Shown one piece after another: positions 1 to 63,258 of a DNA stretch of 63,258 nucleotides. Positions within the stretch are counted from its first letter, which is position 1, and each line of letters opens with the position of its first letter. Both the position numbers and the translations under genes were made by a program. The stretch comes from Candidatus Hermodarchaeota archaeon (lineage in GTDB: Archaea > Asgardarchaeota > Lokiarchaeia > Sigyniarchaeales > SOKP01): NCBI GenBank assembly GCA_048885925.1, contig JBHLLG010000014.1, positions 1 through 63,258 of the forward strand, written 5' to 3'. The notes under the pieces were generated by a model. That model made no database searches, was not told the DNA's origin, and saw only the letters and a program-made list of their open reading frames with translations.

Positions 1-123
1 GAGAAACCTACAAAATATCGGGAAATTTTAAAAACCATTGCAGCTGAAATACTTGAAAAAATCCCAGATGATAAATTTAAAGAAGCTTTACCAGGATTAT
101 ATGAACAATTAGCAAGAGTTTAG
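1..123 (+). CDS. 3' end of a gene truncated by the window edge (hypothetical protein)
   Basis: Frame-1 reading EKPTKYREILKTIAAEILEKIPDDKFKEALPGLYEQLARV ends at TAG 121-123 and converges on the next gene. Confidence 0.6.
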   Translation, partial: EKPTKYREILKTIAAEILEKIPDDKFKEALPGLYEQLARV

Positions 124-184
124 AGTAAGCCTATTTAATTACTTGATTTAATATTAAGAAATCTAAAAATAGAATATAAAAAGA

Positions 185-1189
185 CTAAATTTCTTCTACT
201 GGTTTCACTACTATTTTTCCTGTCTCATTTGTTTCGATAAGTCCTACTTCTTCCAGTTGTTGAACATTCCTTTTTACGGTGACAATAGGAATACCGAGAG
301 CATTTTTTAGATCTTCTAATGTTATTCCACCTACCTCATCTATGATTAAGAACGTTTTAAAAAGAGGATCTTTTTCCATTAAAGGTTTGAGTTTATTATA
401 AAAGTTTATTTTATCCAGATTTTCTTTTTGGAAAGTCTTTATATCATTAAGGCTTTTATTTAAACGTTCAATTTCTTCATTGGCTTCTCTATTTTTATCA
501 CTTAATTCTCCGACTTTATTAATTAATTCTTCATGTTTTGACCTCATTTTTTCAAATCGGGAAGCATAATCTTTAGCTTCAGAATCTTTTTCGGTGGAAG
601 TCAATTTACTATCTAATAAAAAAGAGTCTAGTTCACCAATTTGTGCTTTTAATTCTTGAGTTTCTTTTAAATGTTTTTCTTCAAGTTCAGCAATTAACTT
701 AACTTGCTCTTCTTTGAATTTATCGGTGAAAGCTTCTAACTCTTTGATTTTAGTTTCTGAGCTTTTAATTGTTTCGTTTTTTAAGATCAATTCTGAATTT
801 TTTTCTGCTAATTCTGCTCTTAAATTACCCATTGTTTCATAAGCATCCTCTAATTTCTTCTGAGTAGGGACAATTTGCTTCTTCACTAATTCCAATTCCT
901 TTTGAGATTGAGCGATTTCACCCTTTGCATATTCTAATTCTAATTCTTTTTCATTAAGAGTTTGTCTCTGAGCACCAATCAATTCTTTCAATTCAAGTAT
1001 ATCTTCTGGTATATCTGACATTTTCGAAATTTTTGCTTTTTGTTGTTCAATTATACCTTCCTGTTCACTAATAATACGTTTTTGACGTTCAGCTAATGCG
1101 GTTAATTTGTCAGCTTTTGCTTGTAAGGTGGCAATCTGCTTTTCACTTGATTCAATATTATCCAACATATCTCGTAAATCTTTTGGCAT
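185..1189 (-). CDS. Long coiled-coil protein with C-terminal winged-helix domain
   Basis: About 270 aa of E/K/Q/L heptad-rich sequence, then wHTH-like ITLEDLKNALGIPIVTVKRNVQQLEEVGLIE. Confidence 0.75.
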   Translation of the reverse strand: MPKDLRDMLDNIESSEKQIATLQAKADKLTALAERQKRIISEQEGIIEQQKAKISKMSDIPEDILELKELIGAQRQTLNEKELELEYAKGEIAQSQKELELVKKQIVPTQKKLEDAYETMGNLRAELAEKNSELILKNETIKSSETKIKELEAFTDKFKEEQVKLIAELEEKHLKETQELKAQIGELDSFLLDSKLTSTEKDSEAKDYASRFEKMRSKHEELINKVGELSDKNREANEEIERLNKSLNDIKTFQKENLDKINFYNKLKPLMEKDPLFKTFLIIDEVGGITLEDLKNALGIPIVTVKRNVQQLEEVGLIETNETGKIVVKPVEEI

Positions 1190-1413
1190 ATTTTTTTTCT
1201 CTAGATTTTAATTTAAAACTGGAATTATATGATATTTATATTAATAATAGTTTTATTATTTTTTTTATCAAAACTTATAACTTAAATAAAAAATCAATTT
1301 TAAATAATTTTCGAAAAAGAAATAAGCTGTCTGTATTTTATTGCTTAATTTTTTGACGGATGGATATAAAATATTGAAATTAAAATAATATTATACATTT
1401 TTTATAAAATATT

Positions 1414-2616
1414 ATGGTATCAATATCTCCACTTAGACCGTATATCCCTCTTAACCCAGAAGAATTCTGTACTAATCCATATGATATTATAAGTAAGGAG
1501 GAAGAAAAAGAATTAAAGAAAAATCCTAATTCATTAATACATCTAATTTTGCCTGATGGAGAGGGTGAGGAAATTTATAAAAATGCTGCTAAAGCTTATA
1601 AAGACTTCATAGATAGAAAACTCATAATAAGAGAGGAAACTCCAAGTATATTCGTTTATCGACAGGAATCTCCAAATTTCAGTCATCAAGGATTAATAAT
1701 GGGGATTGCACTTCAAGATTATGAAGATGGAGATATTGTAAAGCACGAACACACTCGAGAAAAAGCATTAAAAGACCGTACAAATCATATAGTTGAATCA
1801 AAAGTTGCTGCTGGTTTAGTTTGGACTGTATTTCAAGCTAATAAAAAGATTAATAAATTAATTGAAGAAATCAAAAAAAGAGAGCCAAGATTCGTTTTTA
1901 ATAAATATGGATACCATCATATACTATGGCAAGAAAAAGACACCTCAATAATCAAGAAGTTAAAAGATTTATTTAATAAAGAAAAAATCTACATTGCTGA
2001 TGGGCATCATCGTGCTGCAAGTGCTGCAGAGTATCGTAAAATCAAATTGAAAAAACCTAGTATTAATAAAGAATCTGAGGCTCCTTGGCAATATCTGCTA
2101 TCATATGTAGCTTCCGATGATCAGATTCGAATTTTACCCTATAATCGTGTTATTATAAAATTACCCTTAGCAGAACAGGATTTCTTGAAAAAATTAGAAC
2201 AAATTTATCATGTCATACCTATGGAGAGTTCATTTAATCCAGCGAAAAAGAATGAAACGGCAATCTGTTTAAAGGGTAAATGGTATAAGTTAATAATTAA
2301 AAGTGCTAAATTTAAAACGAAAAAAGATAGTTTAGACGTGAGTATTCTTCAGGATAAAGTCTTAGAACCTATTTTAGGTATTAAAGATCCTCGTTCTGAT
2401 GAAAATATTTTTTTTGTAGGAGGAACACAGGATCCCAAAAAAATGGAAAAATATACCACAGAAAAAGGAAATGATTTGTTTATTAATTTGTTTCCCGTAA
2501 ATATAAAAGATTTAGAGTTGATTGCTGATATGGGTGAAGTAATGCCTCCTAAAAGCACTTGGTTTGACCCAAAAGTTCTTTCGGGATTAATTTTACACGA
2601 TTTAGGAGAAAATTAA
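1414..2616 (+). CDS. DUF1015 family protein (ParB/Srx-like fold)
   Basis: Motifs PYDII, HEHT, YIADGHHR and MPPKSTWFDPK; adjacent to serA/serC-like genes, as is usual for this family. Confidence 0.85.
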   Translation: MVSISPLRPYIPLNPEEFCTNPYDIISKEEEKELKKNPNSLIHLILPDGEGEEIYKNAAKAYKDFIDRKLIIREETPSIFVYRQESPNFSHQGLIMGIALQDYEDGDIVKHEHTREKALKDRTNHIVESKVAAGLVWTVFQANKKINKLIEEIKKREPRFVFNKYGYHHILWQEKDTSIIKKLKDLFNKEKIYIADGHHRAASAAEYRKIKLKKPSINKESEAPWQYLLSYVASDDQIRILPYNRVIIKLPLAEQDFLKKLEQIYHVIPMESSFNPAKKNETAICLKGKWYKLIIKSAKFKTKKDSLDVSILQDKVLEPILGIKDPRSDENIFFVGGTQDPKKMEKYTTEKGNDLFINLFPVNIKDLELIADMGEVMPPKSTWFDPKVLSGLILHDLGEN

Positions 2617-2629
2617 AAAAAATTGATTA

Positions 2630-3571
2630 TTAATTTTTTTTTAAAAAATTAGATATTTTTTCTGCAATCATAGTTGCTGCAGCAGTTTGGTTTTCAATAC
2701 TCTGGGAAGCTATGTGTGGGGTGAGCACAAGATTCTCATCCCAGCTAATTAATTCTTGATCTTTTAAAGGTTCTTCACGATAAACATCAAGAGCGGCTCC
2801 CGCGATATCTTTATTTTTCAAAGCTTTTAGTAAAGCTTTTTCATCAATTAAATTACCTCTGGCTGTATTTATAATTATTGCATCTTTTCGCATCAGAGTA
2901 ATTCGCTTTTCGTTTATTAAATTCTCAGTTTGAGGTGTAGCAGGGAGATGTAATGAAATAATCTGAGCTTGCCTTAATAAATCATCGACTAATGAATAAA
3001 TTGAACATCCTATTTCTTTTGCTTCGTCTATAGCTACTTGTCCTTTACTAAATCTAGAATAAACTCCAACTTTCATTCCCATAGCAATAGCAATTTTGGC
3101 TAGGTGCTTCGCCGTATTACCAAATCCTACTAATCCAAGCATCTTTCCCTCTAATGTATATCCTAAATAATCATTTTTATTCCATTTTCCTTGGTGCATA
3201 GTGCGATCAGCATGAGCTATTTTTCTTGCTAAAGATAGCATTAAACCTAAAGCTAATTCTGCAACTGATACAGCAGGAGCTTCAGGTGTATTTAAAACTT
3301 CTATATTCATTTCAGCAGCTTTCTTCAAATCAATATTGTCTAATCCAACTCCTGCTCTCCCGATTACTTTTAATTTTTTTGCATTCTCCAAGATATCAGC
3401 AGTTAATTTAGTTCTTGAACGAACTACAATCCCATCATAATCTCCTATTTCCTTTTTTAGATCTTCCTTAGTAATTGTAAATTTTTTCATAACTTCAAAT
3501 CCGTTCTCTTCAAATATTTTAATTCCTTCATCTTCAAGAGTATCGCTGATTAAAATTTTCATTAATATCAC
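2630..3571 (-). CDS. serA: D-3-phosphoglycerate dehydrogenase (D-2-hydroxyacid dehydrogenase family)
   Basis: VRSRTK, GRAGVGLDNID, GFGN (Rossmann), INTARG, AALDV, LTPHIA; no ACT domain. Confidence 0.85.
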   Translation of the reverse strand: MILMKILISDTLEDEGIKIFEENGFEVMKKFTITKEDLKKEIGDYDGIVVRSRTKLTADILENAKKLKVIGRAGVGLDNIDLKKAAEMNIEVLNTPEAPAVSVAELALGLMLSLARKIAHADRTMHQGKWNKNDYLGYTLEGKMLGLVGFGNTAKHLAKIAIAMGMKVGVYSRFSKGQVAIDEAKEIGCSIYSLVDDLLRQAQIISLHLPATPQTENLINEKRITLMRKDAIIINTARGNLIDEKALLKALKNKDIAGAALDVYREEPLKDQELISWDENLVLTPHIASQSIENQTAAATMIAEKISNFLKKN

Positions 3572-3740
3572 GTGTACTTAAATTAAATAGATTGATTATT
3601 TTTTTTAGTTTAAAAATCTTTAAAGATTTTTTGTTATTCAATTCAAAATAATTTTTAATTTACTTAAATTTTATTTGGAAAATGATAAATAAAAAAATAA
3701 AAAAGGCTGATACTAAAAAAAATTATTGAGAATCTCAATT

Positions 3741-4853
3741 TTAATTTAAATAATTTATTATCTCTTTAAGTATATTTAGCATTTTTTCAAGATCTTTGAC
3801 CTGAATTTCTCCCATGTGACCTATTCTAAAAGTTTTATTTACTAAGGAGCCGTAACCGTTTACAATTTTGTATCCTTTATTCGTAAGATTCTTCAACATT
3901 GTTGGAATATCAAGATTTAATGTATTTTTAATTGTTGATACCGTATTGGATTCATACCCTTTTTCAGGGAACATTTCCAAGGATATATCATTTACCCATG
4001 TTCTTGCTCGTTTTCCTAATTGTTCATGTCGGTCGAATCTATTTTCCAATCCTTCTTCTTTCAAAATATAGTCTAATTGTACGACTAATCCCCGAATTTG
4101 TGCAATTGGTGGTGTAGTAGGAGTTTCATTTTCCTTATTTTTTTTTATTGTTGTTAAGAAATCAAAGTACACACCCCTATTTTTTACTTGTGTTGCTTTT
4201 TGGAGTGCTCTTTCAGAAATCGAAGCCACAGCAATCCCAGGTGGTAAAGCGAAACACTTTTGAACTGAAGCTAGAAATATATCAATATCTAATTTATCAA
4301 CTTCAACTTTAACACCACACATAGAGGATGTTCCATCAACACATACGAGAGCTCCATGATCTTTTATTATTGGAACAAGCTCATAAATTGGATTATAAAC
4401 TCCCGTAGATGTTTCATTTGATTGTAAAAAAACTACAGAATATTTATTTTTTGATAATACTTCCTGTAAAAAATCTGGCTTTATTGCCTCTCCCCATTCA
4501 ACACCCTCTTTGACAGAATTTTTTCCATTTTCTATCCCAATCTTATACCATCTTTCGCCAAAATCCCCAATCGATAAAAATAAGCCTTTTTCATCATCTT
4601 TAAGTAAATTACGAACGCATCCTTCCATAACTCCAGTTGCGCTAGAAGCAAAAATAGCACATTCATTTTTAGTAAACAATACTTTCTGTAGTCCTTCTTT
4701 TACGATCTGATGCATTTCTCTATAGAATGTAGATCGATGAGTATCATTAGGCATAGCCATCGCTTTTAAAACACGATCAGGAACATAAACAGGTCCGGGA
4801 GTAAATAACATTAATGGTGTTCCCTTATCTTTATTAAAATGTACATCTGACAT
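3741..4853 (-). CDS. Class V PLP aminotransferase (serine-pyruvate / archaeal phosphoserine aminotransferase type)
   Basis: FTPGP, NETSTGV, VDGTSS, ASVQKCFALPPG (PLP lysine), FRIGHMG; sits next to serA. Confidence 0.88.
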   Translation of the reverse strand: MSDVHFNKDKGTPLMLFTPGPVYVPDRVLKAMAMPNDTHRSTFYREMHQIVKEGLQKVLFTKNECAIFASSATGVMEGCVRNLLKDDEKGLFLSIGDFGERWYKIGIENGKNSVKEGVEWGEAIKPDFLQEVLSKNKYSVVFLQSNETSTGVYNPIYELVPIIKDHGALVCVDGTSSMCGVKVEVDKLDIDIFLASVQKCFALPPGIAVASISERALQKATQVKNRGVYFDFLTTIKKNKENETPTTPPIAQIRGLVVQLDYILKEEGLENRFDRHEQLGKRARTWVNDISLEMFPEKGYESNTVSTIKNTLNLDIPTMLKNLTNKGYKIVNGYGSLVNKTFRIGHMGEIQVKDLEKMLNILKEIINYLN

Positions 4854-5076
4854 AATTGGTATGATTTTTTGTTTAATTAAAAATTTTTAGTTTAGTGGTA
4901 CAATATTAAATAGAATGTTTTGATATAATTTTTATTCTTTTTTATTAGGAATTTTAATTAATACAAAAATAATAAAAGCATTATTAAATCAAATTGCTTC
5001 AAATACTCATACAAACTTAAGTGAAATCCACTTTAAAAAATTTGAAGATTTCTTTCAAATGAATGTATTAAATTAT

Positions 5077-5736
5077 TTATGCTATTTTATCTAATATTAT
5101 ATTTCCGTTGCGATCCACAGAAATTATATAATCAGAGATAATGTATAAGAAGAGTTTAAAATTCCTTAAATGCCTAAGAGATAAACCATACTCACTCAAG
5201 TATAATGCTGCTCTACATAAAACATTGAGTATGATTATAATAAAGAGCGCAATAATATTAAATAAAAAGTTCTTCTCATTAGAAGTGAATGCTGTAAAAC
5301 AAATTATTAGTGTTATAAAACCAACAATAATATTTATCACTCTCTGAGTTGATGAGTAAATATCAACTATTAGTCCTTTAATAATACCAGCAAACCCAAA
5401 AAATATCATAGGAAATGCAATTAAAGCGAGTATCAAATGGTAGGTAACTCCAGGGAATGTTAATAGAAAGATCAAGAATAATACCGAAAATAGAATGTAA
5501 ATCGTTCCAATTAAAAGTTGATTAATTTGTATGTATCCCTGATTTTTTTTTTTATTTAATCCATCAATAATCCTTAAAACTCCGGAAACAAATAAACATG
5601 TTAAGGGGTAAATAACCAAGGATAAAATTGCTTCTAATGTAAAAAATAAAAAATATATCACAAAACCCATTATCATTAATATGCTAACATAATTATCAGA
5701 ACGAATCTTATATTTGTAGATCAATCTTAGATCCAT
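5077..5736 (-). CDS. Multi-pass membrane protein (HdeD/DUF308-like)
   Basis: About six hydrophobic segments with G-x-x-x-I-I-x-G patterns. Confidence 0.55.
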   Translation of the reverse strand: MDLRLIYKYKIRSDNYVSILMIMGFVIYFLFFTLEAILSLVIYPLTCLFVSGVLRIIDGLNKKKNQGYIQINQLLIGTIYILFSVLFLIFLLTFPGVTYHLILALIAFPMIFFGFAGIIKGLIVDIYSSTQRVINIIVGFITLIICFTAFTSNEKNFLFNIIALFIIIILNVLCRAALYLSEYGLSLRHLRNFKLFLYIISDYIISVDRNGNIILDKIA

Positions 5737-5881
5737 AATTTTCAGTCTTAAAATTAGTTTTTTTTCTTGAAATTAAATAATCTATTCTATTATTTTTATT
5801 TATGCTTCAATCTTATAATTCAGTATGATATTTAAAAATCATGTGATTTAAAATGTAATATTCAAGATTTTCATTTAGATA

Positions 5882-6817
5882 TTATAAAAAAAGAATGATG
5901 TAATTACCGATAATAATTAATAACACAGCGATTAAAAATCTTTTACGAAATTTCTCTTTTAAAAATAAAATTGAAAAAATCTGTTGAACCATAGGTGTAT
6001 TTATCGTAAAAGCAGATGTAAGAATTAAGCCATTAATTTCAGCAGCTTTAATATATATGGCATCTGCAAAACCTAATGATAAAATCCCCGCTATTCCAAT
6101 ATATAAAAAGTATTTCAAGTTGTTACGATTTTCTTTTTTAAATCCTGAATAATATTCTTTTTGAAAAATACCTAAAATAGCAATTGAAATCATCCCAAAA
6201 CCAACTCGAAAGAAATTAGATACAAATACATCTCCAGATAGTATTCTAGATTGATTAAACGAGACATATGCAAGTGCCCAAAAAAATGCTGTACCAATTG
6301 CAAATAACACTCCTAAAATTAAATCTTCTGAAATTCTTTCTTTTAAACTCCTATGTAGATCCATCTTTTCAGATTTATCTTTCGAACTTAGAATAAAAAC
6401 ACTTGAAAGTATTAAGGAACCGCCTAATATAATTGAATATGTAATTTCTTCATCAAAAAGGAAGAATGAAAAAAATATAACAAATATTAGTGAGAGTTGA
6501 ACAAGAGGATATGTACGTGAGGCATCAATTCTTTTTAAAGACATATAATATAATAAATCTCCTATAGTAACACTCAATCCTGATATAATACATGCTATTA
6601 AGTAAGTAATTAATTCTGAGTTAGTTAGGTTTCTAAGAAAAAAAAAACTACCAAAAATTAAAGAAAAAATAAAGGTTCCAAAAGCGGTACAACATAATCT
6701 AAAAAATAAATTAGCTTTTGGTTGGGTTTTTTCCAATCCTTTTTTATAAACAAGTGAAGCTATTGCCCATGTAAATATAGCATCAAGAGTGAAAATAAAA
6801 CCTATTATCTCTACCAT
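5882..6817 (-). CDS. DMT/EamA family transporter
   Basis: About ten TM helices in two repeats (YYMSLKRIDASRTYPL; FLKEK). Start moved to the ATG at 6817 (MVEIIG) rather than the ORF-track TTG at 6949. Confidence 0.82.
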   Translation of the reverse strand: MVEIIGFIFTLDAIFTWAIASLVYKKGLEKTQPKANLFFRLCCTAFGTFIFSLIFGSFFFLRNLTNSELITYLIACIISGLSVTIGDLLYYMSLKRIDASRTYPLVQLSLIFVIFFSFFLFDEEITYSIILGGSLILSSVFILSSKDKSEKMDLHRSLKERISEDLILGVLFAIGTAFFWALAYVSFNQSRILSGDVFVSNFFRVGFGMISIAILGIFQKEYYSGFKKENRNNLKYFLYIGIAGILSLGFADAIYIKAAEINGLILTSAFTINTPMVQQIFSILFLKEKFRKRFLIAVLLIIIGNYIILFL

Positions 6818-7015
6818 TAATGAATTTAAATTTAAATTTGCTTTAAAAGTATTTTTAAAATCATATTCAATTTCACATTTCAATATAATTACGAAATTTT
6901 TTGAGTTATGTATAGTAAAAAAGAATGTGTTTTTTTCATCCAAGGACAATTTTTATTTTTAGAATTATAGATAATTAGAAGAAAATTATTAAATTATAAG
7001 ATCTTTAATGAAATT

Positions 7016-7717
7016 ATGAGAAAAGAAGATGCTTTAAACTCTAATAATTCTAAATTCTTAAAATATTCTGGATTTGTAGTTAAAAAACCAGAAAAAAATG
7101 ACATAAAAAGTAATCAAATTACCAAAACAGGTACTACTACAGTGGGTTTAGTATGTAAAGATGCTGTTATTTTGGGAACCGATAAAAGAGCGACAATGGC
7201 ATATTTTATAGCAAGCAAAACTGCTGAAAAATTACATGAAATTCAAAATCACTTATTTATGACAATTGCAGGAGGAGTAGCAGATGCATTATATCTTGTG
7301 GATATATTAAAAGCGGAAACGACTATATATCAATTGGCTCATGATAATAAGCCAATTTTAGTAAAATCTGCTGGAAAGTTGTTATCAAACATATTATATC
7401 AAAATAAAATGTTTCCTTTTGAAGTAGGGCTAATATTAGGAGGAATCACTGAAGAAGAAGGTCCTACAATTTTGGATATAGGAGCATATGGGTCCATTTT
7501 ACCAGAAAAATATTGTGCAATAGGTAGTGGTCAAAACTTTTCTTATGGTGTTTTAGAAGCAAAATATAAAGATAATTTATCTGTTGAGGAGGGTAAAAAA
7601 ATTATAAAGCAAGCTATAACATCTTCTATTATACGCGATATGGCGAGCGGAAATGGTATAGATCTAGCAGTTATTAAAAAAGATAGTCCTGCTGAGCGTG
7701 AATTTATACCTATATAA
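7016..7717 (+). CDS. psmB: Proteasome subunit beta (with propeptide)
   Basis: KTG/TTTVG processing site, DKRAT, GSG, RDMASGNG. Confidence 0.95.
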   Translation: MRKEDALNSNNSKFLKYSGFVVKKPEKNDIKSNQITKTGTTTVGLVCKDAVILGTDKRATMAYFIASKTAEKLHEIQNHLFMTIAGGVADALYLVDILKAETTIYQLAHDNKPILVKSAGKLLSNILYQNKMFPFEVGLILGGITEEEGPTILDIGAYGSILPEKYCAIGSGQNFSYGVLEAKYKDNLSVEEGKKIIKQAITSSIIRDMASGNGIDLAVIKKDSPAEREFIPI

Positions 7718-7955
7718 AATTACTACTTTTAAATTTTACTTTTTAAAAACTGGTTTCTTCTTATTTAAGGTTTATCTATTATAATTTTCAATTAAAAAAA
7801 ATTTAAAAGAAAATATTTAATAATAGTAATAGCATAATTTTATCAAAATAAATTACAAAATCTTAAGATAGAAGGATTATCTCTTAAAAGATCATAGAAT
7901 TAGCACTTAAAGCCATTAATACTAATATATAATATATAATTAGCAGAGAATTAAA

Positions 7956-8687
7956 ATGAGCTATAGAATAATTGTTGATTTATCTCATAAAGAAAAAATA
8001 GAAGAGTTTCCTGAGTTTAGCTTGGGAGAAGATGAATATGAGATTGACTACATTGATAAAAATGAAGGACCAATAAATTTTGAGATGCTTGAAGATTTTG
8101 ACATTCTCTTTATTGGAAATGTTCTACATGCTAAAGACGAAAAGAAAGATAAATTTACACAGGAAGAATTAAAAGCCATCAAAAGATTTGTTGGAGAAGG
8201 AGGGGGATTATTTTTAACAAGTGGAAAAGGTGGAGATAGAGATATTCCAATGAAAGAAGGTTCTATTAGAGTGTTATATAAAATTACAGGAGTTCGGAGA
8301 TTCTGGAATGGAATTATCTATGAAGCTCCTTCAAATTTTTTAGTTAAAAAGAAAAATATTTTAGTTACAGAGTTATTCAACCATCCCATTACCTCAGGTA
8401 TTACTGAAGTTGTTTTTCCTAATTGTACTTTTTTTACTATTTCAGAAGAAGATGTAGATGATATAATTGTTACCTCTGAGAAAGCTGAGTTTAATTATTA
8501 CGTTGATGATGAATTGGGTGCTATTGGAACAGTTCCTATATGTGTAGTCTCAGAATTTTATGAAGGTCGGTGTGTTACTGTTGGATCTTCTGATTGGTTA
8601 ATTGAAGATAGTGATTTTGGACTTGATGCAGGGGATAATCTAAAATTTCTATCTAATATTATCGAATGGTTATCTTTTGAGTCTTAA
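7956..8687 (+). CDS. Class I GATase-like / GIFT (GldG-IFT52)/DUF4350-type domain protein
   Basis: IIVDLSHKE, FTQEELKAIKRFVGEGGGL, HPIT, GRCVTVGSSDW, DNLKFLSNIIEWL. Confidence 0.6.
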   Translation: MSYRIIVDLSHKEKIEEFPEFSLGEDEYEIDYIDKNEGPINFEMLEDFDILFIGNVLHAKDEKKDKFTQEELKAIKRFVGEGGGLFLTSGKGGDRDIPMKEGSIRVLYKITGVRRFWNGIIYEAPSNFLVKKKNILVTELFNHPITSGITEVVFPNCTFFTISEEDVDDIIVTSEKAEFNYYVDDELGAIGTVPICVVSEFYEGRCVTVGSSDWLIEDSDFGLDAGDNLKFLSNIIEWLSFES

Positions 8688-8710
8688 TCAAATAAAACAT
8701 CCTTTTTATT

Positions 8711-9823
8711 ATGGTTTTTAGGATTCTTCGACCCGATTCTGGAACTGTATGGAAAAATGAAGAAATTCTTAAACGATTTTCAAAATATAAGGGAATAATC
8801 GATGGTACTCAAATTGCGAGATATTTAATTGCTAAAACTGTGGAATGTGAATATAATTCCGATGATCCAATAGATGATCTTGAAAAAAAATTAAAAGAAA
8901 CATCTCTAGAATTTAATGAAAAACTAAATAAAAAAATTGAAGAGAAAAAAAATTTTAAAGTTGCTACTATCTCTTATATTAATCTAGCAGAGACTCTTGC
9001 AAATAAATATCTCCAGAATTGTATCTTTTGCGAACGGCAATGTAATGTTAATAGGATTAATGGAGAAAAAGGTTTCTGTTTAATACCAGAGGATTCATAC
9101 ATTTCATCAGCATTCCTACATATGGGCGAAGAGCCTATTTTGATCCCGTCTGGCACAATTTTCTTCCAAGGATGTAATTTTGGATGCGCTTTTTGTCAAA
9201 ATTATGATATATCTCAAGCGTGGAAAAATAAGAAGGATTTAGAAGATGTCGCTCAGAAAGTCAATTCCAAAGAACTAGCTGGTATAGCTGAAAAGTTAGT
9301 TGACAGAGGGGCAATAAATATTAACTATGTTGGAGGAGATCCAATTCCTAACATTCATACAATCGTAGGAAGTTTAATTTTTCAACAAACTAATATTTGT
9401 CAATTATGGAATTCTAATTTTTTTTTAACAGAAAAATCATTATCTTTAATAATAGACTTTATTGATTTCTGGTTACCCGACTTTAAGTATGGAAATAATG
9501 AATGTGCCAAAAAGTATTCTGGAATTGATAATTATTTTGATATTGTTGCCAGAAACCATAAAAAAGTACATGACGAGGGAAGTGGAGAAATTTGTATTAG
9601 ACATTTAGTCATGCCGACGCATACTGAATGTTGTTCTAAGCCAATATTAGATTATGTGGCAAAGGAACTTCCAAACGTAGTAGTGAATATTATGGCTCAA
9701 TATCGACCTCAATTTCGTAGTTCCAAGTATCCTGAAATAAATCGTAGACCTGATCCGCAGGAGATGCAAGAAGTTAGAGATTATGCTGATAAATTAGGAA
9801 TATTTTGGAGACCTGTTTCTTAA
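8711..9823 (+). CDS. Radical SAM protein, PflX/PFL-activase-like
   Basis: CxxCxxxC (CIFCERQC), HMGEE, GCNFGCAFCQN, PDFKYGN, IRHLVMP. Confidence 0.88.
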   Translation: MVFRILRPDSGTVWKNEEILKRFSKYKGIIDGTQIARYLIAKTVECEYNSDDPIDDLEKKLKETSLEFNEKLNKKIEEKKNFKVATISYINLAETLANKYLQNCIFCERQCNVNRINGEKGFCLIPEDSYISSAFLHMGEEPILIPSGTIFFQGCNFGCAFCQNYDISQAWKNKKDLEDVAQKVNSKELAGIAEKLVDRGAININYVGGDPIPNIHTIVGSLIFQQTNICQLWNSNFFLTEKSLSLIIDFIDFWLPDFKYGNNECAKKYSGIDNYFDIVARNHKKVHDEGSGEICIRHLVMPTHTECCSKPILDYVAKELPNVVVNIMAQYRPQFRSSKYPEINRRPDPQEMQEVRDYADKLGIFWRPVS

Positions 9824-9879
9824 CAATAAATTGGCAGAATACAAATAAATTAAAAATAATTTTTCTTAAAAGGGATAAA

Positions 9880-11511
9880 ATGAATGACTATTTTTTAGGT
9901 TTAGACTGCTCAACTCAGAGCCTTACTGGAATAGTTATCGATTTTGAAGGAAAAAAAATAATAATCAATATTTCTTTGCCATATAGTGAATATTTTCCAG
10001 AATTTAATACAGATCACGGAATTATTAAGTTTGAAGATGAAAAAGTTGTTCATTCTTATCCTTTAATGTGGGTTGAAGCTTTGGATAAATTATTTTCCAT
10101 ATTTAAAGAAAAAAATTTAGACTTTAATTCAATTAAAGCCATTAGCGGAAGTGGACAGCAACATGGAACTATTTATTTAAATGAAAAATTTGAAATGGCT
10201 CTAAAAAATCTTAATCTTAATAAAAACCTAAAAGAGCAACTTGAAGATGTATTTACACGTGAAACAGCACCAATTTGGATGGATTCAAGTACAAATAAGC
10301 AATGTCAAGAAATTAGAGTAGCAATTGGAGGCATGTTAAAAACAATCAAGTTAACTGGTTCAGATACATTTGAACGATTCTCCGGACCTCAAATAAGAAA
10401 ATTTTACCAACAAAATCCCAAGGGATATAATAAAACGATGGTGATTCATTTAGTAAGTTCATTTATGGCATCTATTTTACTAGGAGAGAATTCACCAATT
10501 GACTATGGAGATGGTGCTGGAATGAATTTAATGGATATAAAGAAAAAAGTTTGGAGTGATAAAGCACTTAATGCTACAGCTCCTGAACTGAAACAAAAAC
10601 TCCCATCATTAGTAGAATCTGATAAAATCATTGGAAAAATATCACCATATTTTATTAAAAAATATGGATTCAATCATGATTGTTCTGTGTTACCCTGGTC
10701 AGGTGATAACCCAAATAGTTTAATTGGAGTTGGTTTAATTGGAAAAGGTAAAGTGGCTATCAGCTTAGGTACAAGTAATACATATTTTGGATTCATGAAA
10801 AAATTAACTATAGATCCACAAGGAGAGAGCCATGTCTTTATTTCTCCTACTGGTGACTATATGAGTTTAATTTGCTTTAAAAATGGGGCTTTAACAACAG
10901 AACTGATTAAAGATAAATTTAATTTAAATTGGGATGGTTTTTCTAAAATATTGGAAAATTCTTCTCCCGGAAATAAAGGAAAAATTATGTTACCTTACTT
11001 TTTTCCTGAAATCGTGCCTCAAGTATTAAAACCCAAAGTTTTTAGGTTTGGTTTCGATGAAAATGACAAAGAAGGAAATGTAAGGGCAATTATTGAATCC
11101 CAATTAATATCTATTCGTTTGCATTCTCAATGGACAAGGGAAAAGCCAGAAATCATTTATGTCACTGGAGGTGGTTCTAAAAATGAAGCTATTCTTCAAA
11201 TATTAGCTGATATTTTTAATGTAACAGTCATTCAATTTGATATGACTTCATCTGCTTGTTTAGGTGCGGCATTAAGAGCCGCTAAAGCTTATTATGATAA
11301 AATAAATCAAAATAAATCTTGGTTTGACATTGTACAACATTTTTTAGGATCAAAAGAAAGAGTTATAATGCCACGATCTAAATATAAAAAACTATATGAT
11401 GATATGGTTCAGTTATATAGAAAATATGAAGATTATGCAATACGTGGAGGAGAGAATCCAGAACAACAGCATCAAAATTTTATAGAATTATATTTTAAAG
11501 ATATTAATTGA
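9880..11511 (+). CDS. xylB: Xylulokinase, FGGY family (eukaryote-like XYLB/XKS1 subtype)
   Basis: LGLDCSTQS, SGSGQQHG, PIWMDSST, ERFSGPQIRK, HLVSSF, GDNPNS, SLGTS. Start placed at ATG 9880. Confidence 0.85.
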   Translation: MNDYFLGLDCSTQSLTGIVIDFEGKKIIINISLPYSEYFPEFNTDHGIIKFEDEKVVHSYPLMWVEALDKLFSIFKEKNLDFNSIKAISGSGQQHGTIYLNEKFEMALKNLNLNKNLKEQLEDVFTRETAPIWMDSSTNKQCQEIRVAIGGMLKTIKLTGSDTFERFSGPQIRKFYQQNPKGYNKTMVIHLVSSFMASILLGENSPIDYGDGAGMNLMDIKKKVWSDKALNATAPELKQKLPSLVESDKIIGKISPYFIKKYGFNHDCSVLPWSGDNPNSLIGVGLIGKGKVAISLGTSNTYFGFMKKLTIDPQGESHVFISPTGDYMSLICFKNGALTTELIKDKFNLNWDGFSKILENSSPGNKGKIMLPYFFPEIVPQVLKPKVFRFGFDENDKEGNVRAIIESQLISIRLHSQWTREKPEIIYVTGGGSKNEAILQILADIFNVTVIQFDMTSSACLGAALRAAKAYYDKINQNKSWFDIVQHFLGSKERVIMPRSKYKKLYDDMVQLYRKYEDYAIRGGENPEQQHQNFIELYFKDIN

Positions 11512-11660
11512 AAAATAGAAATTATATAAAATTTGAGAATATAATCAACAAAAGTTATATCATAAAAGAATACTTTTTAGAAAAATCTATAAGCAATCGA
11601 ATATTCTAAAATATAACATTTTAGAACTCTACTTTTAATAAATATTATTTCTGAACTGCT

Positions 11661-12767
11661 ATGACAATTAAAATAGAGGATGTCAAAGGAATTGGCAAAA
11701 AGATTGAAGTATTAAAAGAAGCTGGGATTGATTCAGTGGAAAAATTAGCAAGCTCAAAAACTGAAGATTTAACTAATTTAAAAGGAATTGGCAAAGCCAC
11801 AGCCGAAAAATTTATTGATAATGCTAAAGAATTACTACAACAAGAATCTAAGAAAGAACAAGCAGAACCGACTAAGAAGGAAGAAGACGAAGATGAAAAG
11901 AAAATTCAAGAAGAGATAAAAAAATTAAAAGAGAAGAAAGATAAATTACAAGGAAAAAAAGTAGAAGAAGGAGATTTTGTATTAGTAAAAATTACAGCAA
12001 GAACACAGAAAGGTCAGATTTTTAGAGTTTCATCTGAGGAAGATGCTAAAAAAGCTGGAATATTTGATGAGAAGAAAGCTAAGCAAGGATTTTATACTCC
12101 AGAGTTTGTTATAGTAGGAAAACCTGGATTTGTAAATGAAGGTCTTACTGAAACTATTAAAGAAATGAATTATTTTGAAAAAAAATCAGTAAGAATACCT
12201 CCCACCAAGGCTTTTGGAAAACGTGATCCCCAAAAGATCGAAAGAATAGGTATCAATAAATTTAGAAGATTAAATGAGGGGAAAAATCCTGAAATTGGAA
12301 AAGAGTTTGTTAAACAATCGCAAGGACAAGTCCAGAGAGGTATAATAACGAATGTTGTGCAGGGAAGGGTTATTATAGATTATAATCATCCTTTAGCAGG
12401 ACAGTCGATCGATTACAATTTAGAAATTATTGATAAAGTAGAAGATTTCAATGATAAAATTAATTATTTCATGATTTCTAAAGGAATTCCACAAGAAAAT
12501 GTTTCTGAATTTCAAGTTAGCTATCATCCAAAGAATAAAACTCTTGAGATCACCATTCCAAAAATGTTTCTTTTTCAAAACTTAACATATGTTAAATTTG
12601 GGTTGGCTATGGATCTTCAAACTCATATGGCAGAGGAGATAGATGATGTGAAATTTATTGAAATCTATGAAAAAATTCCTTTACCTCCTTCCCCGTCTGA
12701 ATCGGTAATGCAAAAAGTTAAAGAATTTAATAAAGAGAAAAATGAGAAGAAAGAAGCTGAGGAATAA
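11661..12767 (+). CDS. Archaeal long-type FKBP peptidyl-prolyl isomerase with N-terminal helix-hairpin-helix domain
   Basis: KGIG...KGIGKATA HhH motifs, then GDFV, IPPTKAFGKRD, IDYNHPLAG. Confidence 0.85.
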   Translation: MTIKIEDVKGIGKKIEVLKEAGIDSVEKLASSKTEDLTNLKGIGKATAEKFIDNAKELLQQESKKEQAEPTKKEEDEDEKKIQEEIKKLKEKKDKLQGKKVEEGDFVLVKITARTQKGQIFRVSSEEDAKKAGIFDEKKAKQGFYTPEFVIVGKPGFVNEGLTETIKEMNYFEKKSVRIPPTKAFGKRDPQKIERIGINKFRRLNEGKNPEIGKEFVKQSQGQVQRGIITNVVQGRVIIDYNHPLAGQSIDYNLEIIDKVEDFNDKINYFMISKGIPQENVSEFQVSYHPKNKTLEITIPKMFLFQNLTYVKFGLAMDLQTHMAEEIDDVKFIEIYEKIPLPPSPSESVMQKVKEFNKEKNEKKEAEE

Positions 12768-12783
12768 AATTAAGTAATTCATT

Positions 12784-13749
12784 TTAATTAACTCGAATTT
12801 TACTGACTAGTTCTTGCTTTTTTCTTTCCTTTTGCTTTTTATACTCAGATTTCTTTTTTTGATAATAAGCCTTTTTTTTCTGAAATTCTATTCTTCTCTT
12901 CAAGGATTTTCGCTTTTTTTTTAAGTATTCCTTTTTTGCTTTTTTGAATTCTTTTTTAGCTTTTTTGAATTCTTTTTTAGCTTTTTTGTATTTTTTATAC
13001 TTTTGTTTTATTTTATATCGAAGATCTTTACTAATTTCTCCTATTCCCAATTCCTCCAATGTTTTCTTAAAGTCACGAAATGATTCAAATCTGATAACAG
13101 TAATTCCTAATTCTCTTGCTGGGACCAGATTTCTGATTTTGTCATCAATAAAAACACAATTTTTAGGTTTTGTATCCAATTTTTTTAAAACATATTTGTA
13201 TTTATCTATATCGGGTTTAATTAAACCTATTTCATTTGAAAGAAACACATGATCAAAACTACTATAAAATCCTTTTAACAAATTTGATTTAGCATGAAGA
13301 TCGTGAGTGTTTGACATTAAACTCACGGTATAATCTGCTTGATGTAGTCGTTCGATTATTTCTGCCATATCTGAAGAGAATTCAGTGACTTGAGAATAGA
13401 TTTCGAACCATATTTCTATATAATACTCAACATTTACCTTTTTTGGAGGTAATGCTCCATTACTTTTTTGATGTGGATAATAATACTTTTCAAAGATTTT
13501 CTCTAAAAATTCATGAGAAGAGATTCTTCCTGAGCTTAAACTTCTTTTAAGCTTCTTAATATATGAATTATTCTCACGTGGAATTGAGATATTTAAATCT
13601 GCTTCTATAATGTCAAATAAATTTTTTAAAACAAAAGTTTTCTCGATTAAAACACCTCCGAAATCAAAAATGAAATGACGGATTTTCCACAACCTAACTT
13701 TTTGTTTTTCACCATAAATTTTTGATTTCTTTATATCTTGAGTATTCAT
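12784..13749 (-). CDS. HAD-superfamily phosphatase with Lys-rich C-terminal tail
   Basis: FDFGGV (motif I), SNT, KP, FIDD; last ~75 aa are polybasic. Confidence 0.85.
   Translation of the reverse strand: MNTQDIKKSKIYGEKQKVRLWKIRHFIFDFGGVLIEKTFVLKNLFDIIEADLNISIPRENNSYIKKLKRSLSSGRISSHEFLEKIFEKYYYPHQKSNGALPPKKVNVEYYIEIWFEIYSQVTEFSSDMAEIIERLHQADYTVSLMSNTHDLHAKSNLLKGFYSSFDHVFLSNEIGLIKPDIDKYKYVLKKLDTKPKNCVFIDDKIRNLVPARELGITVIRFESFRDFKKTLEELGIGEISKDLRYKIKQKYKKYKKAKKEFKKAKKEFKKAKKEYLKKKRKSLKRRIEFQKKKAYYQKKKSEYKKQKERKKQELVSKIRVN
12938..12988. repeat. 21-bp tandem repeat (2 full copies plus a partial) encoding KKAKKEF
   Basis: GCTTTTTTGAATTCTTTTTTA at 12938 and 12959, partial copy at 12980. Confidence 0.85.
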
Positions 13750-13779
13750 TATCTTTGTATTTCTATCCTATAAAACCTT

Positions 13780-14583
13780 TTAATTATTTTGGTTATTAAT
13801 ATGTTTATGCATTGATTGTAAGATTAATTCACAAATTTTTTCTACGGGTGAAATGTTTTCAATTTTCCAATTGCTAAATTCTGGAAAACTCCCAACATCA
13901 ACAGTATATAATTTATTACTTTTATTTTCTCTTACAATATCAAAATGGCCAAATAAGGCATTTTCATTAAGATTATCTCTCCATTTTTTGATAATGTCTT
14001 TGATATCATTAGGGGTTTCAACTTTTTCCATCGGTACATGTTCATGAGATAATGGAGGTTTTACTAATACGCAAATCTGATCTTCTATGAAGTAGACATT
14101 ATAATGAATTCCTTCAACATATTTTTCTAGATATATTATTTCATTATTTTCTGAGGTAAAATCATTATAAAATTTAATCATTCTAACCCCTTTGCTACCA
14201 GATCCCATAATGGGTTTTAAGATTAATGGAAAATCTTCTTTCTCAAGTTTATTTTTCAAAGTTTTTTGAGTTCCTATGAAAATACCTGGTCTTAAAAGAC
14301 CATATTTTTTCATTAGGTAATGTGAATGGACACGATTTTTTTGTAAATAAGAGACTCGTGGATTTGGGAAGACTGGAATATTATTTGCTTCTAAAAAGTA
14401 GCCAGCATATATATAAAAAAGCCCTTTTGATTTTAAAATGTAAAAATCATTATCAAATAGAGATGAATTTATATTAAGTTCTTTCTGAGTATATATTTTA
14501 ACTTGATGGCCTTTATTTTCCAAACATTGTTTAATTTTTCCAGTAAGCATTATTTTTCTTTTCGATAGAATACCAATTTTCAT
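13780..14583 (-). CDS. ATP-grasp protein (RimK/ITPK1-like)
   Basis: PLILKPIMGSGSKGV, LEKYV, FGHFDIV, YTVDVGSFPEF. Confidence 0.78.
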   Translation of the reverse strand: MKIGILSKRKIMLTGKIKQCLENKGHQVKIYTQKELNINSSLFDNDFYILKSKGLFYIYAGYFLEANNIPVFPNPRVSYLQKNRVHSHYLMKKYGLLRPGIFIGTQKTLKNKLEKEDFPLILKPIMGSGSKGVRMIKFYNDFTSENNEIIYLEKYVEGIHYNVYFIEDQICVLVKPPLSHEHVPMEKVETPNDIKDIIKKWRDNLNENALFGHFDIVRENKSNKLYTVDVGSFPEFSNWKIENISPVEKICELILQSMHKHINNQNN

Positions 14584-14597
14584 TTTCTTAATAATAC

Positions 14598-15413
14598 CTA
14601 TTTTTTTACTTGTTCTATTAGGAAATCAGCAACAATTTTAGGTCCATTTTTAACATAATTAAAATTTGGTGTGCAATTTACATCAGTTAAATAAAATTGC
14701 TTATCTTTTGACTGAAGAAAGTCCATAGAAGTTACTTTCAAATCCATAATCTCCATAACTTTATGGCAATACTCATTTAATTCCTTAATTGCAGGAATTT
14801 TAGTTCTAGACTCCATCTTATTAGGATTAAATAAAACAGGTAATTGTCTATAATATAAAATTTTTTCACCAATTCCATATAACTTGTATTCCCATTCACT
14901 TTCAATGAATTTTTGGTAATAAAAATATCCATAACTTTTTTTTCCATCAACTTCTTCCAACGCTCGTTTATCAGCAACTCTTATATGATTTGATTCACCT
15001 AAAGTTAAAGGATCAAAACTATAATTATCTTGATCTATAATATTTTTAATAATAAAATCATTAAAAGTAGGAGAAAATCCTTTTGGATTTAATGAGAACT
15101 CTGGTACAGGAAGTCCAGCTCTTTTTAAAATGACACTGTTCAAATATCTGTTAATAGATAAATAGATACCTTTATAGGAGTTTATTACAGGGATAGATGA
15201 TTCTTCTTCAATTTGTTTTACAAGAGCTAAGACTAAATCTCCTTTCGCTTTTACAAAAAAAATATCCTCTTCAAATGTGTTTTTAGAACTATTTAGAAGA
15301 TATGATTCTTCAGTATAAATATTCACATCGGCTTTAAGTTGTAAGTATTTAACGAATTCTTCTACCTTATATTTCAAATGATATTCATCGATTATAATAC
15401 CGATCTTAATCAA
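14598..15413 (-). CDS. ATP-grasp protein (RimK/ITPK1-like)
   Basis: IPVINS, YQKFI, EYKLYGIG, SMDFL, LTDVNCTPNF. Confidence 0.78.
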   Translation of the reverse strand: MIKIGIIIDEYHLKYKVEEFVKYLQLKADVNIYTEESYLLNSSKNTFEEDIFFVKAKGDLVLALVKQIEEESSIPVINSYKGIYLSINRYLNSVILKRAGLPVPEFSLNPKGFSPTFNDFIIKNIIDQDNYSFDPLTLGESNHIRVADKRALEEVDGKKSYGYFYYQKFIESEWEYKLYGIGEKILYYRQLPVLFNPNKMESRTKIPAIKELNEYCHKVMEIMDLKVTSMDFLQSKDKQFYLTDVNCTPNFNYVKNGPKIVADFLIEQVKK

Positions 15414-15665
15414 AAAACTTACCTTTTTAGCCTTATCCTATTCTATTTAATAAAAAAAATTATTTAATTTAAATCCAATTGAAACTAAATCAGAAAAAGT
15501 ATAAGTTAAGATAAATTTATTATGTAAAAATAAAATAAACATTAATTTAATTTATTTTATAGTCAAAAATTAGTGTGTTCTAACGTATTTTACTAATATT
15601 ATAATCCATATATTTATATACCATTATTTATAATTTAATTATCAAAAATATAAAGGGTTTTTTGG

Positions 15666-16580
15666 GTGTCAAATAAGCTAAGTAGAATTTACATAGGTTC
15701 TATTTGCAATCGAGATCTTGAAATTTTTGAAGAGATCAAAAATTTCTGCAATAGAAACTACAATATTTCTATAGTTAATTTACTAAAAAAAGGTTCCAAT
15801 ACTTTTAGTGAAAAACATTTCAAAAAACAAATCAAGAAGTACCCCATTTCATTTATAATTGTTAAATTATTATCTGAAGAAGGTAATCAAGAAATTTATA
15901 GAACAATTAAAGAAATTACACCCAATATTCCTCTTTTAAATAATATTGATGCTGTTAAAACTTGTGAAAGTAGAAAAGAGACCTTTAGATTTATCGAAGA
16001 AAAATGTAAAAAAGTAAATGTTCCTCGCTCCTTTTATTCTATAAATGAAGCTTATGAAGCTTGTTCTAATGGAACCAAACTCGTCATTAAACTAAATAGG
16101 CATAATATTCCAGATTTGCCCCGAGATGGTAGGATTGTCGGTGTAGTTGAAAACCTAAATGATTTCTTAAGATTAACAAAAAATTATAAAGAAAATGAGT
16201 TATTTTTCCAAGAGTATTTAGGGAAATTTGAAATTGTATATAAAATATATATAATAGGTCGGTGGACAGTTTCAATAACTTCACATAACCGCCTACAACA
16301 TAATGAGAATTTATCTCCTTTAGAGTTAATTCATATTCGTGTCCCAATCGACAAACAATTAAAAAGACGAGTATTAAGATTAGGCAGAAAAATTGGACTA
16401 TCAATTTTTGGAATTGATTATGTGTTAGCAAGAGATGGAACTCCATATATCATAGATGTTAATGATTTTCCCAGTTTTAGAAGTGTTCCAGAAGCAGTGT
16501 CATTAATTTCTGATTTTATCTTTAACTTTTTATATTTACAACAACAATTATATAAGGTACCTGCTAGAGTTAAAGGTTAA
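15666..16580 (+). CDS. ATP-grasp protein resembling inositol-1,3,4-trisphosphate 5/6-kinase (ITPK1)
   Basis: FQEYL, YKIYIIG, LSIFGIDYV, IIDVNDFPSFRSV, matching the ITPK1 pattern LFGID..VIDIN.FPGY. Confidence 0.75.
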   Translation: MSNKLSRIYIGSICNRDLEIFEEIKNFCNRNYNISIVNLLKKGSNTFSEKHFKKQIKKYPISFIIVKLLSEEGNQEIYRTIKEITPNIPLLNNIDAVKTCESRKETFRFIEEKCKKVNVPRSFYSINEAYEACSNGTKLVIKLNRHNIPDLPRDGRIVGVVENLNDFLRLTKNYKENELFFQEYLGKFEIVYKIYIIGRWTVSITSHNRLQHNENLSPLELIHIRVPIDKQLKRRVLRLGRKIGLSIFGIDYVLARDGTPYIIDVNDFPSFRSVPEAVSLISDFIFNFLYLQQQLYKVPARVKG

Positions 16581-16605
16581 AATCTTACATTTAAAACAAA
16601 ATCAA

Positions 16606-17700
16606 TTATCTTTCTCTCTTGTTTTCTACAAACTCTAAAAGGTTTTTTTTTGCAATGTAATCTGCTAACTGCTCTGGAGGATGTTTAGCAAAGAATGAAC
16701 AGGCAGATTGAAGTATGCCTCCAATTTTTCTATCTTTTGCGATTTTACTTACTCTAATTGAATCTGTGATAATTCCTGCTGAATTATTTCCATCTTCTAC
16801 GAATAGAGTGATATCTATTCTTACTGGTGCACCTCCAAAAATGCGCCCTTCCAGTCTCATATAGGCTTCTTTTTGGTTTTTTAGAAATGGAATATAATCT
16901 ACTGCAGAAATTTGACAATTTACTGTATCTCTATTTTGTAAAAAGGCAGTTACTGCTTCAGTTTTAGATTGTCGTTTTCCTTCTTCATATCTTAAATAAC
17001 CATTGGGCATTGGCGTTAATAAATTGCAAAAGTCACTCGAACCACCCCAATCAAGTTGAATTGTTTTATCTAACATAGCTCCCCGCATTGGAAAGAGATT
17101 TGCTAATGTTCTATGAACAATAGTAGCTCCAATTTGTGATTTTACGTCATCTCCAATCAATGAAAGATTAGACTTCTCAGCTTTCTCAACTATTTCTGGA
17201 TCCTTGACTACACGAGAAGGCATTCCATTTACTACACATGATCCTGCTTCAAGTGCTTTCATTGCATAAAATTTGACTGCTTCATGAGATCCCGTAGGGA
17301 GTAGGATTATGGTGACATCAGTATTTCTCTTCTTTAGTTCATTAACAATATCAGCAGGTTCTTGATTATTATCTATCGGCACAATATTTTTAATATTGCT
17401 ATCTAATCCGTCCATTATTGGACCTTTAATTACAGGAGCATTTAAAAAATCAGGTTCAAAAAGTTTCATATTACAATTTGGTTCTTCAAAAATTGCTTTA
17501 CTTAAATCTTTTCCTACTTTATTTGAATTAACATCAATTCCCAGAACAAAATTTATGTCATTAATCTTATATTGGGTTATTTCTGGTAGGATCCCAATGA
17601 TTTTGTCGGGATTTTTCTTATAATTTTGAACGCCCTGAATCAAAGCAGATGCTACATCACCAACTCCTACAATAGCTACATTAATAAAATTATTCGCCAT
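16606..17700 (-). CDS. ino1: myo-Inositol-1-phosphate synthase
   Basis: VAIVGVG, LPTGS, IGDDVKSQIGATIVHR, QLDWGGSSDF, DYIPFL, EDGNNSAG. Confidence 0.92.
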   Translation of the reverse strand: MANNFINVAIVGVGDVASALIQGVQNYKKNPDKIIGILPEITQYKINDINFVLGIDVNSNKVGKDLSKAIFEEPNCNMKLFEPDFLNAPVIKGPIMDGLDSNIKNIVPIDNNQEPADIVNELKKRNTDVTIILLPTGSHEAVKFYAMKALEAGSCVVNGMPSRVVKDPEIVEKAEKSNLSLIGDDVKSQIGATIVHRTLANLFPMRGAMLDKTIQLDWGGSSDFCNLLTPMPNGYLRYEEGKRQSKTEAVTAFLQNRDTVNCQISAVDYIPFLKNQKEAYMRLEGRIFGGAPVRIDITLFVEDGNNSAGIITDSIRVSKIAKDRKIGGILQSACSFFAKHPPEQLADYIAKKNLLEFVENKRER

Positions 17701-17873
17701 GATATTTTCTATAATAAAATACTTATATTTAAATCATATTAAAATAAAGTAAATTTTAATAATTAGAAATATTGATACAAAAATCATTATTAAAATTGTA
17801 TATTTTTGAATTACTAAAATTCTAAATAACCCTTTAATTATCTTTCGGTAGACTTAGTTGAATTAAAAATTAA

Positions 17874-20321
17874 GTGGTTAGATTGGCATTTTTTACACAT
17901 ATTATAAATAATTTTCTATTAATTTTTGTTTCTTTAATTTTGTTCTTAATTGTAATATATTTACTTTTACCTTGGTTCTTTGATAAACTTGTTTCTCCAA
18001 AATTTAACGCTACATATAGATATAACCCTAAGGATTTTAAAAAAAAAGATAAAATCGAACCTTTTTTAAGTCAATTTAAAATAGAAAATATAGAATTTAA
18101 TAAAAGCAATGGTCAATATATAATTTCATTCGGAAAAAGAGGGCAATTAATAAATGGTATTGTAAAAGTAAGAAATGAACTTTGCAATTATTTCAATAAT
18201 AATCCATTAAAAGAAAAATCTAAAACACTTAAATTACTTTCTATTAATGAAGAGACTGGAAATGATAAATTAGGAAATTTTAAGTCAATTTATTTTCAAT
18301 ATCGATTAGAAGATATTGAACAAAATGTAAATGTTTTAATTAAAAATTATCATAGTCAAAATTTTATTACTTTTGAGCTCTCTATTCCTGATGGTTTAGA
18401 CAATTCAGCCACAGGAAAATATTCTGAACTTATCACTTCATTTCCTTCCTTTATAAACTTAAATTCTAATATGAAAACCTTTACTTTTAGAAATGCTATT
18501 TTTTGTCCTCCCACAAAAAAATTTAACATCACTTCTGCTCCAGTTCTTTTTTATGATGATGATTTAAACTGTTTCATTATATCACCTTTAGATTCTTTTT
18601 TGAATACTGCAATCTCTAAAGATGAGAATAATAGAATAAGTTGTGGAATTCAAGGAGCAATAAAAAAAATACCGAAAAATTTTACTCAAAAGTTTATACT
18701 TCTTTTTGATAAAGGAATTAATCAGTCTATAGAACATCTTGGTAATATTCTATTAAAATATCATAATTCTGAGCGAAAAAGTCTTTATGCAAATGTAGTG
18801 ACTTCTTATTTAGGATTCTGGACAGATAATGGTGCATATTATTACTATAAAACAGAAAAAGGAATGAATTATGAAGATACAATGGTTTCAATAAAAAATT
18901 ATTTTGAAGAAAATAACATCCCTATAGTATATTATAATTTTGATAGTTGGTGGTACCTGAAACATACAAATAAATTAATAGCAAAAATTTTAAAACCGCT
19001 AATAAGATTAATGGGAGGAGGTCTATTTGGAAATACATTACGTTGGGAAGTAGATCCTAAGAATTTTTTGACAGATTTAAAAACATTCCATCAAAATCGA
19101 TTCCAAAAGCCAATTACAGCTCATAATCGTCGGTGGGATGCAAGGTCACCTTACGTTGAGAAATTTGAATTTGAAACATATAAAAATCACGCTATACCAC
19201 TTAAAAAAGAATTTTGGGAATGGTTAATGAAACATGCAAGAGAAAGTGGAATTGAAGTTTATGAACAAGATTGGATGAAAAACCAAATTGTAAGTATACC
19301 ACTATTAAGAAAAAACTTCAATGCTCAAGAAGAATGGTTAAGCAGCATGGCCACTGCAGCTAAAGAACAAGGTATTGATGTTTATTATTGTATGCAAACT
19401 CCTGGACTTCTTTTGTATAGTATTAAACATTCGAATATTAACATTTCTCGATGTTCCGGAGATTACAATCCTAGATGGCCAATTTCATATAGATTTGTTC
19501 ATTCTACTCAAACGAATATACTTTTTAACGCTATAGGAATTAATTCACATCCAGATGTTTTTCGATCAAGAACAATAGAGAATGTGAAATTTAGACCATT
19601 TGGAGAACGATTTCCTGATTTTCAATGTCTCTATCAAATCTTAAATGCAGGAGTTATAGCCCCAGGAGATAAAAAAGAAAATATTAATTGGCCACTTTTA
19701 AAAAAAACTTGTAGAGATGATGGATTATTATTAAAACCAGATAAAAGTTTAACAGCAAATGATTTAATGTTTAAAAAACATCGCAAATATTACATCTGCG
19801 ACACCTATACTAAAATTAATAATTTAATCTGGAGGTATATTTTCATAACTAATATCTGGCCTAATAGAGTTAAAGAAAAATTTTTCTCATTAAAAGAGTT
19901 AGGGTATGAAAAAAGCGAATACATCTTATTTGACTTTCTATCTGGTGATATCCAGAGGGTTAACATCGATAATTCTATAGAAATTGGGAAATTGCATAAA
20001 TATGAATATAAATATTTCATTTTATGTCCTATAACTGCAAGTGGGATGGCTTTAATTGGATGTCCTGATAAATTTGTTACATGTTCAAAAAAACTAATTA
20101 AAAAGTTTACCTCTACTGAAGATTCAATTAGTACTTTAATAGAAAATATAAAAGGCTCAATAGTTAAATTATTAATTTACTCAGAAAAAAAGCCCTCTTC
20201 TATTCAAGTTGATCACAAATCTTTAAACACATGGATTTATAATGAATTATCAAAGATAATAGCATTAACTCTAAAATTTGAAGCTTCTGGTAAAAAAGAA
20301 ATATTAATTCAAAAAAAATGA
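17874..20321 (+). CDS. Membrane-anchored glycoside-hydrolase-like (clan D-type TIM barrel) protein
   Basis: N-terminal TM helix; GFWTDNGAYYYY, NFDSWWY, YEQDW, YCM, RCSGDY, GLLLKPD. Confidence 0.5.
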   Translation: MVRLAFFTHIINNFLLIFVSLILFLIVIYLLLPWFFDKLVSPKFNATYRYNPKDFKKKDKIEPFLSQFKIENIEFNKSNGQYIISFGKRGQLINGIVKVRNELCNYFNNNPLKEKSKTLKLLSINEETGNDKLGNFKSIYFQYRLEDIEQNVNVLIKNYHSQNFITFELSIPDGLDNSATGKYSELITSFPSFINLNSNMKTFTFRNAIFCPPTKKFNITSAPVLFYDDDLNCFIISPLDSFLNTAISKDENNRISCGIQGAIKKIPKNFTQKFILLFDKGINQSIEHLGNILLKYHNSERKSLYANVVTSYLGFWTDNGAYYYYKTEKGMNYEDTMVSIKNYFEENNIPIVYYNFDSWWYLKHTNKLIAKILKPLIRLMGGGLFGNTLRWEVDPKNFLTDLKTFHQNRFQKPITAHNRRWDARSPYVEKFEFETYKNHAIPLKKEFWEWLMKHARESGIEVYEQDWMKNQIVSIPLLRKNFNAQEEWLSSMATAAKEQGIDVYYCMQTPGLLLYSIKHSNINISRCSGDYNPRWPISYRFVHSTQTNILFNAIGINSHPDVFRSRTIENVKFRPFGERFPDFQCLYQILNAGVIAPGDKKENINWPLLKKTCRDDGLLLKPDKSLTANDLMFKKHRKYYICDTYTKINNLIWRYIFITNIWPNRVKEKFFSLKELGYEKSEYILFDFLSGDIQRVNIDNSIEIGKLHKYEYKYFILCPITASGMALIGCPDKFVTCSKKLIKKFTSTEDSISTLIENIKGSIVKLLIYSEKKPSSIQVDHKSLNTWIYNELSKIIALTLKFEASGKKEILIQKK

Positions 20322-20330
20322 CCTAAATTT

Positions 20331-21236
20331 ATGTTGAATAATATGGTAAAAAAAATTATTTTCTCAGCTACTCACGATCATATAGTTATTAAACATGTAA
20401 TTAAAGAATTAAAAAAAGCAAAAGAATTCAATTTAATGCTCCACGATCCTACAAAGGATTTCTTTAATCTTTCAAATATGCCAAAATCATTTACAGATGC
20501 AGATATAATAATTGTAAAAGTCAGAAATGAATGTTCTCTTGATATATTACACTTTGCTAAAATTTATAATATACCTACTTTACATGATATAGATACAATT
20601 TTGATGTGTAAGAATAAAATAGCGCTTGATTTTGCCTTAAGGAGAGTAATAAATTATTATTTAAAAGATCTCAAAAAATTTTTAGTTCCTGATTCTTGGA
20701 TTCAAACCTTAATAAATGTCAATAGGTTTAAGAAATGGGCTCTAGATAAATTGCCAATTGTAATTAAGAGTCATTATCAGCATGACAAATATAATAGATT
20801 TAATTTTCTTGTTCAAAAAATTGAAGAAGTAGATAAATTCTGCAAAAAATATAAACAATTTTTATACTACAATGTATATATTCAAGAATTTATTGAGTGT
20901 GATGGAATTGAAAGAAAAGTTTATGTGATTGGAGATAAAGTTTTTGGTATCAAAAGAGAAAATCCAATTTATCTATACTTAAGAGAAAAACCAGAAGATA
21001 TTGATGTAGATTTGATTGAACGAGAACAATTTAAAATCACTAAGGAAATCATAAATTTATCAAGAATATTATCAAAAGAGTTAAAACTTAAGATTTTTGG
21101 ATTTGATCTTGTTCAACCAATAAATAATGATAAATTATACATTATAGATTTAAATGACTTCCCAAGCTTTAAAGGAATTCCAAATATTGAGAAGGAGTTA
21201 ACTGAGTATCTAAAAAATTATGTTTTAGAGTTTTAA
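20331..21236 (+). CDS. ATP-grasp protein resembling ITPK1
   Basis: PIVIKS, IQEFIECDG, KVYVIGD, IFGFDLV, IIDLNDFPSFKG. Confidence 0.78.
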   Translation: MLNNMVKKIIFSATHDHIVIKHVIKELKKAKEFNLMLHDPTKDFFNLSNMPKSFTDADIIIVKVRNECSLDILHFAKIYNIPTLHDIDTILMCKNKIALDFALRRVINYYLKDLKKFLVPDSWIQTLINVNRFKKWALDKLPIVIKSHYQHDKYNRFNFLVQKIEEVDKFCKKYKQFLYYNVYIQEFIECDGIERKVYVIGDKVFGIKRENPIYLYLREKPEDIDVDLIEREQFKITKEIINLSRILSKELKLKIFGFDLVQPINNDKLYIIDLNDFPSFKGIPNIEKELTEYLKNYVLEF

Positions 21237-22078
21237 GGTATTATTAGAAAGGGAATTATTATAATGTAAGCAAATATTCCATATAAAATACAAAAGTAGC
21301 CAAAACTAATTTTTTGAGCAATTTGTAGTAGTAATTCTATACTTAGATAACCTATTAGAAAAGCAACTAAGGTAACACTAATAATTGAAATAGTATCAAG
21401 AGTTCCAAGAACCGATCCTCCTCCAAAGATTAAATCAACTAAAATGGATGCAATAGCAACAGGAACAGACATTAAAAAACTCAAACGTAATGCAGTGTCT
21501 TGATTATATCTTTCGAATAATATAATTGAAACAGTAACTCCTGATCGCGAAATTCCTGGTAAAATAGATACGCCTTGAATAAGCCCAGATAATGTACTGT
21601 CTTTTCGGATAATTTTTTGAGGTACATCTTCTAAAAAACTTTTTCCATATATTTTTCTTGTTTTGAGTAAGATAATCCCTGTTATAATCAATAATCCACA
21701 AACTACTAATGTTATTAAATCTCCTTGAAATGCAGTAAATGCTTCTAAAATTATAATCCTAAAAATGAAATAAAGCGGTAAAGCAGTAATTCCAGTACCT
21801 AATGTTGCATAAATTAACCAGTTTCTCTTTCTAATATCAATATTTTCAATAATATATGTTTTAGGTATAAGACTTTTAAATATTTTAATAAAATCAGTTC
21901 TGAATTTTAATAGAACTGCTAGGGTTGTACCTAAATGAAGCCATATGGAAAGACTGAATGCCTGCTCAGCAGGAATATTGAATAAATTCATAGAAACAAT
22001 CATAACTTGTCCGCTGGATGATATCGGTAACCATTCAAATAAACCCTGAAGAATTGCGATTATTAAGTATTCAATCAT
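21233..22078 (-). CDS. uppP: Undecaprenyl/polyprenyl-diphosphate phosphatase (BacA/UppP family)
   Basis: QGLFEWLPISSSG, HLGT, PGISRSG, SFLMSVP. Confidence 0.9.
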   Translation of the reverse strand: MIEYLIIAILQGLFEWLPISSSGQVMIVSMNLFNIPAEQAFSLSIWLHLGTTLAVLLKFRTDFIKIFKSLIPKTYIIENIDIRKRNWLIYATLGTGITALPLYFIFRIIILEAFTAFQGDLITLVVCGLLIITGIILLKTRKIYGKSFLEDVPQKIIRKDSTLSGLIQGVSILPGISRSGVTVSIILFERYNQDTALRLSFLMSVPVAIASILVDLIFGGGSVLGTLDTISIISVTLVAFLIGYLSIELLLQIAQKISFGYFCILYGIFAYIIIIPFLIIP

Positions 22079-22081
22079 AAT

Positions 22082-22558
22082 TTAAAACTCATATTTATTT
22101 AATCCTTTCATTAAACTATCAATAATTTCATCTCTCACCTTCCTAAAAAGCTCTTCGTTCATCGAAGGATCTTCAATATCTCCACTTCCGCCTCCAAATT
22201 CTTTAATTGTTAAAACTTTTTTGTTATTTACATTAAAAAAATCACTGATTTCTTTCTTGTGTTGATTAGTTAATGTTAAAATCAGATCTGCATCTTTTAT
22301 AAATTCAGGATGTTTTTTCAAATCAAACGATAAAGCAATATCAGATAACTTAATCCCTATTTCTTCCATGACTAATCTTGCATCTAAAGATATTATCATC
22401 CCATCTCTAGCATTAGAAGAAATGCCACCTGATTTAACAGAAACATTTAAATTAAACTTAGAGAAAAAATCTCTTAAAAATCCTTCTGCAATTCGACTTC
22501 TGGCAGTGTTAACGGAACACACAACTAAAATAGATTTATAGGGAAATTTTTTATCCAT
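22082..22558 (-). CDS. Low-molecular-weight protein-tyrosine phosphatase / ArsC-like
   Basis: VVCSVNTARS (CX5R P-loop), ADLIL, DIEDP. Confidence 0.85.
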   Translation of the reverse strand: MDKKFPYKSILVVCSVNTARSRIAEGFLRDFFSKFNLNVSVKSGGISSNARDGMIISLDARLVMEEIGIKLSDIALSFDLKKHPEFIKDADLILTLTNQHKKEISDFFNVNNKKVLTIKEFGGGSGDIEDPSMNEELFRKVRDEIIDSLMKGLNKYEF

Positions 22559-22594
22559 TATTTAAATGAAAAGTAGGATGTAAAAAAATTATTA

Positions 22595-23281
22595 TTATTT
22601 GAAACTCTTTCTTTTAACGAATTTTATACCTTTCTCTTTCATACTTTTTAGAGTTCTTGAAACATTTCCAGGTGGAAGATCAACACCTCTAGTCAATTCG
22701 ATTAAAAAATAAACTTTATAACCAAATTCAAACCCATCCATAGCTGTATAGTAGCCACAATAATCTAAGGTTAATCCACATATAAAAATTCGCTTAATAT
22801 TTTTAGAATTTAAATATTCTCTTAAACCTGTTTCAGATTTTTTATCATTATCTTGGAACCCAGAATAACTATCAACTTTATAATTCATACCTTTCTGGAT
22901 TATTTTATCAGCTAATTCTTTTTTTAGGTCTTTATGAAATTCTGCTCCAATAGAACCTTGCACACAATGATCAGGCCATAGAACTGGACCTATCCCTCCG
23001 TCATCGGAAGTATATTCATCACCCGGACTTTTTCCTGGATGATTACTAGCAAAAGATAGGTGATTTTGCGGGTGCCAGTCTTGTGTTAAAACAATAACAG
23101 CTTTTTTTTCTTTAAAATAATTAGCAATTTCATTGATTCCTTCTATAATCAAATCTCCTTCCTCAACTGCCAATGATCCTCCAGGTATAAAATCATTTTG
23201 CATATCAACAATTATTAAAGCATCTTTCTCGTTTATTTTAATATTCTCTTCAAATTTTATATTTTCCATACTAATTATCAT
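22595..23281 (-). CDS. pncA: Nicotinamidase/pyrazinamidase
   Basis: VDMQNDF, QDWHP, WPDHCVQG, KG..DSYSGF, GLTLDYC. Confidence 0.92.
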   Translation of the reverse strand: MIISMENIKFEENIKINEKDALIIVDMQNDFIPGGSLAVEEGDLIIEGINEIANYFKEKKAVIVLTQDWHPQNHLSFASNHPGKSPGDEYTSDDGGIGPVLWPDHCVQGSIGAEFHKDLKKELADKIIQKGMNYKVDSYSGFQDNDKKSETGLREYLNSKNIKRIFICGLTLDYCGYYTAMDGFEFGYKVYFLIELTRGVDLPPGNVSRTLKSMKEKGIKFVKRKSFK

Positions 23282-23309
23282 TCATAAAAATTAATTGAAT
23301 TGGATAATT

Positions 23310-23996
23310 CTAATCTAATTTAATTTTTTTATATAATATATAACTTGAATAAAATAAATGCCAAAATAGTATCGAAAAAATTACAATCCATTCATATATT
23401 GGCATTATTACATAAACTCTTCGTCCAAATGAGTAACAAATATCTACGTAAAAATTACAAAAATTAGTTATAAAAAATGGTATTAAATAAGTCAAAAAGA
23501 TCCCAGCCACAGTAAATGCTACATAAGAAGCTTTTTTTGAAAAATTTGTACTTTGAAGCATCACAATTCCAAAAAGTGAACAAAAAATGGCTCCTCCTAT
23601 CCATGAAAGTAATGCTCCTAGTCCATGTAAAGAGCTAATAAACTCATTAACACCTGAAAAAGTTCCTGTAAATATGGCTGCCGCAGAAGAGAAAACTCCA
23701 GTTATTACAGCAAATTTTCTTAAAATATCATTTACATTTTCCTGCTTTAAAACTCTACCGATATATACAATAAAAAAAATCGAAAATATAGAAGAGATTA
23801 TAAGACCTAATCTCAAAAATATTCCCCCGGGATGGTGACCTAAGATGCTTATTGATTTTTTCCACATAATATAGTCGGGTGATAATATTAATGCGATAAT
23901 ATCCCCTATGAAACCTATTAAAAAAGTTAATAGACCAAAAATATATCCTGGTACAAGATCGAAGAGTTCATCAAAAAATTTATTTACTTTACTCAT
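23310..23996 (-). CDS. DUF998-like membrane protein
   Basis: Y....SISILG motif, conserved His (LHGLGA), EW near the C-terminus, about six TM helices. Confidence 0.6.
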   Translation of the reverse strand: MSKVNKFFDELFDLVPGYIFGLLTFLIGFIGDIIALILSPDYIMWKKSISILGHHPGGIFLRLGLIISSIFSIFFIVYIGRVLKQENVNDILRKFAVITGVFSSAAAIFTGTFSGVNEFISSLHGLGALLSWIGGAIFCSLFGIVMLQSTNFSKKASYVAFTVAGIFLTYLIPFFITNFCNFYVDICYSFGRRVYVIMPIYEWIVIFSILFWHLFYSSYILYKKIKLD

Positions 23997-24081
23997 CGCA
24001 ATCTCTCTTTTTTTTATACGTTATAAAAATTCCTATAATCAATTAAAATTTATGTTTAGAAAAAAGATATAAATATTAGAA

Positions 24082-24738
24082 TCAAATTTTTTTTTGAATT
24101 ATATAGCTTGACACTACAAAATACCAAAGTATTAGCATTAATGTATTTAACCACTCTAGGGAGGGTAAAATCCTCATTAGAAATCTTAAAGAAGGAAAAA
24201 GATGCAAGAAAAAAATAAACATCAGTAAACTTAAAGTAAATGTGGCAAAAAAACCAAAATAGGCAAGGAATTTTGAATATCTTGGGGATTTAAGAAATAA
24301 AATATTAAAAATTGTAATATAAGTTACACCAAAAATCCAACTAATCACCGCATTAATGCCATGAATATAAGCAATTATAGGATTAGAACCACAAAAAATC
24401 CCCAACATGGTGAAACTTACACATGAGATTATTGCAGCGATTTTCACATATTTTTTAAGATTTTTACTAACAATTTCTTCATTAAATGTTTTTTCAAGAT
24501 GAATCACGAATAAAAGAGCAAAAAGACCAGAAATAATGGTTCCCATTTGGAAAAAAAGACCTCCTGGTCCTAAACATAATGAACTTACGGCTCTTCGTCT
24601 GAAATCATACCCTGGATACAATAAATACGCAACTGAATCTCCAATAATGCCAAATGTAATTGATAATAAACCATATATTCCACAGGATATTTTTTGTAAG
24701 GATCTATTAATTAATATTTTTAATCCCTGCATTTCCAC
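24082..24738 (-). CDS. DUF998-like membrane protein (tandem paralog of 23310-23996)
   Basis: YPGYD...AVSSL, IHG, LEW; same TM pattern as its neighbour. Confidence 0.6.
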   Translation of the reverse strand: MEMQGLKILINRSLQKISCGIYGLLSITFGIIGDSVAYLLYPGYDFRRRAVSSLCLGPGGLFFQMGTIISGLFALLFVIHLEKTFNEEIVSKNLKKYVKIAAIISCVSFTMLGIFCGSNPIIAYIHGINAVISWIFGVTYITIFNILFLKSPRYSKFLAYFGFFATFTLSLLMFIFFLHLFPSLRFLMRILPSLEWLNTLMLILWYFVVSSYIIQKKI

Positions 24739-24895
24739 ACGCTTTTAAAGTGACTTAAGAGATGCATTGTAATTTTATGGATTTATTTAGAAAAGTCTTT
24801 TCTTTTATCAAAAACAAAATTATTACTTTAAAAGGAAATACTACTTAAAAATCCATTTATGGTAAAAAATAAGAAATTCTGTTATTTAGAAAAAA

Positions 24896-26779
24896 TTACT
24901 TTGGTAATTTTATTGTAAAGGTTGATCCTTTATTTCTTCCTTGAGATTTTACTAAAATTTTCCCCTTATGTAATTCTATAATTTCTTTCGATATATATAA
25001 CCCTAAACCTGAACTTTCAGTTTCAACTTCTAAATCTTTTCCAAATCTCTCAGTCTTCCCAAATTTTTGAAATAAGTTTTTTTGTTCTTTTTTAGTTAAT
25101 CCTATACCGGTGTCTCTAACAGAAATTTCTACAAATTGATCTTCGGAATCTAAATTAATATAGATATTGCCCTTAAGGGGCGTATATTTTATAGCATTTG
25201 ATAAAAGATTTGTAATTACTTGTTCGATTCTGATTCTATCAATCAATACAAATAATTCTTTAGGAAACTCAGTATTAATAATAATACTTCGCTTATCAGC
25301 CCAATATCTTAAATCATCAATACATTCATTAACAATTTCTACTAAATTTTCTTTTTGGGGATTTAGATTAAACTTACCTGATTCCACTCTTGATATATCA
25401 AGTAAATTTTCAATCAATTGCTTTAATTTTTGCCCGCCTCTATAAATCATTTCAAGAAATCCTATTGTCTGTTCTCCAAATTGATCTTTAAAGCCTTTTA
25501 GAAGAATCTGGGAAGCCGCATAAATAGAACTTAAAGGAGTTTTAAGCTCATGAGATACATTCATTATTAATTCACTTTTAGTTTGACTCAATTCTAGTAA
25601 TTCTTTATTCTCTTCAATTATCATAGTTTCAACCTTTTTTCGTTCTGAAATATCTCTAGCAATTACTAATATTTTCTGTTTTCCTTCTTTGTCTATAAAG
25701 AATTGAGCATTCGCTTCTAAAGTAAGAAAATGTCCATTTTTGTGTCTTAAAGATGCTTCAATTGGTTCTTCTCTTAATTTATTAGGTTTTTTAAACTCAT
25801 TTATCAAATATTCTCGATCATCTGGATGAACAAATTCAAGTCCGTTTTTACCAATTAGTTCGTCATAATTATAGCCTAGAATCTTTAAAAACGGTTTTTT
25901 ATTCACATATTCTAACTCTAAATGCTCATTAAGAATACAGATTAAATCATTTGCGTTCTCAGATATTAAACGGTACCTTTCTTCAGATTCTTTTAATTTT
26001 TGCTCTATTTTTGTTTGGGTTGTTATATCTCTTATTACAACAATAAATCTTTCGATTCCATTCATAATAACATATTTACCCCGTGCTGAGACGTAAACAA
26101 TATTTCCATTTTTGTGTAAAAGCCTATATCGAGGAACCGAAATAATTTCTTTTGTTTTTAGACCAATTTTCATTGATTCTACTATTTTGGGTACATCCTC
26201 GGGATGAATATAATTAAAAGCATTCTTTCCTATGAGTTCCGAAGGATGATAACCCATAATTTCATAACATTGAGGGCTAATAAAAGTTACATTTGCTTTA
26301 GAGTCACCTTCGAGTATGATATCGGAAAGATTGTTGACCATACTTCGATATTTTCTTTCAGATTCTTTTATTAATTTTTCTATCTTTTTTCGTTCGCTTA
26401 TATCTCTCGAAATTATTATTGCTTTTCTTTTTCCATCTGTATCTATGAATGTTTTTCCTTTATGTTCTAACCACAGAAAATGACCATCTTTATGCCGTAC
26501 CCTCATTTCATTTGTTCCTTCTCCATACTTGAATCCATTTCTTAATGCTTTTTCTACAATCTTAATATCATCTGGTTGTAAAGGAATAAGTGGCGTTTTT
26601 CCAATTATATCTTCTGATGTATAACCTAAGAGATTAAAGTAAGCTTTTTCATTAATATACTCATGTCGAAATTCCTCATTTATGATTGTAATTAAATCAT
26701 TAGCATTTTCTAAAATCATTTTAAATTTCTCTTCTGATTGGTTTACAAATTTTTCACTTTCTTTATGTTCTAATGGCAT
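24896..26779 (-). CDS. Soluble PAS-PAS-PAS sensor histidine kinase
   Basis: Three PAS/PAC repeats (IHPED, HKNG..ARDISERK), SHELKTPL H-box, NLLSNAIKY, DTGIG, GLGL. Confidence 0.93.
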   Translation of the reverse strand: MPLEHKESEKFVNQSEEKFKMILENANDLITIINEEFRHEYINEKAYFNLLGYTSEDIIGKTPLIPLQPDDIKIVEKALRNGFKYGEGTNEMRVRHKDGHFLWLEHKGKTFIDTDGKRKAIIISRDISERKKIEKLIKESERKYRSMVNNLSDIILEGDSKANVTFISPQCYEIMGYHPSELIGKNAFNYIHPEDVPKIVESMKIGLKTKEIISVPRYRLLHKNGNIVYVSARGKYVIMNGIERFIVVIRDITTQTKIEQKLKESEERYRLISENANDLICILNEHLELEYVNKKPFLKILGYNYDELIGKNGLEFVHPDDREYLINEFKKPNKLREEPIEASLRHKNGHFLTLEANAQFFIDKEGKQKILVIARDISERKKVETMIIEENKELLELSQTKSELIMNVSHELKTPLSSIYAASQILLKGFKDQFGEQTIGFLEMIYRGGQKLKQLIENLLDISRVESGKFNLNPQKENLVEIVNECIDDLRYWADKRSIIINTEFPKELFVLIDRIRIEQVITNLLSNAIKYTPLKGNIYINLDSEDQFVEISVRDTGIGLTKKEQKNLFQKFGKTERFGKDLEVETESSGLGLYISKEIIELHKGKILVKSQGRNKGSTFTIKLPK

Positions 26780-27088
26780 GTTAATTTCCTCAATTATTCT
26801 TCTTTAATCTCTTAAATATAATTTGATTTAAAGAAATTTTTTAGTTAGATCTAATTTTGTCAATAAATAGGAAGTATTGGTAATCTTGCTAGATTAATCT
26901 TTTGACTAACACAATAACTAGTAAGAATATATTGCATTATAGTTATATTCTTATTGAATTAAGGTATTGTTCTATATTCTGATACGAAAATACTTTTGTA
27001 AATATTTTAGAAAATTTTAATTTTTAATCCTAATTATTGTTATACATTAACTTCTAAAACTTATAAAGCACAACTTTCTTTCTAGTCT

Positions 27089-27159
27089 GCGCTCGTAGTA
27101 TAGGGGTAATATGCTGGCTTCCCAAGCCAGCGTCCCGGGTTCAAATCCCGGCGGGCGCA
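27089..27159 (+). tRNA. tRNA-Gly (CCC)
   Basis: Acceptor stem GCGCTCG/CGGGCGC, anticodon arm CTGGC-TTCCCAA-GCCAG, T arm GGTTCAAATCC; no intron, CCA not encoded. Confidence 0.95.
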
Positions 27160-27206
27160 TCTCTTAATTCTTTGAAGTTATTCTAGGTAAAACAATTGAA
27201 AATAAT

Positions 27207-27461
27207 TTAATTGCCTAGATTTTTTATAAGATCGTCAGGAACAGAACTAATATCTTCAATTTCTTTACATAAATCAGATATTTCCCCAAATAAAAATGCT
27301 GCTCTTTCAAAAGACCCATTTTCTCGATATTTCTTAGCTTCATTCATTTTAAGCATTTTATTCATTAAGGGTTGAAAAATAGTAAGAATCTCATAGACAT
27401 TCTTTAAAATTTCCTTACAAATGACGATTTTATTGTTAATATCTCTTTCTTTTGCTTGCAT
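27207..27461 (-). CDS. Small helical hypothetical protein
   Basis: 84-aa ATG ORF with plausible composition, not overlapping other genes. Confidence 0.55.
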   Translation of the reverse strand: MQAKERDINNKIVICKEILKNVYEILTIFQPLMNKMLKMNEAKKYRENGSFERAAFLFGEISDLCKEIEDISSVPDDLIKNLGN

Positions 27462-27847
27462 TTTATTTTATCCTCACAAAATTTAATTTATTTATTTAAA
27501 TATTATTAAACTTCAACTATATAAATGCTTTCCTTTTATTTTTTAATCATCTATAATTACATACAAAAAGATTAAACGTATTTGTTTGAAATTATTTTTG
27601 TGTGAAATTTTTTTATTATAAGGTTATTTTGGTATAAATATTAAAGTTTTGAATAATATAACATTAACATAAGTTGGTGAATTTGATCAATAAAATTATA
27701 ATGATCAAATTTGTGAGCAAAAAAGAGTAAAATATTTGGTAATAAAAAGTGAGTCTTCTTTTATTAAAGAGTAATTAAATTTGATAATGAAATATAGTAT
27801 TGAAATTTATTATTTTTATAAACAACTCTAATATAATAATTATTATG

Positions 27848-28510
27848 TCAGTTAACTTTTTCAATCTTTTTTAATAGATCTCTCAAATGAAGGTTGCCCA
27901 TACCAAATTTCGTACGAAAAGAAAACATTAATACTAAATTGAATTTCAAATTATTAATTTCCATGAATTTAGAAATAAATTTTTCATTATTCTCTAATTC
28001 GAAATACATATTTTTTACTTCAATTAATTTTTCCTCACTACGAACTTGAAACTCATTCATTATTGAAAATAGGGTGTTACTTGGCAAAGATGAATATAAG
28101 ACATTTCCATCAATAGTAAACATTCCACTTCCTAAAATCTCTTTATCATCCACACAATCTCTTAATAATTGGATAATTTGCTGGAAGATTGGCAAAGATG
28201 TAAATGATAATTCTGCATCATCTTCTTGATTGTTATTTAAAGTTCCATTACTACTTTCATAAAATTCCATATGTGTGAATTCAAAATCGACAGTTTGATA
28301 ACTCCTAATACTAAAATTTTTGTCAATAAAGGCTTGAAAACTATGTTTACAGCATAAATTAGAGGGAATTGATATGGTTGTTAATTGTTTAGCTTGATTT
28401 ATTATTTTTATAGGGATTTTCAATTCCTTTCTTGTCTTACAGGTAGGACAAACTATAATTATATTTCTATACATTTCTTTAGATGCTGAATCGTCTTTAG
28501 TAATCATCAA
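27848..28510 (-). CDS. Zn-ribbon plus roadblock/longin-like domain protein
   Basis: CPTC...CCKH Zn ribbon, then ILGSGMFTIDGNVLYSSLP...KFGMGNLHLRDL resembling a roadblock/profilin-like fold. Confidence 0.6.
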   Translation of the reverse strand: MMITKDDSASKEMYRNIIIVCPTCKTRKELKIPIKIINQAKQLTTISIPSNLCCKHSFQAFIDKNFSIRSYQTVDFEFTHMEFYESSNGTLNNNQEDDAELSFTSLPIFQQIIQLLRDCVDDKEILGSGMFTIDGNVLYSSLPSNTLFSIMNEFQVRSEEKLIEVKNMYFELENNEKFISKFMEINNLKFNLVLMFSFRTKFGMGNLHLRDLLKKIEKVN

Positions 28511-28976
28511 TTTTTTCTTATAATGTATAATATTTTTAATTACTTTTTTGTGTGTTATTTATACTATTTTAAAGAAATTAAACACTCAAAAATTATTTAT
28601 TATGTAATTTTTTTAAGAAATTTAAATTTTTGTTAAATTCAGTATAAATTCAAATAACTATATTTATGTGAAAAAAAATGTCGATAATATTTAGCTGAAT
28701 TTACAACATTTTACGAATTTATATAACTGAAAAAAAATTGTGACTTACATTGCTATGAGTTTTTTGGGATTGTGAAACTTTAAATAGGGTTTCTAATATA
28801 AGTTTTTTAGTTCAATATTAATAAAAGTACTAAAAAAACATAACACTTACTAATATTTTACACACAAAAAACAATTGTGTAAAAAAAATTCAATAATAAA
28901 AATTGAGTTAGTAATAAAAAATTATGGTTATGATTCAAGAGAATAGAATCTGCAAAAAAATACGCATGAAGTCAAT

Positions 28977-29789
28977 ATGATAGCTATGAACAACACCCAA
29001 AACATAAATGATAATTCAGAAAAAGTACATATGCTGGGTTACGGTCTATTAGAAAATTCAAATATTATTAATAACGGAATATTTGACATAGTTTTTCAAA
29101 AAGGAATCGGTGTACCACTTATACAAAACATAATTGAACTATATAAAAATGAAATAATAACTAAAAAGCAGGGGAATTCCATTATCCCTTTAGAGGAGTT
29201 TACCATTTATATACAATATTTTAATAATAATGAAAATGAAATTTCTGTCATTATATATATGGAAGAAAAAGACCGAGCAGTAAATTTCTCCAAGTTATAC
29301 TTCTTATCAAGGGATGTAAATAAAAAAATTCTTTCGAAGGCTACTAGTTCAGAAATAATGAATATTTTTGAAACTACTCTAGAAATACCAAAAACTGATG
29401 GTATAATCGCAATTTTTATTATAGGTTCTACTGGTAGTCCATTAATTTCAAAAATTAATAAAAAACGTAGTAATATTGCAGATCATGAAGTCCATATTGG
29501 AGGTTTTATTTCAGCAATATTATCTTTTTCAAATACCATCATTGGACAAGAAACTGGTGCTAAATTAAAAGAAATTAATTTTGGTAACCAACAATTTTAT
29601 GTTATATCAAAAAGTAACGTTATCTTTGCCTTTTTAGTAGAAAATATGAACTCTTTACTTCAAAGGTATATGTACCTCATTGCAGATGAATTTTTATATG
29701 AATATAAAGATTACCTTAAAAATTTTAATGGCGATATCACCCCATTCGCCGATTTTGAAGAAATTATAAACCAATATTTCATAATTTAA
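28977..29789 (+). CDS. Longin-like domain protein (first gene of the che cluster)
   Basis: C-terminal IFIIGSTGSPL..GGFISAILSFS..LKEINFG..IADEFL..Y..FNGDITPFADF, typical of Asgard longin domains. Confidence 0.65.
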   Translation: MIAMNNTQNINDNSEKVHMLGYGLLENSNIINNGIFDIVFQKGIGVPLIQNIIELYKNEIITKKQGNSIIPLEEFTIYIQYFNNNENEISVIIYMEEKDRAVNFSKLYFLSRDVNKKILSKATSSEIMNIFETTLEIPKTDGIIAIFIIGSTGSPLISKINKKRSNIADHEVHIGGFISAILSFSNTIIGQETGAKLKEINFGNQQFYVISKSNVIFAFLVENMNSLLQRYMYLIADEFLYEYKDYLKNFNGDITPFADFEEIINQYFII

Positions 29790-29807
29790 AAAAAAGGTGG
29801 ATAAAAA

Positions 29808-30335
29808 ATGGCTCAAAAGCAATATGAAGGAAAAGATCATGTATCAGTTCTTTCTTTTAAAATAGGTTGGGAAGAGTTCTGCATTGATCTTTATGATGTA
29901 AAAGAAATTATTCAAGCAGGTCAAATTCGAAAATTACCAAAAGGGTTAGATTACATTGATGGCATTTATAATTATAGAGGCGAGATTATTCATGTAATTA
30001 ATCTAAAGAAACGTTTAAATCTAGATGAATATCTTTTGTATTCAAAGCATTCATCTTATGAACAAGATTTAGGTGCTACAAAAAAATACATTATCATTTT
30101 AAAAGTTGAGAACGATCTAATAGGGTTCTATACAGATAGTATTATCAGTATAGACCATATTGATTCAGCTGAGATTGTTGGATTAAGTCCAATTTTTCAG
30201 ACCAGCGTTGCAATCGAATTTATTAAGGGTATAATTAATTTTAAAGAACGACCAAGAGTTATGCTTGATTTAAGTAAAATTTTTAGTGAAGTTGAGAAAT
30301 TCAAAATCCAACAAGATTTGTCATCTTTAACATAA
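29808..30335 (+). CDS. cheW: Chemotaxis coupling protein CheW
   Basis: FKIGWEEFCIDL..VKEII, IDGIYNYRGEIIHVINL, IGFYTDSI. Confidence 0.9.
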   Translation: MAQKQYEGKDHVSVLSFKIGWEEFCIDLYDVKEIIQAGQIRKLPKGLDYIDGIYNYRGEIIHVINLKKRLNLDEYLLYSKHSSYEQDLGATKKYIIILKVENDLIGFYTDSIISIDHIDSAEIVGLSPIFQTSVAIEFIKGIINFKERPRVMLDLSKIFSEVEKFKIQQDLSSLT

Positions 30336-30362
30336 AATCAAATAAAAAAAGGAGTTGATAAA

Positions 30363-30743
30363 ATGACAAAAAACGAGAAGAAAAAGGTCCTAATAGTTGA
30401 TGATGCACAGTTCACTCGAAACATGTTGAAGAATATAATAAATAAAATCGATGACATCGAAGTTATCGGTGAGGCTTCTAATGGTGACGAAGCTATCTCT
30501 TTATACAAGAAACTAAACCCTGATTTAGTTACCATGGATTTAGTGATGCCATCTAAAGGTGGGATTGAGGCAACAGAAGAGATACTGAAAGTAAATCCTA
30601 AAGCATTGATAGTAGTAGTATCCGCTTTAGGTCAAGAAGCTTTGGTTTTAGAAGCAGCAAAAAAAGGAGCAAAGGATTTTATTCAAAAGCCATTCAAAAC
30701 CGAACAAATAGTGGAAGTTATGGACCGAATATTAAAGAAATAA
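30363..30743 (+). CDS. cheY: Response regulator CheY
   Basis: LIVDDAQFTR, PDLVTMDLVMP, VSALGQ, DFIQKPF; directly upstream of cheA. Confidence 0.93.
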   Translation: MTKNEKKKVLIVDDAQFTRNMLKNIINKIDDIEVIGEASNGDEAISLYKKLNPDLVTMDLVMPSKGGIEATEEILKVNPKALIVVVSALGQEALVLEAAKKGAKDFIQKPFKTEQIVEVMDRILKK

Positions 30744-30783
30744 ATACAGTTAGATAAAATAAATATAAATTTAAGGTGATTAT

Positions 30784-32859
30784 ATGTCATCTAAAGAGGA
30801 TATAAAGTTATTCTTAAGTGAAGCTGAGGATCTGATTCAAAAGACTGAGGAACAAATTTTACATTTAGAGGAAAATCCAAAAAATGTAAAACCAATCCAG
30901 GAGTTATTTTTTACCTTCCATGCATTAAAGGGATTAACTGCGATGGCCGGTTTTGAAAATTTATCGAAATTTTGTCATCACTTTGAAAGCTTTTTAGAAA
31001 ATGCAAAAGATAAAAAAATTAGCAGAAATAAACAAAGCAATTTCATTGAAATGTTATTCGAAAGTCTTGATGTGCTAAGAAATGTTTTAAAAAGAGTAAA
31101 GAAAGCAGATTTAAGCGATATTGATGAAAACCTTGTAAAAGATATAAAATCCAGTTTTGAAAATTTTGAGACTGAATATGATATCACCTTTATTAAACCA
31201 TTAAATATAGAAGAAATGACTAAAATTCTTAAACAGGCAGAAAATAAACCTTTCAAAATTTATATCCGGCTTGAGGAAACTTGTGTTTTCAAAAAAGTAA
31301 GATTATTCATCATTTTTAGAGCTTTAAATGAAAATGGTACTATATTCTGGACGAATCCTGCGCCTGAAGAATTAGAAAAAGCTACACTCAAAAACAATTT
31401 TGAAATATTTTATATTACAAAGAAAAATAAAACTGATATCTCTAATATTTTAGATGAAATTCTTGAAATAGAAAATATTGTTATTACTTCATTAAATCCT
31501 GAGGAATTTAAGAAATCTATAATAGATTTAAAAGAGAAATATGAACAGCAGAAGTTATATGCTTCAAGTGAAGAAATAGTTGAACCAAGTTATAGGGAAG
31601 AAGTTGATTTAGAAGAAATAGAGAGAGTCTCTCAAATTGTTGAGGATTATTCAGAAGATAATCTTAAAATAACAAGTGTGAAAGTAAATATCGAGTATCT
31701 TGAGGAATTAATGAACTATTTTGGAGAATTAGTTATTATGAAGAACCATATTAGTCAATTACTAAAAGAAAAACAAGAGAGAATTCTTATAAGGTTAATT
31801 GATAAAATGGATAAACCGTTTTTAGACATTCAAGAAATTCTATTTAAGTTAAAATTAATTAGAGTAGATTCAACATTTAGAAGATATAAAAGGCTGGTTC
31901 GTGATGTGGCAAATGAAACTGGGAAAAAACTAAAACTAATACTTGAAGGCACTAATGTAGAAATTGATAGAAAAATCTTAGAAGAAATTAATACTCCATT
32001 AGTTCAATTAATTAGAAATGCAATTTACCATGGAATTGAGACACCAAAGGAACGTATAAAACATGGAAAAACCGAACTTGGTACACTTAGATTAAAAACC
32101 TTTAGAAAAGCGGGATCAATTTTTATAGAAGTTGAAGATGATGGAGCAGGGATCAATTATGATAAAATAAGAGAAAAAGTTGTGAAGAAAGGATATTGTG
32201 AACCAGATGAAGCTAAAGAATTAACTAATGAAGATTTACATCGCTTTATTTTGATGCCAGGTTTCTCAACATTATCAGATGCAGATATTATATCGGGTAG
32301 AGGTATGGGTCTAGCTATTGTTGCTGAAAAAATAAAAGAATTAGGTGGAGATTTTGCGATCCAATCTAAATTAGGTATAGGTACAAAATTCACAATAATA
32401 GTTCCATTTACTAGAGCAATATTAAGGGCTCAATTAATTCAAATTGCTGATGACTTATTTGCAATTCCAACCGAGAATATTAATCAGATATATTTTTTCA
32501 ATCCTAACCAAGTTGAATACATGGGAGGAGAACAATATTATAAAATAAATTCAAGTTTATTCCCAATTGTTTACCTTGATGAGCATTTGAAAATGAGAGA
32601 TCAATCTAAAACAAACTCTCATAAGAAAATTGTTATTCATTGTCAGCGAGATGAGGATGCATCAGCGGTATTTGTTGCAGATAAACAACTCCAACAACTA
32701 GATGTGGTTGTAAAGCCTTTTAAGTCCAGCTATTCAGATTCTCGTGATATATTAGGTTCTACCATAACAGGAGAAGGTACAATATGTTTAATAATCGATG
32801 TATTAAGTATAATCTCATCAAAATTAAATGAAAATGTAATTACAAATTTAAATATATAA
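30784..32859 (+). CDS. cheA: Chemotaxis histidine kinase CheA
   Basis: HPt FHALKG, P2-like region, RNAIYHGIE, EDDGAGI, PGFST, SGRGMGL, C-terminal CheW-like domain. Confidence 0.95.
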   Translation: MSSKEDIKLFLSEAEDLIQKTEEQILHLEENPKNVKPIQELFFTFHALKGLTAMAGFENLSKFCHHFESFLENAKDKKISRNKQSNFIEMLFESLDVLRNVLKRVKKADLSDIDENLVKDIKSSFENFETEYDITFIKPLNIEEMTKILKQAENKPFKIYIRLEETCVFKKVRLFIIFRALNENGTIFWTNPAPEELEKATLKNNFEIFYITKKNKTDISNILDEILEIENIVITSLNPEEFKKSIIDLKEKYEQQKLYASSEEIVEPSYREEVDLEEIERVSQIVEDYSEDNLKITSVKVNIEYLEELMNYFGELVIMKNHISQLLKEKQERILIRLIDKMDKPFLDIQEILFKLKLIRVDSTFRRYKRLVRDVANETGKKLKLILEGTNVEIDRKILEEINTPLVQLIRNAIYHGIETPKERIKHGKTELGTLRLKTFRKAGSIFIEVEDDGAGINYDKIREKVVKKGYCEPDEAKELTNEDLHRFILMPGFSTLSDADIISGRGMGLAIVAEKIKELGGDFAIQSKLGIGTKFTIIVPFTRAILRAQLIQIADDLFAIPTENINQIYFFNPNQVEYMGGEQYYKINSSLFPIVYLDEHLKMRDQSKTNSHKKIVIHCQRDEDASAVFVADKQLQQLDVVVKPFKSSYSDSRDILGSTITGEGTICLIIDVLSIISSKLNENVITNLNI

Positions 32860-32916
32860 TTTTTTTAAAAAAAAACAAGATTTATCAAATGAAGAAAAAA
32901 ATGGAGGAAAAATAGA

Positions 32917-34923
32917 ATGGGTTTTAAAAAAGTTGACTATGACGAATTAAAAACAAAAATTGGTCCAAATTTTCTTGGTATTCCCATTAGAGAGGGAGGA
33001 AAAGTAGTACAAAAAAGTCATCGAGAAAGTAAAATTCAATCGGGATATACAGGGGTATCTTCTGAAGTACTGATATTAAACGAAGAATTCATGGAATTTC
33101 ATTACCAAAATGATGGAAGAAGAAAAAGCGCAAGTGGTAATGGAAATATAACTATTTTTAATAATTCTATTAAAGATAGAATTTGGGATGCAAATTTACA
33201 ATTTTCAGGGTCTCAATTTGATGATCAAAAGGAAGATAATAATATAAATTTAGGAATATTTGAACCAAGTTCAAATAAAGTATTAAAATATGAAATTGTA
33301 AATTCAGATGAATTATCAGATTTAGTTAAAGTTACAGAAATTATTGAAAATCAGAGTGATGATATTTCATTCACTAATCTTGGTACAGAAATATCTAATA
33401 CTATGGAAAATAATGGCAAACAAAATTATATTCTTTTATTAGGTAAGGAAAATAAGATAAAGTTTTCAATTAATGTTTTTAACATTTCTAATTCTATATT
33501 AGAAAGAATAAAATTTAAAAAAATTTTTCTGGATAACTTTTATGACATAGAATTTAATTGCAATAAAAGTACTGAATTTAAAATAACTAGAAATCTAATA
33601 GAATGTGAGATAAATGATTTAAGTCCAGGGGATCATGCAACAATAATTCTGGTAGCAAAAATTTTCCCTAAAAAGAAAGACAATGTTAAAACAGGTAAAA
33701 TTGAATTAACATTTAATTTATCACATAAAGTTATTTCAGGAGCAAAAATTAACCGATTTTCAGCATATTCGCATGCAATGCATGCTATTAAAAAGAAGGA
33801 GAAAGATCATGCTCCAAATCACTGGCAATGTTCCCTTTTATTTGAAAATCATAGTGATTTTAAAATGAAATTAATCTCTATTCTAATCTATGATGAGTCA
33901 AAATCAAATAAAATTTTAGATTTAGATTTTAATTCTTTAGGAAATCCTATTATAATCCCTCGTGGAAAGTATACTTCACAAGAATTTGATTTTGCCGACG
34001 AAAAAGAGCCTAGATTTTCAAGAAAAGTGGAATATACAGTAGATTCTAAAACAGAAAGCAATTCAATAATTACTTCAAAATATGATGAATCATATTTTAC
34101 TTTAGCTAGTGTTACATTTAAGAAGGAGTTGTCTGACCATGAAATTAAATCATTTAAAGAAGCCGCCTTAGATTCAAAAATTATTATAAACAATATTGGT
34201 ACTGTTCCAGTAAAATCGCTTCAAATCTCAGAGACAATCCCAGAAGATTTCTTACCAAGCAATAATATATCAGACTATACATTTTATAAATTATCAGGTA
34301 AGCTAGATATTCCTGATATTGATTTAAGAGTAAATCCTAATGACGAAGATCCTTCACATAAACACATAATAGAATTGAATATCAACTTAAAGGAAATAAA
34401 TTCCAAATCAGTGATTCTACCCGATGATTTTTTAGAATTAAGATATCAAATTAAAGCAATAAATCCTGATTATAAGAAAACTTACGATTTTCCATTAAAA
34501 GTTAGCTCATTTTATCCAAAATATGAAAATTCAAGAGTTTTTTATGTTATAACCAACGATCTTACTTCATCAGAAAAATCTATGATAAAAGTTTCTCATA
34601 GGAGACGTAAAGTATTAATAGGAAAGGAAATATTTCCGGGAAGAAATAGTAATGAATTCGCGATTTACATAGTTGCCAAAAATGGTTCAAACATTAAGCT
34701 TGATAGTGTAAATGTGAAAGATACTTTTCCAGATTCCTTTGAACTTATATCTTCAAATATAGAGCATAAACTAAGTAAATCTAAGAAAAATGGAGAACAA
34801 ACAATTTCTTTCGTTATTGATACTTTAATGCCGTATCAAGAAAAAGAAATAATGTATTATTTAAAGAATTTAAGCGGAAAAGATGTTAAACAATCTGAAT
34901 TAGAATCATTTTTTGTTGGATAA
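32917..34923 (+). CDS. Uncharacterised beta-rich protein with repeated Ig-like modules, in the che cluster
   Basis: 668 aa, repeated I.N.G/S...I.D/E.IP.DF patterns; GGAGG SD at 32903-32907; no signal peptide seen. Confidence 0.7.
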   Translation: MGFKKVDYDELKTKIGPNFLGIPIREGGKVVQKSHRESKIQSGYTGVSSEVLILNEEFMEFHYQNDGRRKSASGNGNITIFNNSIKDRIWDANLQFSGSQFDDQKEDNNINLGIFEPSSNKVLKYEIVNSDELSDLVKVTEIIENQSDDISFTNLGTEISNTMENNGKQNYILLLGKENKIKFSINVFNISNSILERIKFKKIFLDNFYDIEFNCNKSTEFKITRNLIECEINDLSPGDHATIILVAKIFPKKKDNVKTGKIELTFNLSHKVISGAKINRFSAYSHAMHAIKKKEKDHAPNHWQCSLLFENHSDFKMKLISILIYDESKSNKILDLDFNSLGNPIIIPRGKYTSQEFDFADEKEPRFSRKVEYTVDSKTESNSIITSKYDESYFTLASVTFKKELSDHEIKSFKEAALDSKIIINNIGTVPVKSLQISETIPEDFLPSNNISDYTFYKLSGKLDIPDIDLRVNPNDEDPSHKHIIELNINLKEINSKSVILPDDFLELRYQIKAINPDYKKTYDFPLKVSSFYPKYENSRVFYVITNDLTSSEKSMIKVSHRRRKVLIGKEIFPGRNSNEFAIYIVAKNGSNIKLDSVNVKDTFPDSFELISSNIEHKLSKSKKNGEQTISFVIDTLMPYQEKEIMYYLKNLSGKDVKQSELESFFVG

Positions 34924-34967
34924 AAATTAAAATGAAATAAAAAGTCAAGAAAAAAAGGAGGAAAATT

Positions 34968-35807
34968 ATGAAACTACAATTTTATGAAACAATGTATGAT
35001 AAATCAAAAGAATATCTTTCATATCTTTGTGAACAAATTTTACCCCAATTCACGGATAGCGAATTAAAGTTTTTTTTAGAAGATATTATAGAAACAAAGA
35101 GTACTGGGAAAAAAAAGGCAAAGTCAGAAGGTTTTGATAAGATTGGGGACGATACTGGGAAACTCGCAGATCTCTCGAAATTAAAGCCAGAAGAATTTAA
35201 ACCTTTATTTCAGGTTTTTATAAGCAGAGAAATAAATGATAGGAATTCTGTAAAATGGCGCTTTTATCAATATCTTAAATACATTTCGGATTTAAAAATA
35301 AAATCAGTAAAGATCAATCGAGATCAAAATCTAGATCGATTAATTGATTTTATTATCGAAACAGAAGAGAAACAAATTCTTTTTGTCTTATGTTATGATA
35401 TGATAGAATTAAATGATTATGACAAAGCATTAAAGGAAATGAACGAATTTTCGAAAAACCAAAACCTTCTTCCTGATAGAATTGTTTTTGCAACAAACAA
35501 GTCATTTCGAAACATACCAATAGATATTTCTATTAAGGTAGGTAATACAGAAGTAATACCAGAGTTATGGGTTGAATGGATTGAAGAAAGTTGTCCTTTT
35601 AATAGAGAAGACTTATTAATCGTTAATAACTCCGATCTCAAACTTGCTGGGTTCAATTTCACGAGTACAGATGATTTATTGAAGTATGTTTTTAAATATT
35701 CAAAAGGTGGACAAGTTTCAATTTATAGACAAGTAGATTTTTTTACTGAAGTTTCTGATGAACAACCTGAAGTGGAATTAATTTGGAAAGGTATAATGTT
35801 AAAATGA
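34968..35807 (+). CDS. Uncharacterised protein in the che cluster (possible degenerate PD-(D/E)XK-like fold)
   Basis: 279 aa; GGAGG SD at 34957-34961; LIDFIIET..ILFVLC..PDRIVFAT pattern. Confidence 0.65.
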   Translation: MKLQFYETMYDKSKEYLSYLCEQILPQFTDSELKFFLEDIIETKSTGKKKAKSEGFDKIGDDTGKLADLSKLKPEEFKPLFQVFISREINDRNSVKWRFYQYLKYISDLKIKSVKINRDQNLDRLIDFIIETEEKQILFVLCYDMIELNDYDKALKEMNEFSKNQNLLPDRIVFATNKSFRNIPIDISIKVGNTEVIPELWVEWIEESCPFNREDLLIVNNSDLKLAGFNFTSTDDLLKYVFKYSKGGQVSIYRQVDFFTEVSDEQPEVELIWKGIMLK

Positions 35808-35850
35808 AAATTAATCTAAAAAATTAGCAGATAAGGATGAGGTAAAAAAT

Positions 35851-37824
35851 ATGTTAAAAAGCCAATCAGAAAAAATAGAATTTGGAGACAGTGTTAATGT
35901 TGTGATACTTCAAATATTTGATGAGAAATATCTTCTTGAAGTAGAAAATGTAAAAGAAATTTATGTGCCGGGAGAAAATATTATCCCCGTTCCATTAGCA
36001 GATAAATCAATTGTAGGAATTATTAATATAAGAGGAGATATTTACTCCGTTATATCGTTACGACATAATATATATGATAATAGTATTGATTATGGATTAA
36101 GTAACCGATCAAGAATTCTATTATTAGAATATCGCAATTTAAAAATTGCATTACTCGTGGATGCAATTATTGGTGTTAAAGATATACCAATTTCTGTTTT
36201 TAAAAAGCAAGGTACAATTGTGAAAACAAATATTGATTTTAAATTTATAAAATTAACTGGTATATTTCAGGATGAGTCACTAATACTATTAGATTTAAAC
36301 GCTCTTATTCAACCATATCTTAAATCTTTAGGAAAAGCAATAGATACAAAAGTAAAATTAAAACCAAAAATTCTAGAGAAACCTAAAGTGCAACCAAAAC
36401 AAGCACCAAAATCTACAATAGATTCTACTGTGGTTATCCCTCAAGAAATACAAATTCATGGAAAATTATCTTCAATTCCAAAAGCAGCAGATATTAAAGA
36501 AATTTCTTTGTCAGAAGAACAACAAGATATGCTTAAAGAAATTGGGAATATTGGTACAGGAAATGCTGTCACAGCGTTATCTCGATTGGTAAAAAAGAAA
36601 ATTGATGTAACTTTAACAGATGTAGGAATTATTCCATTAGAGGAATTACCTAAACAGTTCGGTGGATCTAAAGAGAAAGTATGTGGAATATTTTGTCATA
36701 TAGATAAACCTACTCAAGCAACAATTTTAAATATTTTTGAAATGACTCCTCTAATGAAAATGATTGCGGATTTAACGGGTAAAAAGTCAAAGATAGATCC
36801 TGATAAAGTTAAAACTAAAAAAGATCTTGATGATTTTGCAATTTCTACAATTGTAGAAATGGGAAATATTATGGCAGGTCATTATGCTTCAGCTTTAGCA
36901 GATTTATTAGGCACAAAATTGATGATTGATATACCTGAATTTGCAATGAGTGATGCTGGTGAGATTGGAGAATTTCTATCAAAAGAACTAAAATCTATTG
37001 CAGAATTCTTTATAATAATTAAAACTTCAATACAAGTTGCGGATTTAAAACTAAAAGGTATGTTTTTCTTTATCCCTGATCTTGAGACATTGAAAATATT
37101 TTTTGATAAATTAGGAATCGAACATAGTATATCTGATAAACACCTAAAAACTACAAAGTTGTCTAAAGCTGTGGATGTGGATAAAATAAAACTTACAGAA
37201 CTTCAAAGAGATGCCCTACAAGAAGTTGGAAATATAGGCGCTGGAAATGCTGCGAATGCTTTAGCTCAGATGATTAATAAGCGAGTTGATATAAATGTTC
37301 CAACAGTAGAAATGGTCGAATTAGACGAATATGCTAAAAAAATAAGTAAAAAGAATGAAAAACTCCTAGTTGCGTGGAGTAATGTTGTTGGAAAGACAAG
37401 GGCTACGGTTCTAACATTATTTAATCTTAAAGATGCAATAGATATCACATCAATAATTGTAGATGATCCTGATAAAAAACAAATTGACTTAAGACGAAAA
37501 ATAGACACTGCATCTGATTTTCCAGAGCTGTATCATAGTGCAATTTCTGAACTAGGACACATTCTCGGAAGTCATTATGTAAGTGCTATTGGTGACTTAT
37601 TAAGTTTGCGTTTAATGACAGAGCCTCCTGATATGTCAGTTGATACAGGAGAACTCTTATTTAAGATTTTACAAGAAGAAATTGGTCTACTTAGGAAATT
37701 GTCATTGGTAATTACTACAAGTGTTCTTATAACCGATATTAAAGTCACAGGCACATTTTTATTTATTCCGAGTTTAGAAACATTACACGAATTATTAGAT
37801 GCGTTGTTAAAGTTTTATTCATAG
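35851..37824 (+). CDS. CheW-CheC-CheC fusion protein
   Basis: N-terminal CheW (IVGIINIRGDIYSVISL, IALLVDAI), Pro/Lys linker, then two CheC domains (LKEIGNIG..EMGN; LQEVGNIG..ELGH). Confidence 0.88.
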   Translation: MLKSQSEKIEFGDSVNVVILQIFDEKYLLEVENVKEIYVPGENIIPVPLADKSIVGIINIRGDIYSVISLRHNIYDNSIDYGLSNRSRILLLEYRNLKIALLVDAIIGVKDIPISVFKKQGTIVKTNIDFKFIKLTGIFQDESLILLDLNALIQPYLKSLGKAIDTKVKLKPKILEKPKVQPKQAPKSTIDSTVVIPQEIQIHGKLSSIPKAADIKEISLSEEQQDMLKEIGNIGTGNAVTALSRLVKKKIDVTLTDVGIIPLEELPKQFGGSKEKVCGIFCHIDKPTQATILNIFEMTPLMKMIADLTGKKSKIDPDKVKTKKDLDDFAISTIVEMGNIMAGHYASALADLLGTKLMIDIPEFAMSDAGEIGEFLSKELKSIAEFFIIIKTSIQVADLKLKGMFFFIPDLETLKIFFDKLGIEHSISDKHLKTTKLSKAVDVDKIKLTELQRDALQEVGNIGAGNAANALAQMINKRVDINVPTVEMVELDEYAKKISKKNEKLLVAWSNVVGKTRATVLTLFNLKDAIDITSIIVDDPDKKQIDLRRKIDTASDFPELYHSAISELGHILGSHYVSAIGDLLSLRLMTEPPDMSVDTGELLFKILQEEIGLLRKLSLVITTSVLITDIKVTGTFLFIPSLETLHELLDALLKFYS

Positions 37825-37943
37825 GAGTTAAATTTAATTTAATCCATATTTATTTTTTTTTAAAATTTTCATGAATCAAAATAGAATATCCAAATTAGAT
37901 AAAAACATCTATGTAAAATATCAAAAAAAGCCTTTGAATCAAT

Positions 37944-38468
37944 ATGTTGAAAACCAGCTATTATGATTACATTTATAAAGTAGATGGTGAAACTGTTAAG
38001 CTTAGACCCGAAAAAATCTTTGTTCCTGATGATGTTTATTTAATTATAGATAAAGAATTAAAAATAATTTGGATATGGGCGGGTAGTCATTCACGTTTAT
38101 TCCATCGTTATATGGCTGCAAATTGGGCAGGAAAACTCAAAACTAAGAAGAAATTTTTTAATTTTAAATATGAAGTGATTAAACAAGGCATAGAACCCTC
38201 TGAATTTCACATTATTTTTAAAGAAATTAAGGAAAATCGTGCTGATTTAAATTATCCCGGACAATCACGAAATGTTTTCATTAAAAATGAATCATCAGGA
38301 ACTATTGATTTATCAGAAAAGCCCGGGGGTTTGGATTTATCAAAATCAGTAAAATCACATATAATGAAGATTTTATCTGAAATTAAAGAAATGCAATTAC
38401 ATATAAAATATTCTCTTGATCATATCCAACAGCGTTATGAAGAAATTGAAAAATTATTGGAAAGATAA
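37944..38468 (+). CDS. Single gelsolin-like domain protein with C-terminal coiled coil
   Basis: DDVYLIID..IWIWAGSHS..A..A..IKQGIEPSEF matches the gelsolin repeat consensus D.FILD...IF.W.G..S...QG.E...F. Confidence 0.75.
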   Translation: MLKTSYYDYIYKVDGETVKLRPEKIFVPDDVYLIIDKELKIIWIWAGSHSRLFHRYMAANWAGKLKTKKKFFNFKYEVIKQGIEPSEFHIIFKEIKENRADLNYPGQSRNVFIKNESSGTIDLSEKPGGLDLSKSVKSHIMKILSEIKEMQLHIKYSLDHIQQRYEEIEKLLER

Positions 38469-38480
38469 AAGTGTTTAGAA

Positions 38481-39491
38481 GTGATAAGAATTGATGATAT
38501 CAAATTCAATGAAAATTACTATAATCTACTAGTTGATTATTTAATCAACGCTACTGGATTAAACCTAAATTATTATCGAAAAAACCACATTGAGAAAAGA
38601 ATAAAATCCAGGATGATTCGAGTTAATTGTAATACATTCGAGTCGTACTATAATTATTTATTAGAAAAACCATCAGAAACTAAAAATTTTTTAGATTGTT
38701 TCAATATTAATTATTCTGTTTTTTTTAGAAACTGGGAAGTCTTTAAACAATTTGAAAAAATATTTTTATATTCATTATATCTAAAAAAAGACGATATCAT
38801 AAGTGATCTTGAGCCGAATCCAGAGAGGCAATATCAAAGAATACAGAGAAATTTATCTTCTCACTCAAAAAAACCAAAAAAAGTATCTCTTAATCGAATT
38901 ATATCACAAACTTCGTTATACCGTAAAATATGGAATGGTTTAGATTCCGAAGGTACTATTAATATTTGGTCATGTCCTTGTGCTAATGGAGAGGAACCAT
39001 ATTCAATTGCTATGATTTTAGATAATCTCAAAAAGCAAACTCCTGGATTTTCAAAATATAGAATTATTGCCTCTGATATTGATGGAGATGCCATTAAAAG
39101 AGCAAAAATAGGAGTTTATAAAGAGGATTCCACAAAAGATGTATCAAAATATTATGATGATAACTATTTTGTTAAAAAGAAGGAAAATTGTGGATTTATT
39201 TATTCAATAAATAAAAAAATTCAAGATAGTATAGAATTTATAGAAGAGGATGTAACCAAAGGCCATCAAACATCATTGAAATATGATATTATCTTTTGTC
39301 GTTATCTCCTAATATATATTAGTAGAAAAATACGAAAAGTATTTTTAAACATAATTGAAAGCCGATTAAATCCTGGTGGTTTATTAATTTTAGGTAAAAC
39401 CGAATCACTTCTTAACTCTCAATGTGATTTGAAATTAATAGACACTTCAAATTGTATTTACATAAAAAGAGGTGGCTTAAATCTCAATTAA
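38481..39491 (+). CDS. cheR: Chemotaxis methyltransferase CheR
   Basis: NINYSVFFRN, IWSCPCANGEEPYSIAM, ASDID, YDIIFCRYLLIY, LNPGGLLILGKTE. Confidence 0.93.
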   Translation: MIRIDDIKFNENYYNLLVDYLINATGLNLNYYRKNHIEKRIKSRMIRVNCNTFESYYNYLLEKPSETKNFLDCFNINYSVFFRNWEVFKQFEKIFLYSLYLKKDDIISDLEPNPERQYQRIQRNLSSHSKKPKKVSLNRIISQTSLYRKIWNGLDSEGTINIWSCPCANGEEPYSIAMILDNLKKQTPGFSKYRIIASDIDGDAIKRAKIGVYKEDSTKDVSKYYDDNYFVKKKENCGFIYSINKKIQDSIEFIEEDVTKGHQTSLKYDIIFCRYLLIYISRKIRKVFLNIIESRLNPGGLLILGKTESLLNSQCDLKLIDTSNCIYIKRGGLNLN

Positions 39492-40608
39492 AGTTCTTGT
39501 AGCAGAAGATTCAAGCTTTCAACGAAAACTTATCTCTGATATGTTATTATCAAACGATGAGATTACAAACGTGGAACTTGCAAGAAATGGAAGAGAAGCA
39601 ATAGAAAAAATTGAGAAAATTAATCCCGATGTTTTAATTTTAGACTTAATGATGCCTGAAGTTGATGGTATAACCGTATTTAAATTCTTATCAGAACACT
39701 ATCCTATACCAACAATTATATTTTCAGCTAAAAACCCAGAAACACTGGATGCATCTATTCAAGCTTTACTTTTAGGCGCTTTTGACTTCATTTTGAAGCC
39801 AAAAGGTCTCTGGGAAGAAGAATTCCCAAAGTTTAAAGAAAAACTTCTTTCCAGTACTTTATATGCAGGAAAAATCAAAAAAACTTATGAAAAGCGTAAT
39901 TTATTAATTAAAACTTCTCTTGATAAACCAATCTATTTAGATGAATCTTCTATAGATTATCAAATAGCGAAAAAACCAAAAGAAAAAACAATTGACACTC
40001 CAAAAACAAAAAAAACACCAAAAACTATACTACTATCTAAAATAGTAACTATTGGTACTAGTACAGGAGGACCTAAAACTTTAAAATCAATATTAAAAAA
40101 CATTCCCAAGGATTTTTCTTTTCCAATATTGATTGTACAACATTTAGATGCTTTCTTTATGCAAGAACTTTCAAAATCACTAAATCATATATGCGCGATT
40201 GAAGTTAAAATCCCTGAGAATGGAGAAAAAATTCTACCAGGTGTTGCTTATCTTAGCCCTGGAGGAAAACACATGAAAGTTATCTTAAAAAATAATATTC
40301 CTTGCCTTGAAACTTTTAAAGGAGCACCTGTAAATTTTTGTGTTCCATCTGTTGATGTTCTCTTTTTTTCTGTAGCAGAGATTTATAAGAATCAAAGTCT
40401 AGGAATCTTATTGACAGGTTTAGGAGAAGATGGAGCTGCTGGATTAGAAGCAATTAAGAATGAAGGTGGAATGACAATTGCCGAGTCAGAAGAAACATGT
40501 GTTGTATATGGTATGCCGAAAGCAGCTATACAACGAGGAGCTGCAAAATTAGTGATCCCTAATTATAGAATTGAAGAAAAGATAATTGAATTTGGAAATA
40601 AAATATAA
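39481..40608 (+). CDS. cheB: Chemotaxis methylesterase CheB (REC plus esterase), copy 1
   Basis: The receiver N-terminus ISIKVLVAEDS lies upstream of the ORF-track ATG 39541. Other motifs: LDLMMP, GTSTGGP, VQH, PSVD, LTGLGEDG, YGMP. Start codon uncertain (see findings). Confidence 0.9.
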   Translation: MSIKVLVAEDSSFQRKLISDMLLSNDEITNVELARNGREAIEKIEKINPDVLILDLMMPEVDGITVFKFLSEHYPIPTIIFSAKNPETLDASIQALLLGAFDFILKPKGLWEEEFPKFKEKLLSSTLYAGKIKKTYEKRNLLIKTSLDKPIYLDESSIDYQIAKKPKEKTIDTPKTKKTPKTILLSKIVTIGTSTGGPKTLKSILKNIPKDFSFPILIVQHLDAFFMQELSKSLNHICAIEVKIPENGEKILPGVAYLSPGGKHMKVILKNNIPCLETFKGAPVNFCVPSVDVLFFSVAEIYKNQSLGILLTGLGEDGAAGLEAIKNEGGMTIAESEETCVVYGMPKAAIQRGAAKLVIPNYRIEEKIIEFGNKI

Positions 40609-40632
40609 TTAATCAAACAAAAGTTAAATTTT

Positions 40633-41178
40633 ATGGTGAATAAGATAAAATCCTATGGAAAAATTGATGAAATCGATCGAAATGGTGAGATTTTCTTACC
40701 TATAGGGCATTATACCTTAATAAATTGTAAAAATAAACCTAACAATACTAATCCAAAAATATCAATTTATGGATTGGGCTCTTGTATTGCACTTATTCTT
40801 TTTGATTGTAAAAATAAAGTTAGTGGAATGTCTCATATTTTACTACCTAAAGCTCAAAAAAATAAAAAAATTGAATATCCTCATAAATATGCAGATTTAT
40901 CTGTAAAATTGCTCGTGCACGAATTAGTGAAACACGGTGCTATGAAAGAAAACATTAAGGGAATTATAATTGGAGGTTCAAAAATTTTTGATTTAGATGA
41001 AAATTTTATGGGCATTGATAATATCCAAGCGATTAAATTAGAATTAGCAAAATTAAATATAAATATTTTAAAAGAACACGTAGGAGGAAAAGAAGGAAGA
41101 GCAGTTATTTTTGATACAAAAAATTTTACTGTTCTTGTTAAATTAACTTCAGAAACGAGTTTTACGAGACTTCAATGA
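40633..41178 (+). CDS. cheD: Chemoreceptor glutamine deamidase CheD
   Basis: GLGSCIA, GMSHILLP, KYAD, GGSKIF, HVGGKEGR. Confidence 0.92.
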   Translation: MVNKIKSYGKIDEIDRNGEIFLPIGHYTLINCKNKPNNTNPKISIYGLGSCIALILFDCKNKVSGMSHILLPKAQKNKKIEYPHKYADLSVKLLVHELVKHGAMKENIKGIIIGGSKIFDLDENFMGIDNIQAIKLELAKLNINILKEHVGGKEGRAVIFDTKNFTVLVKLTSETSFTRLQ

Positions 41179-41210
41179 TCTTTAAATTATTTATTATGTA
41201 AATATTCGAG

Positions 41211-41885
41211 ATGAAATTAAAAATGGTTAAAAATAAACAAATAAAAGATTTAAAATTAACTCCAGAGCAAATTGATGTATTAAAGGAGTTTGGTAATATT
41301 GGGTCAGGGAATGCAATTACAGCTCTTTCAGATTTATTAAATGATACTGTTAATGTCTCTTTAACAGCATTAAATTTATGTGCTTTTTGGAAAATTCCTG
41401 ACTTATTTGAAGATCCTAATATTGAAGTATTTGGAATATACACTGAAATTTTAGACAATCCTGATCTATCGATAATTCAGTTTTTTACCAAGGAATCTAT
41501 TATAAATTTAATTAATATTTTGAATGAATTTAATAATAGTAATTCGTCTGAAATTAAAAATATTAGAGATCTAAATGAGTTCTCTTATAGTATAATTTCA
41601 GAAATTGGGAATTTATTGGCGGGACATTATGCCAGTGCATTGGCTGACTTATTATCAATTAAATTAGTTCCAAGTGTACCAAAAGTAGCACTAGATAATT
41701 TAACTGCTATGTTAAATGGTGTAATCGCTAAATACTCTCAATTTGCAGATTACTCAATAATCATCGACACAAAATTACAGGGAAAGGCTATCAATTTGAA
41801 TGGAATTATATGTCTTTTACCGAGTATAAACATTTTAAACAAATTATTTAAGATTGTGAATTTGAAGTTTAATTTAAATTTATGA
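41211..41885 (+). CDS. cheC: CheY-P phosphatase CheC
   Basis: DVLKEFGNIGSGNAITALS and SEIGNLLAG (two E-x-x-N motifs). Confidence 0.9.
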   Translation: MKLKMVKNKQIKDLKLTPEQIDVLKEFGNIGSGNAITALSDLLNDTVNVSLTALNLCAFWKIPDLFEDPNIEVFGIYTEILDNPDLSIIQFFTKESIINLINILNEFNNSNSSEIKNIRDLNEFSYSIISEIGNLLAGHYASALADLLSIKLVPSVPKVALDNLTAMLNGVIAKYSQFADYSIIIDTKLQGKAINLNGIICLLPSINILNKLFKIVNLKFNLNL

Positions 41886-41926
41886 ATTAAATAATACCGA
41901 ATGAAAAGAATTAAAAAACCAAAATA

Positions 41927-42868
41927 ATGTCAAAAGTAGCACTATTAGAGGATTTACTCAGTAACTTCCTAAATGAAGTTCAAGTCCTTTCTGCAGCTCT
42001 AGTTGTAGACTTGCAAGGTTTCATTATTGCTAAAAAGTCAATAAGGGGGTTTGATGACGAATTAATTGGTGCTATTATGACAATCATAGAACAAACTTTA
42101 AATAAAATTAAAAGATATACAGAAACTTCATTTGGAAGTGGTACCTTTGATACAAATGAATTTCAACTATTTTATGTTGAATTAAAAAGAGTAGTCCCGG
42201 CAATTTTTGTTTTAGTTGCAGATCCCTATTCTTCAATGAATCTTTTCATTCCTTATGCCTATATAGTGGCAGAAAAAATATCTTTAATTTTAAATAATAA
42301 AAACCCATGTATTAATTTACCTAGATTAAGCTCTAATGGAGAATTAATATTCGGATCCAAAAATAATCATATAAATGAGATTGTAATAGTAGGTCCTGAA
42401 GCAGTAGGTAAAAGTACATTAGTTGAAATGTATTGTAGTGGACATTTTGAGGAAAACCACAAACCAACAATAGGAATTTCAATCATTAAGAAAGAACTTC
42501 AAATCTCAAAAGATATTACTTTAACTTTTAATCTCCTTGATTTGGGAGGGATAAAAAGTTTTGCCAAAATAAGAAAATTCTACTATAAATATTCAAAGGT
42601 GGTTTTGATAATTTTTGATTATTCTAGGATAGAAAGTTTCAACGAAATTTCTGATTGGATTGAAGAATCAAGAAATTTCATTAAAAATGAATCAATCCCT
42701 ACTATTATAATTGGAAATAAAATAGATTTATTAGACAATCGTAATGAAATCAGATCTAAAGCTCAAAGTCTAGCCCACCAATATAATTTTTCTTTTTTTG
42801 AAACATCTGCTTTAACTGGAGAAGGGATTGATGAATTATTTACTCATCTGATTTCAATTCTATTTTAG
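41927..42868 (+). CDS. Roadblock/LC7 domain fused to a Rab/Ras-like small GTPase
   Basis: N-terminal SAALVVDLQGFIIA roadblock; G1 GPEAVGKST, G2 PTIG, G3 DLGG, G4 GNKID, G5 ETSA. Confidence 0.9.
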   Translation: MSKVALLEDLLSNFLNEVQVLSAALVVDLQGFIIAKKSIRGFDDELIGAIMTIIEQTLNKIKRYTETSFGSGTFDTNEFQLFYVELKRVVPAIFVLVADPYSSMNLFIPYAYIVAEKISLILNNKNPCINLPRLSSNGELIFGSKNNHINEIVIVGPEAVGKSTLVEMYCSGHFEENHKPTIGISIIKKELQISKDITLTFNLLDLGGIKSFAKIRKFYYKYSKVVLIIFDYSRIESFNEISDWIEESRNFIKNESIPTIIIGNKIDLLDNRNEIRSKAQSLAHQYNFSFFETSALTGEGIDELFTHLISILF

Positions 42869-42942
42869 CTTTAAGAAAGATATAAATTATATAACACTAC
42901 TAATTATTAGAAACATTTTACAAATTAAAAAGAGAGATTTTA

Positions 42943-44316
42943 TTGACTATTGATGTTATTGTAGCAGACGATAGTGCTTATTTAAGAAAAAGTATTGCTA
43001 ACATTCTCAATGAACATGATTCAATAAATATTGTCGACTTTGCAAAGGATGGAAAACAAGCAGTTGAATATGTTAAAAGATATACCCCTGATGTTTTAGT
43101 TTTAGATCTCTTAATGCCTAAAATGAACGGGTTAGATGCTTTTAAACTAATTATGGAAGAACATCCAACTCCTACAGTAATTCTATCAGCCATTAGCCCC
43201 AAAAATTTAGACTCATCTATACAAGCTTTATTAATGGGAGCTTTTGATTATATAATAAAGCCTGGTGGTATTGGTGCTAAAGATTTACCTAGGTTTAGTG
43301 AAGAATTACTCGCTAAAGTGTTATTAGCTTCACAATCTCAGATTAAAAGAATTTTCAAGAAAGAAGAAACATTATTAAGTAAACGTAAATCTCTTCGACA
43401 AGAAATGGTTGATCGAATTTTTGATTTTGGACAATACATCAATCAATTAAAGCCTATTGATGAACTTGAAGAAGAACCGAAGATTGATACCTTTGAAATA
43501 ATGAAAGTAAAAGCAATTCTTACAGATAAAATAAAGCCAACTGATACAGATGAATCATCTATTAAGTTAGAGAATCAATTAATTGAGCCCAAAGTTGAAA
43601 ATAATTTAGAAAGACCCATAAAATCAATTGATCCATCAAATATACTAAAAACTAAGAAGCAAAAAATACCCACCATAATACCCTATGAAAAGAAAGAAAT
43701 TGAACCTCTTCCCGATCTTTCTCCCATTATGGGAATTGAATTAACCTCTAAAGTTGTTGTTATAGGGGCTAGTGTAGGAGGACCTAGAACGATTACTACG
43801 ATTTTAAAAGAAATTCCGAGAGATTTCAGTGCCCCCATATTAATCGTTCAGCACTTATCATCTCATTTTACAGAAGCTTTTGTAGACAATTTAAATTTAG
43901 AATGCAACTTAAAGATAAGAATAGCTAAAGATGGAGAGTACCTTCAAAATGGTGTTGTGTATATAGCCCCTGGAGATATGCATATGGAAATTTCTATAGA
44001 AAATAAAAAACCATCAATCAAAATATATAAAGGAACACCAGTCAATTTTTGTATGCCTTCTATAGATTTATTATTTTTTTCAGCAGCAAAAGTCTTTAGA
44101 AACCGCACAATGGGAATTTTATTAACTGGTATGGGTTCTGATGGTGTTCAAGGTTTGGGAGCAGTTCAGAAGGTTGGCGGTAAAACTATTGCTGAGGCAG
44201 AAAGTACTTGTATCCTCTATGCGATGCCAAAATTTGCAGCAGAAAAAGGATTTGCAAACTATATCTTAGAAAATTATAAAATTTCTGAACTTATCACTAG
44301 TTTTATTAATAAATAA
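42943..44316 (+). CDS. cheB: Chemotaxis methylesterase CheB, copy 2, with long interdomain linker
   Basis: VADDS, LDLLMP, ~130-aa linker, GASVGGP, VQH, PSID, LTGMGSDG, YAMP. Confidence 0.9.
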   Translation: MTIDVIVADDSAYLRKSIANILNEHDSINIVDFAKDGKQAVEYVKRYTPDVLVLDLLMPKMNGLDAFKLIMEEHPTPTVILSAISPKNLDSSIQALLMGAFDYIIKPGGIGAKDLPRFSEELLAKVLLASQSQIKRIFKKEETLLSKRKSLRQEMVDRIFDFGQYINQLKPIDELEEEPKIDTFEIMKVKAILTDKIKPTDTDESSIKLENQLIEPKVENNLERPIKSIDPSNILKTKKQKIPTIIPYEKKEIEPLPDLSPIMGIELTSKVVVIGASVGGPRTITTILKEIPRDFSAPILIVQHLSSHFTEAFVDNLNLECNLKIRIAKDGEYLQNGVVYIAPGDMHMEISIENKKPSIKIYKGTPVNFCMPSIDLLFFSAAKVFRNRTMGILLTGMGSDGVQGLGAVQKVGGKTIAEAESTCILYAMPKFAAEKGFANYILENYKISELITSFINK

Positions 44317-44364
44317 AATTTATTCAACATCTAATTCCAAAATAGAATGAAGTAATTCTTTTTA

Positions 44365-46557
44365 TTACCACGAGATTCCTTTAGCAAAACGTAATTTTTC
44401 AATTAATTGCTTTGCTTCATGTGAAGGCACTTCCATAAAAGCGAAGAATTCATTCTGCCAAAATGCTTTTCCAGAAGTTGCAGATCTAATATCTTCAGCA
44501 AAAAGTACGGAATTCCTAACAGGTAATAATAATTCTATGATGGCTTGATATTCTTTTTCTTGATCTATGCTTTTGATTTTAGCAGAGTATTTTGAAGGTA
44601 AGCTAGTTGCTACTTTAATAAACTCTGGTGGAAGTTGGATTATGGTATGATAGATAGGTTGCATTAAAATTAATTCTGCATCGTTTAACCCTTTTTTAAT
44701 CGCATCATAAAACATAGCTGATAATTCTGAAAAGGCATTTTCTTCATTAATATTCTCAATTTTCAACTCTGAAATGACAATTTTAATCTCTGTTAATTTT
44801 TCTCCGCACAAAGGACCACTTAAATGAATTTTTTCAATGATCTCTAATATAAGATTCTTGTAAAACTCATTAAGTTTTAATTCCCCTTGATAGATAAGGA
44901 TATTTTGATCTTCATCACAAATCCAAAAATTTTCAATTTCATTATCAGCCAACTTGGTTTTATCTTTTAGAACTTCTTTTAATTTGGTAAAAGGCTTTAT
45001 TGTTGTATAATCGATATTTTGAAAAAATCTAACGGTTTCATCATCCAATCTTTCTAATTTTAACTTTAAGAAACACTGATTATTAGGTGATATGGCAGAA
45101 ATAACAGAAGAATTATATTTACAGGATTCTTTAAAAACTGCTCGTGGTTCTGATATGGAAACTACTACTCCTCTTTTCTTTATTTCATTAGCTGATACCT
45201 CTAGGTGAAGAAATCCAGTACCACTCAATAAAAATTCACCATTTTCTTCGTTAATTTCAAATTTTAAATTTGGATCTTCAATTAACAAATTCTCAATTAG
45301 TAATTTCATCTTATCTAAATCTCTTAGATATTCTGGCTCAATGGATACAGTTATCACAGGAGTAGTAACATATTTTGCACTTTCGAATGGTACCATACCG
45401 TTAATATTATTGCTGTCAATTATAGTTTCACCGCTTTTTATCTTCTTAATCCCTTCAATCGCTACAATATTACCGACAGGTACTCTTTCAACTTGCTCTC
45501 TTCGTTGTCCCATAAAAATGGCAATTCTTTGAATTTTCTCATAAGAATTTTCATTTAGGAGAAAAATTTCCTTTTTATTTGTACAATTGCCCGAAAATAT
45601 CCTCCCTGTTGAGATTAAACCATGCTTTTCTACTTGTACTTTACTTAAACATACTATTAAAGGACCATTAGGATCGCAATTAACCATAGCTTTTCCCAGT
45701 TCAGTATTGATGTCTCCATCCCATATTTTTTCAATTCGATATTTTTGTGCGTCTATTGGATTTGGTAAATGATCAACAACCATTTCTAATATAGCTTTAT
45801 GAATTGGAAAATGAATAGCTAAATCAGAATAAGTTTTTTTCGTATACGTGTCTTTATTATATCTTTCTTTAATATCTTTGAACTTTATTTCACTTTTCTC
45901 TAAAATCTTTAAAGTAAAACCCCACTTATGAAGCGCTGAACCAAACGCCACATTTCCTGCTAATGGTGATACTTTCCATCTTTTATTGAATGGATGTTCT
46001 GCATATCTTTCTATTAGAGTGTTGAAGGACTTAATTATTCGTACGTATTTTTTTCTAATCTCCTCATCAGAAAGCTTTAATTCTCTAATCAATCGATCTA
46101 CCTTATTAATAAATAATACTGGTCTAACTCCTTCCTGCAAAGCCTGTTTTATTACTGTCTCAGATTGAGTGATTACTTCTTCAACTGCATCTACTACCAC
46201 AACAACGCCATCAACTAATCTCAATGCTCGAGTAACTTTTCCACTAAAATCTAAATGGCCAGGCGTATCAACTAAATTAATAAGAAAGGGTTCATAACCT
46301 TCAAGAGATTTCTCATAATATAAAGATATATTTGCTGATTTCATCGTAATGCCTCGTCTTTGCTCTTCTTCAAGAAAATCTAAAGCACGTGCTTCACCAG
46401 CTAAATCAGGTGATAAAAATCCTGCTTCGCTTAGTAGAGAATCTGAAAGTGTTGTTTTTCCATGATCGATGTGTCCTACTAAAGCTGCGCACCTAATTCT
46501 AGCAGTGTTTTCCATTAATTTTAGTATTTCTGAGATCTCTTTTCTTCTTGGGGGCAT
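44365..46557 (-). CDS. Archaeal elongation factor 2 paralog lacking the diphthamide motif
   Basis: GHIDHGKTT, RGITM, DTPGH, NKVD and EF-2 domains II-V. The domain IV loop reads ELKIENINEENAFSE instead of H-E-D-x-x-H-R-G. Confidence 0.88.
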   Translation of the reverse strand: MPPRRKEISEILKLMENTARIRCAALVGHIDHGKTTLSDSLLSEAGFLSPDLAGEARALDFLEEEQRRGITMKSANISLYYEKSLEGYEPFLINLVDTPGHLDFSGKVTRALRLVDGVVVVVDAVEEVITQSETVIKQALQEGVRPVLFINKVDRLIRELKLSDEEIRKKYVRIIKSFNTLIERYAEHPFNKRWKVSPLAGNVAFGSALHKWGFTLKILEKSEIKFKDIKERYNKDTYTKKTYSDLAIHFPIHKAILEMVVDHLPNPIDAQKYRIEKIWDGDINTELGKAMVNCDPNGPLIVCLSKVQVEKHGLISTGRIFSGNCTNKKEIFLLNENSYEKIQRIAIFMGQRREQVERVPVGNIVAIEGIKKIKSGETIIDSNNINGMVPFESAKYVTTPVITVSIEPEYLRDLDKMKLLIENLLIEDPNLKFEINEENGEFLLSGTGFLHLEVSANEIKKRGVVVSISEPRAVFKESCKYNSSVISAISPNNQCFLKLKLERLDDETVRFFQNIDYTTIKPFTKLKEVLKDKTKLADNEIENFWICDEDQNILIYQGELKLNEFYKNLILEIIEKIHLSGPLCGEKLTEIKIVISELKIENINEENAFSELSAMFYDAIKKGLNDAELILMQPIYHTIIQLPPEFIKVATSLPSKYSAKIKSIDQEKEYQAIIELLLPVRNSVLFAEDIRSATSGKAFWQNEFFAFMEVPSHEAKQLIEKLRFAKGISW

Positions 46558-46644
46558 ACTTCATTATAAACAGTTTATGAATCTTTATTTAGGATTATAA
46601 TTACTTTGATTAAAATGTTAGGATTTCTATTGAAAGAAAATTAG

Positions 46645-46744
46645 AGGGAAATGATTTTTCTCGCTACTCAAGATCTTCTTCATTTAATTGATTATAATAT
46701 CAATCTCAGTTGGGTCAGATAGCTCAATAAAAAATCATTTCCCT
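46645..46744. repeat. 100-bp element bounded by a perfect 15-bp inverted repeat (candidate structured RNA)
   Basis: AGGGAAATGATTTTT (46645-46659) and AAAAATCATTTCCCT (46730-46744); inner hairpin ATTGAT/ATCAAT. Confidence 0.7.
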
Positions 46745-46764
46745 ATTTTATAGATAAGAGGAAT

Positions 46765-47400
46765 TTATAAATTAACTTCACCATTAATATGAACTATTCT
46801 TCCCTCAATATGTAATCTTCCATCGCATAATAGCTCAATTGCTTTTGGAAATATCCTATGCTCCCATTCTAATATTCTTGGGCCTAACGTTTCTTCTGTA
46901 TCAGTATCATATACAGGAACGCATTTCTGTATAATTATTGGTCCATGATCAGTTTCAGTATCAACAAAATGAACTGTTGCTCCTGAAACCTTGACTCCAT
47001 ACTCAAGAGCGTCTCTGTGTGCATGCATACCTCTAAAGGAAGGTAAAAGCGCTGGATGAATATTCATCACATTTCCATTAAAAGCTTTAATAAAAGTAGG
47101 GCTAACCAATCTCATATAGCCTACTAATACAATTAGTTCACATTCAAACTTTTTCAAAACATCAATCATTTTTAGATCAAATTCTTCTCTAGGGAGATGG
47201 AGGAATTTATCTGATTCAATCAATACATAGGGGATATTATGGTTTTTAGCACGTTCAATGCAAAATACCCCGGGCCTATTGCAAATTAAAACTTCTACGG
47301 TTGCTTTATCTTTTAAAATCCCATTTTCACAAGCTTTAACTACTGCTTCAAAATTTGAGCCGGAACCAGAGGCAATAGCACCAATTTTTAACTTATTCAT
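46765..47400 (-). CDS. purN: Phosphoribosylglycinamide formyltransferase
   Basis: ASGSGSN, GYMR, NIHPALLPSF, GATVHFV, DHGPII. Start set at ATG 47400. Confidence 0.95.
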   Translation of the reverse strand: MNKLKIGAIASGSGSNFEAVVKACENGILKDKATVEVLICNRPGVFCIERAKNHNIPYVLIESDKFLHLPREEFDLKMIDVLKKFECELIVLVGYMRLVSPTFIKAFNGNVMNIHPALLPSFRGMHAHRDALEYGVKVSGATVHFVDTETDHGPIIIQKCVPVYDTDTEETLGPRILEWEHRIFPKAIELLCDGRLHIEGRIVHINGEVNL

Positions 47401-47828
47401 ATTATTAAAATATTTTACTCCCAAAAAAATGTAACTTATTAAGGAAAGATTAACAAATTAAAACGAGTCAGAAAAATGAGTTTAAAATATTTTTTAGTTT
47501 TTCTATAATGAAAATGTTTTTATTTGATTAATTTATATTGATCTTAGAAATTTAGTAATATTTCATTCTAAAAATTATTCTCTTTTGAACGCATTTATAT
47601 TGAAAGAGAATATTGTTCTATTTATTAATAATAATCACCTACAAATTGCCAAAACATAGCTATATATAAATGAAATTTTAAGTATTAATTAAAAATATAT
47701 CAAGACTTAGTAGTATTAAATTGAATAGAAATTTAAGAATTTAAGAAATTTGAGTCTAAATTTCACGAATTGAATATGATATTAAGAATTAGTAAAGATA
47801 ATTTAAATAACACTAATAATGAAGATTT

Positions 47829-49739
47829 ATGAGTTTTGAAGGAGAATTACATAGAATTAAGGACGAAATTATACAAAATCTTCCTCCTGAAATTACTGTT
47901 CATAAAATTGAATTTGAAGGTCCGGAAATAGCAGTATATTCTGAAAATGCTGACGTTGAAGCGACTGAAAGCTCTACAGTTTTAAAAGATTTAGCAAAAA
48001 CAATGCGTAAGCGCGTTGTTTTTAGATGGAATGTCGATAAACGTAAAGATCCAGCCGAAACTGAGGCATATATTAGAAATTTAGTTGATGAGGATGCTGA
48101 GATTACAAATATTGAATTTGATCATACAAGAGGCGAAGTAATAATAGAATCGGGGAAACCGGGGCTAGTAATAGGTAAAAAAGGAATTAATTTAAAAGAA
48201 ATAAGAGCAAATACGTATTGGCAACCTAAAACTATAAGAACACCTCCGCTAGATTCAAAAACGATTCAATTAATTAGAGGGATGCTTAAAAAAGAACGAC
48301 AAACGCAGAAGGACATCCTCCTTTCAATAGGTAAAAGAATTCATCGACCTACACTCTTTAAAGATTTAAATATTAGATTGCACGCATTAGGTGGTTTCAG
48401 AGAAGTTGGAAGATCTTGTATTCTTACACAAACTCGTGATAGTAATGTTCTATTGGATTGTGGATTAAATGTAGGAAACCCAGTTGATAAATTTCCCTAT
48501 TTTGACATTCCTGAATTTACAATTAGAGATCTTGATGCTGTAATCATTTCACATGCTCATTTAGATCATTGCGGACTTGTACCATTTCTGTTTAAATATG
48601 GTTATCGTGGTCCTGTATATTGCACATTACCTACTCGTAATCTTTCTACAATGCTCCAATTAGATTTCATTCAAATTTGTGAAAAAGAAGGTACTCCATC
48701 ACCATATTCAAAGAGGGATGTTAAATCCACTGTGCTTCATACAATTCCACTTTCTTGGGGAAAAGTGACAGATATTGCTCCTGATATTAAATTAACTCTA
48801 CATAATTCCGGGCATATTTTAGGTTCTTCAATGATACATTTACATTTTGGTAAAGGAGATTATAATTTTGTTTATACAGGGGACTTCAAGTATCAAAAAA
48901 CACGTCTGTTAGAAAAAGCAACAGTAAAATTCCCTAGAGTTGAATCGCTATTAATTGAATCTACTTATGGTGGTCCCCAAGATCGCATTCCAAGTAGACA
49001 AGAATCTGAAAAAGAATTAAAACAAATTCTCAATTCAACATTAAAAAGAGATGGGAAAGTTTTAATTCCAGTATTGGCTGTCGGGAGAGCTCAAGAATTA
49101 TTAATATTATTAGAAGAATATATTTCAAAAGGATTTATTGATAAAGTACCTATTTATATTGATGGTTTAATTAGTGAAGCTACTGCTATCCACACAGCGA
49201 ATCCTGATTATCTTAGTAGTGATTTGCGTGAAAAAATTCTCCATCAAGGAAAAAATCCTTTTTTAAGTGATTATTTTGAAACTGTATCTGTAAATGAAGA
49301 ACGTTTAGATATTGTTAAAGGAGGACCTTGTATTATAATCGCTACGAGTGGAATGCTTATTGGGGGTCCCTCTGTTCAATATTTAAAAGAACTAGCGAAT
49401 GATTCTAAAAATTCACTTATATTTGTTTCTTATCAAGTTCAAAATACATTAGGCTCACGTATTCAGCGTGGATTTAGAGAATTCACTTATGTGGATGCAA
49501 AAGGGAGGACACAGTTAGTCAGAATCAACATGAAAGTATTCACTCTTGAAGGATTTTCAGGTCATTCATCACGCAGTCAAATATCGCAATTTTTAAGAAG
49601 AATTCAGCCACGACCGAAAACAATCATCGTAAATCATGGAGAAGAAGCGAAATGTATAAGTCTATCGACAATGATACATAAAAAGCTGAGAAAGAATACT
49701 AAAAGCCCGAAAAATTTGGAAACAATACTCCTAAAATAA
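47829..49739 (+). CDS. aCPSF1/FttA beta-CASP ribonuclease with KH domains (archaeal transcription termination factor)
   Basis: FEGPEI, KPGLVIGK (KH), GGFREVGRSC, SHAHLDH, GHILGS, ESTYG, GFSGHS, HGE. Confidence 0.95.
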   Translation: MSFEGELHRIKDEIIQNLPPEITVHKIEFEGPEIAVYSENADVEATESSTVLKDLAKTMRKRVVFRWNVDKRKDPAETEAYIRNLVDEDAEITNIEFDHTRGEVIIESGKPGLVIGKKGINLKEIRANTYWQPKTIRTPPLDSKTIQLIRGMLKKERQTQKDILLSIGKRIHRPTLFKDLNIRLHALGGFREVGRSCILTQTRDSNVLLDCGLNVGNPVDKFPYFDIPEFTIRDLDAVIISHAHLDHCGLVPFLFKYGYRGPVYCTLPTRNLSTMLQLDFIQICEKEGTPSPYSKRDVKSTVLHTIPLSWGKVTDIAPDIKLTLHNSGHILGSSMIHLHFGKGDYNFVYTGDFKYQKTRLLEKATVKFPRVESLLIESTYGGPQDRIPSRQESEKELKQILNSTLKRDGKVLIPVLAVGRAQELLILLEEYISKGFIDKVPIYIDGLISEATAIHTANPDYLSSDLREKILHQGKNPFLSDYFETVSVNEERLDIVKGGPCIIIATSGMLIGGPSVQYLKELANDSKNSLIFVSYQVQNTLGSRIQRGFREFTYVDAKGRTQLVRINMKVFTLEGFSGHSSRSQISQFLRRIQPRPKTIIVNHGEEAKCISLSTMIHKKLRKNTKSPKNLETILLK

Positions 49740-49973
49740 CATTCTATTTGCCAAATCGATGAATTGGCTAAATAAAATACTTAGTTTCGGGTCACCGTTT
49801 ATTAGATTCTCACAAATATCATCTGTGCCATCATCTTAAAGAAAATTCAACTCATTCAAATTAATCCAATTTTGTTAAAATGGGATCTTCTCTTTTTCTG
49901 TTTTTTTGAAGGAAAAATTAATTTTTTTAAATATTATTAATTAATCTTTTTAAATAGAATTTAGTGTTGGATT

Positions 49974-50915
49974 TTGAAAATAAGAGACCTTAATTTAAAA
50001 GATCATTCGATAACAATAGCAAGACGTATTGTTCAGATTATAGCCTTCCTCCTTGTTAATTATCTTATTCTTGAAATCATTTTCTCAATCAATTTAACAA
50101 GTATAAATGGGTTAATTAAAGTATTACCTATACTAAATTCCCCGAGAAATCCATTTTCAACAGGAGCCGGAATTTTAGAATACATATTTTTCTTTATAAC
50201 AGAAGGAATTATTCCTTTATTTCTAATAGGATTATTTATTTTACTCATACTATTCTCAAATAGATTTTTTTGTGGATGGATATGTCCTATAGGAACTATT
50301 CAGGATGCTTGTGCTGCTATTCCTACAAAAAAGAGAATTATAAAAACAAAAAGACACAATTCTTTTTTGAAAATAAAATATTTTATTGTAATCCTTTTAA
50401 TTATTATTGTGATTCCTTTAGTATTTTCAAAATCTACAAACCTACCATTGTATATAGAATATAGAAACAATATTGGGGATTTTGGAGATAAACCAATGGG
50501 ATACTTCTCTTTATCTGAATTTATTTTTGTTTTTTTTCCTAATTTAGTTAAAGCTATTTTTCAAACGGGCAGCTTAGCTCCACTTTTTTCTAATCTACTA
50601 GTATTTCTTATCTCAATTTTTTATATTATTATTATAGTCCTCTCTGTATGGTACCCAAGAGTATATTGTAGATACTTCTGCCCATTTGCAGCAGTTAGTT
50701 CTGTTATAAGTGAATATTCATTTCTTAAACTTTCAAGGAGCCCAGTAAGATGTGTAGGAAGAACTAAGTGTGGAATTTGTGAAAGAGTTTGCCCAAAACA
50801 GATACGAATACTTGATGATAAATTTGAATTTTTTACAGGTAACGGGGAATGTAACTATTGTCTTCGGTGCAAGGAAGCCTGTCCATATAAAGCAATCAAT
50901 ATTAAATTTGGTTAA
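49974..50915 (+). CDS. Membrane 4Fe-4S binding protein (NapH/MauN-like)
   Basis: RFFCGWICPIG, RVYCRYFCPF, C..CGICERVCP, CNYCLRCKEACP. Confidence 0.88.
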   Translation: MKIRDLNLKDHSITIARRIVQIIAFLLVNYLILEIIFSINLTSINGLIKVLPILNSPRNPFSTGAGILEYIFFFITEGIIPLFLIGLFILLILFSNRFFCGWICPIGTIQDACAAIPTKKRIIKTKRHNSFLKIKYFIVILLIIIVIPLVFSKSTNLPLYIEYRNNIGDFGDKPMGYFSLSEFIFVFFPNLVKAIFQTGSLAPLFSNLLVFLISIFYIIIIVLSVWYPRVYCRYFCPFAAVSSVISEYSFLKLSRSPVRCVGRTKCGICERVCPKQIRILDDKFEFFTGNGECNYCLRCKEACPYKAINIKFG

Positions 50916-51075
50916 CTTAACAAAAAATTTGTTAATTTTCAAAAATAATTCATATTATTTCAAATATATTTAATTTTCCATTAAACATTAAAAAATCATA
51001 TTACAAAAATCTAAAATACAACAATTCTAATCATATATTAACAATTAAGTAGAATCTAAAATTTGAATAATAACA

Positions 51076-52269
51076 ATGGATAAACGTACAATTGAACTTT
51101 TACAACAACGAATGAAAAGAGATATCGGAATTTATGGTATATTAGATTCTGAAGCTTCTAGATATTATGAAGAAGAAACTGATGAAATTCGACCTCCATT
51201 TTTCCGCGATGTTGATAGAATTGTTCATAGTAAAGCGTTTGCAAGATATATTGATAAATCACAAGTATTTTTTGAGATTAATAATGCTAATATAACTCAC
51301 AGGTCTCTCCATGTAACCTTAGTATCAAGGTTAGCTCGCCAAGTGGGTCGCGTTTTAAGATTGAATACTGACTTAATAGAAGCTATTGCATTGGGACATG
51401 ATATTGGTCATTCTCCATTTGGCCATATAGGAGAAGATATATTAAATGAAATCAGTCAGAAATATCGTATGGGTAATTTCAGTCATAACGCTCAGGGCTT
51501 AAGATGGCTCTCATATCTTGAAAAAAGATTTCCAAACGAACCTGCCCAAGGACTTAATTTAACATTACAAGTTTTAGATGGAATTCTTTGTCATGATGGA
51601 GAAGTAAATGAACAAAATTTGAAACCAATTACCCGTAATGGAAAAACCTGGAATGATCATTTTAAAGAATACAATGATGCTTTTAATGAAAATAAAATAA
51701 AAAGAATACCAATGACTTATGAAGGTATTGTTACTAGATTCTGTGACACCATTTCTTATATTGGAAGGGATATTGAAGATGCAATTCTTCTTAAATTAAT
51801 TAACAGGAAAGAAATCCCAGATAATTGTAAAAAAATACTTGGTGATACAAATCCTAAAATAATAGATACTTTAATAACAGATTTACTTAGCTATAGCTTA
51901 GATAATGAATTTATTGGATATAGTGATGAAATATTCCAAGCTTTAAAAGAACTGAAAGCTTTTAATTACAAAAAAATTTATATTAGAAGAGACTTAGAAG
52001 AAATCTCCTCTGACAGAACATTCTTAGATATATTAAAAAATAAATTTCTTTTAATTTTTGAAAGATCACTTCTACATTTAGAACAAGAAGATTATAATAC
52101 CCCTATATTTAAAGATCATATTGAATATATCGATGATCAAAATTACAGCACATATTTTAAACCCTTACAAAAGCAGAAAAATCTACCCCTTATTGTAAGA
52201 GATTATATTGCAGGAATGTCTGATAAATATTTCAATGAAATCTATGAAAGATTTCGCAAATTAAAATAA
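51076..52269 (+). CDS. HD-domain dGTP triphosphohydrolase-like protein
   Basis: RPPFFRDVDRI, KSQVF, HRSLH, GHDIGHSPFGHIGE, DYIAGMSD. Confidence 0.88.
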   Translation: MDKRTIELLQQRMKRDIGIYGILDSEASRYYEEETDEIRPPFFRDVDRIVHSKAFARYIDKSQVFFEINNANITHRSLHVTLVSRLARQVGRVLRLNTDLIEAIALGHDIGHSPFGHIGEDILNEISQKYRMGNFSHNAQGLRWLSYLEKRFPNEPAQGLNLTLQVLDGILCHDGEVNEQNLKPITRNGKTWNDHFKEYNDAFNENKIKRIPMTYEGIVTRFCDTISYIGRDIEDAILLKLINRKEIPDNCKKILGDTNPKIIDTLITDLLSYSLDNEFIGYSDEIFQALKELKAFNYKKIYIRRDLEEISSDRTFLDILKNKFLLIFERSLLHLEQEDYNTPIFKDHIEYIDDQNYSTYFKPLQKQKNLPLIVRDYIAGMSDKYFNEIYERFRKLK

Positions 52270-52341
52270 TTTAAATTAAGTTTACTAGTTTTAATTTTAA
52301 AATGTTATACTTATATCACATTGATATTTAATGAAAGAGGG

Positions 52342-52485
52342 TGGATTACACAATAAGGAGGAATTGTTTGTAAAAAGGGTTCTCAGTTTATACACGGGGT
52401 TTTTTTCAGTCACACAGGGTTTTTAAAATTAGTTTTTTAAACTGATATCTTTTCGAATCCTCCATAAAGATGTGCGTGTAATCCA
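52342..52485 (-). ncRNA. Candidate ~145-nt structured non-coding RNA (unknown family)
   Basis: Three nested inverted repeats and a TATA-like TTTTATAAA about 22 nt upstream on the minus strand. Confidence 0.45.
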
Positions 52486-52888
52486 ATAAAATATATAGTT
52501 TTTACTTTATAAAAACCTATCCAATTTAGCTAAAAAATAGTAAAATGAAGTCGCTTATAATTTGCAAGTTGTTCTTAATAATTTTTTAGGTTTGATCAAC
52601 ATTTTAAAAAAGTCCTTATCATTTAGTTTATCTTTTCCCATAAAACTTTATAAAATAATTCAGAAATATTCACTGAATTAATTTATCAATGCGTTATACT
52701 ATTCTTATAAAAATTATTTTAAGTAATTTCTAAAAGATTTAACCCCGCCATGTGTATTTTTGCTCGTTGAATTCACACTACTTTTTGAAAAGAAATACAT
52801 TTTTAAAAAGTCAATAAAAAATGAAAAATCTACATTTAACTAATAAGAAAGGTTTTTTAGAAGATTCAAATTATTAATATTCAAATAT

Positions 52889-52961
52889 AGCGGATTGGTG
52901 TAGAGGTCAAGCATTTGGGACTCTGAATCCTGAGACAGCGGTTCGAATCCGCTATCCGCTA
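52889..52961 (+). tRNA. tRNA-Gln (CTG)
   Basis: Acceptor stem AGCGGAT/ATCCGCT (A1-U72 as in archaeal tRNA-Gln), anticodon loop CTCTGAA, T arm GGTTCGAATCC. Confidence 0.93.
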
Positions 52962-52991
52962 TTAACTTTCTACATTGGGGGATAAAAAGCT

Positions 52992-53351
52992 TTATCCTGT
53001 ACGTTTAATGATGTGGTAACCATACTGAGTTTTTATAGGTTGTGAAATTTCACCAATCTTTAATTTTGTACATGCTGACCAAAACTCGGGGACCATATCT
53101 CCTTTAGCAAATTCTCCAAGATTACCTCCTCTCTTCCTGCTGGAGCATGTGGAGTAGTTGGTAGCCAATTGTTCAAATTTCTCTCCTGCCTTCAGATCTT
53201 CATAAATTTCTTGAGCTTTACTATATTTTTCTACTAAGATGTGGCTTGCCTTAATTTTACTTCCTTTAATAGGATCTCCTCCTTTTCCAGAGCTATCACT
53301 CTTTAAGTCTATTCCCTTTTGATAACCTTTCCCATATTTATTTTTTCCCAT
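52992..53351 (-). CDS. Parvulin-type peptidyl-prolyl isomerase with basic Gly/Lys N-terminal tail
   Basis: ASHILVEK, FEQLATNYS, GGNLG, MVPEF, KTQYGYHII. Confidence 0.92.
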   Translation of the reverse strand: MGKNKYGKGYQKGIDLKSDSSGKGGDPIKGSKIKASHILVEKYSKAQEIYEDLKAGEKFEQLATNYSTCSSRKRGGNLGEFAKGDMVPEFWSACTKLKIGEISQPIKTQYGYHIIKRTG

Positions 53352-53431
53352 AATAATTTTCCAAAAGTTGATTTATTTTTATGTATAATCTTAATCAATA
53401 CATTCAGGTATATAGTACAAAAAAATAGATT

Positions 53432-53848
53432 TTAATTTATAATTAAATACCTAAAATTTTTTATTTCTTCAATGCTGTTTATTTCAACAACAAGTCTTTG
53501 GAAATCTTGGAGCTCTCCATCAAAAACCATAAAAGTAATAAAGTTTTGATTCACATAATTCTGATTTTTACTCACAATCTGTTCTTTATACTCACTTTCA
53601 ATTCTATTCAATTTCTTTTGAACATTATATTCATTTGGAGCAACAATAATCATATTACCAATTATGCTTCTGCTTGTCGGAATTAGCTCAGTAGACCCCT
53701 CAAGAACAGCAGATACATCTTCTGTTGACATTAAACGTAATAAAGCGTCTCTAATCAATTTAGACTTATTTTCATATTGATTTTTATTAACAAGCTTATT
53801 TATAAACTTTTTTAAGCTTTCATTCAAAGATATTGAGATAATTGGCAT
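53432..53848 (-). CDS. Ribbon-helix-helix (CopG/NikR-like) regulator with ACT-like C-terminal domain
   Basis: MPIISISL...YENKSKLIRDAL RHH motif. The C-domain has no His, so NikR nickel ligands are absent. Start set at ATG 53848. Confidence 0.8.
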   Translation of the reverse strand: MPIISISLNESLKKFINKLVNKNQYENKSKLIRDALLRLMSTEDVSAVLEGSTELIPTSRSIIGNMIIVAPNEYNVQKKLNRIESEYKEQIVSKNQNYVNQNFITFMVFDGELQDFQRLVVEINSIEEIKNFRYLIIN

Positions 53849-53926
53849 AGTTAAAGGCAAAATTATTAATTTTAATATAAAATATAGAGTCGTAAACTTA
53901 TAAAGTTTTATCCATATAAAAAATAG

Positions 53927-56296
53927 TTATAATTTAATAGATCTTGCGATCACATTCCTAAAGTTATCGATTTCTACAACTAATTTCTCAGCGTCTTCAT
54001 CTGTAATTTTATCATCTTTCCCATATTTATTCAAATTAGTTAACCAGAATTCCATCCTACCCAATATCGCTTCCTTATCACCCATGATTTTTCTTACTCT
54101 AATAAATGTATCATGTAATTTCGTTCTGATGTTTTGGGCTTTCCATCTTAACATACAATAATCTGACATCTCTGCTAGATTCTGAGTTATTGCCATTACA
54201 TCAATTGTTTTCTCACGTTCTTCTGATTTAATCTTCCGAATAAGATTGATTTCTTCGAATAATAATTCAATCACTTTTGCAAGAAAGCCAGTTAGCTGAC
54301 CAGCATGATTGCACCATACTCTAACCTCTAATGACTGATTTGCCTCGGATACATAGATTCTCGTAACAATTCTTCCTCCCCCCACTTTTGCTTCTGAGCA
54401 ATGCCAACTTTCCGCTTCATATTTTCCTTTAACATCATCACCTTCGTGTGAAGTTACAGTACTTACTTCAAAACGCTTAATTGTTCTAACAGCAGCTCTA
54501 AAGGCAAGTCTAGGATCTATATCAGCAATTAAAAATGCACGTGCATCATTAGGTAAGTCCTGAATTGCAATCTGGATATCTTCAATCGTTGCTAAACATG
54601 AAACAACCAAAGGACATTTAATTTGAACTTCTTTTTTTCGGATATGTGATGTATGCTTTGTTCCATCTGCAGTTTTATAAATCACATCACCACCAATATT
54701 CGATATTCCACATTCTCTAGGTTCTAAATAGAAATCAACACCTCTAGAATTCTTAGCTTCTATAACTGGGATGTTAATCAATGGATTTTTCGCTTTATAA
54801 CTAGAAGGAACATCCAATATTACTTTTACTGAATTTATAGCCATACTACTATTATTTCTTACAACGACTTTAAAGTGTAATTGGCCTCCCACAAAATCAT
54901 AATCACGTACTACTTCAATCTTTCCTTCATCAATGGGTTCGGTTTCTTTTGATATTGTTTGGGATTTCGATTCTATTGGAACACTGTAAGCAACAAAAGT
55001 TCTTTTCGACATATCGATATACCCGTCTATATCTCCTCTAGCAATAATCTGAGCAAGATTTTCTTCTATACTTGTTTCGGTTACACCTAATCTATTAGAA
55101 AGCTCTCTCAAAGGCATAGTTCTATATGCTCTAGCTAGTTCTTTAATCTTTTTCTCCATATATTTGTTTGTCATAAATTCTCTCCTTTGTGTAAAAATGC
55201 CTTTTATATCACCAGTCTTAATGAGCTCATGAAGACTCTTTCTTGCTAATTCTTCTGCAATTTTTAATCTTATGGCAAGTTTTGAGAGTTCAAACAATCC
55301 AATGTCTTTAGAATACCCTTTAATCTCTTTATAAATCTGATCTGCTGTAATAACTTCATTTCCCCGATCTGCAAAATATCCATTTACCGCTTTTGCTCTC
55401 ATTAAATTAACACAAAAAGATTTAACAAGTTCTTTTGGGAGATTAAATATTTTCGAGAGATCTTTTATAGAACTCCTACCTTTACTTTTAATTTCTTTTA
55501 TTAAATTGTCTAAAATATATTTTTGAGTGTAATAAATATCTTTATTTAAAGAAAAGGAACCTTTAATTTGGAATTGATTAATTAATGTATATATCACTTT
55601 TGTAGCAATCTCAGAGCTCATATCAAGCATTACTCCTAAATCTGCTACATTTATGATACCTTCATCTTGAAATTTAGATAATATTTTTTCACGCATTTCC
55701 GAAGAAATATAATAAAACATTTGGTTTTTTTGATCGATTATTCCATAAATTCGTTCTTCATCAATATATTTATTAATAAACTTAATCATTTGCTCCGCTG
55801 ATATAAAAAAGGAATCAATTATAGTTGAAAAGTTAGTTAATGGAGCTCTTTGTAATAAATCCAAGAAACATTTAGGACATACTTCCTTTCCTACTATATG
55901 TTTTAGTTTCTTGCTACATAATGTCATGCGATTACCCTTTATAAGATTGTACCTTATTGACTCTCTTGCAAGTTTCTCCTTTGAAGGAAAAAATAATCCC
56001 GGTGTTTTTAAATAGGAATTCCATTCTTCTGGGCACTCAGGATTTATACATTCTAAATAATATTGCCCTGACGATAATCTTTCTAATCTTAATAGATGTT
56101 TACAAATTGGGCATTCACTATTTTCAACAACAGTACACTTAAAATTTCTTTCTACAGCTTTGACTTTAGAATAAAATAGATCATGTTTTTTACATTCATG
56201 AGTCTCAGTTGTAGCTATATGATTAATACAAAAACTAGATTTACATTTCTCGCATGTAAAATCGATTTTTTCGTTTTCACAGAATAAACATTTCAT
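53927..56296 (-). CDS. Multidomain protein: Zn fingers, tandem winged helices, PCI-like domain, Ig-like appendage/platform-like C-terminus
   Basis: Many CxxC pairs in the N-terminus; repeated I.G..........T...I...I wH units; RAYRTMPLRELSNRLGV..IARGDIDGYID (PCI-like); FKVVVRNNS..VDFYLEP beta-sandwich. Confidence 0.65.
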   Translation of the reverse strand: MKCLFCENEKIDFTCEKCKSSFCINHIATTETHECKKHDLFYSKVKAVERNFKCTVVENSECPICKHLLRLERLSSGQYYLECINPECPEEWNSYLKTPGLFFPSKEKLARESIRYNLIKGNRMTLCSKKLKHIVGKEVCPKCFLDLLQRAPLTNFSTIIDSFFISAEQMIKFINKYIDEERIYGIIDQKNQMFYYISSEMREKILSKFQDEGIINVADLGVMLDMSSEIATKVIYTLINQFQIKGSFSLNKDIYYTQKYILDNLIKEIKSKGRSSIKDLSKIFNLPKELVKSFCVNLMRAKAVNGYFADRGNEVITADQIYKEIKGYSKDIGLFELSKLAIRLKIAEELARKSLHELIKTGDIKGIFTQRREFMTNKYMEKKIKELARAYRTMPLRELSNRLGVTETSIEENLAQIIARGDIDGYIDMSKRTFVAYSVPIESKSQTISKETEPIDEGKIEVVRDYDFVGGQLHFKVVVRNNSSMAINSVKVILDVPSSYKAKNPLINIPVIEAKNSRGVDFYLEPRECGISNIGGDVIYKTADGTKHTSHIRKKEVQIKCPLVVSCLATIEDIQIAIQDLPNDARAFLIADIDPRLAFRAAVRTIKRFEVSTVTSHEGDDVKGKYEAESWHCSEAKVGGGRIVTRIYVSEANQSLEVRVWCNHAGQLTGFLAKVIELLFEEINLIRKIKSEEREKTIDVMAITQNLAEMSDYCMLRWKAQNIRTKLHDTFIRVRKIMGDKEAILGRMEFWLTNLNKYGKDDKITDEDAEKLVVEIDNFRNVIARSIKL

Positions 56297-56454
56297 TTTT
56301 TTAAATCTTTTTCCAATTGTTGAATTCTATTTAATATAATAGAATTTTATCTTAAAATATTTATATAGACCAATTTTATATATGCTTAAAACAATGGAGT
56401 TTTTTAATTATTTTTAACTTTTCCATTAATTTATATTAAAAGTAATTTCCTAAA

Positions 56455-57183
56455 TTAGAAGGATACCTCTGGAAAGACACGAATTCTCAGGAAACTTAAT
56501 ATCATTACGATTGTATTGAAAATAATAATGATTATTATCATACTGATTAAAATCCATTTCCTTTTAGATTTATCAGATTTAATAATCTGAGATGTTCCAT
56601 GTTTAGCTAAAGCTAAAGGAAATAATCCAATAAATGTACCAACCGAAAAATAAAACACGGTAAATATCCCATCAATAAATCCTAAAACACTAGCTAAAGA
56701 ATATTGTAAACATTGTGAATAGATAAATAATTCAAAGATACAAGGCGCAAATCCTGCTAAAATACCAAATAAATAAGGTGTTTTTTTCTTTTCCCAATTA
56801 AACTGGAAAAGTTCATCTTTTCTTTTTGAGTGTGGCATATACCCTTTTCTAGTAATAAAAAATAATAGGATAAATCCCGCGAACATTGAAGTGATTGCCC
56901 CAAAGAAATTAATCGTATGATATTCGGGGAGTATTCCTGGAATTAGAAACTGGGGAATAAGGCTAACTAAAATGGTTCCTGAAGCAATTAACATGTTCGA
57001 TGTCATTAATCCCAGTCCATAAAGCATTAAGATAAAAACACTCTTTTTTGGAGATTTCGAAATCCCAAAAGACCAAAAAAAGAAAATAGCTTTATCCTCA
57101 CATGGAATTAAAGTGTGAAGAATTCCTAGAAAAAATGCTGGAAAAAAAATCAGTAATAATGGTGGTGGGTAAAATTCTAACAT
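56455..57183 (-). CDS. Membrane protein of the NicO/UreH/DsbD_2-like transporter superfamily
   Basis: LGILHTLIPC, GILAGFAPC, FSVGT; about six TM helices. Confidence 0.6.
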   Translation of the reverse strand: MLEFYPPPLLLIFFPAFFLGILHTLIPCEDKAIFFFWSFGISKSPKKSVFILMLYGLGLMTSNMLIASGTILVSLIPQFLIPGILPEYHTINFFGAITSMFAGFILLFFITRKGYMPHSKRKDELFQFNWEKKKTPYLFGILAGFAPCIFELFIYSQCLQYSLASVLGFIDGIFTVFYFSVGTFIGLFPLALAKHGTSQIIKSDKSKRKWILISMIIIIIIFNTIVMILSFLRIRVFPEVSF

Positions 57184-57308
57184 TTTAATTTCAAAGTTTC
57201 AATTTAGCTTATAAAGAAAGGATTTTCTTTTTTGTTATTATATTTTCATTGATCATATTTAGAATTTTTTATTATAGAAAATGGAATTTTTTAATATAGG
57301 ATGATAGG

Positions 57309-58577
57309 TTAGTTCTCTTGATTATCTAAAACTTTCATTAAACATATTCTACTAACACTATAAAATGTAATTAATAAGAAGAGAGTACTCATAAAATTCA
57401 AAGGAAACCATTTTTGAGTTAAAAACCAAATGCCCATAAATCCTAGATCAAAAAAGTTAAAGAAAAATAAACTCGGTTTTAAATAATTCTCTGTAATATT
57501 AGAATCTCTTGGTATAGAGAATATCAGTATTATTAAGATTGGTGTTAATACTAAAAGATGATGGGGCCAAGAATCATAATAAACAAGTAGCATAATTAAA
57601 ATGCCAAAAAGATAAGCGAAAATAATAGAATTATTTTTACTCTTACGAAAAATAAATATGAAAAAACTGGGTCCTCCAATTATAAATAAAATAATTATGA
57701 GAATCAGTAAAGGATTATAAGAAATGTTATAAAATATACAGAAGTTAGTTATAATCTTAGTTAAGCTAAAAGAATGATTTAAAATTATTGGCTCCTCACC
57801 CGTAAAATTAGTAGAAATAAAGCCTTCCCATAATTTTGGAAAGACAATAAAGAAAGTAAAATTTAGTGTTAAAGGTAAAATTACACCAATTAGTCTTATT
57901 AAAGTTCTTAAAAATTCGAATTCAAATTTTTTCTCTTGATAATTGAATTGTATTATAATTAAAAATGGAATCATAAATATTGTAATTGGCTTGATTATAA
58001 CACTTATTCCTAAAATAATGCTTGCGATGAAATCCCACCTTACTTTTTCATGCTTTAAAAATAATAATAGGGATAATAAAATCAAGAAAGTGACATATAA
58101 ATTTATTTGACCCAAAATGTAATTAAATAGATTAGGTAAACTTAATAAAAATAGACTAATATATAAAATAATCCTTTTATCTTCTCCTGCATAATCCTCC
58201 CTTCTAATATGAATAATAATCTTATAAATCAGGACACAAATTACTATATTCAATAATAAATTAATGAAATTAAATATAATAAAGCCCGTATCAAAACCCA
58301 AAAAATAAAAAGGTACAAATAAGGTAGCAGAAATTGGAAAATATCTAAATGGCCATAAATAATCTGCAGTATAAAGATTATTGATATCAGTAATAAAAAC
58401 CTCACCAACTTTATAGTATACAAGAAAATCATTTTGATATCTGAAAAAAATAAGAGTAAGAAAGATAGATAGTATCAAATAAAAAAAATGAATTATAACA
58501 GCAAAGCGAAATATTTTATATTCCCAAAGTTCCCAAAATCGCTTACTTATCTTATAATACAATATTTTTAAATTCAT
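57309..58577 (-). CDS. GT87/DUF2029-like GT-C membrane glycosyltransferase
   Basis: DF.VYY, FRYFP, GQIN, IKP, N.S, SWPHH. Confidence 0.8.
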   Translation of the reverse strand: MNLKILYYKISKRFWELWEYKIFRFAVIIHFFYLILSIFLTLIFFRYQNDFLVYYKVGEVFITDINNLYTADYLWPFRYFPISATLFVPFYFLGFDTGFIIFNFINLLLNIVICVLIYKIIIHIRREDYAGEDKRIILYISLFLLSLPNLFNYILGQINLYVTFLILLSLLLFLKHEKVRWDFIASIILGISVIIKPITIFMIPFLIIIQFNYQEKKFEFEFLRTLIRLIGVILPLTLNFTFFIVFPKLWEGFISTNFTGEEPIILNHSFSLTKIITNFCIFYNISYNPLLILIIILFIIGGPSFFIFIFRKSKNNSIIFAYLFGILIMLLVYYDSWPHHLLVLTPILIILIFSIPRDSNITENYLKPSLFFFNFFDLGFMGIWFLTQKWFPLNFMSTLFLLITFYSVSRICLMKVLDNQEN

Positions 58578-59349
58578 CCTTTAATACACTTTTGCTCAAT
58601 TGTCGATTTTTTAAAATTCTTCTTTTTTTATATAAAAATAATATTATTCCTATAGAAAAAATAATTAATAAACCCAGTAAGGTTGGAATTACGTGGGGTG
58701 GTAAATAATCTAATGAAATATCTAAAATAACTACATTTCCAATAGTATAAAGCTTGTAAGAGTTCAAAATTCCTTGATCATTATAAAATGCAATTATTTT
58801 AATTCCTTCTGAGGGAAGTCCAGGTAATACCTCATCTCTTTCAATTTCAACATTTAAAGTAGGTAAAACTCTATTATCTACATCATACCATTCAATTAAA
58901 CTCAATCCTCCCAAGTATTCCCCCACCGGAACAGGAAACCAAAAAGGTACAAAAGACGAATAGCTTGAAAAATTCAGATTTTGAGGATAATCATTTGGGT
59001 TAACAAAATAGGTCATCAGAAAATCTTTATTCTTTATTCCCCAACTCTCTTCACTAGACCATTCCCAAATGCTAAAATTTATTCCTATAAAAGTTTGATT
59101 AATATTTATATCATTTACTTGCCATTTCATTTTCTTCCCTACATTTAAATTTTTAAAAATCCCAAAATCATTCCATTCATTACCAAGTATATAATCTAAC
59201 TTTATTGCGTTGAATTCATTACATTTCCATATTAATTCTTGATTTTTACTGACTCCTGCTCGATAATTAGTAGCAATTGCATTTGGCATAACACTGGTAA
59301 ATAATAAAAGAACAATAATAAAGTTAAATAAAAATACTTTTTTTCTCAA
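58552..59349 (-). CDS. Secreted, C-terminally membrane-anchored surface protein
   Basis: Signal peptide MRKKVFLFNFIIVLLLF..., C-terminal TM helix followed by KKRR, sequons NQT/NFS/NFS. Confidence 0.75.
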   Translation of the reverse strand: MRKKVFLFNFIIVLLLFTSVMPNAIATNYRAGVSKNQELIWKCNEFNAIKLDYILGNEWNDFGIFKNLNVGKKMKWQVNDININQTFIGINFSIWEWSSEESWGIKNKDFLMTYFVNPNDYPQNLNFSSYSSFVPFWFPVPVGEYLGGLSLIEWYDVDNRVLPTLNVEIERDEVLPGLPSEGIKIIAFYNDQGILNSYKLYTIGNVVILDISLDYLPPHVIPTLLGLLIIFSIGIILFLYKKRRILKNRQLSKSVLKDEFKNIVL

Positions 59350-59352
59350 GTT

Positions 59353-60621
59353 TCATGCCTCCAAATTCATTTTTTGGTGATTCAATAAGCAATATCTGCT
59401 TATTTCATAGAAAATCAAAAGCAAAAAGACAGTTGTAAGAAAATTGTAAGGAAATAAGCGATAAATCTTAAACCAAATGCCAGCAAAAAATAAACTAAAA
59501 AAACTAAAGAAAAAAATACCGTAATTTATCTTCGTAGTAGTTTGCGAGTGATGAGGTAAACTGAAATTAAAAATAATTAAAATTGGTATTAAATTAAGTA
59601 AATGATGATCCCAAGAATCAAAATATGTGAGTAACGTAATGGTAATTCCAAAAACGTAACCAAGTATTATAGAATTGTTTTCAAACTTCCTGATTATGAA
59701 GATTATAAATCCTAATCCTCCCATTATGCTTACAACACCTATTAATATAAAAATTTGATTAAAAGGAATATTATAAAAATAATAGAAATTGGTTATTAGT
59801 TGAGAAATACTAAAAGAAAAACTTAGTGCAATTGGATTTTCACCAGTAAAATTAGTATCCATGAAACCTTCCCATAATGGGGGATACACAACAAACAAAA
59901 TCAAGTTCAAAAAAATAGGTACAAATACTCCGATAATTCTAATTATACTTTTAAAAAAATCAAATTTTATTTCTTTTTTTTCTAAATCGAATTTAATAAT
60001 TATTAAAAAAGGAATTAGTAAAAACGCAGTTGGCTTTATTGTTATACTAACTCCTAAGATAAAACTTGCTAATAAATTCCATTTAAATTCTTCATGTTTA
60101 AGAAATAAAAAAAGAGAGATTAAAATTAATAAAATAACATACAAATTAGTTTGCCCTAAAACATAATTATATATGTTAGGTAAGCCCATTAGGAAAATAC
60201 ATATATAAAATATCACCCTTTTATCATTTTTCTCATGATCTTCTTTTCTAATAATAATTATTATTTTATAGAGAACTACGCAGATTAAAATATTTAAAAT
60301 CAGATTAAGAAAAGTAAACATTATAAATCCTGTATCAAAACCCATCAAATAAAAAGGTATAAAAATAATTGCTGAAATTGGAAGATATCTAAATGGAACC
60401 ACATATCCTTCTGTGTAGAGATCATTTATATCACGAAGTAAGACTTCAGCTGTAACATAATAAACTCGAAAATCAGTTCGGTATCTAAAAAACTTCAGTG
60501 TTAAAAATATAGTTAATATAAAGTAAAATATATGAATAAAAATAGCAATTCGAAAAATCTTATATTTCCATAGGTCTCTAACTCTTTTTCTTATTTTTAG
60601 TATCCAATTTATCAAATTCAT
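59353..60621 (-). CDS. GT87/DUF2029-like GT-C membrane glycosyltransferase (paralog 2)
   Basis: DFRVYY, FRYLP, GQTN, IKP, SWDHH. Confidence 0.8.
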   Translation of the reverse strand: MNLINWILKIRKRVRDLWKYKIFRIAIFIHIFYFILTIFLTLKFFRYRTDFRVYYVTAEVLLRDINDLYTEGYVVPFRYLPISAIIFIPFYLMGFDTGFIMFTFLNLILNILICVVLYKIIIIIRKEDHEKNDKRVIFYICIFLMGLPNIYNYVLGQTNLYVILLILISLFLFLKHEEFKWNLLASFILGVSITIKPTAFLLIPFLIIIKFDLEKKEIKFDFFKSIIRIIGVFVPIFLNLILFVVYPPLWEGFMDTNFTGENPIALSFSFSISQLITNFYYFYNIPFNQIFILIGVVSIMGGLGFIIFIIRKFENNSIILGYVFGITITLLTYFDSWDHHLLNLIPILIIFNFSLPHHSQTTTKINYGIFFFSFFSLFFAGIWFKIYRLFPYNFLTTVFLLLIFYEISRYCLLNHQKMNLEA

Positions 60622-60701
60622 TGTACTTTAGCCATTATTTTATTAAATATCTCTACTTTTTTTTAATTTTTAAATGTGTATAATGAGAATCAATCCAGTT
60701 T

Positions 60702-61964
60702 TTAAACCTCCTTATCGTTCTCCTCGTGTTTTATCAAACAATATTTACTTATCACATAGAATGTTAAAATGAGAAAAAATGTAGATTCAAAATTGTATGG
60801 AAATAACGGATAGGTAAGATACCATATACCAACAAAAGCAAGATCAAAAAAACTAAAGAATAATAAACTATATTTAATAGAATTTGTAAATTTAGAATTT
60901 CGTGGAAGATTAAAAATAATAATGATTAAAATTGGAGTTAAATTAAGTAGATGATGATCCCAGGAGTCAAAGTAAACGAGAAGCATGATAAGAATTCCAA
61001 ATGCATAGCCATATATTATAGAATTGTTTTCAAATTTCCTGATTATGAAGATCAAAAATCCTAATCCTCCAATTATACCTATAACTCCTATCAGAATAAA
61101 GAGTTGATTAAAAGGAATATTGTAAAAAAAGCAAAAATTCGTTATTAATTTAGAAATACTGAAAGAAAAATTTAGTGCAATTGGATTACTTCCTGTAAAA
61201 TTTGTTTCTAAAAATCCTTTCCATAAAGATGGATACAATAAAAAAGGAAAAAAGTTCAATAAAACAGGAGTTATAACACCTAATAGCCTTATTACACTTT
61301 TAATAGAGTTAAATTTCACTTTTTGTTTTTCTAAATCAAAATTCACTATGATCAAAAACGGAATTAAGAAAAAAGCAGTAGGTTTAATGATTATACTTAT
61401 TCCTAAAATTAAACTACCAACAAATTGCCATTTTAAATTATTGAATTTTAGAAAAATATAAAGAGATAGTAGGATAAAAAATGTTATATATAAATTAATT
61501 TGACCATAAATATAATTTAATACATGTGGTAGACCCATCAAATAAATGCATATATATAATATAACTCTTTTATCATTTCTTTCATGATTCTCGTTTTTAA
61601 CCAATAAAATTATTTTATAGAGGAGAATGCATATTAAAAAATTAAGAAATAAATTGAAAATATTAAAAATTACAAATGCAAATTGAAAATTGAAAAATGA
61701 AAATGGGATAAAAAATAAAGCTGATAATGGAAAATATCTAAAATCCCATAAATAATATGTTTGATTATAAAGATTTTCAATATCATTAAGAAATATTTTT
61801 CCTACATTATAAAAAATGATAAAATCATTTTTGTCTTGGTAAAACATGAAAAATAAAATAATTGAAAGTATGAAATAAAAACTATGGAGAATTAGGGCAT
61901 ATCTAAATATTTTCTGCTTAAATAATTCTTTAATTCTTTTAACAAATTTACATTTTAGATTCAT
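60702..61964 (-). CDS. GT87/DUF2029-like GT-C membrane glycosyltransferase (paralog 3)
   Basis: DFIIFY, FRYFP, GQIN, IKP, SWDHH. Confidence 0.8.
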   Translation of the reverse strand: MNLKCKFVKRIKELFKQKIFRYALILHSFYFILSIILFFMFYQDKNDFIIFYNVGKIFLNDIENLYNQTYYLWDFRYFPLSALFFIPFSFFNFQFAFVIFNIFNLFLNFLICILLYKIILLVKNENHERNDKRVILYICIYLMGLPHVLNYIYGQINLYITFFILLSLYIFLKFNNLKWQFVGSLILGISIIIKPTAFFLIPFLIIVNFDLEKQKVKFNSIKSVIRLLGVITPVLLNFFPFLLYPSLWKGFLETNFTGSNPIALNFSFSISKLITNFCFFYNIPFNQLFILIGVIGIIGGLGFLIFIIRKFENNSIIYGYAFGILIMLLVYFDSWDHHLLNLTPILIIIIFNLPRNSKFTNSIKYSLLFFSFFDLAFVGIWYLTYPLFPYNFESTFFLILTFYVISKYCLIKHEENDKEV

Positions 61965-62056
61965 TGAGTTTTTAACAAATTTTAATTTTAGTTTTAAATT
62001 CTTAAATTAAGTTACTAAAATTAAATTTTTTAATATTATATTTTAAGAGATAAAGA

Positions 62057-63258
62057 ATGTCTTTTCTTACAAGAAAAATTGAAAAAGTTACATATGGTGT
62101 AATTGTTGGAAACCGGGATGTTTTTCCTGATAGTCTAGCGAATGAAGGAAGACAAGAAATTATTGAGGTCTTAAATGAATTAGGTTATGGATATTTCATT
62201 TTGAATGAAGAAGATACTAAATTTGGGGTAGTAGAAACTTATCAAGACGCAAAAAAATGTGCTGAGTTATTTAAAGCAAATAAAGATCAAATCTGGGGAA
62301 TATTAGTAATTTTACCCAACTTTGGTGATGAAAAAGGAATTGCTAATGCTTTAAAATTATCAAATCTTAATGTTCCCGTTTTAATTCATGCCGCATCCGA
62401 TGAAATCGATAAAATGGATAGAGTACATCGAAGAGATGCATTCTGTGGAAAGATATCAGTGACAAATGTCCTATATCAGTATGGCATTCCATTTACATTA
62501 ACTAAATACCATACCTGTCCAATAAAATCTGATATTTTTAAACAAGATATAAAGAGATTTGAAAAAATCTGCAGAATTGTTAAAAAGATCAGAAATTCAA
62601 GATTAGGACAGATTGGAACAAGACCTAATGCTTTTGAAACTGTTAGATATAGTGAAAAAATATTAGAATTTAATGGGATAAGTATAGAACCAATAGATTT
62701 ATCTGAAATATTCGGTTCTATTAATCAATTAGATGATAGCGATCAAAGGGTTGAAGAGAAAATTAAATTCATAAAAAATTATACTTCTACTACTAGTCTT
62801 CCTGAGGATAATCTTATTAAATTGGCAAAATTAGCTGTAGTTATTGAAAACTGGATAATTGAAAACGAATTAGATGGATTTGCATTTCAATGCTGGCCTT
62901 CAATACAAGATAACTTTGGAATTGTGCCATGTGCTGTTATGAGTATGTTTAGTGAAGGACTTTTACCAGCTGCTTGTGAAGTTGATATTTCGGGTTTAAT
63001 AGGAATGCTAATTTTACAAATCGCTTCCGAAACTCCCTCAGCTATTTTAGATTGGAATAATAATTATGGTAATGATCCTAATAAAATGGTACTCTTCCAT
63101 TGTAGCAACCTTCCTAAATCCTTTTTTCAAGATACCAGAATGACCATTCATCCTATTATTTCAGATCAAAAAGGTGGTGACGTTAGTTTTGGAGCAATTC
63201 AAGGTCGTATTAAAACTAAACCATGCACTCTATTAAGGATTGAAACTGATGATCTATT
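62057..63258 (+). CDS. L-fucose/L-arabinose isomerase family protein (5' part, truncated by the window end)
   Basis: Translated by eye from ATG 62057: GVIVGNRDVFP, LPNFGDE, RRDAFCGKIS, IGTRPNAFETVRYSE, QCWP, ACEVD, FHCSN. Confidence 0.85.
   Translation, partial: MSFLTRKIEKVTYGVIVGNRDVFPDSLANEGRQEIIEVLNELGYGYFILNEEDTKFGVVETYQDAKKCAELFKANKDQIWGILVILPNFGDEKGIANALKLSNLNVPVLIHAASDEIDKMDRVHRRDAFCGKISVTNVLYQYGIPFTLTKYHTCPIKSDIFKQDIKRFEKICRIVKKIRNSRLGQIGTRPNAFETVRYSEKILEFNGISIEPIDLSEIFGSINQLDDSDQRVEEKIKFIKNYTSTTSLPEDNLIKLAKLAVVIENWIIENELDGFAFQCWPSIQDNFGIVPCAVMSMFSEGLLPAACEVDISGLIGMLILQIASETPSAILDWNNNYGNDPNKMVLFHCSNLPKSFFQDTRMTIHPIISDQKGGDVSFGAIQGRIKTKPCTLLRIETDDL

What the first reader, a model, noticed from the sequence alone, without database searches (positions are those of the whole stretch)
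12784..21236. Inositol-phosphate gene cluster: ino1, four ATP-grasp/ITPK1-like kinases and a HAD phosphatase
Seen: ino1 is surrounded by four divergent ATP-grasp paralogs, two with clear ITPK1-type C-terminal motifs (FG.D...IID.NDFPSF), plus a HAD phosphatase. Established: Ino1 makes inositol monophosphate from glucose-6-phosphate; ITPK1 can phosphorylate it in the lipid-independent route to inositol polyphosphates; ITPK1-like genes have been noted in Asgard archaea. Inference: a clustered, stepwise archaeal pathway for making and turning over inositol polyphosphates.
Basis: partly seen in the sequence, partly recalled or inferred. Interest (0 to 1): 0.75.

Follow-up and report, generated by a model that had tools for sequence, protein, structure and literature searches.

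The report
Archaeal inositol-kinase cassette with extra pair
This Loki-type archaeon carries an inositol-phosphate synthase gene between two relatives of the human inositol kinase ITPK1, a layout published in 2019, plus a conserved pair of related but untested enzymes; the synthase, one kinase-like gene and the pair also sit together in two unrelated microbes, so the set likely makes phosphorylated inositol and likely moves between lineages.

Summary
The genes are real and at the stated coordinates, but only two of the four ATP-grasp genes (AG3, 15666-16580; AG4, 20331-21236) are ITPK1-family. ino1 flanked by two such genes is the Lokiarchaeum LcIK/IPS arrangement of Desfougères 2019, where one kinase partly restored InsP6 in plc1-deleted yeast. 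This scan has also reported the cluster before in other genomes (8 earlier notes). What my tests add: (1) ino1+AG3+AG2+AG1 recur, reshuffled, on a Thermoplasmatota-like contig and an IS256-flanked, bacterial-looking contig; AG4, the HAD and the unmentioned 815-aa glycosidase-like gene do not. (2) The cassette's Ino1 is its own clade with a QLDWGG motif and all catalytic lysines kept. (3) AG2 keeps the kinase-type Lys and Asp-x-Asn; AG1 lacks both the Lys and the Asn. (4) PF05770 hits 80 of 90 same-family genomes, 3 of 9 in a sister family, 0 of 200 other Asgard genomes. Best reading: Ino1 makes Ins3P, AG3/AG4 likely phosphorylate it, AG2-AG1 is a likely coupled accessory step, the HAD is a local add-on and the glycosidase a passenger. 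Four stepwise kinases plus turnover is not shown.

The parts
12784..13749 (-). HAD-IA hydrolase (DxG motif I) with a polybasic C-terminal tail; lineage-specific add-on, substrate unknown
   Evidence: TIGR01509 44.9 bits (cut-off 29.4); TIGR02247 85.6 (below 125.4). D29/G31 in 49 of 50 orthologues; tail of 81 aa holds 41 K+R. Present in 47 of 62 complete loci.
13780..14583 (-). AG1: ATP-grasp protein with an altered active site (no ITPK1 Lys199 equivalent; Asp-x-Gly in place of Asp-x-Asn); cassette gene, lies directly after AG2
   Evidence: Model pLDDT 92.3; best folds ArgX/LysX, Z 23.9, rmsd 2.7, 255 aligned. G231 in 64 of 65, position 162 variable. PF05770 at E<=0.001 in 5 of 33 members.
14598..15413 (-). 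AG2: divergent ATP-grasp protein that keeps kinase-type K177, D231, D244, N246; cassette gene; likely kinase, family membership unproven
   Evidence: All four residues in 66 of 66 orthologues and in L082 and L083. PF05770 0 of 34, RimK 15 of 34 members. Fold search ties MdnB, RimK and Asp1 kinase at Z 11.3-11.4.
15666..16580 (+). AG3: ITPK1-family ATP-grasp protein; cassette gene; probable orthologue of the tested LcIKC (inferred)
   Evidence: PF05770 30.1 bits, 37 of 37 members. Top 10 PDB profile hits are ITPKs. Conserved Arg at position 156 in 51 of 74 rows, the number the 2019 paper gives for LcIKC.
16606..17700 (-). Ino1 (myo-inositol-phosphate synthase) of a distinct QLDWGG clade; the only PF01658 match in this genome
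   Evidence: Closest structure M. tuberculosis 1GR0, E 8.5e-81. One match in a 95% complete genome. Clade support SH-aLRT 100, stem 1.22, quick tree. K242, K246, K277, K339, D223, D303 kept.
17874..20321 (+). 815-aa GH36/raffinose-synthase-like protein with an N-terminal hydrophobic segment; passenger in a variable slot
   Evidence: No Pfam or NCBIfam family. Atlas feature hits to raffinose synthase/melibiase clusters at 0.94-0.96. Fills the AG4-ino1 slot in 8 of 59 loci; the slot is empty in 19.
20331..21236 (+). AG4: the most ITPK1-like protein (K196, R209, D259, D273, N275); resident gene, also found without the cassette; likely start at 20343
   Evidence: PF05770 49.6 bits, 30 of 30 members. 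Top 9 PDB profile hits are ITPKs. Residues in 59 of 59 orthologues. Stands without ino1/AG3/AG2/AG1/HAD in 11 of 20 stretches fetched on purpose.

Best explanation
The locus likely encodes a lipid-independent route from glucose 6-phosphate to phosphorylated inositols, built from a four-gene cassette (ino1, AG3, AG2, AG1) that sits next to a resident ITPK1-like gene (AG4). Step 1 (inferred from family and kept catalytic lysines): Ino1 cyclises glucose 6-phosphate to Ins3P. Step 2 (inferred; a Loki homologue partly restored InsP6 in yeast): AG3 and AG4 add phosphates from ATP. Step 3 (inferred from gene linkage and motifs only): AG2 likely acts as a further kinase, with AG1 as an ATP-binding partner of altered or no catalytic activity. 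The HAD is a local addition that may remove phosphate. The glycosidase-like gene is a passenger. Shown here: gene content, order, motifs and distribution. Not shown: any activity, product, expression or protein contact.
For: AG3/AG4: PF05770 above cut-off and ITPK top hits. Published: LcIKC partly rescues plc1-deleted yeast, and LcIK genes flank IPS (PMC6900528). The same four genes lie together in different order on L083 (archaellin, glyS; its Ino1 is 94% identical to P0487, whose cluster holds proteins named Thermoplasmatota) and as one same-strand run on L082 (GC 0.63, IS256, formate dehydrogenase gamma, HrpB). AG2 and AG1 overlap by 4 bp in both. All four ATP-grasp proteins have Asp at the second metal position, and AG2/3/4 have the ITPK1 Lys199 equivalent; the genome's ordinary RimK-like protein has Arg and Glu there. 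This Ino1 is the sole PF01658 match in a genome whose CDP-alcohol transferases include three that best match archaetidylinositol phosphate synthase, below cut-off.
Against: AG1 and AG2 fail the PF05770 cut-off and match ArgX/LysX/RimK at least as well. AG3 has Ser, AG2 Gln and AG1 Lys in the register of ITPK1 Arg212. PF05770 also marks bacterial clusters shared with RimK, and the one bacterial AG4-like plasmid gene I opened has no inositol gene beside it, so the family label alone is weak. AG4 persists without an adjacent ino1, and 2 of 10 AG4-bearing genomes tested showed no PF01658 match. The published rescue was partial and relied on yeast's own kinases and sphingolipid-derived Ins1P. The Ino1 replaces two Asn residues that PMC5614600 lists as conserved. 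Within Loki, unrelated neighbours (BacA, FKBP, radical SAM) are equally syntenic, so only 2 outside loci carry the linkage argument.
Confidence: 0.6

Rival explanations
1. AG3/AG4 are inositol kinases, but AG2 and AG1 are RimK/LysX-like amide or ester ligases that decorate an inositol-derived or peptide substrate, so the cassette makes a modified inositol compound and not simply higher InsPs.
For: AG1 folds best on ArgX/LysX (Z 23.9). PDB profile top hit of both is ArgX. RimK matches 15 of 34 AG2 members. NCBIfam hits are ligase families.
Against: All ligase hits are far below cut-off (e.g. TIGR00768 30.9 and 40.2 bits against 143.4). Neither has the Arg and Glu-x-Asn of the genome's RimK-like protein. 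No carrier-protein gene was seen among ORFs of 90 aa or more; a short LysW-like gene would be missed.
Confidence: 0.17
2. One reading: four kinases act stepwise on Ins3P and the HAD turns the products over, all as one pathway.
For: Tight linkage in the family. AG2 keeps kinase residues. AG1 has invariant basic residues and an FP.F tail like ITPKs. The HAD orthologue was not found in 5 of 5 cassette-less genomes (best 27-33% hits).
Against: AG1 lacks the Lys and Asn. HAD is missing from 15 of 62 complete loci and both outside loci. AG4 is absent from both outside loci and occurs alone elsewhere.
Confidence: 0.1
3. The QLDWGG Ino1 makes a different cyclitol phosphate (as the MIPS homologue in PDB 6K96 makes a five-membered one), and the kinases act on that.
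For: Long-stem clade. Asn229 and Asn233 (M. tuberculosis numbering, PMC5614600) become Asp217 and Ser221. Some genomes carry canonical ino1 genes as well (L047, L104).
Against: Far closer to 1GR0 (E 8.5e-81) than to 6K96 (E 3.2e-43). It is the only PF01658 match in this genome. Asp217 comes with Asn275 in place of a usual Asp, and the same Asp/Asn swap appears in a second divergent Ino1 group, which looks compensatory (inference).
Confidence: 0.09
4. The genes are neighbours by shared ancestry only and have no common pathway.
For: Long-range synteny of unrelated genes in this family; genes on both strands.
Against: Four genes stay together in reshuffled order in two unrelated hosts and are missing as a block from the same chromosomal slot in 11 stretches.
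Confidence: 0.04

Closest known systems
Lokiarchaeum LcIKA-LcIKD / IPS loci (Desfougères et al. 2019, PMC6900528)
   Same: An IPS gene flanked on each side by an ITPK1 homologue (Lokiarch_32240/32250/32260 and 53530/53540/53550; supplement text). This matches AG4-ino1-AG3 with an empty slot, seen in 19 of 59 loci.
   Different: The paper's four LcIKs are two pairs around two IPS genes; here there is one ino1 and four different ATP-grasp families. AG2, AG1, the HAD, the distinct Ino1 clade and the non-Asgard copies are not in the passages I read. I could not obtain the LcIK sequences, so orthology is inferred.
Eukaryotic ITPK1 / ITPK (PF05770)
   Same: ATP-grasp fold, the K-V-Y/F-V strand and the FG-x-D...D-x-N-x-FP motif in AG3 and AG4.
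   Different: Significant matches cover only the C-terminal part. His167 appears to be Arg (register inferred); Arg212 is kept only in AG4. Substrate range is untested.
RimK / LysX / ArgX amino-acid ligases
   Same: Same size and overall fold; best structural match for AG1.
   Different: The ligase-type Arg and Glu-x-Asn are replaced by Lys or a variable residue and Asp-x-Asn/Gly; scores are far below curated cut-offs.
Actinobacterial-type Ino1 (M. tuberculosis, PDB 1GR0; TIGR03450)
   Same: Full-length match, catalytic lysines and aspartates kept.
   Different: QLDWGG in place of QLNxGGN; 299.5 bits against a cut-off of 638; linked to kinase-like genes.

Membership tests
ITPK1 (PF05770) | PF05770 above curated cut-off: AG3, AG4 | tested here: met
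   30.1 and 49.6 bits against 23; 37 of 37 and 30 of 30 members at E<=0.001
ITPK1 (PF05770) | PF05770 above curated cut-off: AG1, AG2 | tested here: not met
   21.4 and 12.8 bits; 5 of 33 and 0 of 34 members at E<=0.001
ITPK1 (PF05770) | Lys199 equivalent and Asp...Asp-x-Asn metal motif: AG2, AG3, AG4 | tested here: met
   66 of 66, 72-73 of 73 and 59 of 59 orthologues; joint alignment. Lys199 from PMC6900528; Asp281/Asp295/Asn297 numbering is recalled (not found).
ITPK1 (PF05770) | Lys199 equivalent and Asp-x-Asn: AG1 | tested here: not met
   Position 162 is L/N/T/I; G231 in 64 of 65
ITPK1 (PF05770) | Arg212 equivalent | tested here: inconclusive
   Arg in AG4 only; Ser in AG3 (Arg three places on in 68 of 73), Gln in AG2, Lys in AG1; sequence register only
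ITPK1 (PF05770) | Closest solved fold is ITPK1 (AG1, AG2 models) | tested here: inconclusive
   AG2: ligases and kinases tie. AG1: ArgX/LysX lead the list. AG3/AG4 were not folded.
ITPK1 (PF05770) | ATP-dependent phosphorylation of inositol phosphates | not testable with these tools
   Published only for a homologue, LcIKC, as partial yeast rescue (PMC6900528)
RimK/LysX/ArgX ligases | Curated family cut-off | tested here: not met
   TIGR00768 30.9/40.2/19.6/36.9 bits against 143.4; TIGR02144 at most 38.1 against 275.6
RimK/LysX/ArgX ligases | Arg in the central strand and Glu-x-Asn metal motif (motif recalled; control is the genome's own RimK-like protein on C94) | tested here: not met
   Control reads R..D,E,N; the window's AG1-AG4 have Asp at the Glu position and no Arg in the strand
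MIPS / Ino1 | PF01658 domain and catalytic K-x-x-x-K, block B Lys, block A Asp, block D Asp | tested here: met
   80.1 bits; K242, K246, K277, D303, D223 mapped and Table 3 of PMC5614600
MIPS / Ino1 | Two conserved Asn of block D | tested here: not met
   D217 and S221; A. fulgidus MIPS also lacks the second Asn (PMC5614600 Table 3)
MIPS / Ino1 | Glucose 6-phosphate to Ins3P activity | not testable with these tools
   needs an assay
HAD-IA phosphatase | Motif I nucleophile Asp, motif II Ser, motif IV Asp-Asp | tested here: met
   D29, S146, D202, D203; second Asp of motif I is Gly, as in YihX (recalled)
HAD-IA phosphatase | Specificity for inositol phosphates | not testable with these tools
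   Two separate inositol monophosphatase-family genes exist elsewhere in the genome

The most novel reading that the evidence does not exclude
A mobile four-gene prokaryotic cassette (a dedicated QLDWGG Ino1, one ITPK1-like kinase and an AG2-AG1 kinase/pseudokinase pair of an undescribed family) makes highly phosphorylated or pyrophosphorylated inositols without lipids in Loki archaea, Thermoplasmatota and at least one bacterium. ITPK1-like genes would then be a patchy, transferable prokaryotic trait of one Loki order and not an ancestral Asgard feature, which would reopen where eukaryotes got ITPK1.
Probability: 0.25. Interest if true: 0.8.

Novelty: new variant of a known kind. Interest (0 to 1): 0.42.

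Why it matters
Inositol polyphosphates are treated as a eukaryotic hallmark, and the Loki ITPK1 genes are the cited prokaryotic exception. If the cassette makes higher InsPs, it gives a four-gene minimal system that can be tested in E. coli or yeast, and AG2/AG1 would be a new kinase type. The narrow range in Asgard (0 of 200 genomes outside one order) and the copies in unrelated hosts bear on the claim that InsP signalling began in Asgard ancestors. The core observation itself is published, so the value lies in these extensions.

Tried and rejected
Complex prediction of AG2 with AG1 was not available, so their contact is untested. Fold searches did not separate kinase from ligase for AG2; no ITPK1 chain is among the 50 rows listed for AG1, which does not exclude the family. 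No RNA holder listed. I could not find the LcIK/IPS accessions (KKK...) among the listed members of 10 clusters, so orthology rests on layout and Arg156 numbering; that numbering also fits 7 of 60 AG4 rows. The metagenome scan with distant AG1 homologues gave 3 loci from 94 pattern matches, one of them Loki-like; the context of P0021 (named Proteobacteria) and other distant AG1 homologues was not obtained. Plasmid searches gave no cassette-type Ino1 (best 45% identity among the 25 of 109 records listed) and mostly RimK-named hits. PDB sequence search with the 815-aa protein gave nothing significant. The sigma-70 promoter scan was at chance level (63 against 58.8 +/- 7.2) and does not suit archaea. 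The careful Ino1 tree did not finish; the quick tree is quoted. The ATP-grasp tree is FastTree only, holds no eukaryotic ITPK1, and leaves AG2 unplaced. Rejected: galactinol/raffinose chemistry as part of the pathway, because the glycosidase-like gene is present upstream in 12 of 80 loci and swaps with transporter-like and other genes. Literature searches listed no paper on AG2/AG1, the QLDWGG clade or non-Asgard copies; most subscription papers are not in the library, figures were not visible, and the supplements of the 2026 preprint could not be seen and may hold a wider ITPK1 tree.
Full report
What is there. They lie on both strands in at least four units. The 80 loci fetched with this Ino1 come mostly from records titled Promethearchaeota, at 73-89% identity, and the window also encodes a Ras/Rab-like GTPase and a UFL1/PCI protein, so the host is a Loki-type Asgard archaeon. 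The genome is 95% complete.

What is already known. PMC6900528 (I read section 6, selected passages and the text of all three parts of the supplement; figures not visible) names four Lokiarchaeum ITPK1 homologues, states that two pairs flank two IPS genes, and reports partial restoration of InsP6 in plc1-deleted yeast by LcIKC. The locus tags run kinase-IPS-kinase twice. That equals AG4-ino1-AG3 with nothing between AG4 and ino1, the commonest state in my loci (19 of 59). The paper gives Arg156 for LcIKC; the conserved Arg is at 156 in 51 of 74 AG3 rows and at 152 in 101 of 120 AG4 homologues, so LcIKC is more likely AG3-type (inference). A 2026 preprint (10.64898/2026.05.08.723234; passages only) lists ITPK1 among families with Asgard sister groups. 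PMC8024741 and PMC7695695 (passages) repeat the Loki finding. Earlier notes of this scan describe the same cluster in other genomes; I used them as leads and retested what I could.

The four ATP-grasp proteins are not equivalent. AG3 and AG4 pass PF05770 (37 of 37 and 30 of 30 members; the alignments used about half of the orthologues held) and their profiles rank ITPK structures first. AG1 and AG2 do not pass (5 of 33 and 0 of 34) and rank ArgX first. Predicted structures confirm the ATP-grasp fold. AG1 fits ArgX/LysX best (Z 23.9, rmsd 2.7, 255 aligned); AG2 ties among ligases and the Asp1 kinase (Z 11.3-11.4). Residues are more telling. All four have Asp where the genome's own RimK-like protein has Glu; AG2, AG3 and AG4 have Lys where it has Arg. 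These are invariant or nearly so in 66, 73 and 59 orthologues. AG1 lacks that Lys and has Gly for the Asn (64 of 65). In a fast tree of 128 proteins AG3 and AG4 fall in one group (support 91), AG1 joins a wider Asp-x-Gly family, and AG2 is unplaced. So two are ITPK1-family, one works plausibly like a kinase without passing the family test, and one has an altered site.

The unit of inheritance is smaller than the span. Inside the family, synteny says little because unrelated genes are equally syntenic. Two outside loci are informative. L083 carries AG3, AG2, AG1 and ino1 among archaellin and glyS genes, and its Ino1 is 94% identical to a protein whose cluster is named Thermoplasmatota. L082 carries AG3-ino1-AG2-AG1 on one strand between IS256 sequences on a GC 0.63 contig with HrpB and formate dehydrogenase gamma genes; it is a single metagenome contig and could be misjoined. 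Identities to the window proteins are 26-38% for the ATP-grasp proteins and 53-63% for Ino1. Neither locus shows AG4, the HAD or the glycosidase-like gene. Conversely, in 11 of 20 stretches chosen for a lone AG4 hit or a distant hit, AG4 lies near FKBP with no cassette between them (genera g2, g3, g5, g8, g11). The HAD is present in 47 of 62 complete loci, and the AG4-ino1 slot is empty (19), holds a transporter-like gene alone (15) or with two more genes (9), the glycosidase-like gene (8) or others (8) of 59 (transporter label by eye).

The Ino1 is a marked clade. All 79 cassette Ino1s counted plus 7 more shown have QLDWGG, and none of 46 other Asgard Ino1-like rows does. Both sets are biased: one search word held the motif, and the others were mostly the best PF01658 scorers. 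The clade has support 100 and a stem of 1.22 in a quick tree that includes L082 and L083. Catalytic lysines and aspartates listed in PMC5614600 (passages and Table 3) are kept; the two block-D Asn are not. PMC11348189 (passages) calls the first Asn distal to the site. Because this is the sole PF01658 match in a genome with likely inositol-lipid synthases, ordinary Ins3P synthesis is the likelier function.

Range. Among 300 sampled genomes of the phylum (80% complete or more), PF05770 matched 80 of 90 others of the same family, 3 of 9 of a sister family and 0 of 200 others; the AG4 profile gave 83, 3 and 0 (includes AG3 cross-hits); AG3 orthologues 67 of 90 and 0 of 209; AG2 at E below 1e-50, 66 of 90 and 0 of 209 (my count). 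Ino1 of some kind is in 283 of 300. These are 'not found in those searched': only a few first-look candidates per genome are scored and distant members could be missed.

Mechanism and verdict. Most likely Ino1 makes Ins3P, AG3 and AG4 phosphorylate it, and AG2 with AG1 performs a linked further step (0.6). Every chemical step is inferred; the only experiment is the published partial yeast rescue by a homologue. Against this reading stand the ligase-like scores of AG1/AG2, the breadth of PF05770/RimK grey-zone proteins in bacteria and lone AG4 genes. The core is known; the four-gene cassette, the AG2-AG1 pair, the Ino1 clade and the narrow Asgard range were not found in seven literature searches. 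I rate it a new variant of a known kind, interest 0.42.

Noticed in passing
window 29808-44316: Chemotaxis gene run (CheW, CheY, CheA, CheC-CheW, CheR, CheB, CheD, CheC, second CheB) with a Ras/Rab-like GTPase fusion (41927-42868, Ras domain at residues 152-310) embedded between cheC and the second cheB.
   Followed up: no
window 53927-56296: 789-aa protein with DDRGK, UFL1 (E3 UFM1 ligase) and PCI matches.
   Followed up: no
window 57309-61964: Three GT87 glycosyltransferase genes in a row with one unassigned ORF between the first two.
   Followed up: no
window 21233-22558: BacA undecaprenyl-diphosphatase-like and low-molecular-weight phosphatase genes directly beside AG4, conserved with it in most related loci and also where the cassette is absent.
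   Followed up: partly
window 11661-12767: FKBP-type isomerase with an N-terminal helix-hairpin-helix domain; fixed right-hand border of the cassette slot.
   Followed up: partly
L104:12981-16456 and L047: Three ino1-like genes in tandem: a divergent ALDVGG type lacking several catalytic residues, a canonical type and the QLDWGG type. Most other Asgard genomes show two PF01658 matches; a catalytic plus non-catalytic pair is possible.
   Followed up: partly
L086, L091, L103, L094 (AG4 genes): Some AG4 orthologues read DLNEFPG in place of DLNDFPG, and those of genus g2 have also lost the conserved His-Gln-His stretch, suggesting relaxed function where the cassette is absent.
   Followed up: no
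P0014, P0021, P0022, P0034-P0090: A wider family of Asp-x-Gly ATP-grasp proteins related to AG1, some with a cysteine-containing C-terminal extension; one is named Proteobacteria. Context unknown.
   Followed up: partly
L083:400-1512: A ribokinase-family gene lies 3.7 kb from the Thermoplasmatota-like cassette; an archaeal inositol kinase belongs to this family (PMC6900528 supplement reference 1), link untested.
   Followed up: no
window 9805-11511: FGGY sugar kinase present here but not seen beside FKBP in any of the 80 related loci.
   Followed up: no

Follow-up and report, generated by a model that had tools for sequence, protein, structure and literature searches.

A syntenic Asgard chemosensory gene cluster with embedded gelsolin, longin-like and roadblock-GTPase genes as a candidate link to the cytoskeleton

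The window analysed here, a stretch of 63,258 nucleotides from a Candidatus Hermodarchaeota archaeon (GCA_048885925.1 JBHLLG010000014.1:1-63258), contains a chemosensory (Che) gene cluster in which genes of other kinds are embedded. Their conserved synteny, their co-inheritance with the Che core and the lack of CheF and archaellin make it very probable that these embedded genes function as parts of a chemosensory system independent of an archaellum. The preferred explanation, to which a probability of about 45 % is assigned, is a lineage-specific Asgard chemosensory system that lacks the CheF-archaellum output; its Che core would act instead through five dedicated partners in the cytoplasm and thereby bias protrusion growth, retraction or cell polarity.

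The ORF listing shows 14 genes on the plus strand between positions 28977 and 44316, separated by 12 to 119 bases. Nine of them were assigned to the Che system by Pfam, in the order CheW, CheY, CheA, CheW-CheC-CheC, CheR, CheB, CheD, CheC and CheB. The remaining five encode a longin-like protein (g01), a DUF11-repeat protein (g05), an orphan (g06), a gelsolin (g08) and a roadblock-GTPase (g13). Both the co-oriented cluster of 14 genes and the near-complete Che core, which had originally been predicted from the DNA alone, were thus recovered. An AT-rich intergenic region on the same strand (28511..28976) precedes the cluster and is presumed to hold its promoter; the genes upstream of it lie on the opposite strand. 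None of the 14 proteins has hydrophobic segments typical of membrane helices.

The Che core starts with CheW (29808..30335, plus strand as for all genes below; Pfam CheW, 1.5e-24) and CheY (30363..30743; Response_reg, 6.5e-27), which consists of a single receiver domain. Among 18 CheY orthologues, the DD of the acidic pocket, the phospho-accepting D and the S87-type and K109-type positions are invariant or nearly so, and we take these residues to serve the corresponding receiver-domain roles. The same holds for the whole stretch SALGQEALVLEAAKKGAKDFIQKPF, which is presumably located on the alpha4-beta5-alpha5 face. CheA (30784..32859) has matches to Hpt, P2, H-kinase_dim (dimerisation), HATPase_c and CheW, and is the sole CheA found in its genome. 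It is followed, after g05 and g06, by a 657-aa CheW-CheC-CheC fusion (35851..37824; CheW 8e-20, CheC 1.2e-39, three stretches), whose gene sits directly between g06 and g08. CheR (38481..39491; CheR 2.4e-40, CheR_N) is truncated in, or absent from, the clusters of several related genomes, which indicates that parts of the cluster decay. The first CheB (39481..40608; CheB_methylest 7e-59, Response_reg) has its listed ATG at 39541, and the first strand of its receiver is encoded upstream in the same open frame, where translation of 39481-39660 gives KVLVAEDSS ahead of that ATG. CheD (40633..41178; 5.9e-22), CheC (41211..41885; 1.9e-21) and a second CheB with a long linker (42943..44316; CheB_methylest 3e-57, Response_reg 2.4e-21) complete the set. 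With the CheA domains, CheW, CheY, CheR and CheB in the cluster plus MCPs (methyl-accepting chemotaxis proteins) elsewhere in the genome, the features looked for in a Che-type chemosensory system are present.

As had been stated for the window, it contains no MCP, CheF or archaellin gene. In the whole genome, which is 95 % complete, seven MCPsignal matches over the cut-off were detected, all on other contigs, together with four actin-family genes, which would provide a target for a cytoskeletal output, and roughly 65 small GTPases. CheF (PF04283) was found neither in this genome nor in a sample of 300 evenly drawn Asgard genomes, and in only one of 40 relatives, with positive controls. Archaellin (PF01917) was absent from the genome and from all 40 relatives and exceeded the cut-off in two of the 300 sampled genomes. 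The search for an archaellum and CheF elsewhere in the genome, proposed as a possible refutation, therefore found neither archaellin nor CheF. The original prediction had assumed that archaeal Che systems normally signal via CheF, and this needs correcting for Asgard archaea: CheA occurs in 45 of the 300 sampled genomes and CheF in none, so that Asgard Che systems mostly lack CheF.

The Che-archaellum systems of Halobacterium, Haloferax and Methanococcus share with this cluster a core of CheA with P2, CheW, CheY, CheR, CheB, CheC, CheD and MCPs. In contrast to them, CheF and archaellin are missing here from the genome and from nearly all relatives, five extra dedicated genes are present, and CheW is fused to two CheC modules. 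A Che gene set has been reported in 'Ca. Lokiarchaeum ossiferum' and in 27 of 97 Asgard MAGs, along with chemoreceptor arrays observed by cryo-tomography (PMC9834061). That organism has an Asgard Che core with many MCPs, as here. The available passages of PMC9834061 report gene presence only; none of them mentions 'archaell' or describes gene order, or a Che cluster that contains gelsolin, longin, GTPase, DUF11 or orphan genes. Full-text literature searching found no prior report of this Che-cytoskeleton gene cluster.

Comparison of the gene order around cheA, another preset test of the prediction, showed strong synteny of the embedded genes with the Che core, with which they are also inherited together. 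The order g01-CheW-CheY-CheA-g05-g06-CheW-CheC-CheC-gelsolin-(CheR)-(CheB-CheD-CheC)-(GTPase)-(CheB) was found at 35 loci in 34 other Asgard genomes, and since it is syntenic in so many genomes the arrangement is far beyond chance. It persists down to about 40 % identity (about 32-45 % for the non-Che genes) and across two families, and in the most distant cluster the non-Che genes are approximately as conserved as CheW, CheA and CheR. In one genome (G006) the cluster is split over two distant loci. The system occurs in one Asgard order, in family f1 with a relative in f4; the same order also includes a closed 4.4 Mb genome without Che. Family f1 accounts for 67 of the 300 sampled genomes, 13 of which carry the CheA type of the window. 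Exactly the same 13 genomes carry g06, while a g08 orthologue was found in 12 of the 13 and in none of the remaining 54, and a g01 orthologue likewise in 12 of the 13. Within the genus the Che cluster is patchy, and the patterns of g06 and g08 track CheA almost perfectly. The receptors follow the same division, with 4 to 16 MCPs per genome in five of five Che-positive genomes and none over the cut-off in five of five near-complete Che-less genomes of the same genus. Taken together with the lack of archaellin and CheF, conserved synteny and co-inheritance make it very likely that the Che core is functionally linked with the genes for the gelsolin, the longin-like protein, the GTPase and the unknown proteins. 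In other Asgard families, g05, g06, g08 and g13 are missing from the Che clusters, and CheF is absent there too; an archaellum-free Che system therefore need not have these genes.

The gelsolin gene g08 (37944..38468) encodes a protein of 174 aa with a single gelsolin domain and a highly conserved C-terminal helix, and in 27 of 28 covered clusters it comes after the gene for CheW-CheC-CheC. Against the PDB, a profile of its orthologues matched villin and gelsolins from Thor, Loki and Heimdall (E 1.5e-5 to 6e-4). Pfam Gelsolin gave weak matches in eight of nine orthologues (best E 8e-4), and the protein of the window itself scored 13 bits at a cut-off of 21. The g08 HMM also recovers the three other Pfam-Gelsolin proteins of the genome, which have 294 to 360 aa, two of them with HeH/SAP-type tails. 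By these profile matches g08 belongs to the gelsolin/cofilin superfamily, as predicted, and is a putative actin-binding protein. In Asgard 1DGelX a single gelsolin domain likewise precedes a predicted helical tail, as far as described in the available text of PMC7444086 and PMC9433394, and the solved chains of ProGel and 2DGel from the same studies are matched by the g08 profile. Compared to all of these, g08 is only 174 aa long, and its orthologues make up a group of their own that goes with the Che cluster. Neither 'chemotaxis' nor 'operon' occurs in the text of PMC7444086.

For the longin-like protein g01 (28977..29789; 270 aa), no direct Pfam or PDB match was obtained. Its family HMM matches small proteins of the Fuz_longin_1 type in the same genome, one of which passes the Fuz_longin_1 cut-off, and hhalign placed its C-terminal half with these proteins (probability 96.4, E 1e-9) as opposed to roadblock proteins (probability just 11). 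Fuz_longin_1 itself is matched by only two of 38 g01 family members, and the assignment is made through transitive profile links. At profile level the C-terminal half is a putative longin-like domain, in line with the prediction; the N-terminal domain is of no known type. The gene was found in 21 of 24 covered clusters. The two proteins originally listed as unknown turned out to differ. One of them, g05 (32917..34923; 668 aa), is a cytoplasmic Ig-like repeat protein (Pfam DUF11, 1.8e-5) without a hydrophobic segment; it resembles archaeal DUF11 clusters of the atlas (feature score 0.97, TM 0.63) and always lies between CheA and g06 in related clusters. The other, g06 (34968..35807; 279 aa), is a true orphan of an Asgard-only family: Pfam and PDB searches gave no match, all 203 homologues are annotated 'hypothetical', a set of 1.84 billion proteins yielded just 61 representatives, and the gene is single-copy in its genome. 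The sequences of g05 and g06 gave no hint of a cytoskeletal role.

The coupling could also run in the opposite direction, so that the receptor array is positioned by the cytoskeleton. Here, the four embedded proteins other than the roadblock-GTPase would be structural or positioning parts that anchor or place the cytoplasmic face of the array on the actin network of a wall-less cell of irregular shape, and CheY-P would have some other output. The co-inheritance data fit such a structural role equally well, a long Ig-like repeat protein without membrane segments such as g05 suits a scaffold, and the CheW-CheC-CheC gene, lying directly between g06 and the gelsolin gene, is in keeping with it. 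However, the gelsolin family is known for severing, capping and sequestering filaments rather than for anchoring, and in the in vitro experiments described in the accessible part of PMC7444086, single-domain gelsolins of Asgard archaea severed actin or bundled it. A GTPase switch that carries a roadblock domain of its own is also less typical of a scaffold than of signalling, and the Che clusters of other Asgard families do without these genes. A purely structural role is thus considered rather unlikely.

The roadblock-GTPase g13 (41927..42868) confirms the predicted fusion, with a Ras-type small GTPase (Pfam Ras 3e-37) behind a roadblock domain at residues 1 to about 145. The roadblock half has no direct Pfam match and was identified by hhalign of residues 1-145 against the 21 Robl_LC7 segments of the same genome (probability 97.1, E 8e-11). 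In 15 sequences the G1, switch I T, DxxG, NKxD and SA motifs are kept, but the residue following DxxG is L or I in all 15, in place of the expected glutamine, which we presume to be the catalytic residue. Present in 18 of 25 covered clusters, g13 is dispensable and less conserved than the other four embedded genes: it is missing from five clusters, a remnant is left in one, and another has a nearby unfused GTPase instead. The available text of PMC10933270 already describes this RB-GTPase architecture for Asgard archaea and states that small GTPase genes generally do not share operons with roadblock or longin genes. In contrast, an RB-GTPase gene and a longin-like gene here share a conserved cluster with an upstream sensory system.

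This combination resembles the Frz system of Myxococcus xanthus, in which, according to the parts of PMC4316618 available, a Che-type pathway signals to the Ras-superfamily GTPase MglA and the roadblock regulator MglB, and MglA controls type IV pili. By analogy, the Che system might use the longin-like protein and the roadblock-GTPase, or other small GTPases of the genome, to set cell polarity or the activity of a surface machine, with the gelsolin as a minor accessory. A possible target is a divergent T2SSE-type ATPase locus on C9, where the ATPase gene lies beside those for a 508-aa protein and a small protein with a hydrophobic N-terminus. The presence of the fusion in most covered clusters is consistent with this, as is the pairing of a g01 paralogue with a roadblock gene at C59, where an MCP and a HisKA-REC protein are followed by the g01 paralogue and the roadblock protein; in four of four other genomes inspected, a roadblock gene likewise comes after the g01 paralogue. 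Together with a CheR-CheD fusion on C10 that has a g01-like protein upstream of it, and a CheR paralogue adjoining a Ras GTPase on C82, this is a second set, within this genome, of Che links to genes of the g01-like, roadblock or GTPase kind, and it speaks for the preferred explanation as well. Nevertheless, the T2SSE-like ATPase occurs in 30 of 40 relatives with or without the Che cluster and was not found in the Che-positive genomes G006 and G007, and the GTPase is the least conserved embedded gene whereas the gelsolin is nearly invariant. The mgl genes of Myxococcus, as described in PMC4316618, are not clustered with frz. MglB is a separate protein, whereas roadblock and GTPase form one chain here, and gelsolin and actin are involved only in the present case. 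Identity of g13 with the MglA/MglB module was rejected, as its GTPase is Ras-type by Pfam and fused to the roadblock domain; the missing glutamine after DxxG also speaks against a Frz-like switch, which is regarded as unlikely.

That the embedded genes are passengers, conserved neighbours of a Che system whose output is another one such as gene regulation, would fit inertia of gene order among close relatives, the loss of the GTPase and CheR from some clusters and the two distant loci in G006, but it is very improbable given an order kept down to about 40 % identity across two families, non-Che genes that in the most distant cluster roughly equal CheW, CheA and CheR in conservation, a g06 found nowhere else in the genome, and phyletic patterns of g06 and g08 that match CheA almost perfectly in a genus with a patchy cluster.

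In the preferred reading, a chemosensory system with a cytoskeletal output, the MCPs encoded elsewhere would form a receptor-kinase-adaptation core with CheW, CheA, CheY, CheR, the two CheB, CheC, CheD and the CheW-CheC-CheC fusion. This core would have acquired g01, g05, g06, g08 and, in most members, g13 as a replacement for the CheF-archaellum output. Receptor arrays would set the activity of CheA, and CheY-P would bind a dedicated partner, for which g01 and g06 are the best guesses. The longin-like domain of g01 and the roadblock domain of g13 may pair into a longin/roadblock platform that sets the state of the GTPase, and the gelsolin g08 would sever or cap Asgard actin filaments locally. 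Frz with MglA/MglB in Myxococcus offers a bacterial precedent for chemosensory input to a switch of small GTPase and roadblock protein. We infer that the signal would flow in this way from CheY to actin and the GTPase, so that protrusion growth, retraction or cell polarity might be biased along chemical gradients. The original interpretation is thereby supported in part, with control of protrusion, crawling or polarity by CheY-P as a candidate output. The conserved cluster suggests that chemical sensing is wired to the cytoskeleton in an Asgard archaeon without a swimming motor.

The cluster consists of 14 ORFs, all located on the forward strand between 28977 and 44316 of the window (G+C content about 28 %) and separated by 12 to 119 bases, which bears out the original prediction of co-oriented and closely spaced genes. 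The predicted near-complete Che core was also recovered, with nine Che genes identified by Pfam: CheW (start at 29808), a CheY-type receiver (30363), CheA with Hpt, P2, dimerisation, HATPase and CheW domains (30784), a CheW-CheC-CheC fusion of 657 aa (CheWCC, 35851), CheR (38481), a first CheB (listed ATG at 39541), CheD (40633), CheC (41211) and a second CheB (42943). The other five genes encode a longin-like protein (g01), a DUF11-repeat protein (g05), an orphan (g06), a gelsolin (g08) and a fusion of a roadblock domain to a Ras GTPase (g13). It is very likely, with a probability of roughly 80 %, that these five genes are working parts of this chemosensory system; the roles proposed for them are inferred. 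No hydrophobic stretch of the membrane-helix type was found in any of the 14 cluster proteins.

Two details of the Che proteins are relevant to their annotation. The receiver domain of the first CheB begins ahead of the listed ATG: its reading frame, open from 39481, reads KVLVAEDSS and thus already covers the receiver's first strand and acidic pocket. The true start is therefore probably a codon other than ATG, GTG or TTG that overlaps the CheR stop at 39491. In CheY, the stretch SALGQEALVLEAAKKGAKDFIQKPF, which we take to be the alpha4-beta5-alpha5 face, is invariant or nearly so across 18 orthologues. This suggests a conserved partner surface, with the invariance itself not giving the identity of the partner.

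Conservation of gene order was assessed by typing all ORFs, with HMMs built for the 14 cluster genes, at 35 separate loci that were gathered from 34 other genomes with CheWCC and g06 as starting points. The order g01-CheW-CheY-CheA-g05-g06-CheWCC-gelsolin is maintained throughout, and the embedded genes are syntenic in these genomes, the comparison that the original prediction had called for. It persists even in a genome of another family, in which the non-Che genes share 32 to 45 % identity. Within the limits set by contig coverage, the gelsolin follows CheWCC in 27 of the 28 clusters with a sufficient contig view (the exception being locus L086), g01 was found in 21 of 24 covered clusters, and the roadblock-GTPase in 18 of 25, the remainder comprising one remnant, five clusters without it and one in which a GTPase that is not fused lies nearby. 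The roadblock-GTPase comes straight after the gelsolin or CheR in the most divergent clusters.

Some variation in the layout was also observed. The closed genome G006 carries the cluster in two distant loci, L071 at about 0.36 Mb and L039 at about 1.44 Mb, one with CheY-CheA-g05-g06, beside which g01 was not found, and the other with CheWCC-gelsolin-CheR-CheB-CheD-CheC-GTPase-CheB. In several genomes of the same genus (loci L038, L041, L073 and others), the in-cluster CheR is reduced to about 50 to 68 residues or absent. The genome studied here has two additional CheR homologues outside the cluster, on contig C82 and as a CheR-CheD fusion on contig C10. An EF-2-like GTPase paralogue of 730 aa (44365-46557, reverse strand, opposite to the cluster) is a conserved neighbour at the cluster end in most same-genus genomes.

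Co-inheritance was examined in a sample of 300 genomes spread evenly over the phylum. The genomes are metagenome-assembled, with an estimated contamination of 2 to 12 %, and related ones are not independent observations. Among the 67 members of the same family, this CheA type occurs in 13. The distribution of g06 covers precisely the same 13 genomes. Of these, 12 have an orthologue of the gelsolin, which is missing from all 54 other family genomes, and the single CheA carrier without it is an 84 %-complete assembly in 520 contigs; g01 orthologues were likewise found in 12 of the 13, with the thirteenth interrupted by a contig end. The cluster is patchy inside one genus (8 of 20 genomes) which means that it has been gained or lost repeatedly as a unit. 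In G277, a genome of this genus without CheA, the g01 orthologue abuts the EF-2 paralogue (locus L133, contig C52, 7712-10774), which in other genomes usually borders the opposite end of the cluster; here, the genes from CheW through the second CheB appear to have been deleted, so that this genome shows the loss directly. The presence of MCPs tracks that of the cluster: five of five Che-positive genomes had 4 to 16, and five of five Che-less members of the same genus with near-complete genomes had none above the cut-off.

The assignment of the gelsolin g08 (37944-38468) is based on a profile of nine orthologues, which matches villin, Thor ProGel and 2DGel3, and Heimdall and Loki 2DGel in the PDB (E-values 1.5e-5 to 8e-3), on weak Pfam Gelsolin matches in eight of the nine orthologues, and on its HMM, which recovers the three other gelsolin-domain proteins of the genome. 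Residues 135-174 form a strongly conserved helix-like tail, resembling the 1DGelX architecture as described in the available excerpts of PMC7444086. The three other gelsolin-domain proteins (contigs C20, C67 and C6; loci L110, L111 and L112) are 294 to 360 aa long, and two of them carry HeH/SAP/Rho_N-type C-terminal motifs. In g13 (41927-42868), residues 150-310 are a Ras-family GTPase (Pfam, 3e-37), and residues 1-145 align with the Robl_LC7 proteins of the same genome in a profile-profile comparison (probability 97.1, E-value 8e-11). Its nucleotide-binding motifs are kept in 15 orthologues, in which the position after DxxG is a leucine or isoleucine instead of glutamine. The protein g05 (32917-34923) is a member of an archaeal DUF11 repeat family. 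Sequence searches with g06 (34968-35807) returned 203 close homologues, every one an Asgard protein without a name, and only 61 representatives among 1.84 billion proteins. No relatives of g06 were found in Pfam or by PDB sequence profile, and per-member Pfam scans of its family and remote relatives yielded only scattered chance-level matches.

For g01 (28977-29789), there was no direct Pfam match and nothing meaningful by PDB sequence profile. By an indirect route, its C-terminal half appears longin-like at the profile level: the family HMM picks up three small proteins encoded in the same genome with Pfam matches to Fuz_longin_1, of which one exceeds the family cut-off, and the C-terminal half aligns with these proteins at a probability of 96.4 (hhalign). 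The reading of this half as a roadblock domain was rejected (hhalign probability 11), and by the same method the N-terminal half matched neither roadblock, longin, the N-terminal half of g13 nor its own C-terminal half. Weak PilZ-like and YNR034W-A-like Pfam matches, in 4 and 7 of 38 family members, respectively, were not counted as evidence, and g01 was not found as part of a longer fusion when such forms were looked for, a negative result of little weight.

On contig C59 of the same genome (10891-14224, reverse strand), a close g01 paralogue (308 aa) belongs to a string of genes in which it follows a short MCP (253 aa) and a HisKA-REC protein (295 aa) and precedes a weakly matching roadblock protein (120 aa). 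An MCP lies near the g01 paralogue in two further Che-positive genomes, judged by coordinates, and in four of four inspected Che-less genomes the paralogue retains the roadblock neighbour alone, without an MCP. In the genome studied here, a g01-like protein is also located upstream of the CheR-CheD fusion, a CheR paralogue adjoins a Ras GTPase, and a large protein containing a g01-like domain has a Ras GTPase upstream of it. These arrangements point to a g01 family that works with roadblock and GTPase proteins and has been recruited repeatedly to chemosensory parts.

The whole-genome search that followed from the original prediction returned seven MCPs and one CheA and found no CheF or archaellin in this 95 % complete and 4.4 % contaminated genome. 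Archaellin was not found in any of the 40 relatives searched, and CheF turned up in one of the 40, whose Che cluster differs from this one; the expected positives were obtained in the control genomes. Since CheA was found in 45 genomes of the phylum sample, compared to none with CheF and two with archaellin above the cut-off, Che without CheF and archaellum is general among the Asgard genomes sampled. The Che clusters of other Asgard families lack the five accessory genes; no more than faint signs of neighbours resembling roadblock proteins or g01 were seen, in families f26 and f29 and in genome G183, with one sub-threshold longin match by Pfam. In some of these clusters (loci L115, L116, L121 and L122), proteins of 960 to 1150 aa with three or four CheW-like domains stand beside CheY and CheA, and a 250-aa neighbour in f26 has a weak roadblock-like match. 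A divergent T2SSE-type ATPase of 726 aa (contig C9, 12149-16307, reverse strand), accompanied by a 508-aa protein and a 140-aa protein with a hydrophobic N-terminus, may mark a pilus-like assembly locus. It was judged unlikely to be a dedicated Che output because its distribution does not track the cluster: it is present in 30 of 40 relatives, with or without Che, and was not found in two Che-positive genomes.

The genome encodes four actin-family genes. The largest share of probability is given to an output path in which CheY-P would act on a longin/roadblock-GTPase switch and the dedicated gelsolin, and through these on actin. In its full form, this is a tentative and rather doubtful proposal: the CheA-CheY phosphorelay and the chemoreceptor array would directly steer eukaryote-type actin, giving an archaeon without an archaellum chemotropic growth or retraction of protrusions. 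The strongest rival reverses the arrangement, with the embedded proteins anchoring or positioning the receptor array on the cytoskeleton. A third option is a polarity switch that targets a surface machine, similar to the bacterial link from Frz to MglA/MglB already reported in PMC4316618. That the embedded genes merely hitch-hike is now unlikely.

Asgard archaea possess actin, gelsolins and dozens of small GTPases. To our knowledge, almost nothing is known about the signals that control them. According to the available excerpts of PMC10933270, which also reports roadblock-GTPase fusions, Asgard GTPases could not be matched to regulators from genome layout. Asgard Che genes, MCPs and receptor arrays (PMC9834061) and Asgard gelsolins (PMC7444086) are likewise already published. 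A search of full texts found no published description of a conserved cluster uniting Che, gelsolin and roadblock-GTPase, and the cluster is not described in the available excerpts of PMC9680633, PMC9834061, 10.1101/2025.07.22.663070, PMC13053709, PMC5847659, PMC7935092, PMC13408092, PMC10933270, PMC7444086 and PMC4316618; some of these genes might nevertheless appear in supplementary tables, notably the one on chemotaxis genes in PMC9834061.

The cluster provides a defined, conserved putative operon that links sensory input of a well-understood kind to a specific gelsolin, a longin-like protein, a roadblock-GTPase and two further proteins. It bears on the puzzle of what role Che plays in Asgard lineages that have receptor arrays and lack an archaellum. 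With components that are few in number, soluble and of a size suited to direct assays of binding and of actin, the question becomes testable. Should the output model prove correct, the coupling would be categorically new, and it would represent actin-based cell behaviour guided by gradients in a pre-eukaryotic form.

Follow-up and report, generated by a model that had tools for sequence, protein, structure and literature searches.

A roadblock-plus-Ras/Rab-like GTPase gene in a Lokiarchaeia-type chemosensory island: a candidate conserved, dispensable accessory of Asgard chemosensing

The presence of a small GTPase gene among the che genes of an Asgard archaeon raises the question of whether the encoded protein works with the Che system and, if so, what it would switch. 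The gene, an ORF of 313 aa plus stop with an ATG start (41927..42868, + strand), lies in a window of 63,258 nucleotides, the whole stretch of DNA analysed here, from Candidatus Hermodarchaeota archaeon (contig JBHLLG010000014.1). The initial annotation viewed it as a roadblock-small GTPase fusion that could form a Che-controlled polarity switch analogous to MglA/MglB of Myxococcus, an interpretation that, as a whole, is partly supported by the data presented below. Our own reading, to which we assign a probability of about 0.5, is that this roadblock-plus-Ras/Rab-like GTPase is a conserved, dispensable accessory of a Lokiarchaeia-type chemosensory island, carried by genomes in which CheF and archaellin were not found. 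That it works with the Che system in some capacity we consider likely.

Gene position and domain architecture

As annotated, the gene is located between CheC (41211..41885, +; PF04509, E 1.9e-21) and a second CheB, CheB2 (42943..44316, +), and is separated from these neighbours by same-strand gaps of 41 and 74 nt, respectively. No ORF of at least 60 aa overlaps 41927..42868 on the opposite strand. CheB2 combines a receiver domain, a linker of ~150 aa, and a methylesterase domain (PF01339, E 3e-57); the linker (aa 126–271) gave no Pfam match. The rest of the che operon (28977..41178, +), assigned with Pfam, encodes u270, CheW, CheY, CheA, u668, u279, a CheW-CheC-CheX fusion, u174, CheR, CheB1, and CheD, all on the same strand with gaps of 12–119 nt and in an order that is kept in related loci. 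Nothing usable was present among the Atlas leads for u279 (34968–35807).

At the island boundary, the conserved gene u220 (27848..28510, −) is transcribed divergently from the che operon, and a tRNA-Gly(CCC) gene (27088..27161, +; ARAGORN) lies at the left edge. The search for att-like repeats at the island edges returned a sole match, 13 nt, AT-rich and inverted, which we took to be a chance occurrence. The source genome contains many GTPase paralogs (55 tblastn matches in 3.9 Mb), and from this number ~0.2 GTPases would be expected by chance within the 17-kb island; a GTPase in any single che cluster is unremarkable on its own.

Profile and predicted-fold comparisons assigned aa 150–313 (42374..42865, +) to a Ras/Rab-like G domain. 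Pfam Ras (PF00071) matched aa 152–310 with an E value of 3.1e-37 (128.1 bits against a cut-off of 21.6) and was found in all 36 aligned family members, and the top PDB profile matches were Rab39B (4e-34) and Thor-Rab (7ezb, 4e-31). The predicted model superimposed on Rab3C with a VIA Z score of 20.8 and an rmsd of 2.6 over 167 residues, in agreement with Foldseek matches to KRAS and Rab (E about 1e-12, TMt about 0.8). By profile, motif, and fold, the G domain is that of a Ras superfamily small GTPase.

The annotated G1–G5 motifs were all located, with their key residues invariant or nearly so in the 36-sequence family alignment. The G1 P-loop, GPEAVGKS (aa 156–163; 42392..42415, +), places Glu-158 at the position of Ras Gly-12, and the G2 motif in switch I, KPTIG (aa 179–183; 42461..42475, +), contains the invariant Thr-181, in a region (aa 172–182) modelled with pLDDT below 50. 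The G3 motif in switch II, DLGGIK (aa 205–210; 42539..42556, +), carries Ile-209 in place of the catalytic Gln of Ras and Rab. The guanine-specificity motif G4, NKID (aa 264–267; 42716..42727, +), and the G5 motif ETSA (aa 292–295; 42800..42811, +) complete the set.

The absence of the catalytic Gln, already remarked in the initial annotation, extends to the whole family. The HMMER alignment, gap-free around G3, sets the family consensus dlgGlksf over Rab39B dtaGqerf. The residue following DxxG was tallied over 148 rows of the family, made up of 120 database proteins and 28 locus ORFs (overlapping sets with duplicates kept); the motif matched in 147 rows, and the next residue was Leu in 105, Ile in 25, Ser in 5, Val and Ala in 3 each, Phe and Lys in 2 each, Thr and His in 1 each, and Gln in none. 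Glu occupies the Gly-12 position (GxE.xGK[ST]) in the 12 commonest G1 variants listed, which cover 83 of the 148 rows. Other roadblock-GTPase paralogs of the same genome have Gln after DxxG in one of four cases, and the missing Gln is not peculiar to the che-linked clade. The protein ends in ISILF, and its Cys residues are confined to aa 128 and 170, so no CaaX-type lipidation motif is present at the C-terminus. Judged from its sequence, the roadblock-GTPase lacks all of the canonical Ras/Rab features Gln-61, Gly-12, and the C-terminal prenylation Cys.

Since G1–G5 are intact, the G domain likely binds guanine nucleotide, and because the equivalents of Gln-61 and Gly-12 are both missing, its own GTP hydrolysis is probably slow. 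Slow hydrolysis would imply either a long-lived "on" switch or a partner that supplies catalytic residues in trans.

The N-terminal region (aa 1–122; 41927..42292, +) is assigned to a roadblock-type domain on family-wide profile matches and predicted topology. For the 313-aa protein alone, the match to Robl_LC7 (PF03259) was weak (aa 9–52, E 0.15, 12.2 bits against a cut-off of 23), but at E ≤ 0.01 the same profile matched 32 of the 36 aligned family members, with a best value of 8.5e-7. The AF2 model (pLDDT 74, pTM 0.70) predicts the order helix-strand-strand-helix-strand-strand-strand-helix for aa 3–122, which we take to be the roadblock order. Foldseek and VIA searches with the whole model returned G-domain matches only, spanning aa 145–313, and the roadblock-domain sequence profile found nothing significant in the PDB (best match CvnB5, E 0.39). 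The N-terminal roadblock of the initial annotation is thus a weak call for the single protein that finds support across the family, where the predicted fold would most likely serve as a dimerisation or docking platform. Between the two domains lies a linker (aa 123–149; 42293..42373, +) with an invariant Pro-132 and low model confidence (pLDDT 56 over aa 141–150 and below 50 at aa 145–147). The protein had 217 homologs from Asgard sources, full-length at 48–72% identity, and Pfam Gtr1_RagA weakly matched 20 of the 36 family members.

Conservation and loss of the GTPase in che islands

A query built from the family alignment revealed 29 Asgard loci, compared with one for the single-protein query. 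Complete short-form orthologs (312–325 aa) are beside che genes in 25 of 25 cases, in spite of a sequence divergence of 45–70% and several gene arrangements. With X denoting the GTPase, these are CheC-X-CheB2, which is the usual one, CheB1-X-CheB2, u174-X, CheR-X, X-CheB2 alone, and CheC-X-u220. CheB2 is the most constant neighbour, positioned immediately 3' of the GTPase in 17 of the 29 loci and after a gap of ~2 kb in one more (L023). The X-CheB2 pair is isolated in L014, L017, and L019, with no other che gene 10 kb upstream and the remaining cluster elsewhere; L015, L016, L018, L020, and L025 have no CheB2 within the 3–10 kb examined downstream of the GTPase. Linkage kept in this way from genome to genome greatly exceeds what chance would give. 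Neighbourhood conservation had been proposed as a check on the initial annotation, with orthologs usually unlinked to che genes as the outcome speaking against it; that outcome did not arise, because the orthologs are linked.

Genomes of the window's genus displayed the same association. Two of them, G000 and G150, carry both CheW and a roadblock-GTPase ortholog, and three that are 94–99% complete (G008, G049, and G132) carry neither. The flanks in G132 and G049 are syntenic with the window, and the block from a PAS kinase to CheB2 (24.9–44.3 kb of the window) is missing from the site flanked by the homolog of the window ORF 24082–24738 (−) and aEF-2. In the che-less G049, the same tRNA is found directly between these two genes.

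By tblastn (E ≤ 1e-4, coverage ≥ 25%), a further 13 Asgard genomes with 19 che loci between them yielded no GTPase at those loci, and the embedding of the GTPase is specific to this che cluster type. We found no paper describing the che linkage of an Asgard roadblock-GTPase, although subscription-only papers or supplements may hold such a description; the fusion architecture itself was already published by Tran et al. 2024 (PMC10933270).

A second locus set, 29 clusters anchored on u174, showed that the gene can be lost. For 22 of these clusters, the roadblock-GTPase was located either within the cluster itself or at another place in the genome; 6 clusters whose sequence covers the region lack it, and one could not be judged. 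In the GTPase-less clusters L069, L078, and L080, CheC is followed directly by CheB2, and in L089, L090, and L093 the gene order is CheD-CheC-u220. Searches of five of the six corresponding genomes found no short-form ortholog; one has a long form of 52% identity. As 6 of 29 clusters lack it, the GTPase cannot be an obligatory output. Of the 29 u174-anchored loci, 9 have a u220 homolog where the cluster begins, and L093 additionally has one at each end; in L013, L027, L089, L090, and L093, a homolog directly follows CheC or the GTPase.

The long forms (430–498 aa) have a C-terminal extension and are nested inside the family tree. They occur in genomes in which no CheW domain was found (G109, G113, G151, and G152), and the core activity of the family is therefore independent of Che proteins. 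Taken with the losses, the best reading of the roadblock-GTPase is that of a conserved but dispensable accessory of the che island.

The product of the first operon gene, u270 (28977), was initially called a longin protein and a possible GAP/GEF. The longin identity was not confirmed: u270 had no Pfam, NCBIfam, or PDB match, its hhalign comparison with the roadblock alignment gave a probability of 0.8%, and its Atlas leads of 0.83 and 0.78 remained below the threshold of 0.9. u270 is a conserved che-cluster member, present upstream of CheW in 19 of 19 u174-anchored loci where the region was judged covered.

Candidate output of the che island

The archaeal CheY-CheF-ArlCDE pathway and the roadblock-GTPase are alike in that both would lie downstream of an archaeal Che phosphorelay. 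In contrast to that pathway, the source genome (95% complete) contains no detectable CheF, ArlD/E, or archaellin, and neither CheF nor archaellin was found in the five other cluster-carrying genomes searched; control genomes were matched in every one of these searches. Among 151 sampled Asgard genomes, CheF was not found in any, and archaellin had four matches, two of which exceeded the cut-off. The idea that these absences mark the roadblock-GTPase as a replacement for CheF and archaellin was rejected, since CheF is missing throughout the sample regardless of GTPase carriage; an absence that is phylum-wide in the sample does not single out the GTPase. Both che genes and putative chemoreceptor arrays are described for L. 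ossiferum (PMC9834061), whose supplementary tables give a different che cluster gene order; the chemotaxis table contains no GTPase.

An alternative output is suggested by u174 (37944..38468, +), which contains one gelsolin domain and a conserved long C-terminal helix (aa 134–172). The Pfam Gelsolin match was weak (E 0.092); the AF2 model (pLDDT 83) found the Thorarchaeota ProGel/actin structure 7c2f_B as its top Foldseek match (E 2e-6, TMt 0.77). All matches listed were gelsolin, villin, adseverin, CapG, or gelsolin-actin complexes, the best being Asgard gelsolins solved on actin. u174 directly adjoins the GTPase in four distant loci (L015, L016, L018, and L020). Crawling of Asgard cells, shown recently, relies on actin-filled protrusions that depend on Lokiactin, with which gelsolins co-purify (PMC13716822); the word stem "chemota" has no occurrence in the main text of that paper.

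The failure to detect CheF and archaellin and the gelsolin-fold gene in the operon both fit a non-motor output. The che island is best read as archaellum-independent, with the GTPase possibly coupling it to actin or polarity, and chemical sensing may be directed at the cytoskeleton instead of a rotary motor. In such a scheme, the Che phosphorelay would read or set the switch via CheY-P or the CheB2 receiver domain, and the switch would signal to a non-rotary output, for which the actin/polarity machinery reached through u174 is the best candidate. That the roadblock-GTPase switches an output leading to actin or polarity is proposed only tentatively. The full chain, in which a bacterial-type receptor-CheA-CheY relay is wired in one operon via a Ras-like G protein to a gelsolin-fold actin regulator and steers Lokiactin-driven crawling or protrusions, is speculative and rather unlikely to hold in every link.

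Relation to known systems and alternative readings

The roadblock-GTPase has the architecture of the Asgard RB-GTPase fusions described in Prometheoarchaeum MK-D1 by Tran et al., likewise with a roadblock domain N-terminal to the small GTPase and no switch-II insert (PMC10933270). There, the fused forms were grouped with Rag-like/Arf-like GTPases; the G domain here scores best as Ras/Rab, and its gene belongs to a che operon. According to the same paper, the GTPase genes of MK-D1 do not as a rule share operons with regulators, and its text has no occurrence of chemotaxis; MK-D1 is described as lacking che genes (PMC9834061). VIA also matched our model to the Asgard Rag-like LokiRagO (PDB: 8yl2) with a Z score of 17.5, and Rag/Gtr proteins similarly join G and roadblock domains in one chain. 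In Rag proteins, the G domain precedes a C-terminal roadblock domain. This order is reversed here (roadblock aa 1–122, then G domain aa 150–313), the Ras/Rab matches are stronger (Ras 128 bits; Rab3C Z 20.8), and the context is one of che genes instead of nutrient signalling.

The system invoked in the initial annotation is Myxococcus xanthus MglA/MglB: a small GTPase and a roadblock protein downstream of the Che-like Frz system in non-flagellar motility. MglA possesses its own catalytic Gln, a Thr for Asp at G3 in group 1, and an intrinsic Arg finger. The protein described here keeps Asp and lacks Gln at G3 (DLGGIK), has no Arg in switch I (HKPTIG), is Ras/Rab-like, and is encoded in the che operon. 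With no Gln and with Asp in place of the MglA-group-1 Thr, the likeness to MglA/MglB is one of logic by analogy and not of membership. The G3 Thr of MglA is Thr-78 (PMC3000849), and MglA and MglB are separate proteins, with mglA not encoded near frz (PMC4316618). Conservons also resemble the che island as operons joining a His-kinase-type sensor with a roadblock-GTPase pair, in which the GTPase is the proposed output (PMC4316618). Their GTPase is of the MglA type, their components are separate proteins, and their membrane kinase works without CheA, CheW, or a receptor array; in the che island, the Che pathway is complete and the Ras-like protein is a fusion.

P-loop NTPases such as the ParA-like PpfA/ParC occur in some bacterial che operons, and the GTPase here could likewise be an adaptation or array-organisation factor that gates or localises CheB2 or positions the receptor arrays. 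The constancy of CheB2 as a neighbour, the X-CheB2 pairs standing apart from their clusters in three loci, and the ~150-aa CheB2 linker without a Pfam match would suit this role. We regard it as unlikely all the same: the roadblock-GTPase is not of the ParA/MinD type, five loci have no CheB2 in the 3–10 kb downstream, and CheB2 keeps its place in three GTPase-less clusters, with the next gene ~1.4 kb from the CheB2 start. The dispensability of the gene, its dozens of small-GTPase paralogs in the genome, and the sister long forms in che-less genomes are also what would be expected if an ordinary Asgard small GTPase with a membrane or trafficking role resided in the che island without functional coupling. 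Such residence is very improbable, given that the linkage holds for all 25 complete short forms through rearranged gene orders and deep divergence, that the GTPase is absent jointly with the che block in same-genus genomes, and that the same-strand gaps to CheC and CheB2 are tight.

Two further readings depend on the G domain itself. Rnd/RhoH-type proteins are GTPase-deficient and permanently GTP-bound, and a similar nucleotide-locked pseudo-switch, acting as a constitutive scaffold regulated by its abundance and not by nucleotide state, would agree with the family-wide replacement of both hydrolysis residues (Gly-12 to Glu, Gln-61 to Leu/Ile) alongside invariant G1, G4, and G5 binding motifs. 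Against it, Thr-181 and the G3 residues Asp-205 and Gly-208 are also invariant or nearly so, as expected if the gamma-phosphate is still sensed, and GAPs such as Rap1GAP and the TBC RabGAPs supply catalytic residues in trans; we consider a locked state quite unlikely. A Gln in trans has been proposed for group 1 Rup (PMC4316618). Comparably improbable is the one-chain polarity oscillator in which the roadblock domain or u270 would be the GAP/GEF and Che would trigger reversals in the manner of Frz. It draws on the combination of roadblock and small GTPase in a single protein, on the conserved che linkage, and on the action of Frz on MglA/MglB through response regulators in Myxococcus (PMC4316618; PMC3441718). 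The G domain described here scores as Ras/Rab-like and not MglA-like, with Gln in none of 147 rows and Asp instead of the MglA Thr at G3; the gene is dispensable, and the longin identity of u270 was left unconfirmed by profile, hhalign, and PDB comparisons. Moreover, an MglB-type GAP works by positioning the catalytic residues of MglA itself (Wuichet 2014), and such a GAP would need residues of the G protein that are missing here.

The locus bears on what Asgard Che systems control. It names candidates, namely the Ras-like switch, the gelsolin-fold protein, and three to four conserved unknowns, whose genes share a single che operon and disappear along with it. Among the many Asgard small GTPases still in want of an explanation, one is thereby placed in a concrete, testable signalling context, and the locus presents a natural G protein without Gln-61 and Gly-12 equivalents whose catalytic partner, if there is one, should be encoded nearby. 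Should the full chain to actin prove true, prokaryotic chemosensing would be joined in one hybrid system to the eukaryote-style logic of directed migration, from small GTPase to actin, and this hybrid would predate eukaryotes.

The G domain and the predicted roadblock domain

The roadblock-small GTPase gene (41927-42868, + strand) is an intact ORF of 313 aa with no overlapping ORF of at least 60 aa on the opposite strand, in an AT-rich window (GC ~28%) whose content includes archaeal EF-2 and Asgard-type genes. Residues 152-310 matched the Ras family (Pfam, E 3.1e-37), and the profile of the 36-member protein family found its best solved-structure matches in Rab39B (4e-34), Rab26, Ypt51, and a Thorarchaeota Rab, 7ezb (4e-31). 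The AF2 model (pLDDT 74, pTM 0.70) retrieved KRAS and Rab chains with Foldseek, while VIA placed Rab3C, Rab6, and Rab28 at Z 20.6-20.8 versus 17.5 for the Lokiarchaeal Rag-like 8yl2. Based on these Ras/Rab-like scores, we would expect the G domain to belong to the RasL group.

The initial annotation described intact G1-G5 motifs lacking the catalytic Gln, and this description was confirmed. All five motifs are present (G1 GPEAVGKS, G2 KPTIG, G3 DLGGIK, G4 NKID, G5 ETSA), and their key residues are invariant or near-invariant family-wide. HMMER aligned the family segment 'dlgGlksf' onto 'dtaGqerf' of Rab39B. In a survey of 148 rows (120 database proteins and 28 locus ORFs, overlapping sets with duplicates kept), DxxG was matched in 147; the residue that follows was Leu in 105, Ile in 25, Ser in 5, Val in 3, Ala in 3, Phe in 2, Lys in 2, Thr in 1, His in 1, and Gln in none of the 147. 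Glu occupies the position of Ras Gly12 in all 12 commonest P-loop variants listed (83/148 rows). The Gln-less G3 is not unique to this clade; Gln was found at this position in only one of four other roadblock-GTPase paralogs examined in the same genome. The window protein has no C-terminal Cys and therefore no prenylation motif.

The N-terminal domain is a well-supported predicted roadblock. The window protein alone gave a weak Robl_LC7 match (Pfam, E 0.15, aa 9-52), and 32 of 36 family members matched at E <= 0.01, the best at 8.5e-7. Residues 3-122 of the AF2 model run helix-strand-strand-helix-strand-strand-strand-helix, which we take to be the roadblock order; a longin fold begins with strands. 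Whole-model structure searches (Foldseek, VIA) aligned aa 145-313 only, and a PDB search with the sequence profile of the putative roadblock domain returned nothing significant.

Conserved linkage to one che-cluster type

The che operon comprises 14 genes on the + strand (28977-44316) with intergenic gaps of 12-119 nt, in the order u270, CheW, CheY, CheA, u668, u279, CheW-CheC-CheX fusion, u174, CheR, CheB1, CheD, CheC, GTPase, CheB2; aEF-2 lies on the opposite strand, convergent with it. The genome (3.9 Mb, 95% complete) carries one CheA and seven receptor genes, the latter located elsewhere. The first gene, u270 (28977-29789, +; 270 aa), precedes CheW in each of the 19 u174-anchored loci judged covered there; it has no family match, and neither the longin label given to it initially nor a roadblock identity was confirmed. 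A u270 paralog, 41% identical, adjoins a receptor gene on contig C59 of the same genome. Two further conserved cluster genes, u668 (32917-34923, +; weak DUF11 match only) and u279 (34968-35807, +; no clear family, nothing usable from Pfam, NCBIfam, or Atlas), encode no hydrophobic segment. The CheW-CheC-CheX triple fusion (35851-37824, +; 657 aa) shows 50-83% identity across related clusters, and CheB2 (42943-44316, +) has a ~150-aa insert without family between its receiver and methylesterase domains. A conserved boundary gene of the che island, u220 (27848-28510, -), carries paired Cys residues close to the N-terminus, zinc-ribbon-like by eye, and has several paralogs in the genome; in other lineages it immediately follows either CheC or the GTPase (L013, L027, L089, L090, L093).

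A scan with the family alignment yielded 29 Asgard loci, in which che genes were placed by tblastn with the window's proteins and ORFs were measured. Each of the 25 complete short forms (312-325 aa) lies beside che genes, so the proposition that orthologs are usually unlinked to che genes fails; the linkage is real and conserved. The initial reading, a possible Che-controlled polarity switch with the roadblock domain or the u270 protein as putative GAP/GEF, is supported in part. With X as the GTPase, the arrangement in most loci is CheC-X-CheB2; others are CheB1-X-CheB2 (L010, L024), u174-X (L015, L016, L018, L020), CheR-X (L025), CheC-X-u220 (L013), and X-CheB2 with no other che gene within 10 kb upstream (L014, L017, L019). 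Four loci stand outside this count. Two are long forms with a C-terminal extension of ~115 aa, one of 430 aa (L011:2596-3888) with a weak winged-helix hint (Pfam E 0.014) and one of 434 aa (L021:7264-8568) whose extension has no Pfam match; the genomes that carry them gave no CheW domain. The third (L029:9512-10978), a 488-aa paralog without che linkage that shares 38% identity with the window protein, joins a longin-like N-terminal region (Pfam Longin E 8e-4) to roadblock and GTPase domains, and the fourth (L027) is a copy truncated at the end of its contig.

Thirteen other che-positive Asgard genomes supplied 19 che loci for comparison; their Che proteins share only 23-52% identity with those of the window, and no GTPase was detected in these loci by tblastn. 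The GTPase thus belongs to one che-cluster type, which also carries u270, u668, u279, u174, the CheW-CheC-CheX fusion, and two CheB genes. On the complete chromosome of G153 (L065, L072) the cluster is split, with CheY-CheA-u668-u279 ~1.08 Mb from CheW-CheC-CheX ... GTPase-CheB2; neither a stand-alone CheW nor u270 was seen in the stretch inspected.

The fusion architecture itself is published; no description of its conserved che linkage was found in the literature searched. Roadblock-GTPases are known from MK-D1, where GTPase genes are generally outside operons with regulators according to the authors, and the word chemotaxis is absent from that paper (PMC10933270). For L. ossiferum, che genes are described along with putative chemoreceptor arrays (PMC9834061); its che cluster differs in order from the window's, and the chemotaxis table lists no GTPase (supplement file 4). 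In Myxococcus, mglA is encoded away from frz (PMC4316618). The main text of a preprint classifying the Asgard Ras-superfamily groups RasL, RagGtr, ArfL, ArfR, and MglA mentions neither roadblock nor chemotaxis (10.1101/2024.02.28.582541).

Joint absence of the island and dispensability of the GTPase

Among 151 sampled genomes of the phylum, 16 have CheW domains and only G000, G150, G113, and G109 have orthologs of at least 45% identity; G150 and locus L009 represent one and the same contig, so G150 adds no independent evidence. Within the window's genus, CheW and the ortholog are both present in G000 and G150 and both missing from G008, G049, and G132. In the che-less G132 (L096/L097) and G049 (L098/L099), synteny with the window is kept on both flanks (50-92% protein identity) and the homolog of ORF 24082-24738 (-) abuts aEF-2; therefore, the block at 24896-44316 (~19.5 kb) is absent as one unit. 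It holds a PAS histidine kinase, tRNA-Gly(CCC), u220, u270, and the che operon with the GTPase and CheB2. The tRNA-Gly(CCC) (27088-27161, +), at the left edge of the island in the window, alone remains at the G049 junction. No att-like repeat was seen at the island edges.

A second scan, anchored on u174, gave 29 clusters of this type. The GTPase is within the locus in 18, on the same contig at a distance of 14.6 kb in one, elsewhere in the assembly on a different contig in three, and absent from a covered region in six (L069, L078, L080, L089, L090, L093); one cluster was left unscored. CheB2 keeps its place and a similar apparent size in clusters without the GTPase, and in L069, L078, and L080 it directly follows CheC. 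A search of five of the six genomes without a cluster GTPase gave no short-form ortholog, and in one of the five a long form with 52% identity. Part of the lineage can do without this gene.

In a tree of 42 rows (C63 row excluded), the family forms a single clade (100/100) that excludes the paralogs from the window's genome. The che-linked group containing the window protein (14 rows) has a long-form group of 7 rows as its sister (100/99 for the two together), and five other long-form rows make up another group (98/96) that also branches inside the family. The four long-form genomes checked (G109, G113, G151, G152) gave no CheW match; the GTPase is therefore accessory, and its core activity is independent of Che proteins.

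A gelsolin-fold neighbour and the possible output of the cluster

A constant member of this cluster type, u174 (37944-38468, +; 174 aa), has a gelsolin fold as modelled by AF2 (pLDDT 83). Its top Foldseek match was Thorarchaeota ProGel in complex with actin (7c2f_B; E 2e-6, TMt 0.77, rmsd 2.0), followed by Heimdall and Loki two-domain gelsolins and human gelsolin, villin, adseverin, and CapG; among the matches listed, all were gelsolin-family proteins or gelsolin-actin complexes. Pfam on u174 alone was not significant (E 0.092). We suspect that its highly conserved long C-terminal helix (aa 134-172) is a docking site. In four distant loci (L015, L016, L018, L020) u174 directly adjoins the GTPase.

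CheF, archaellin, and ArlD/E had no match in the window's genome (95% complete), while control genomes were matched. CheF was found in 0/151 sampled genomes and archaellin in 4/151 (2 over the cut-off); neither occurred in 5 further genomes with this cluster, one a complete chromosome. Because this absence is phylum-wide, it gives no reason to favour the GTPase in particular as a replacement output. Lokiactin is needed for Asgard crawling and gelsolins co-purify with it, in a report whose main text has 0 occurrences of the stem 'chemota' (PMC13716822). Judged by gene content, actin is a better candidate target of this operon than a motor.
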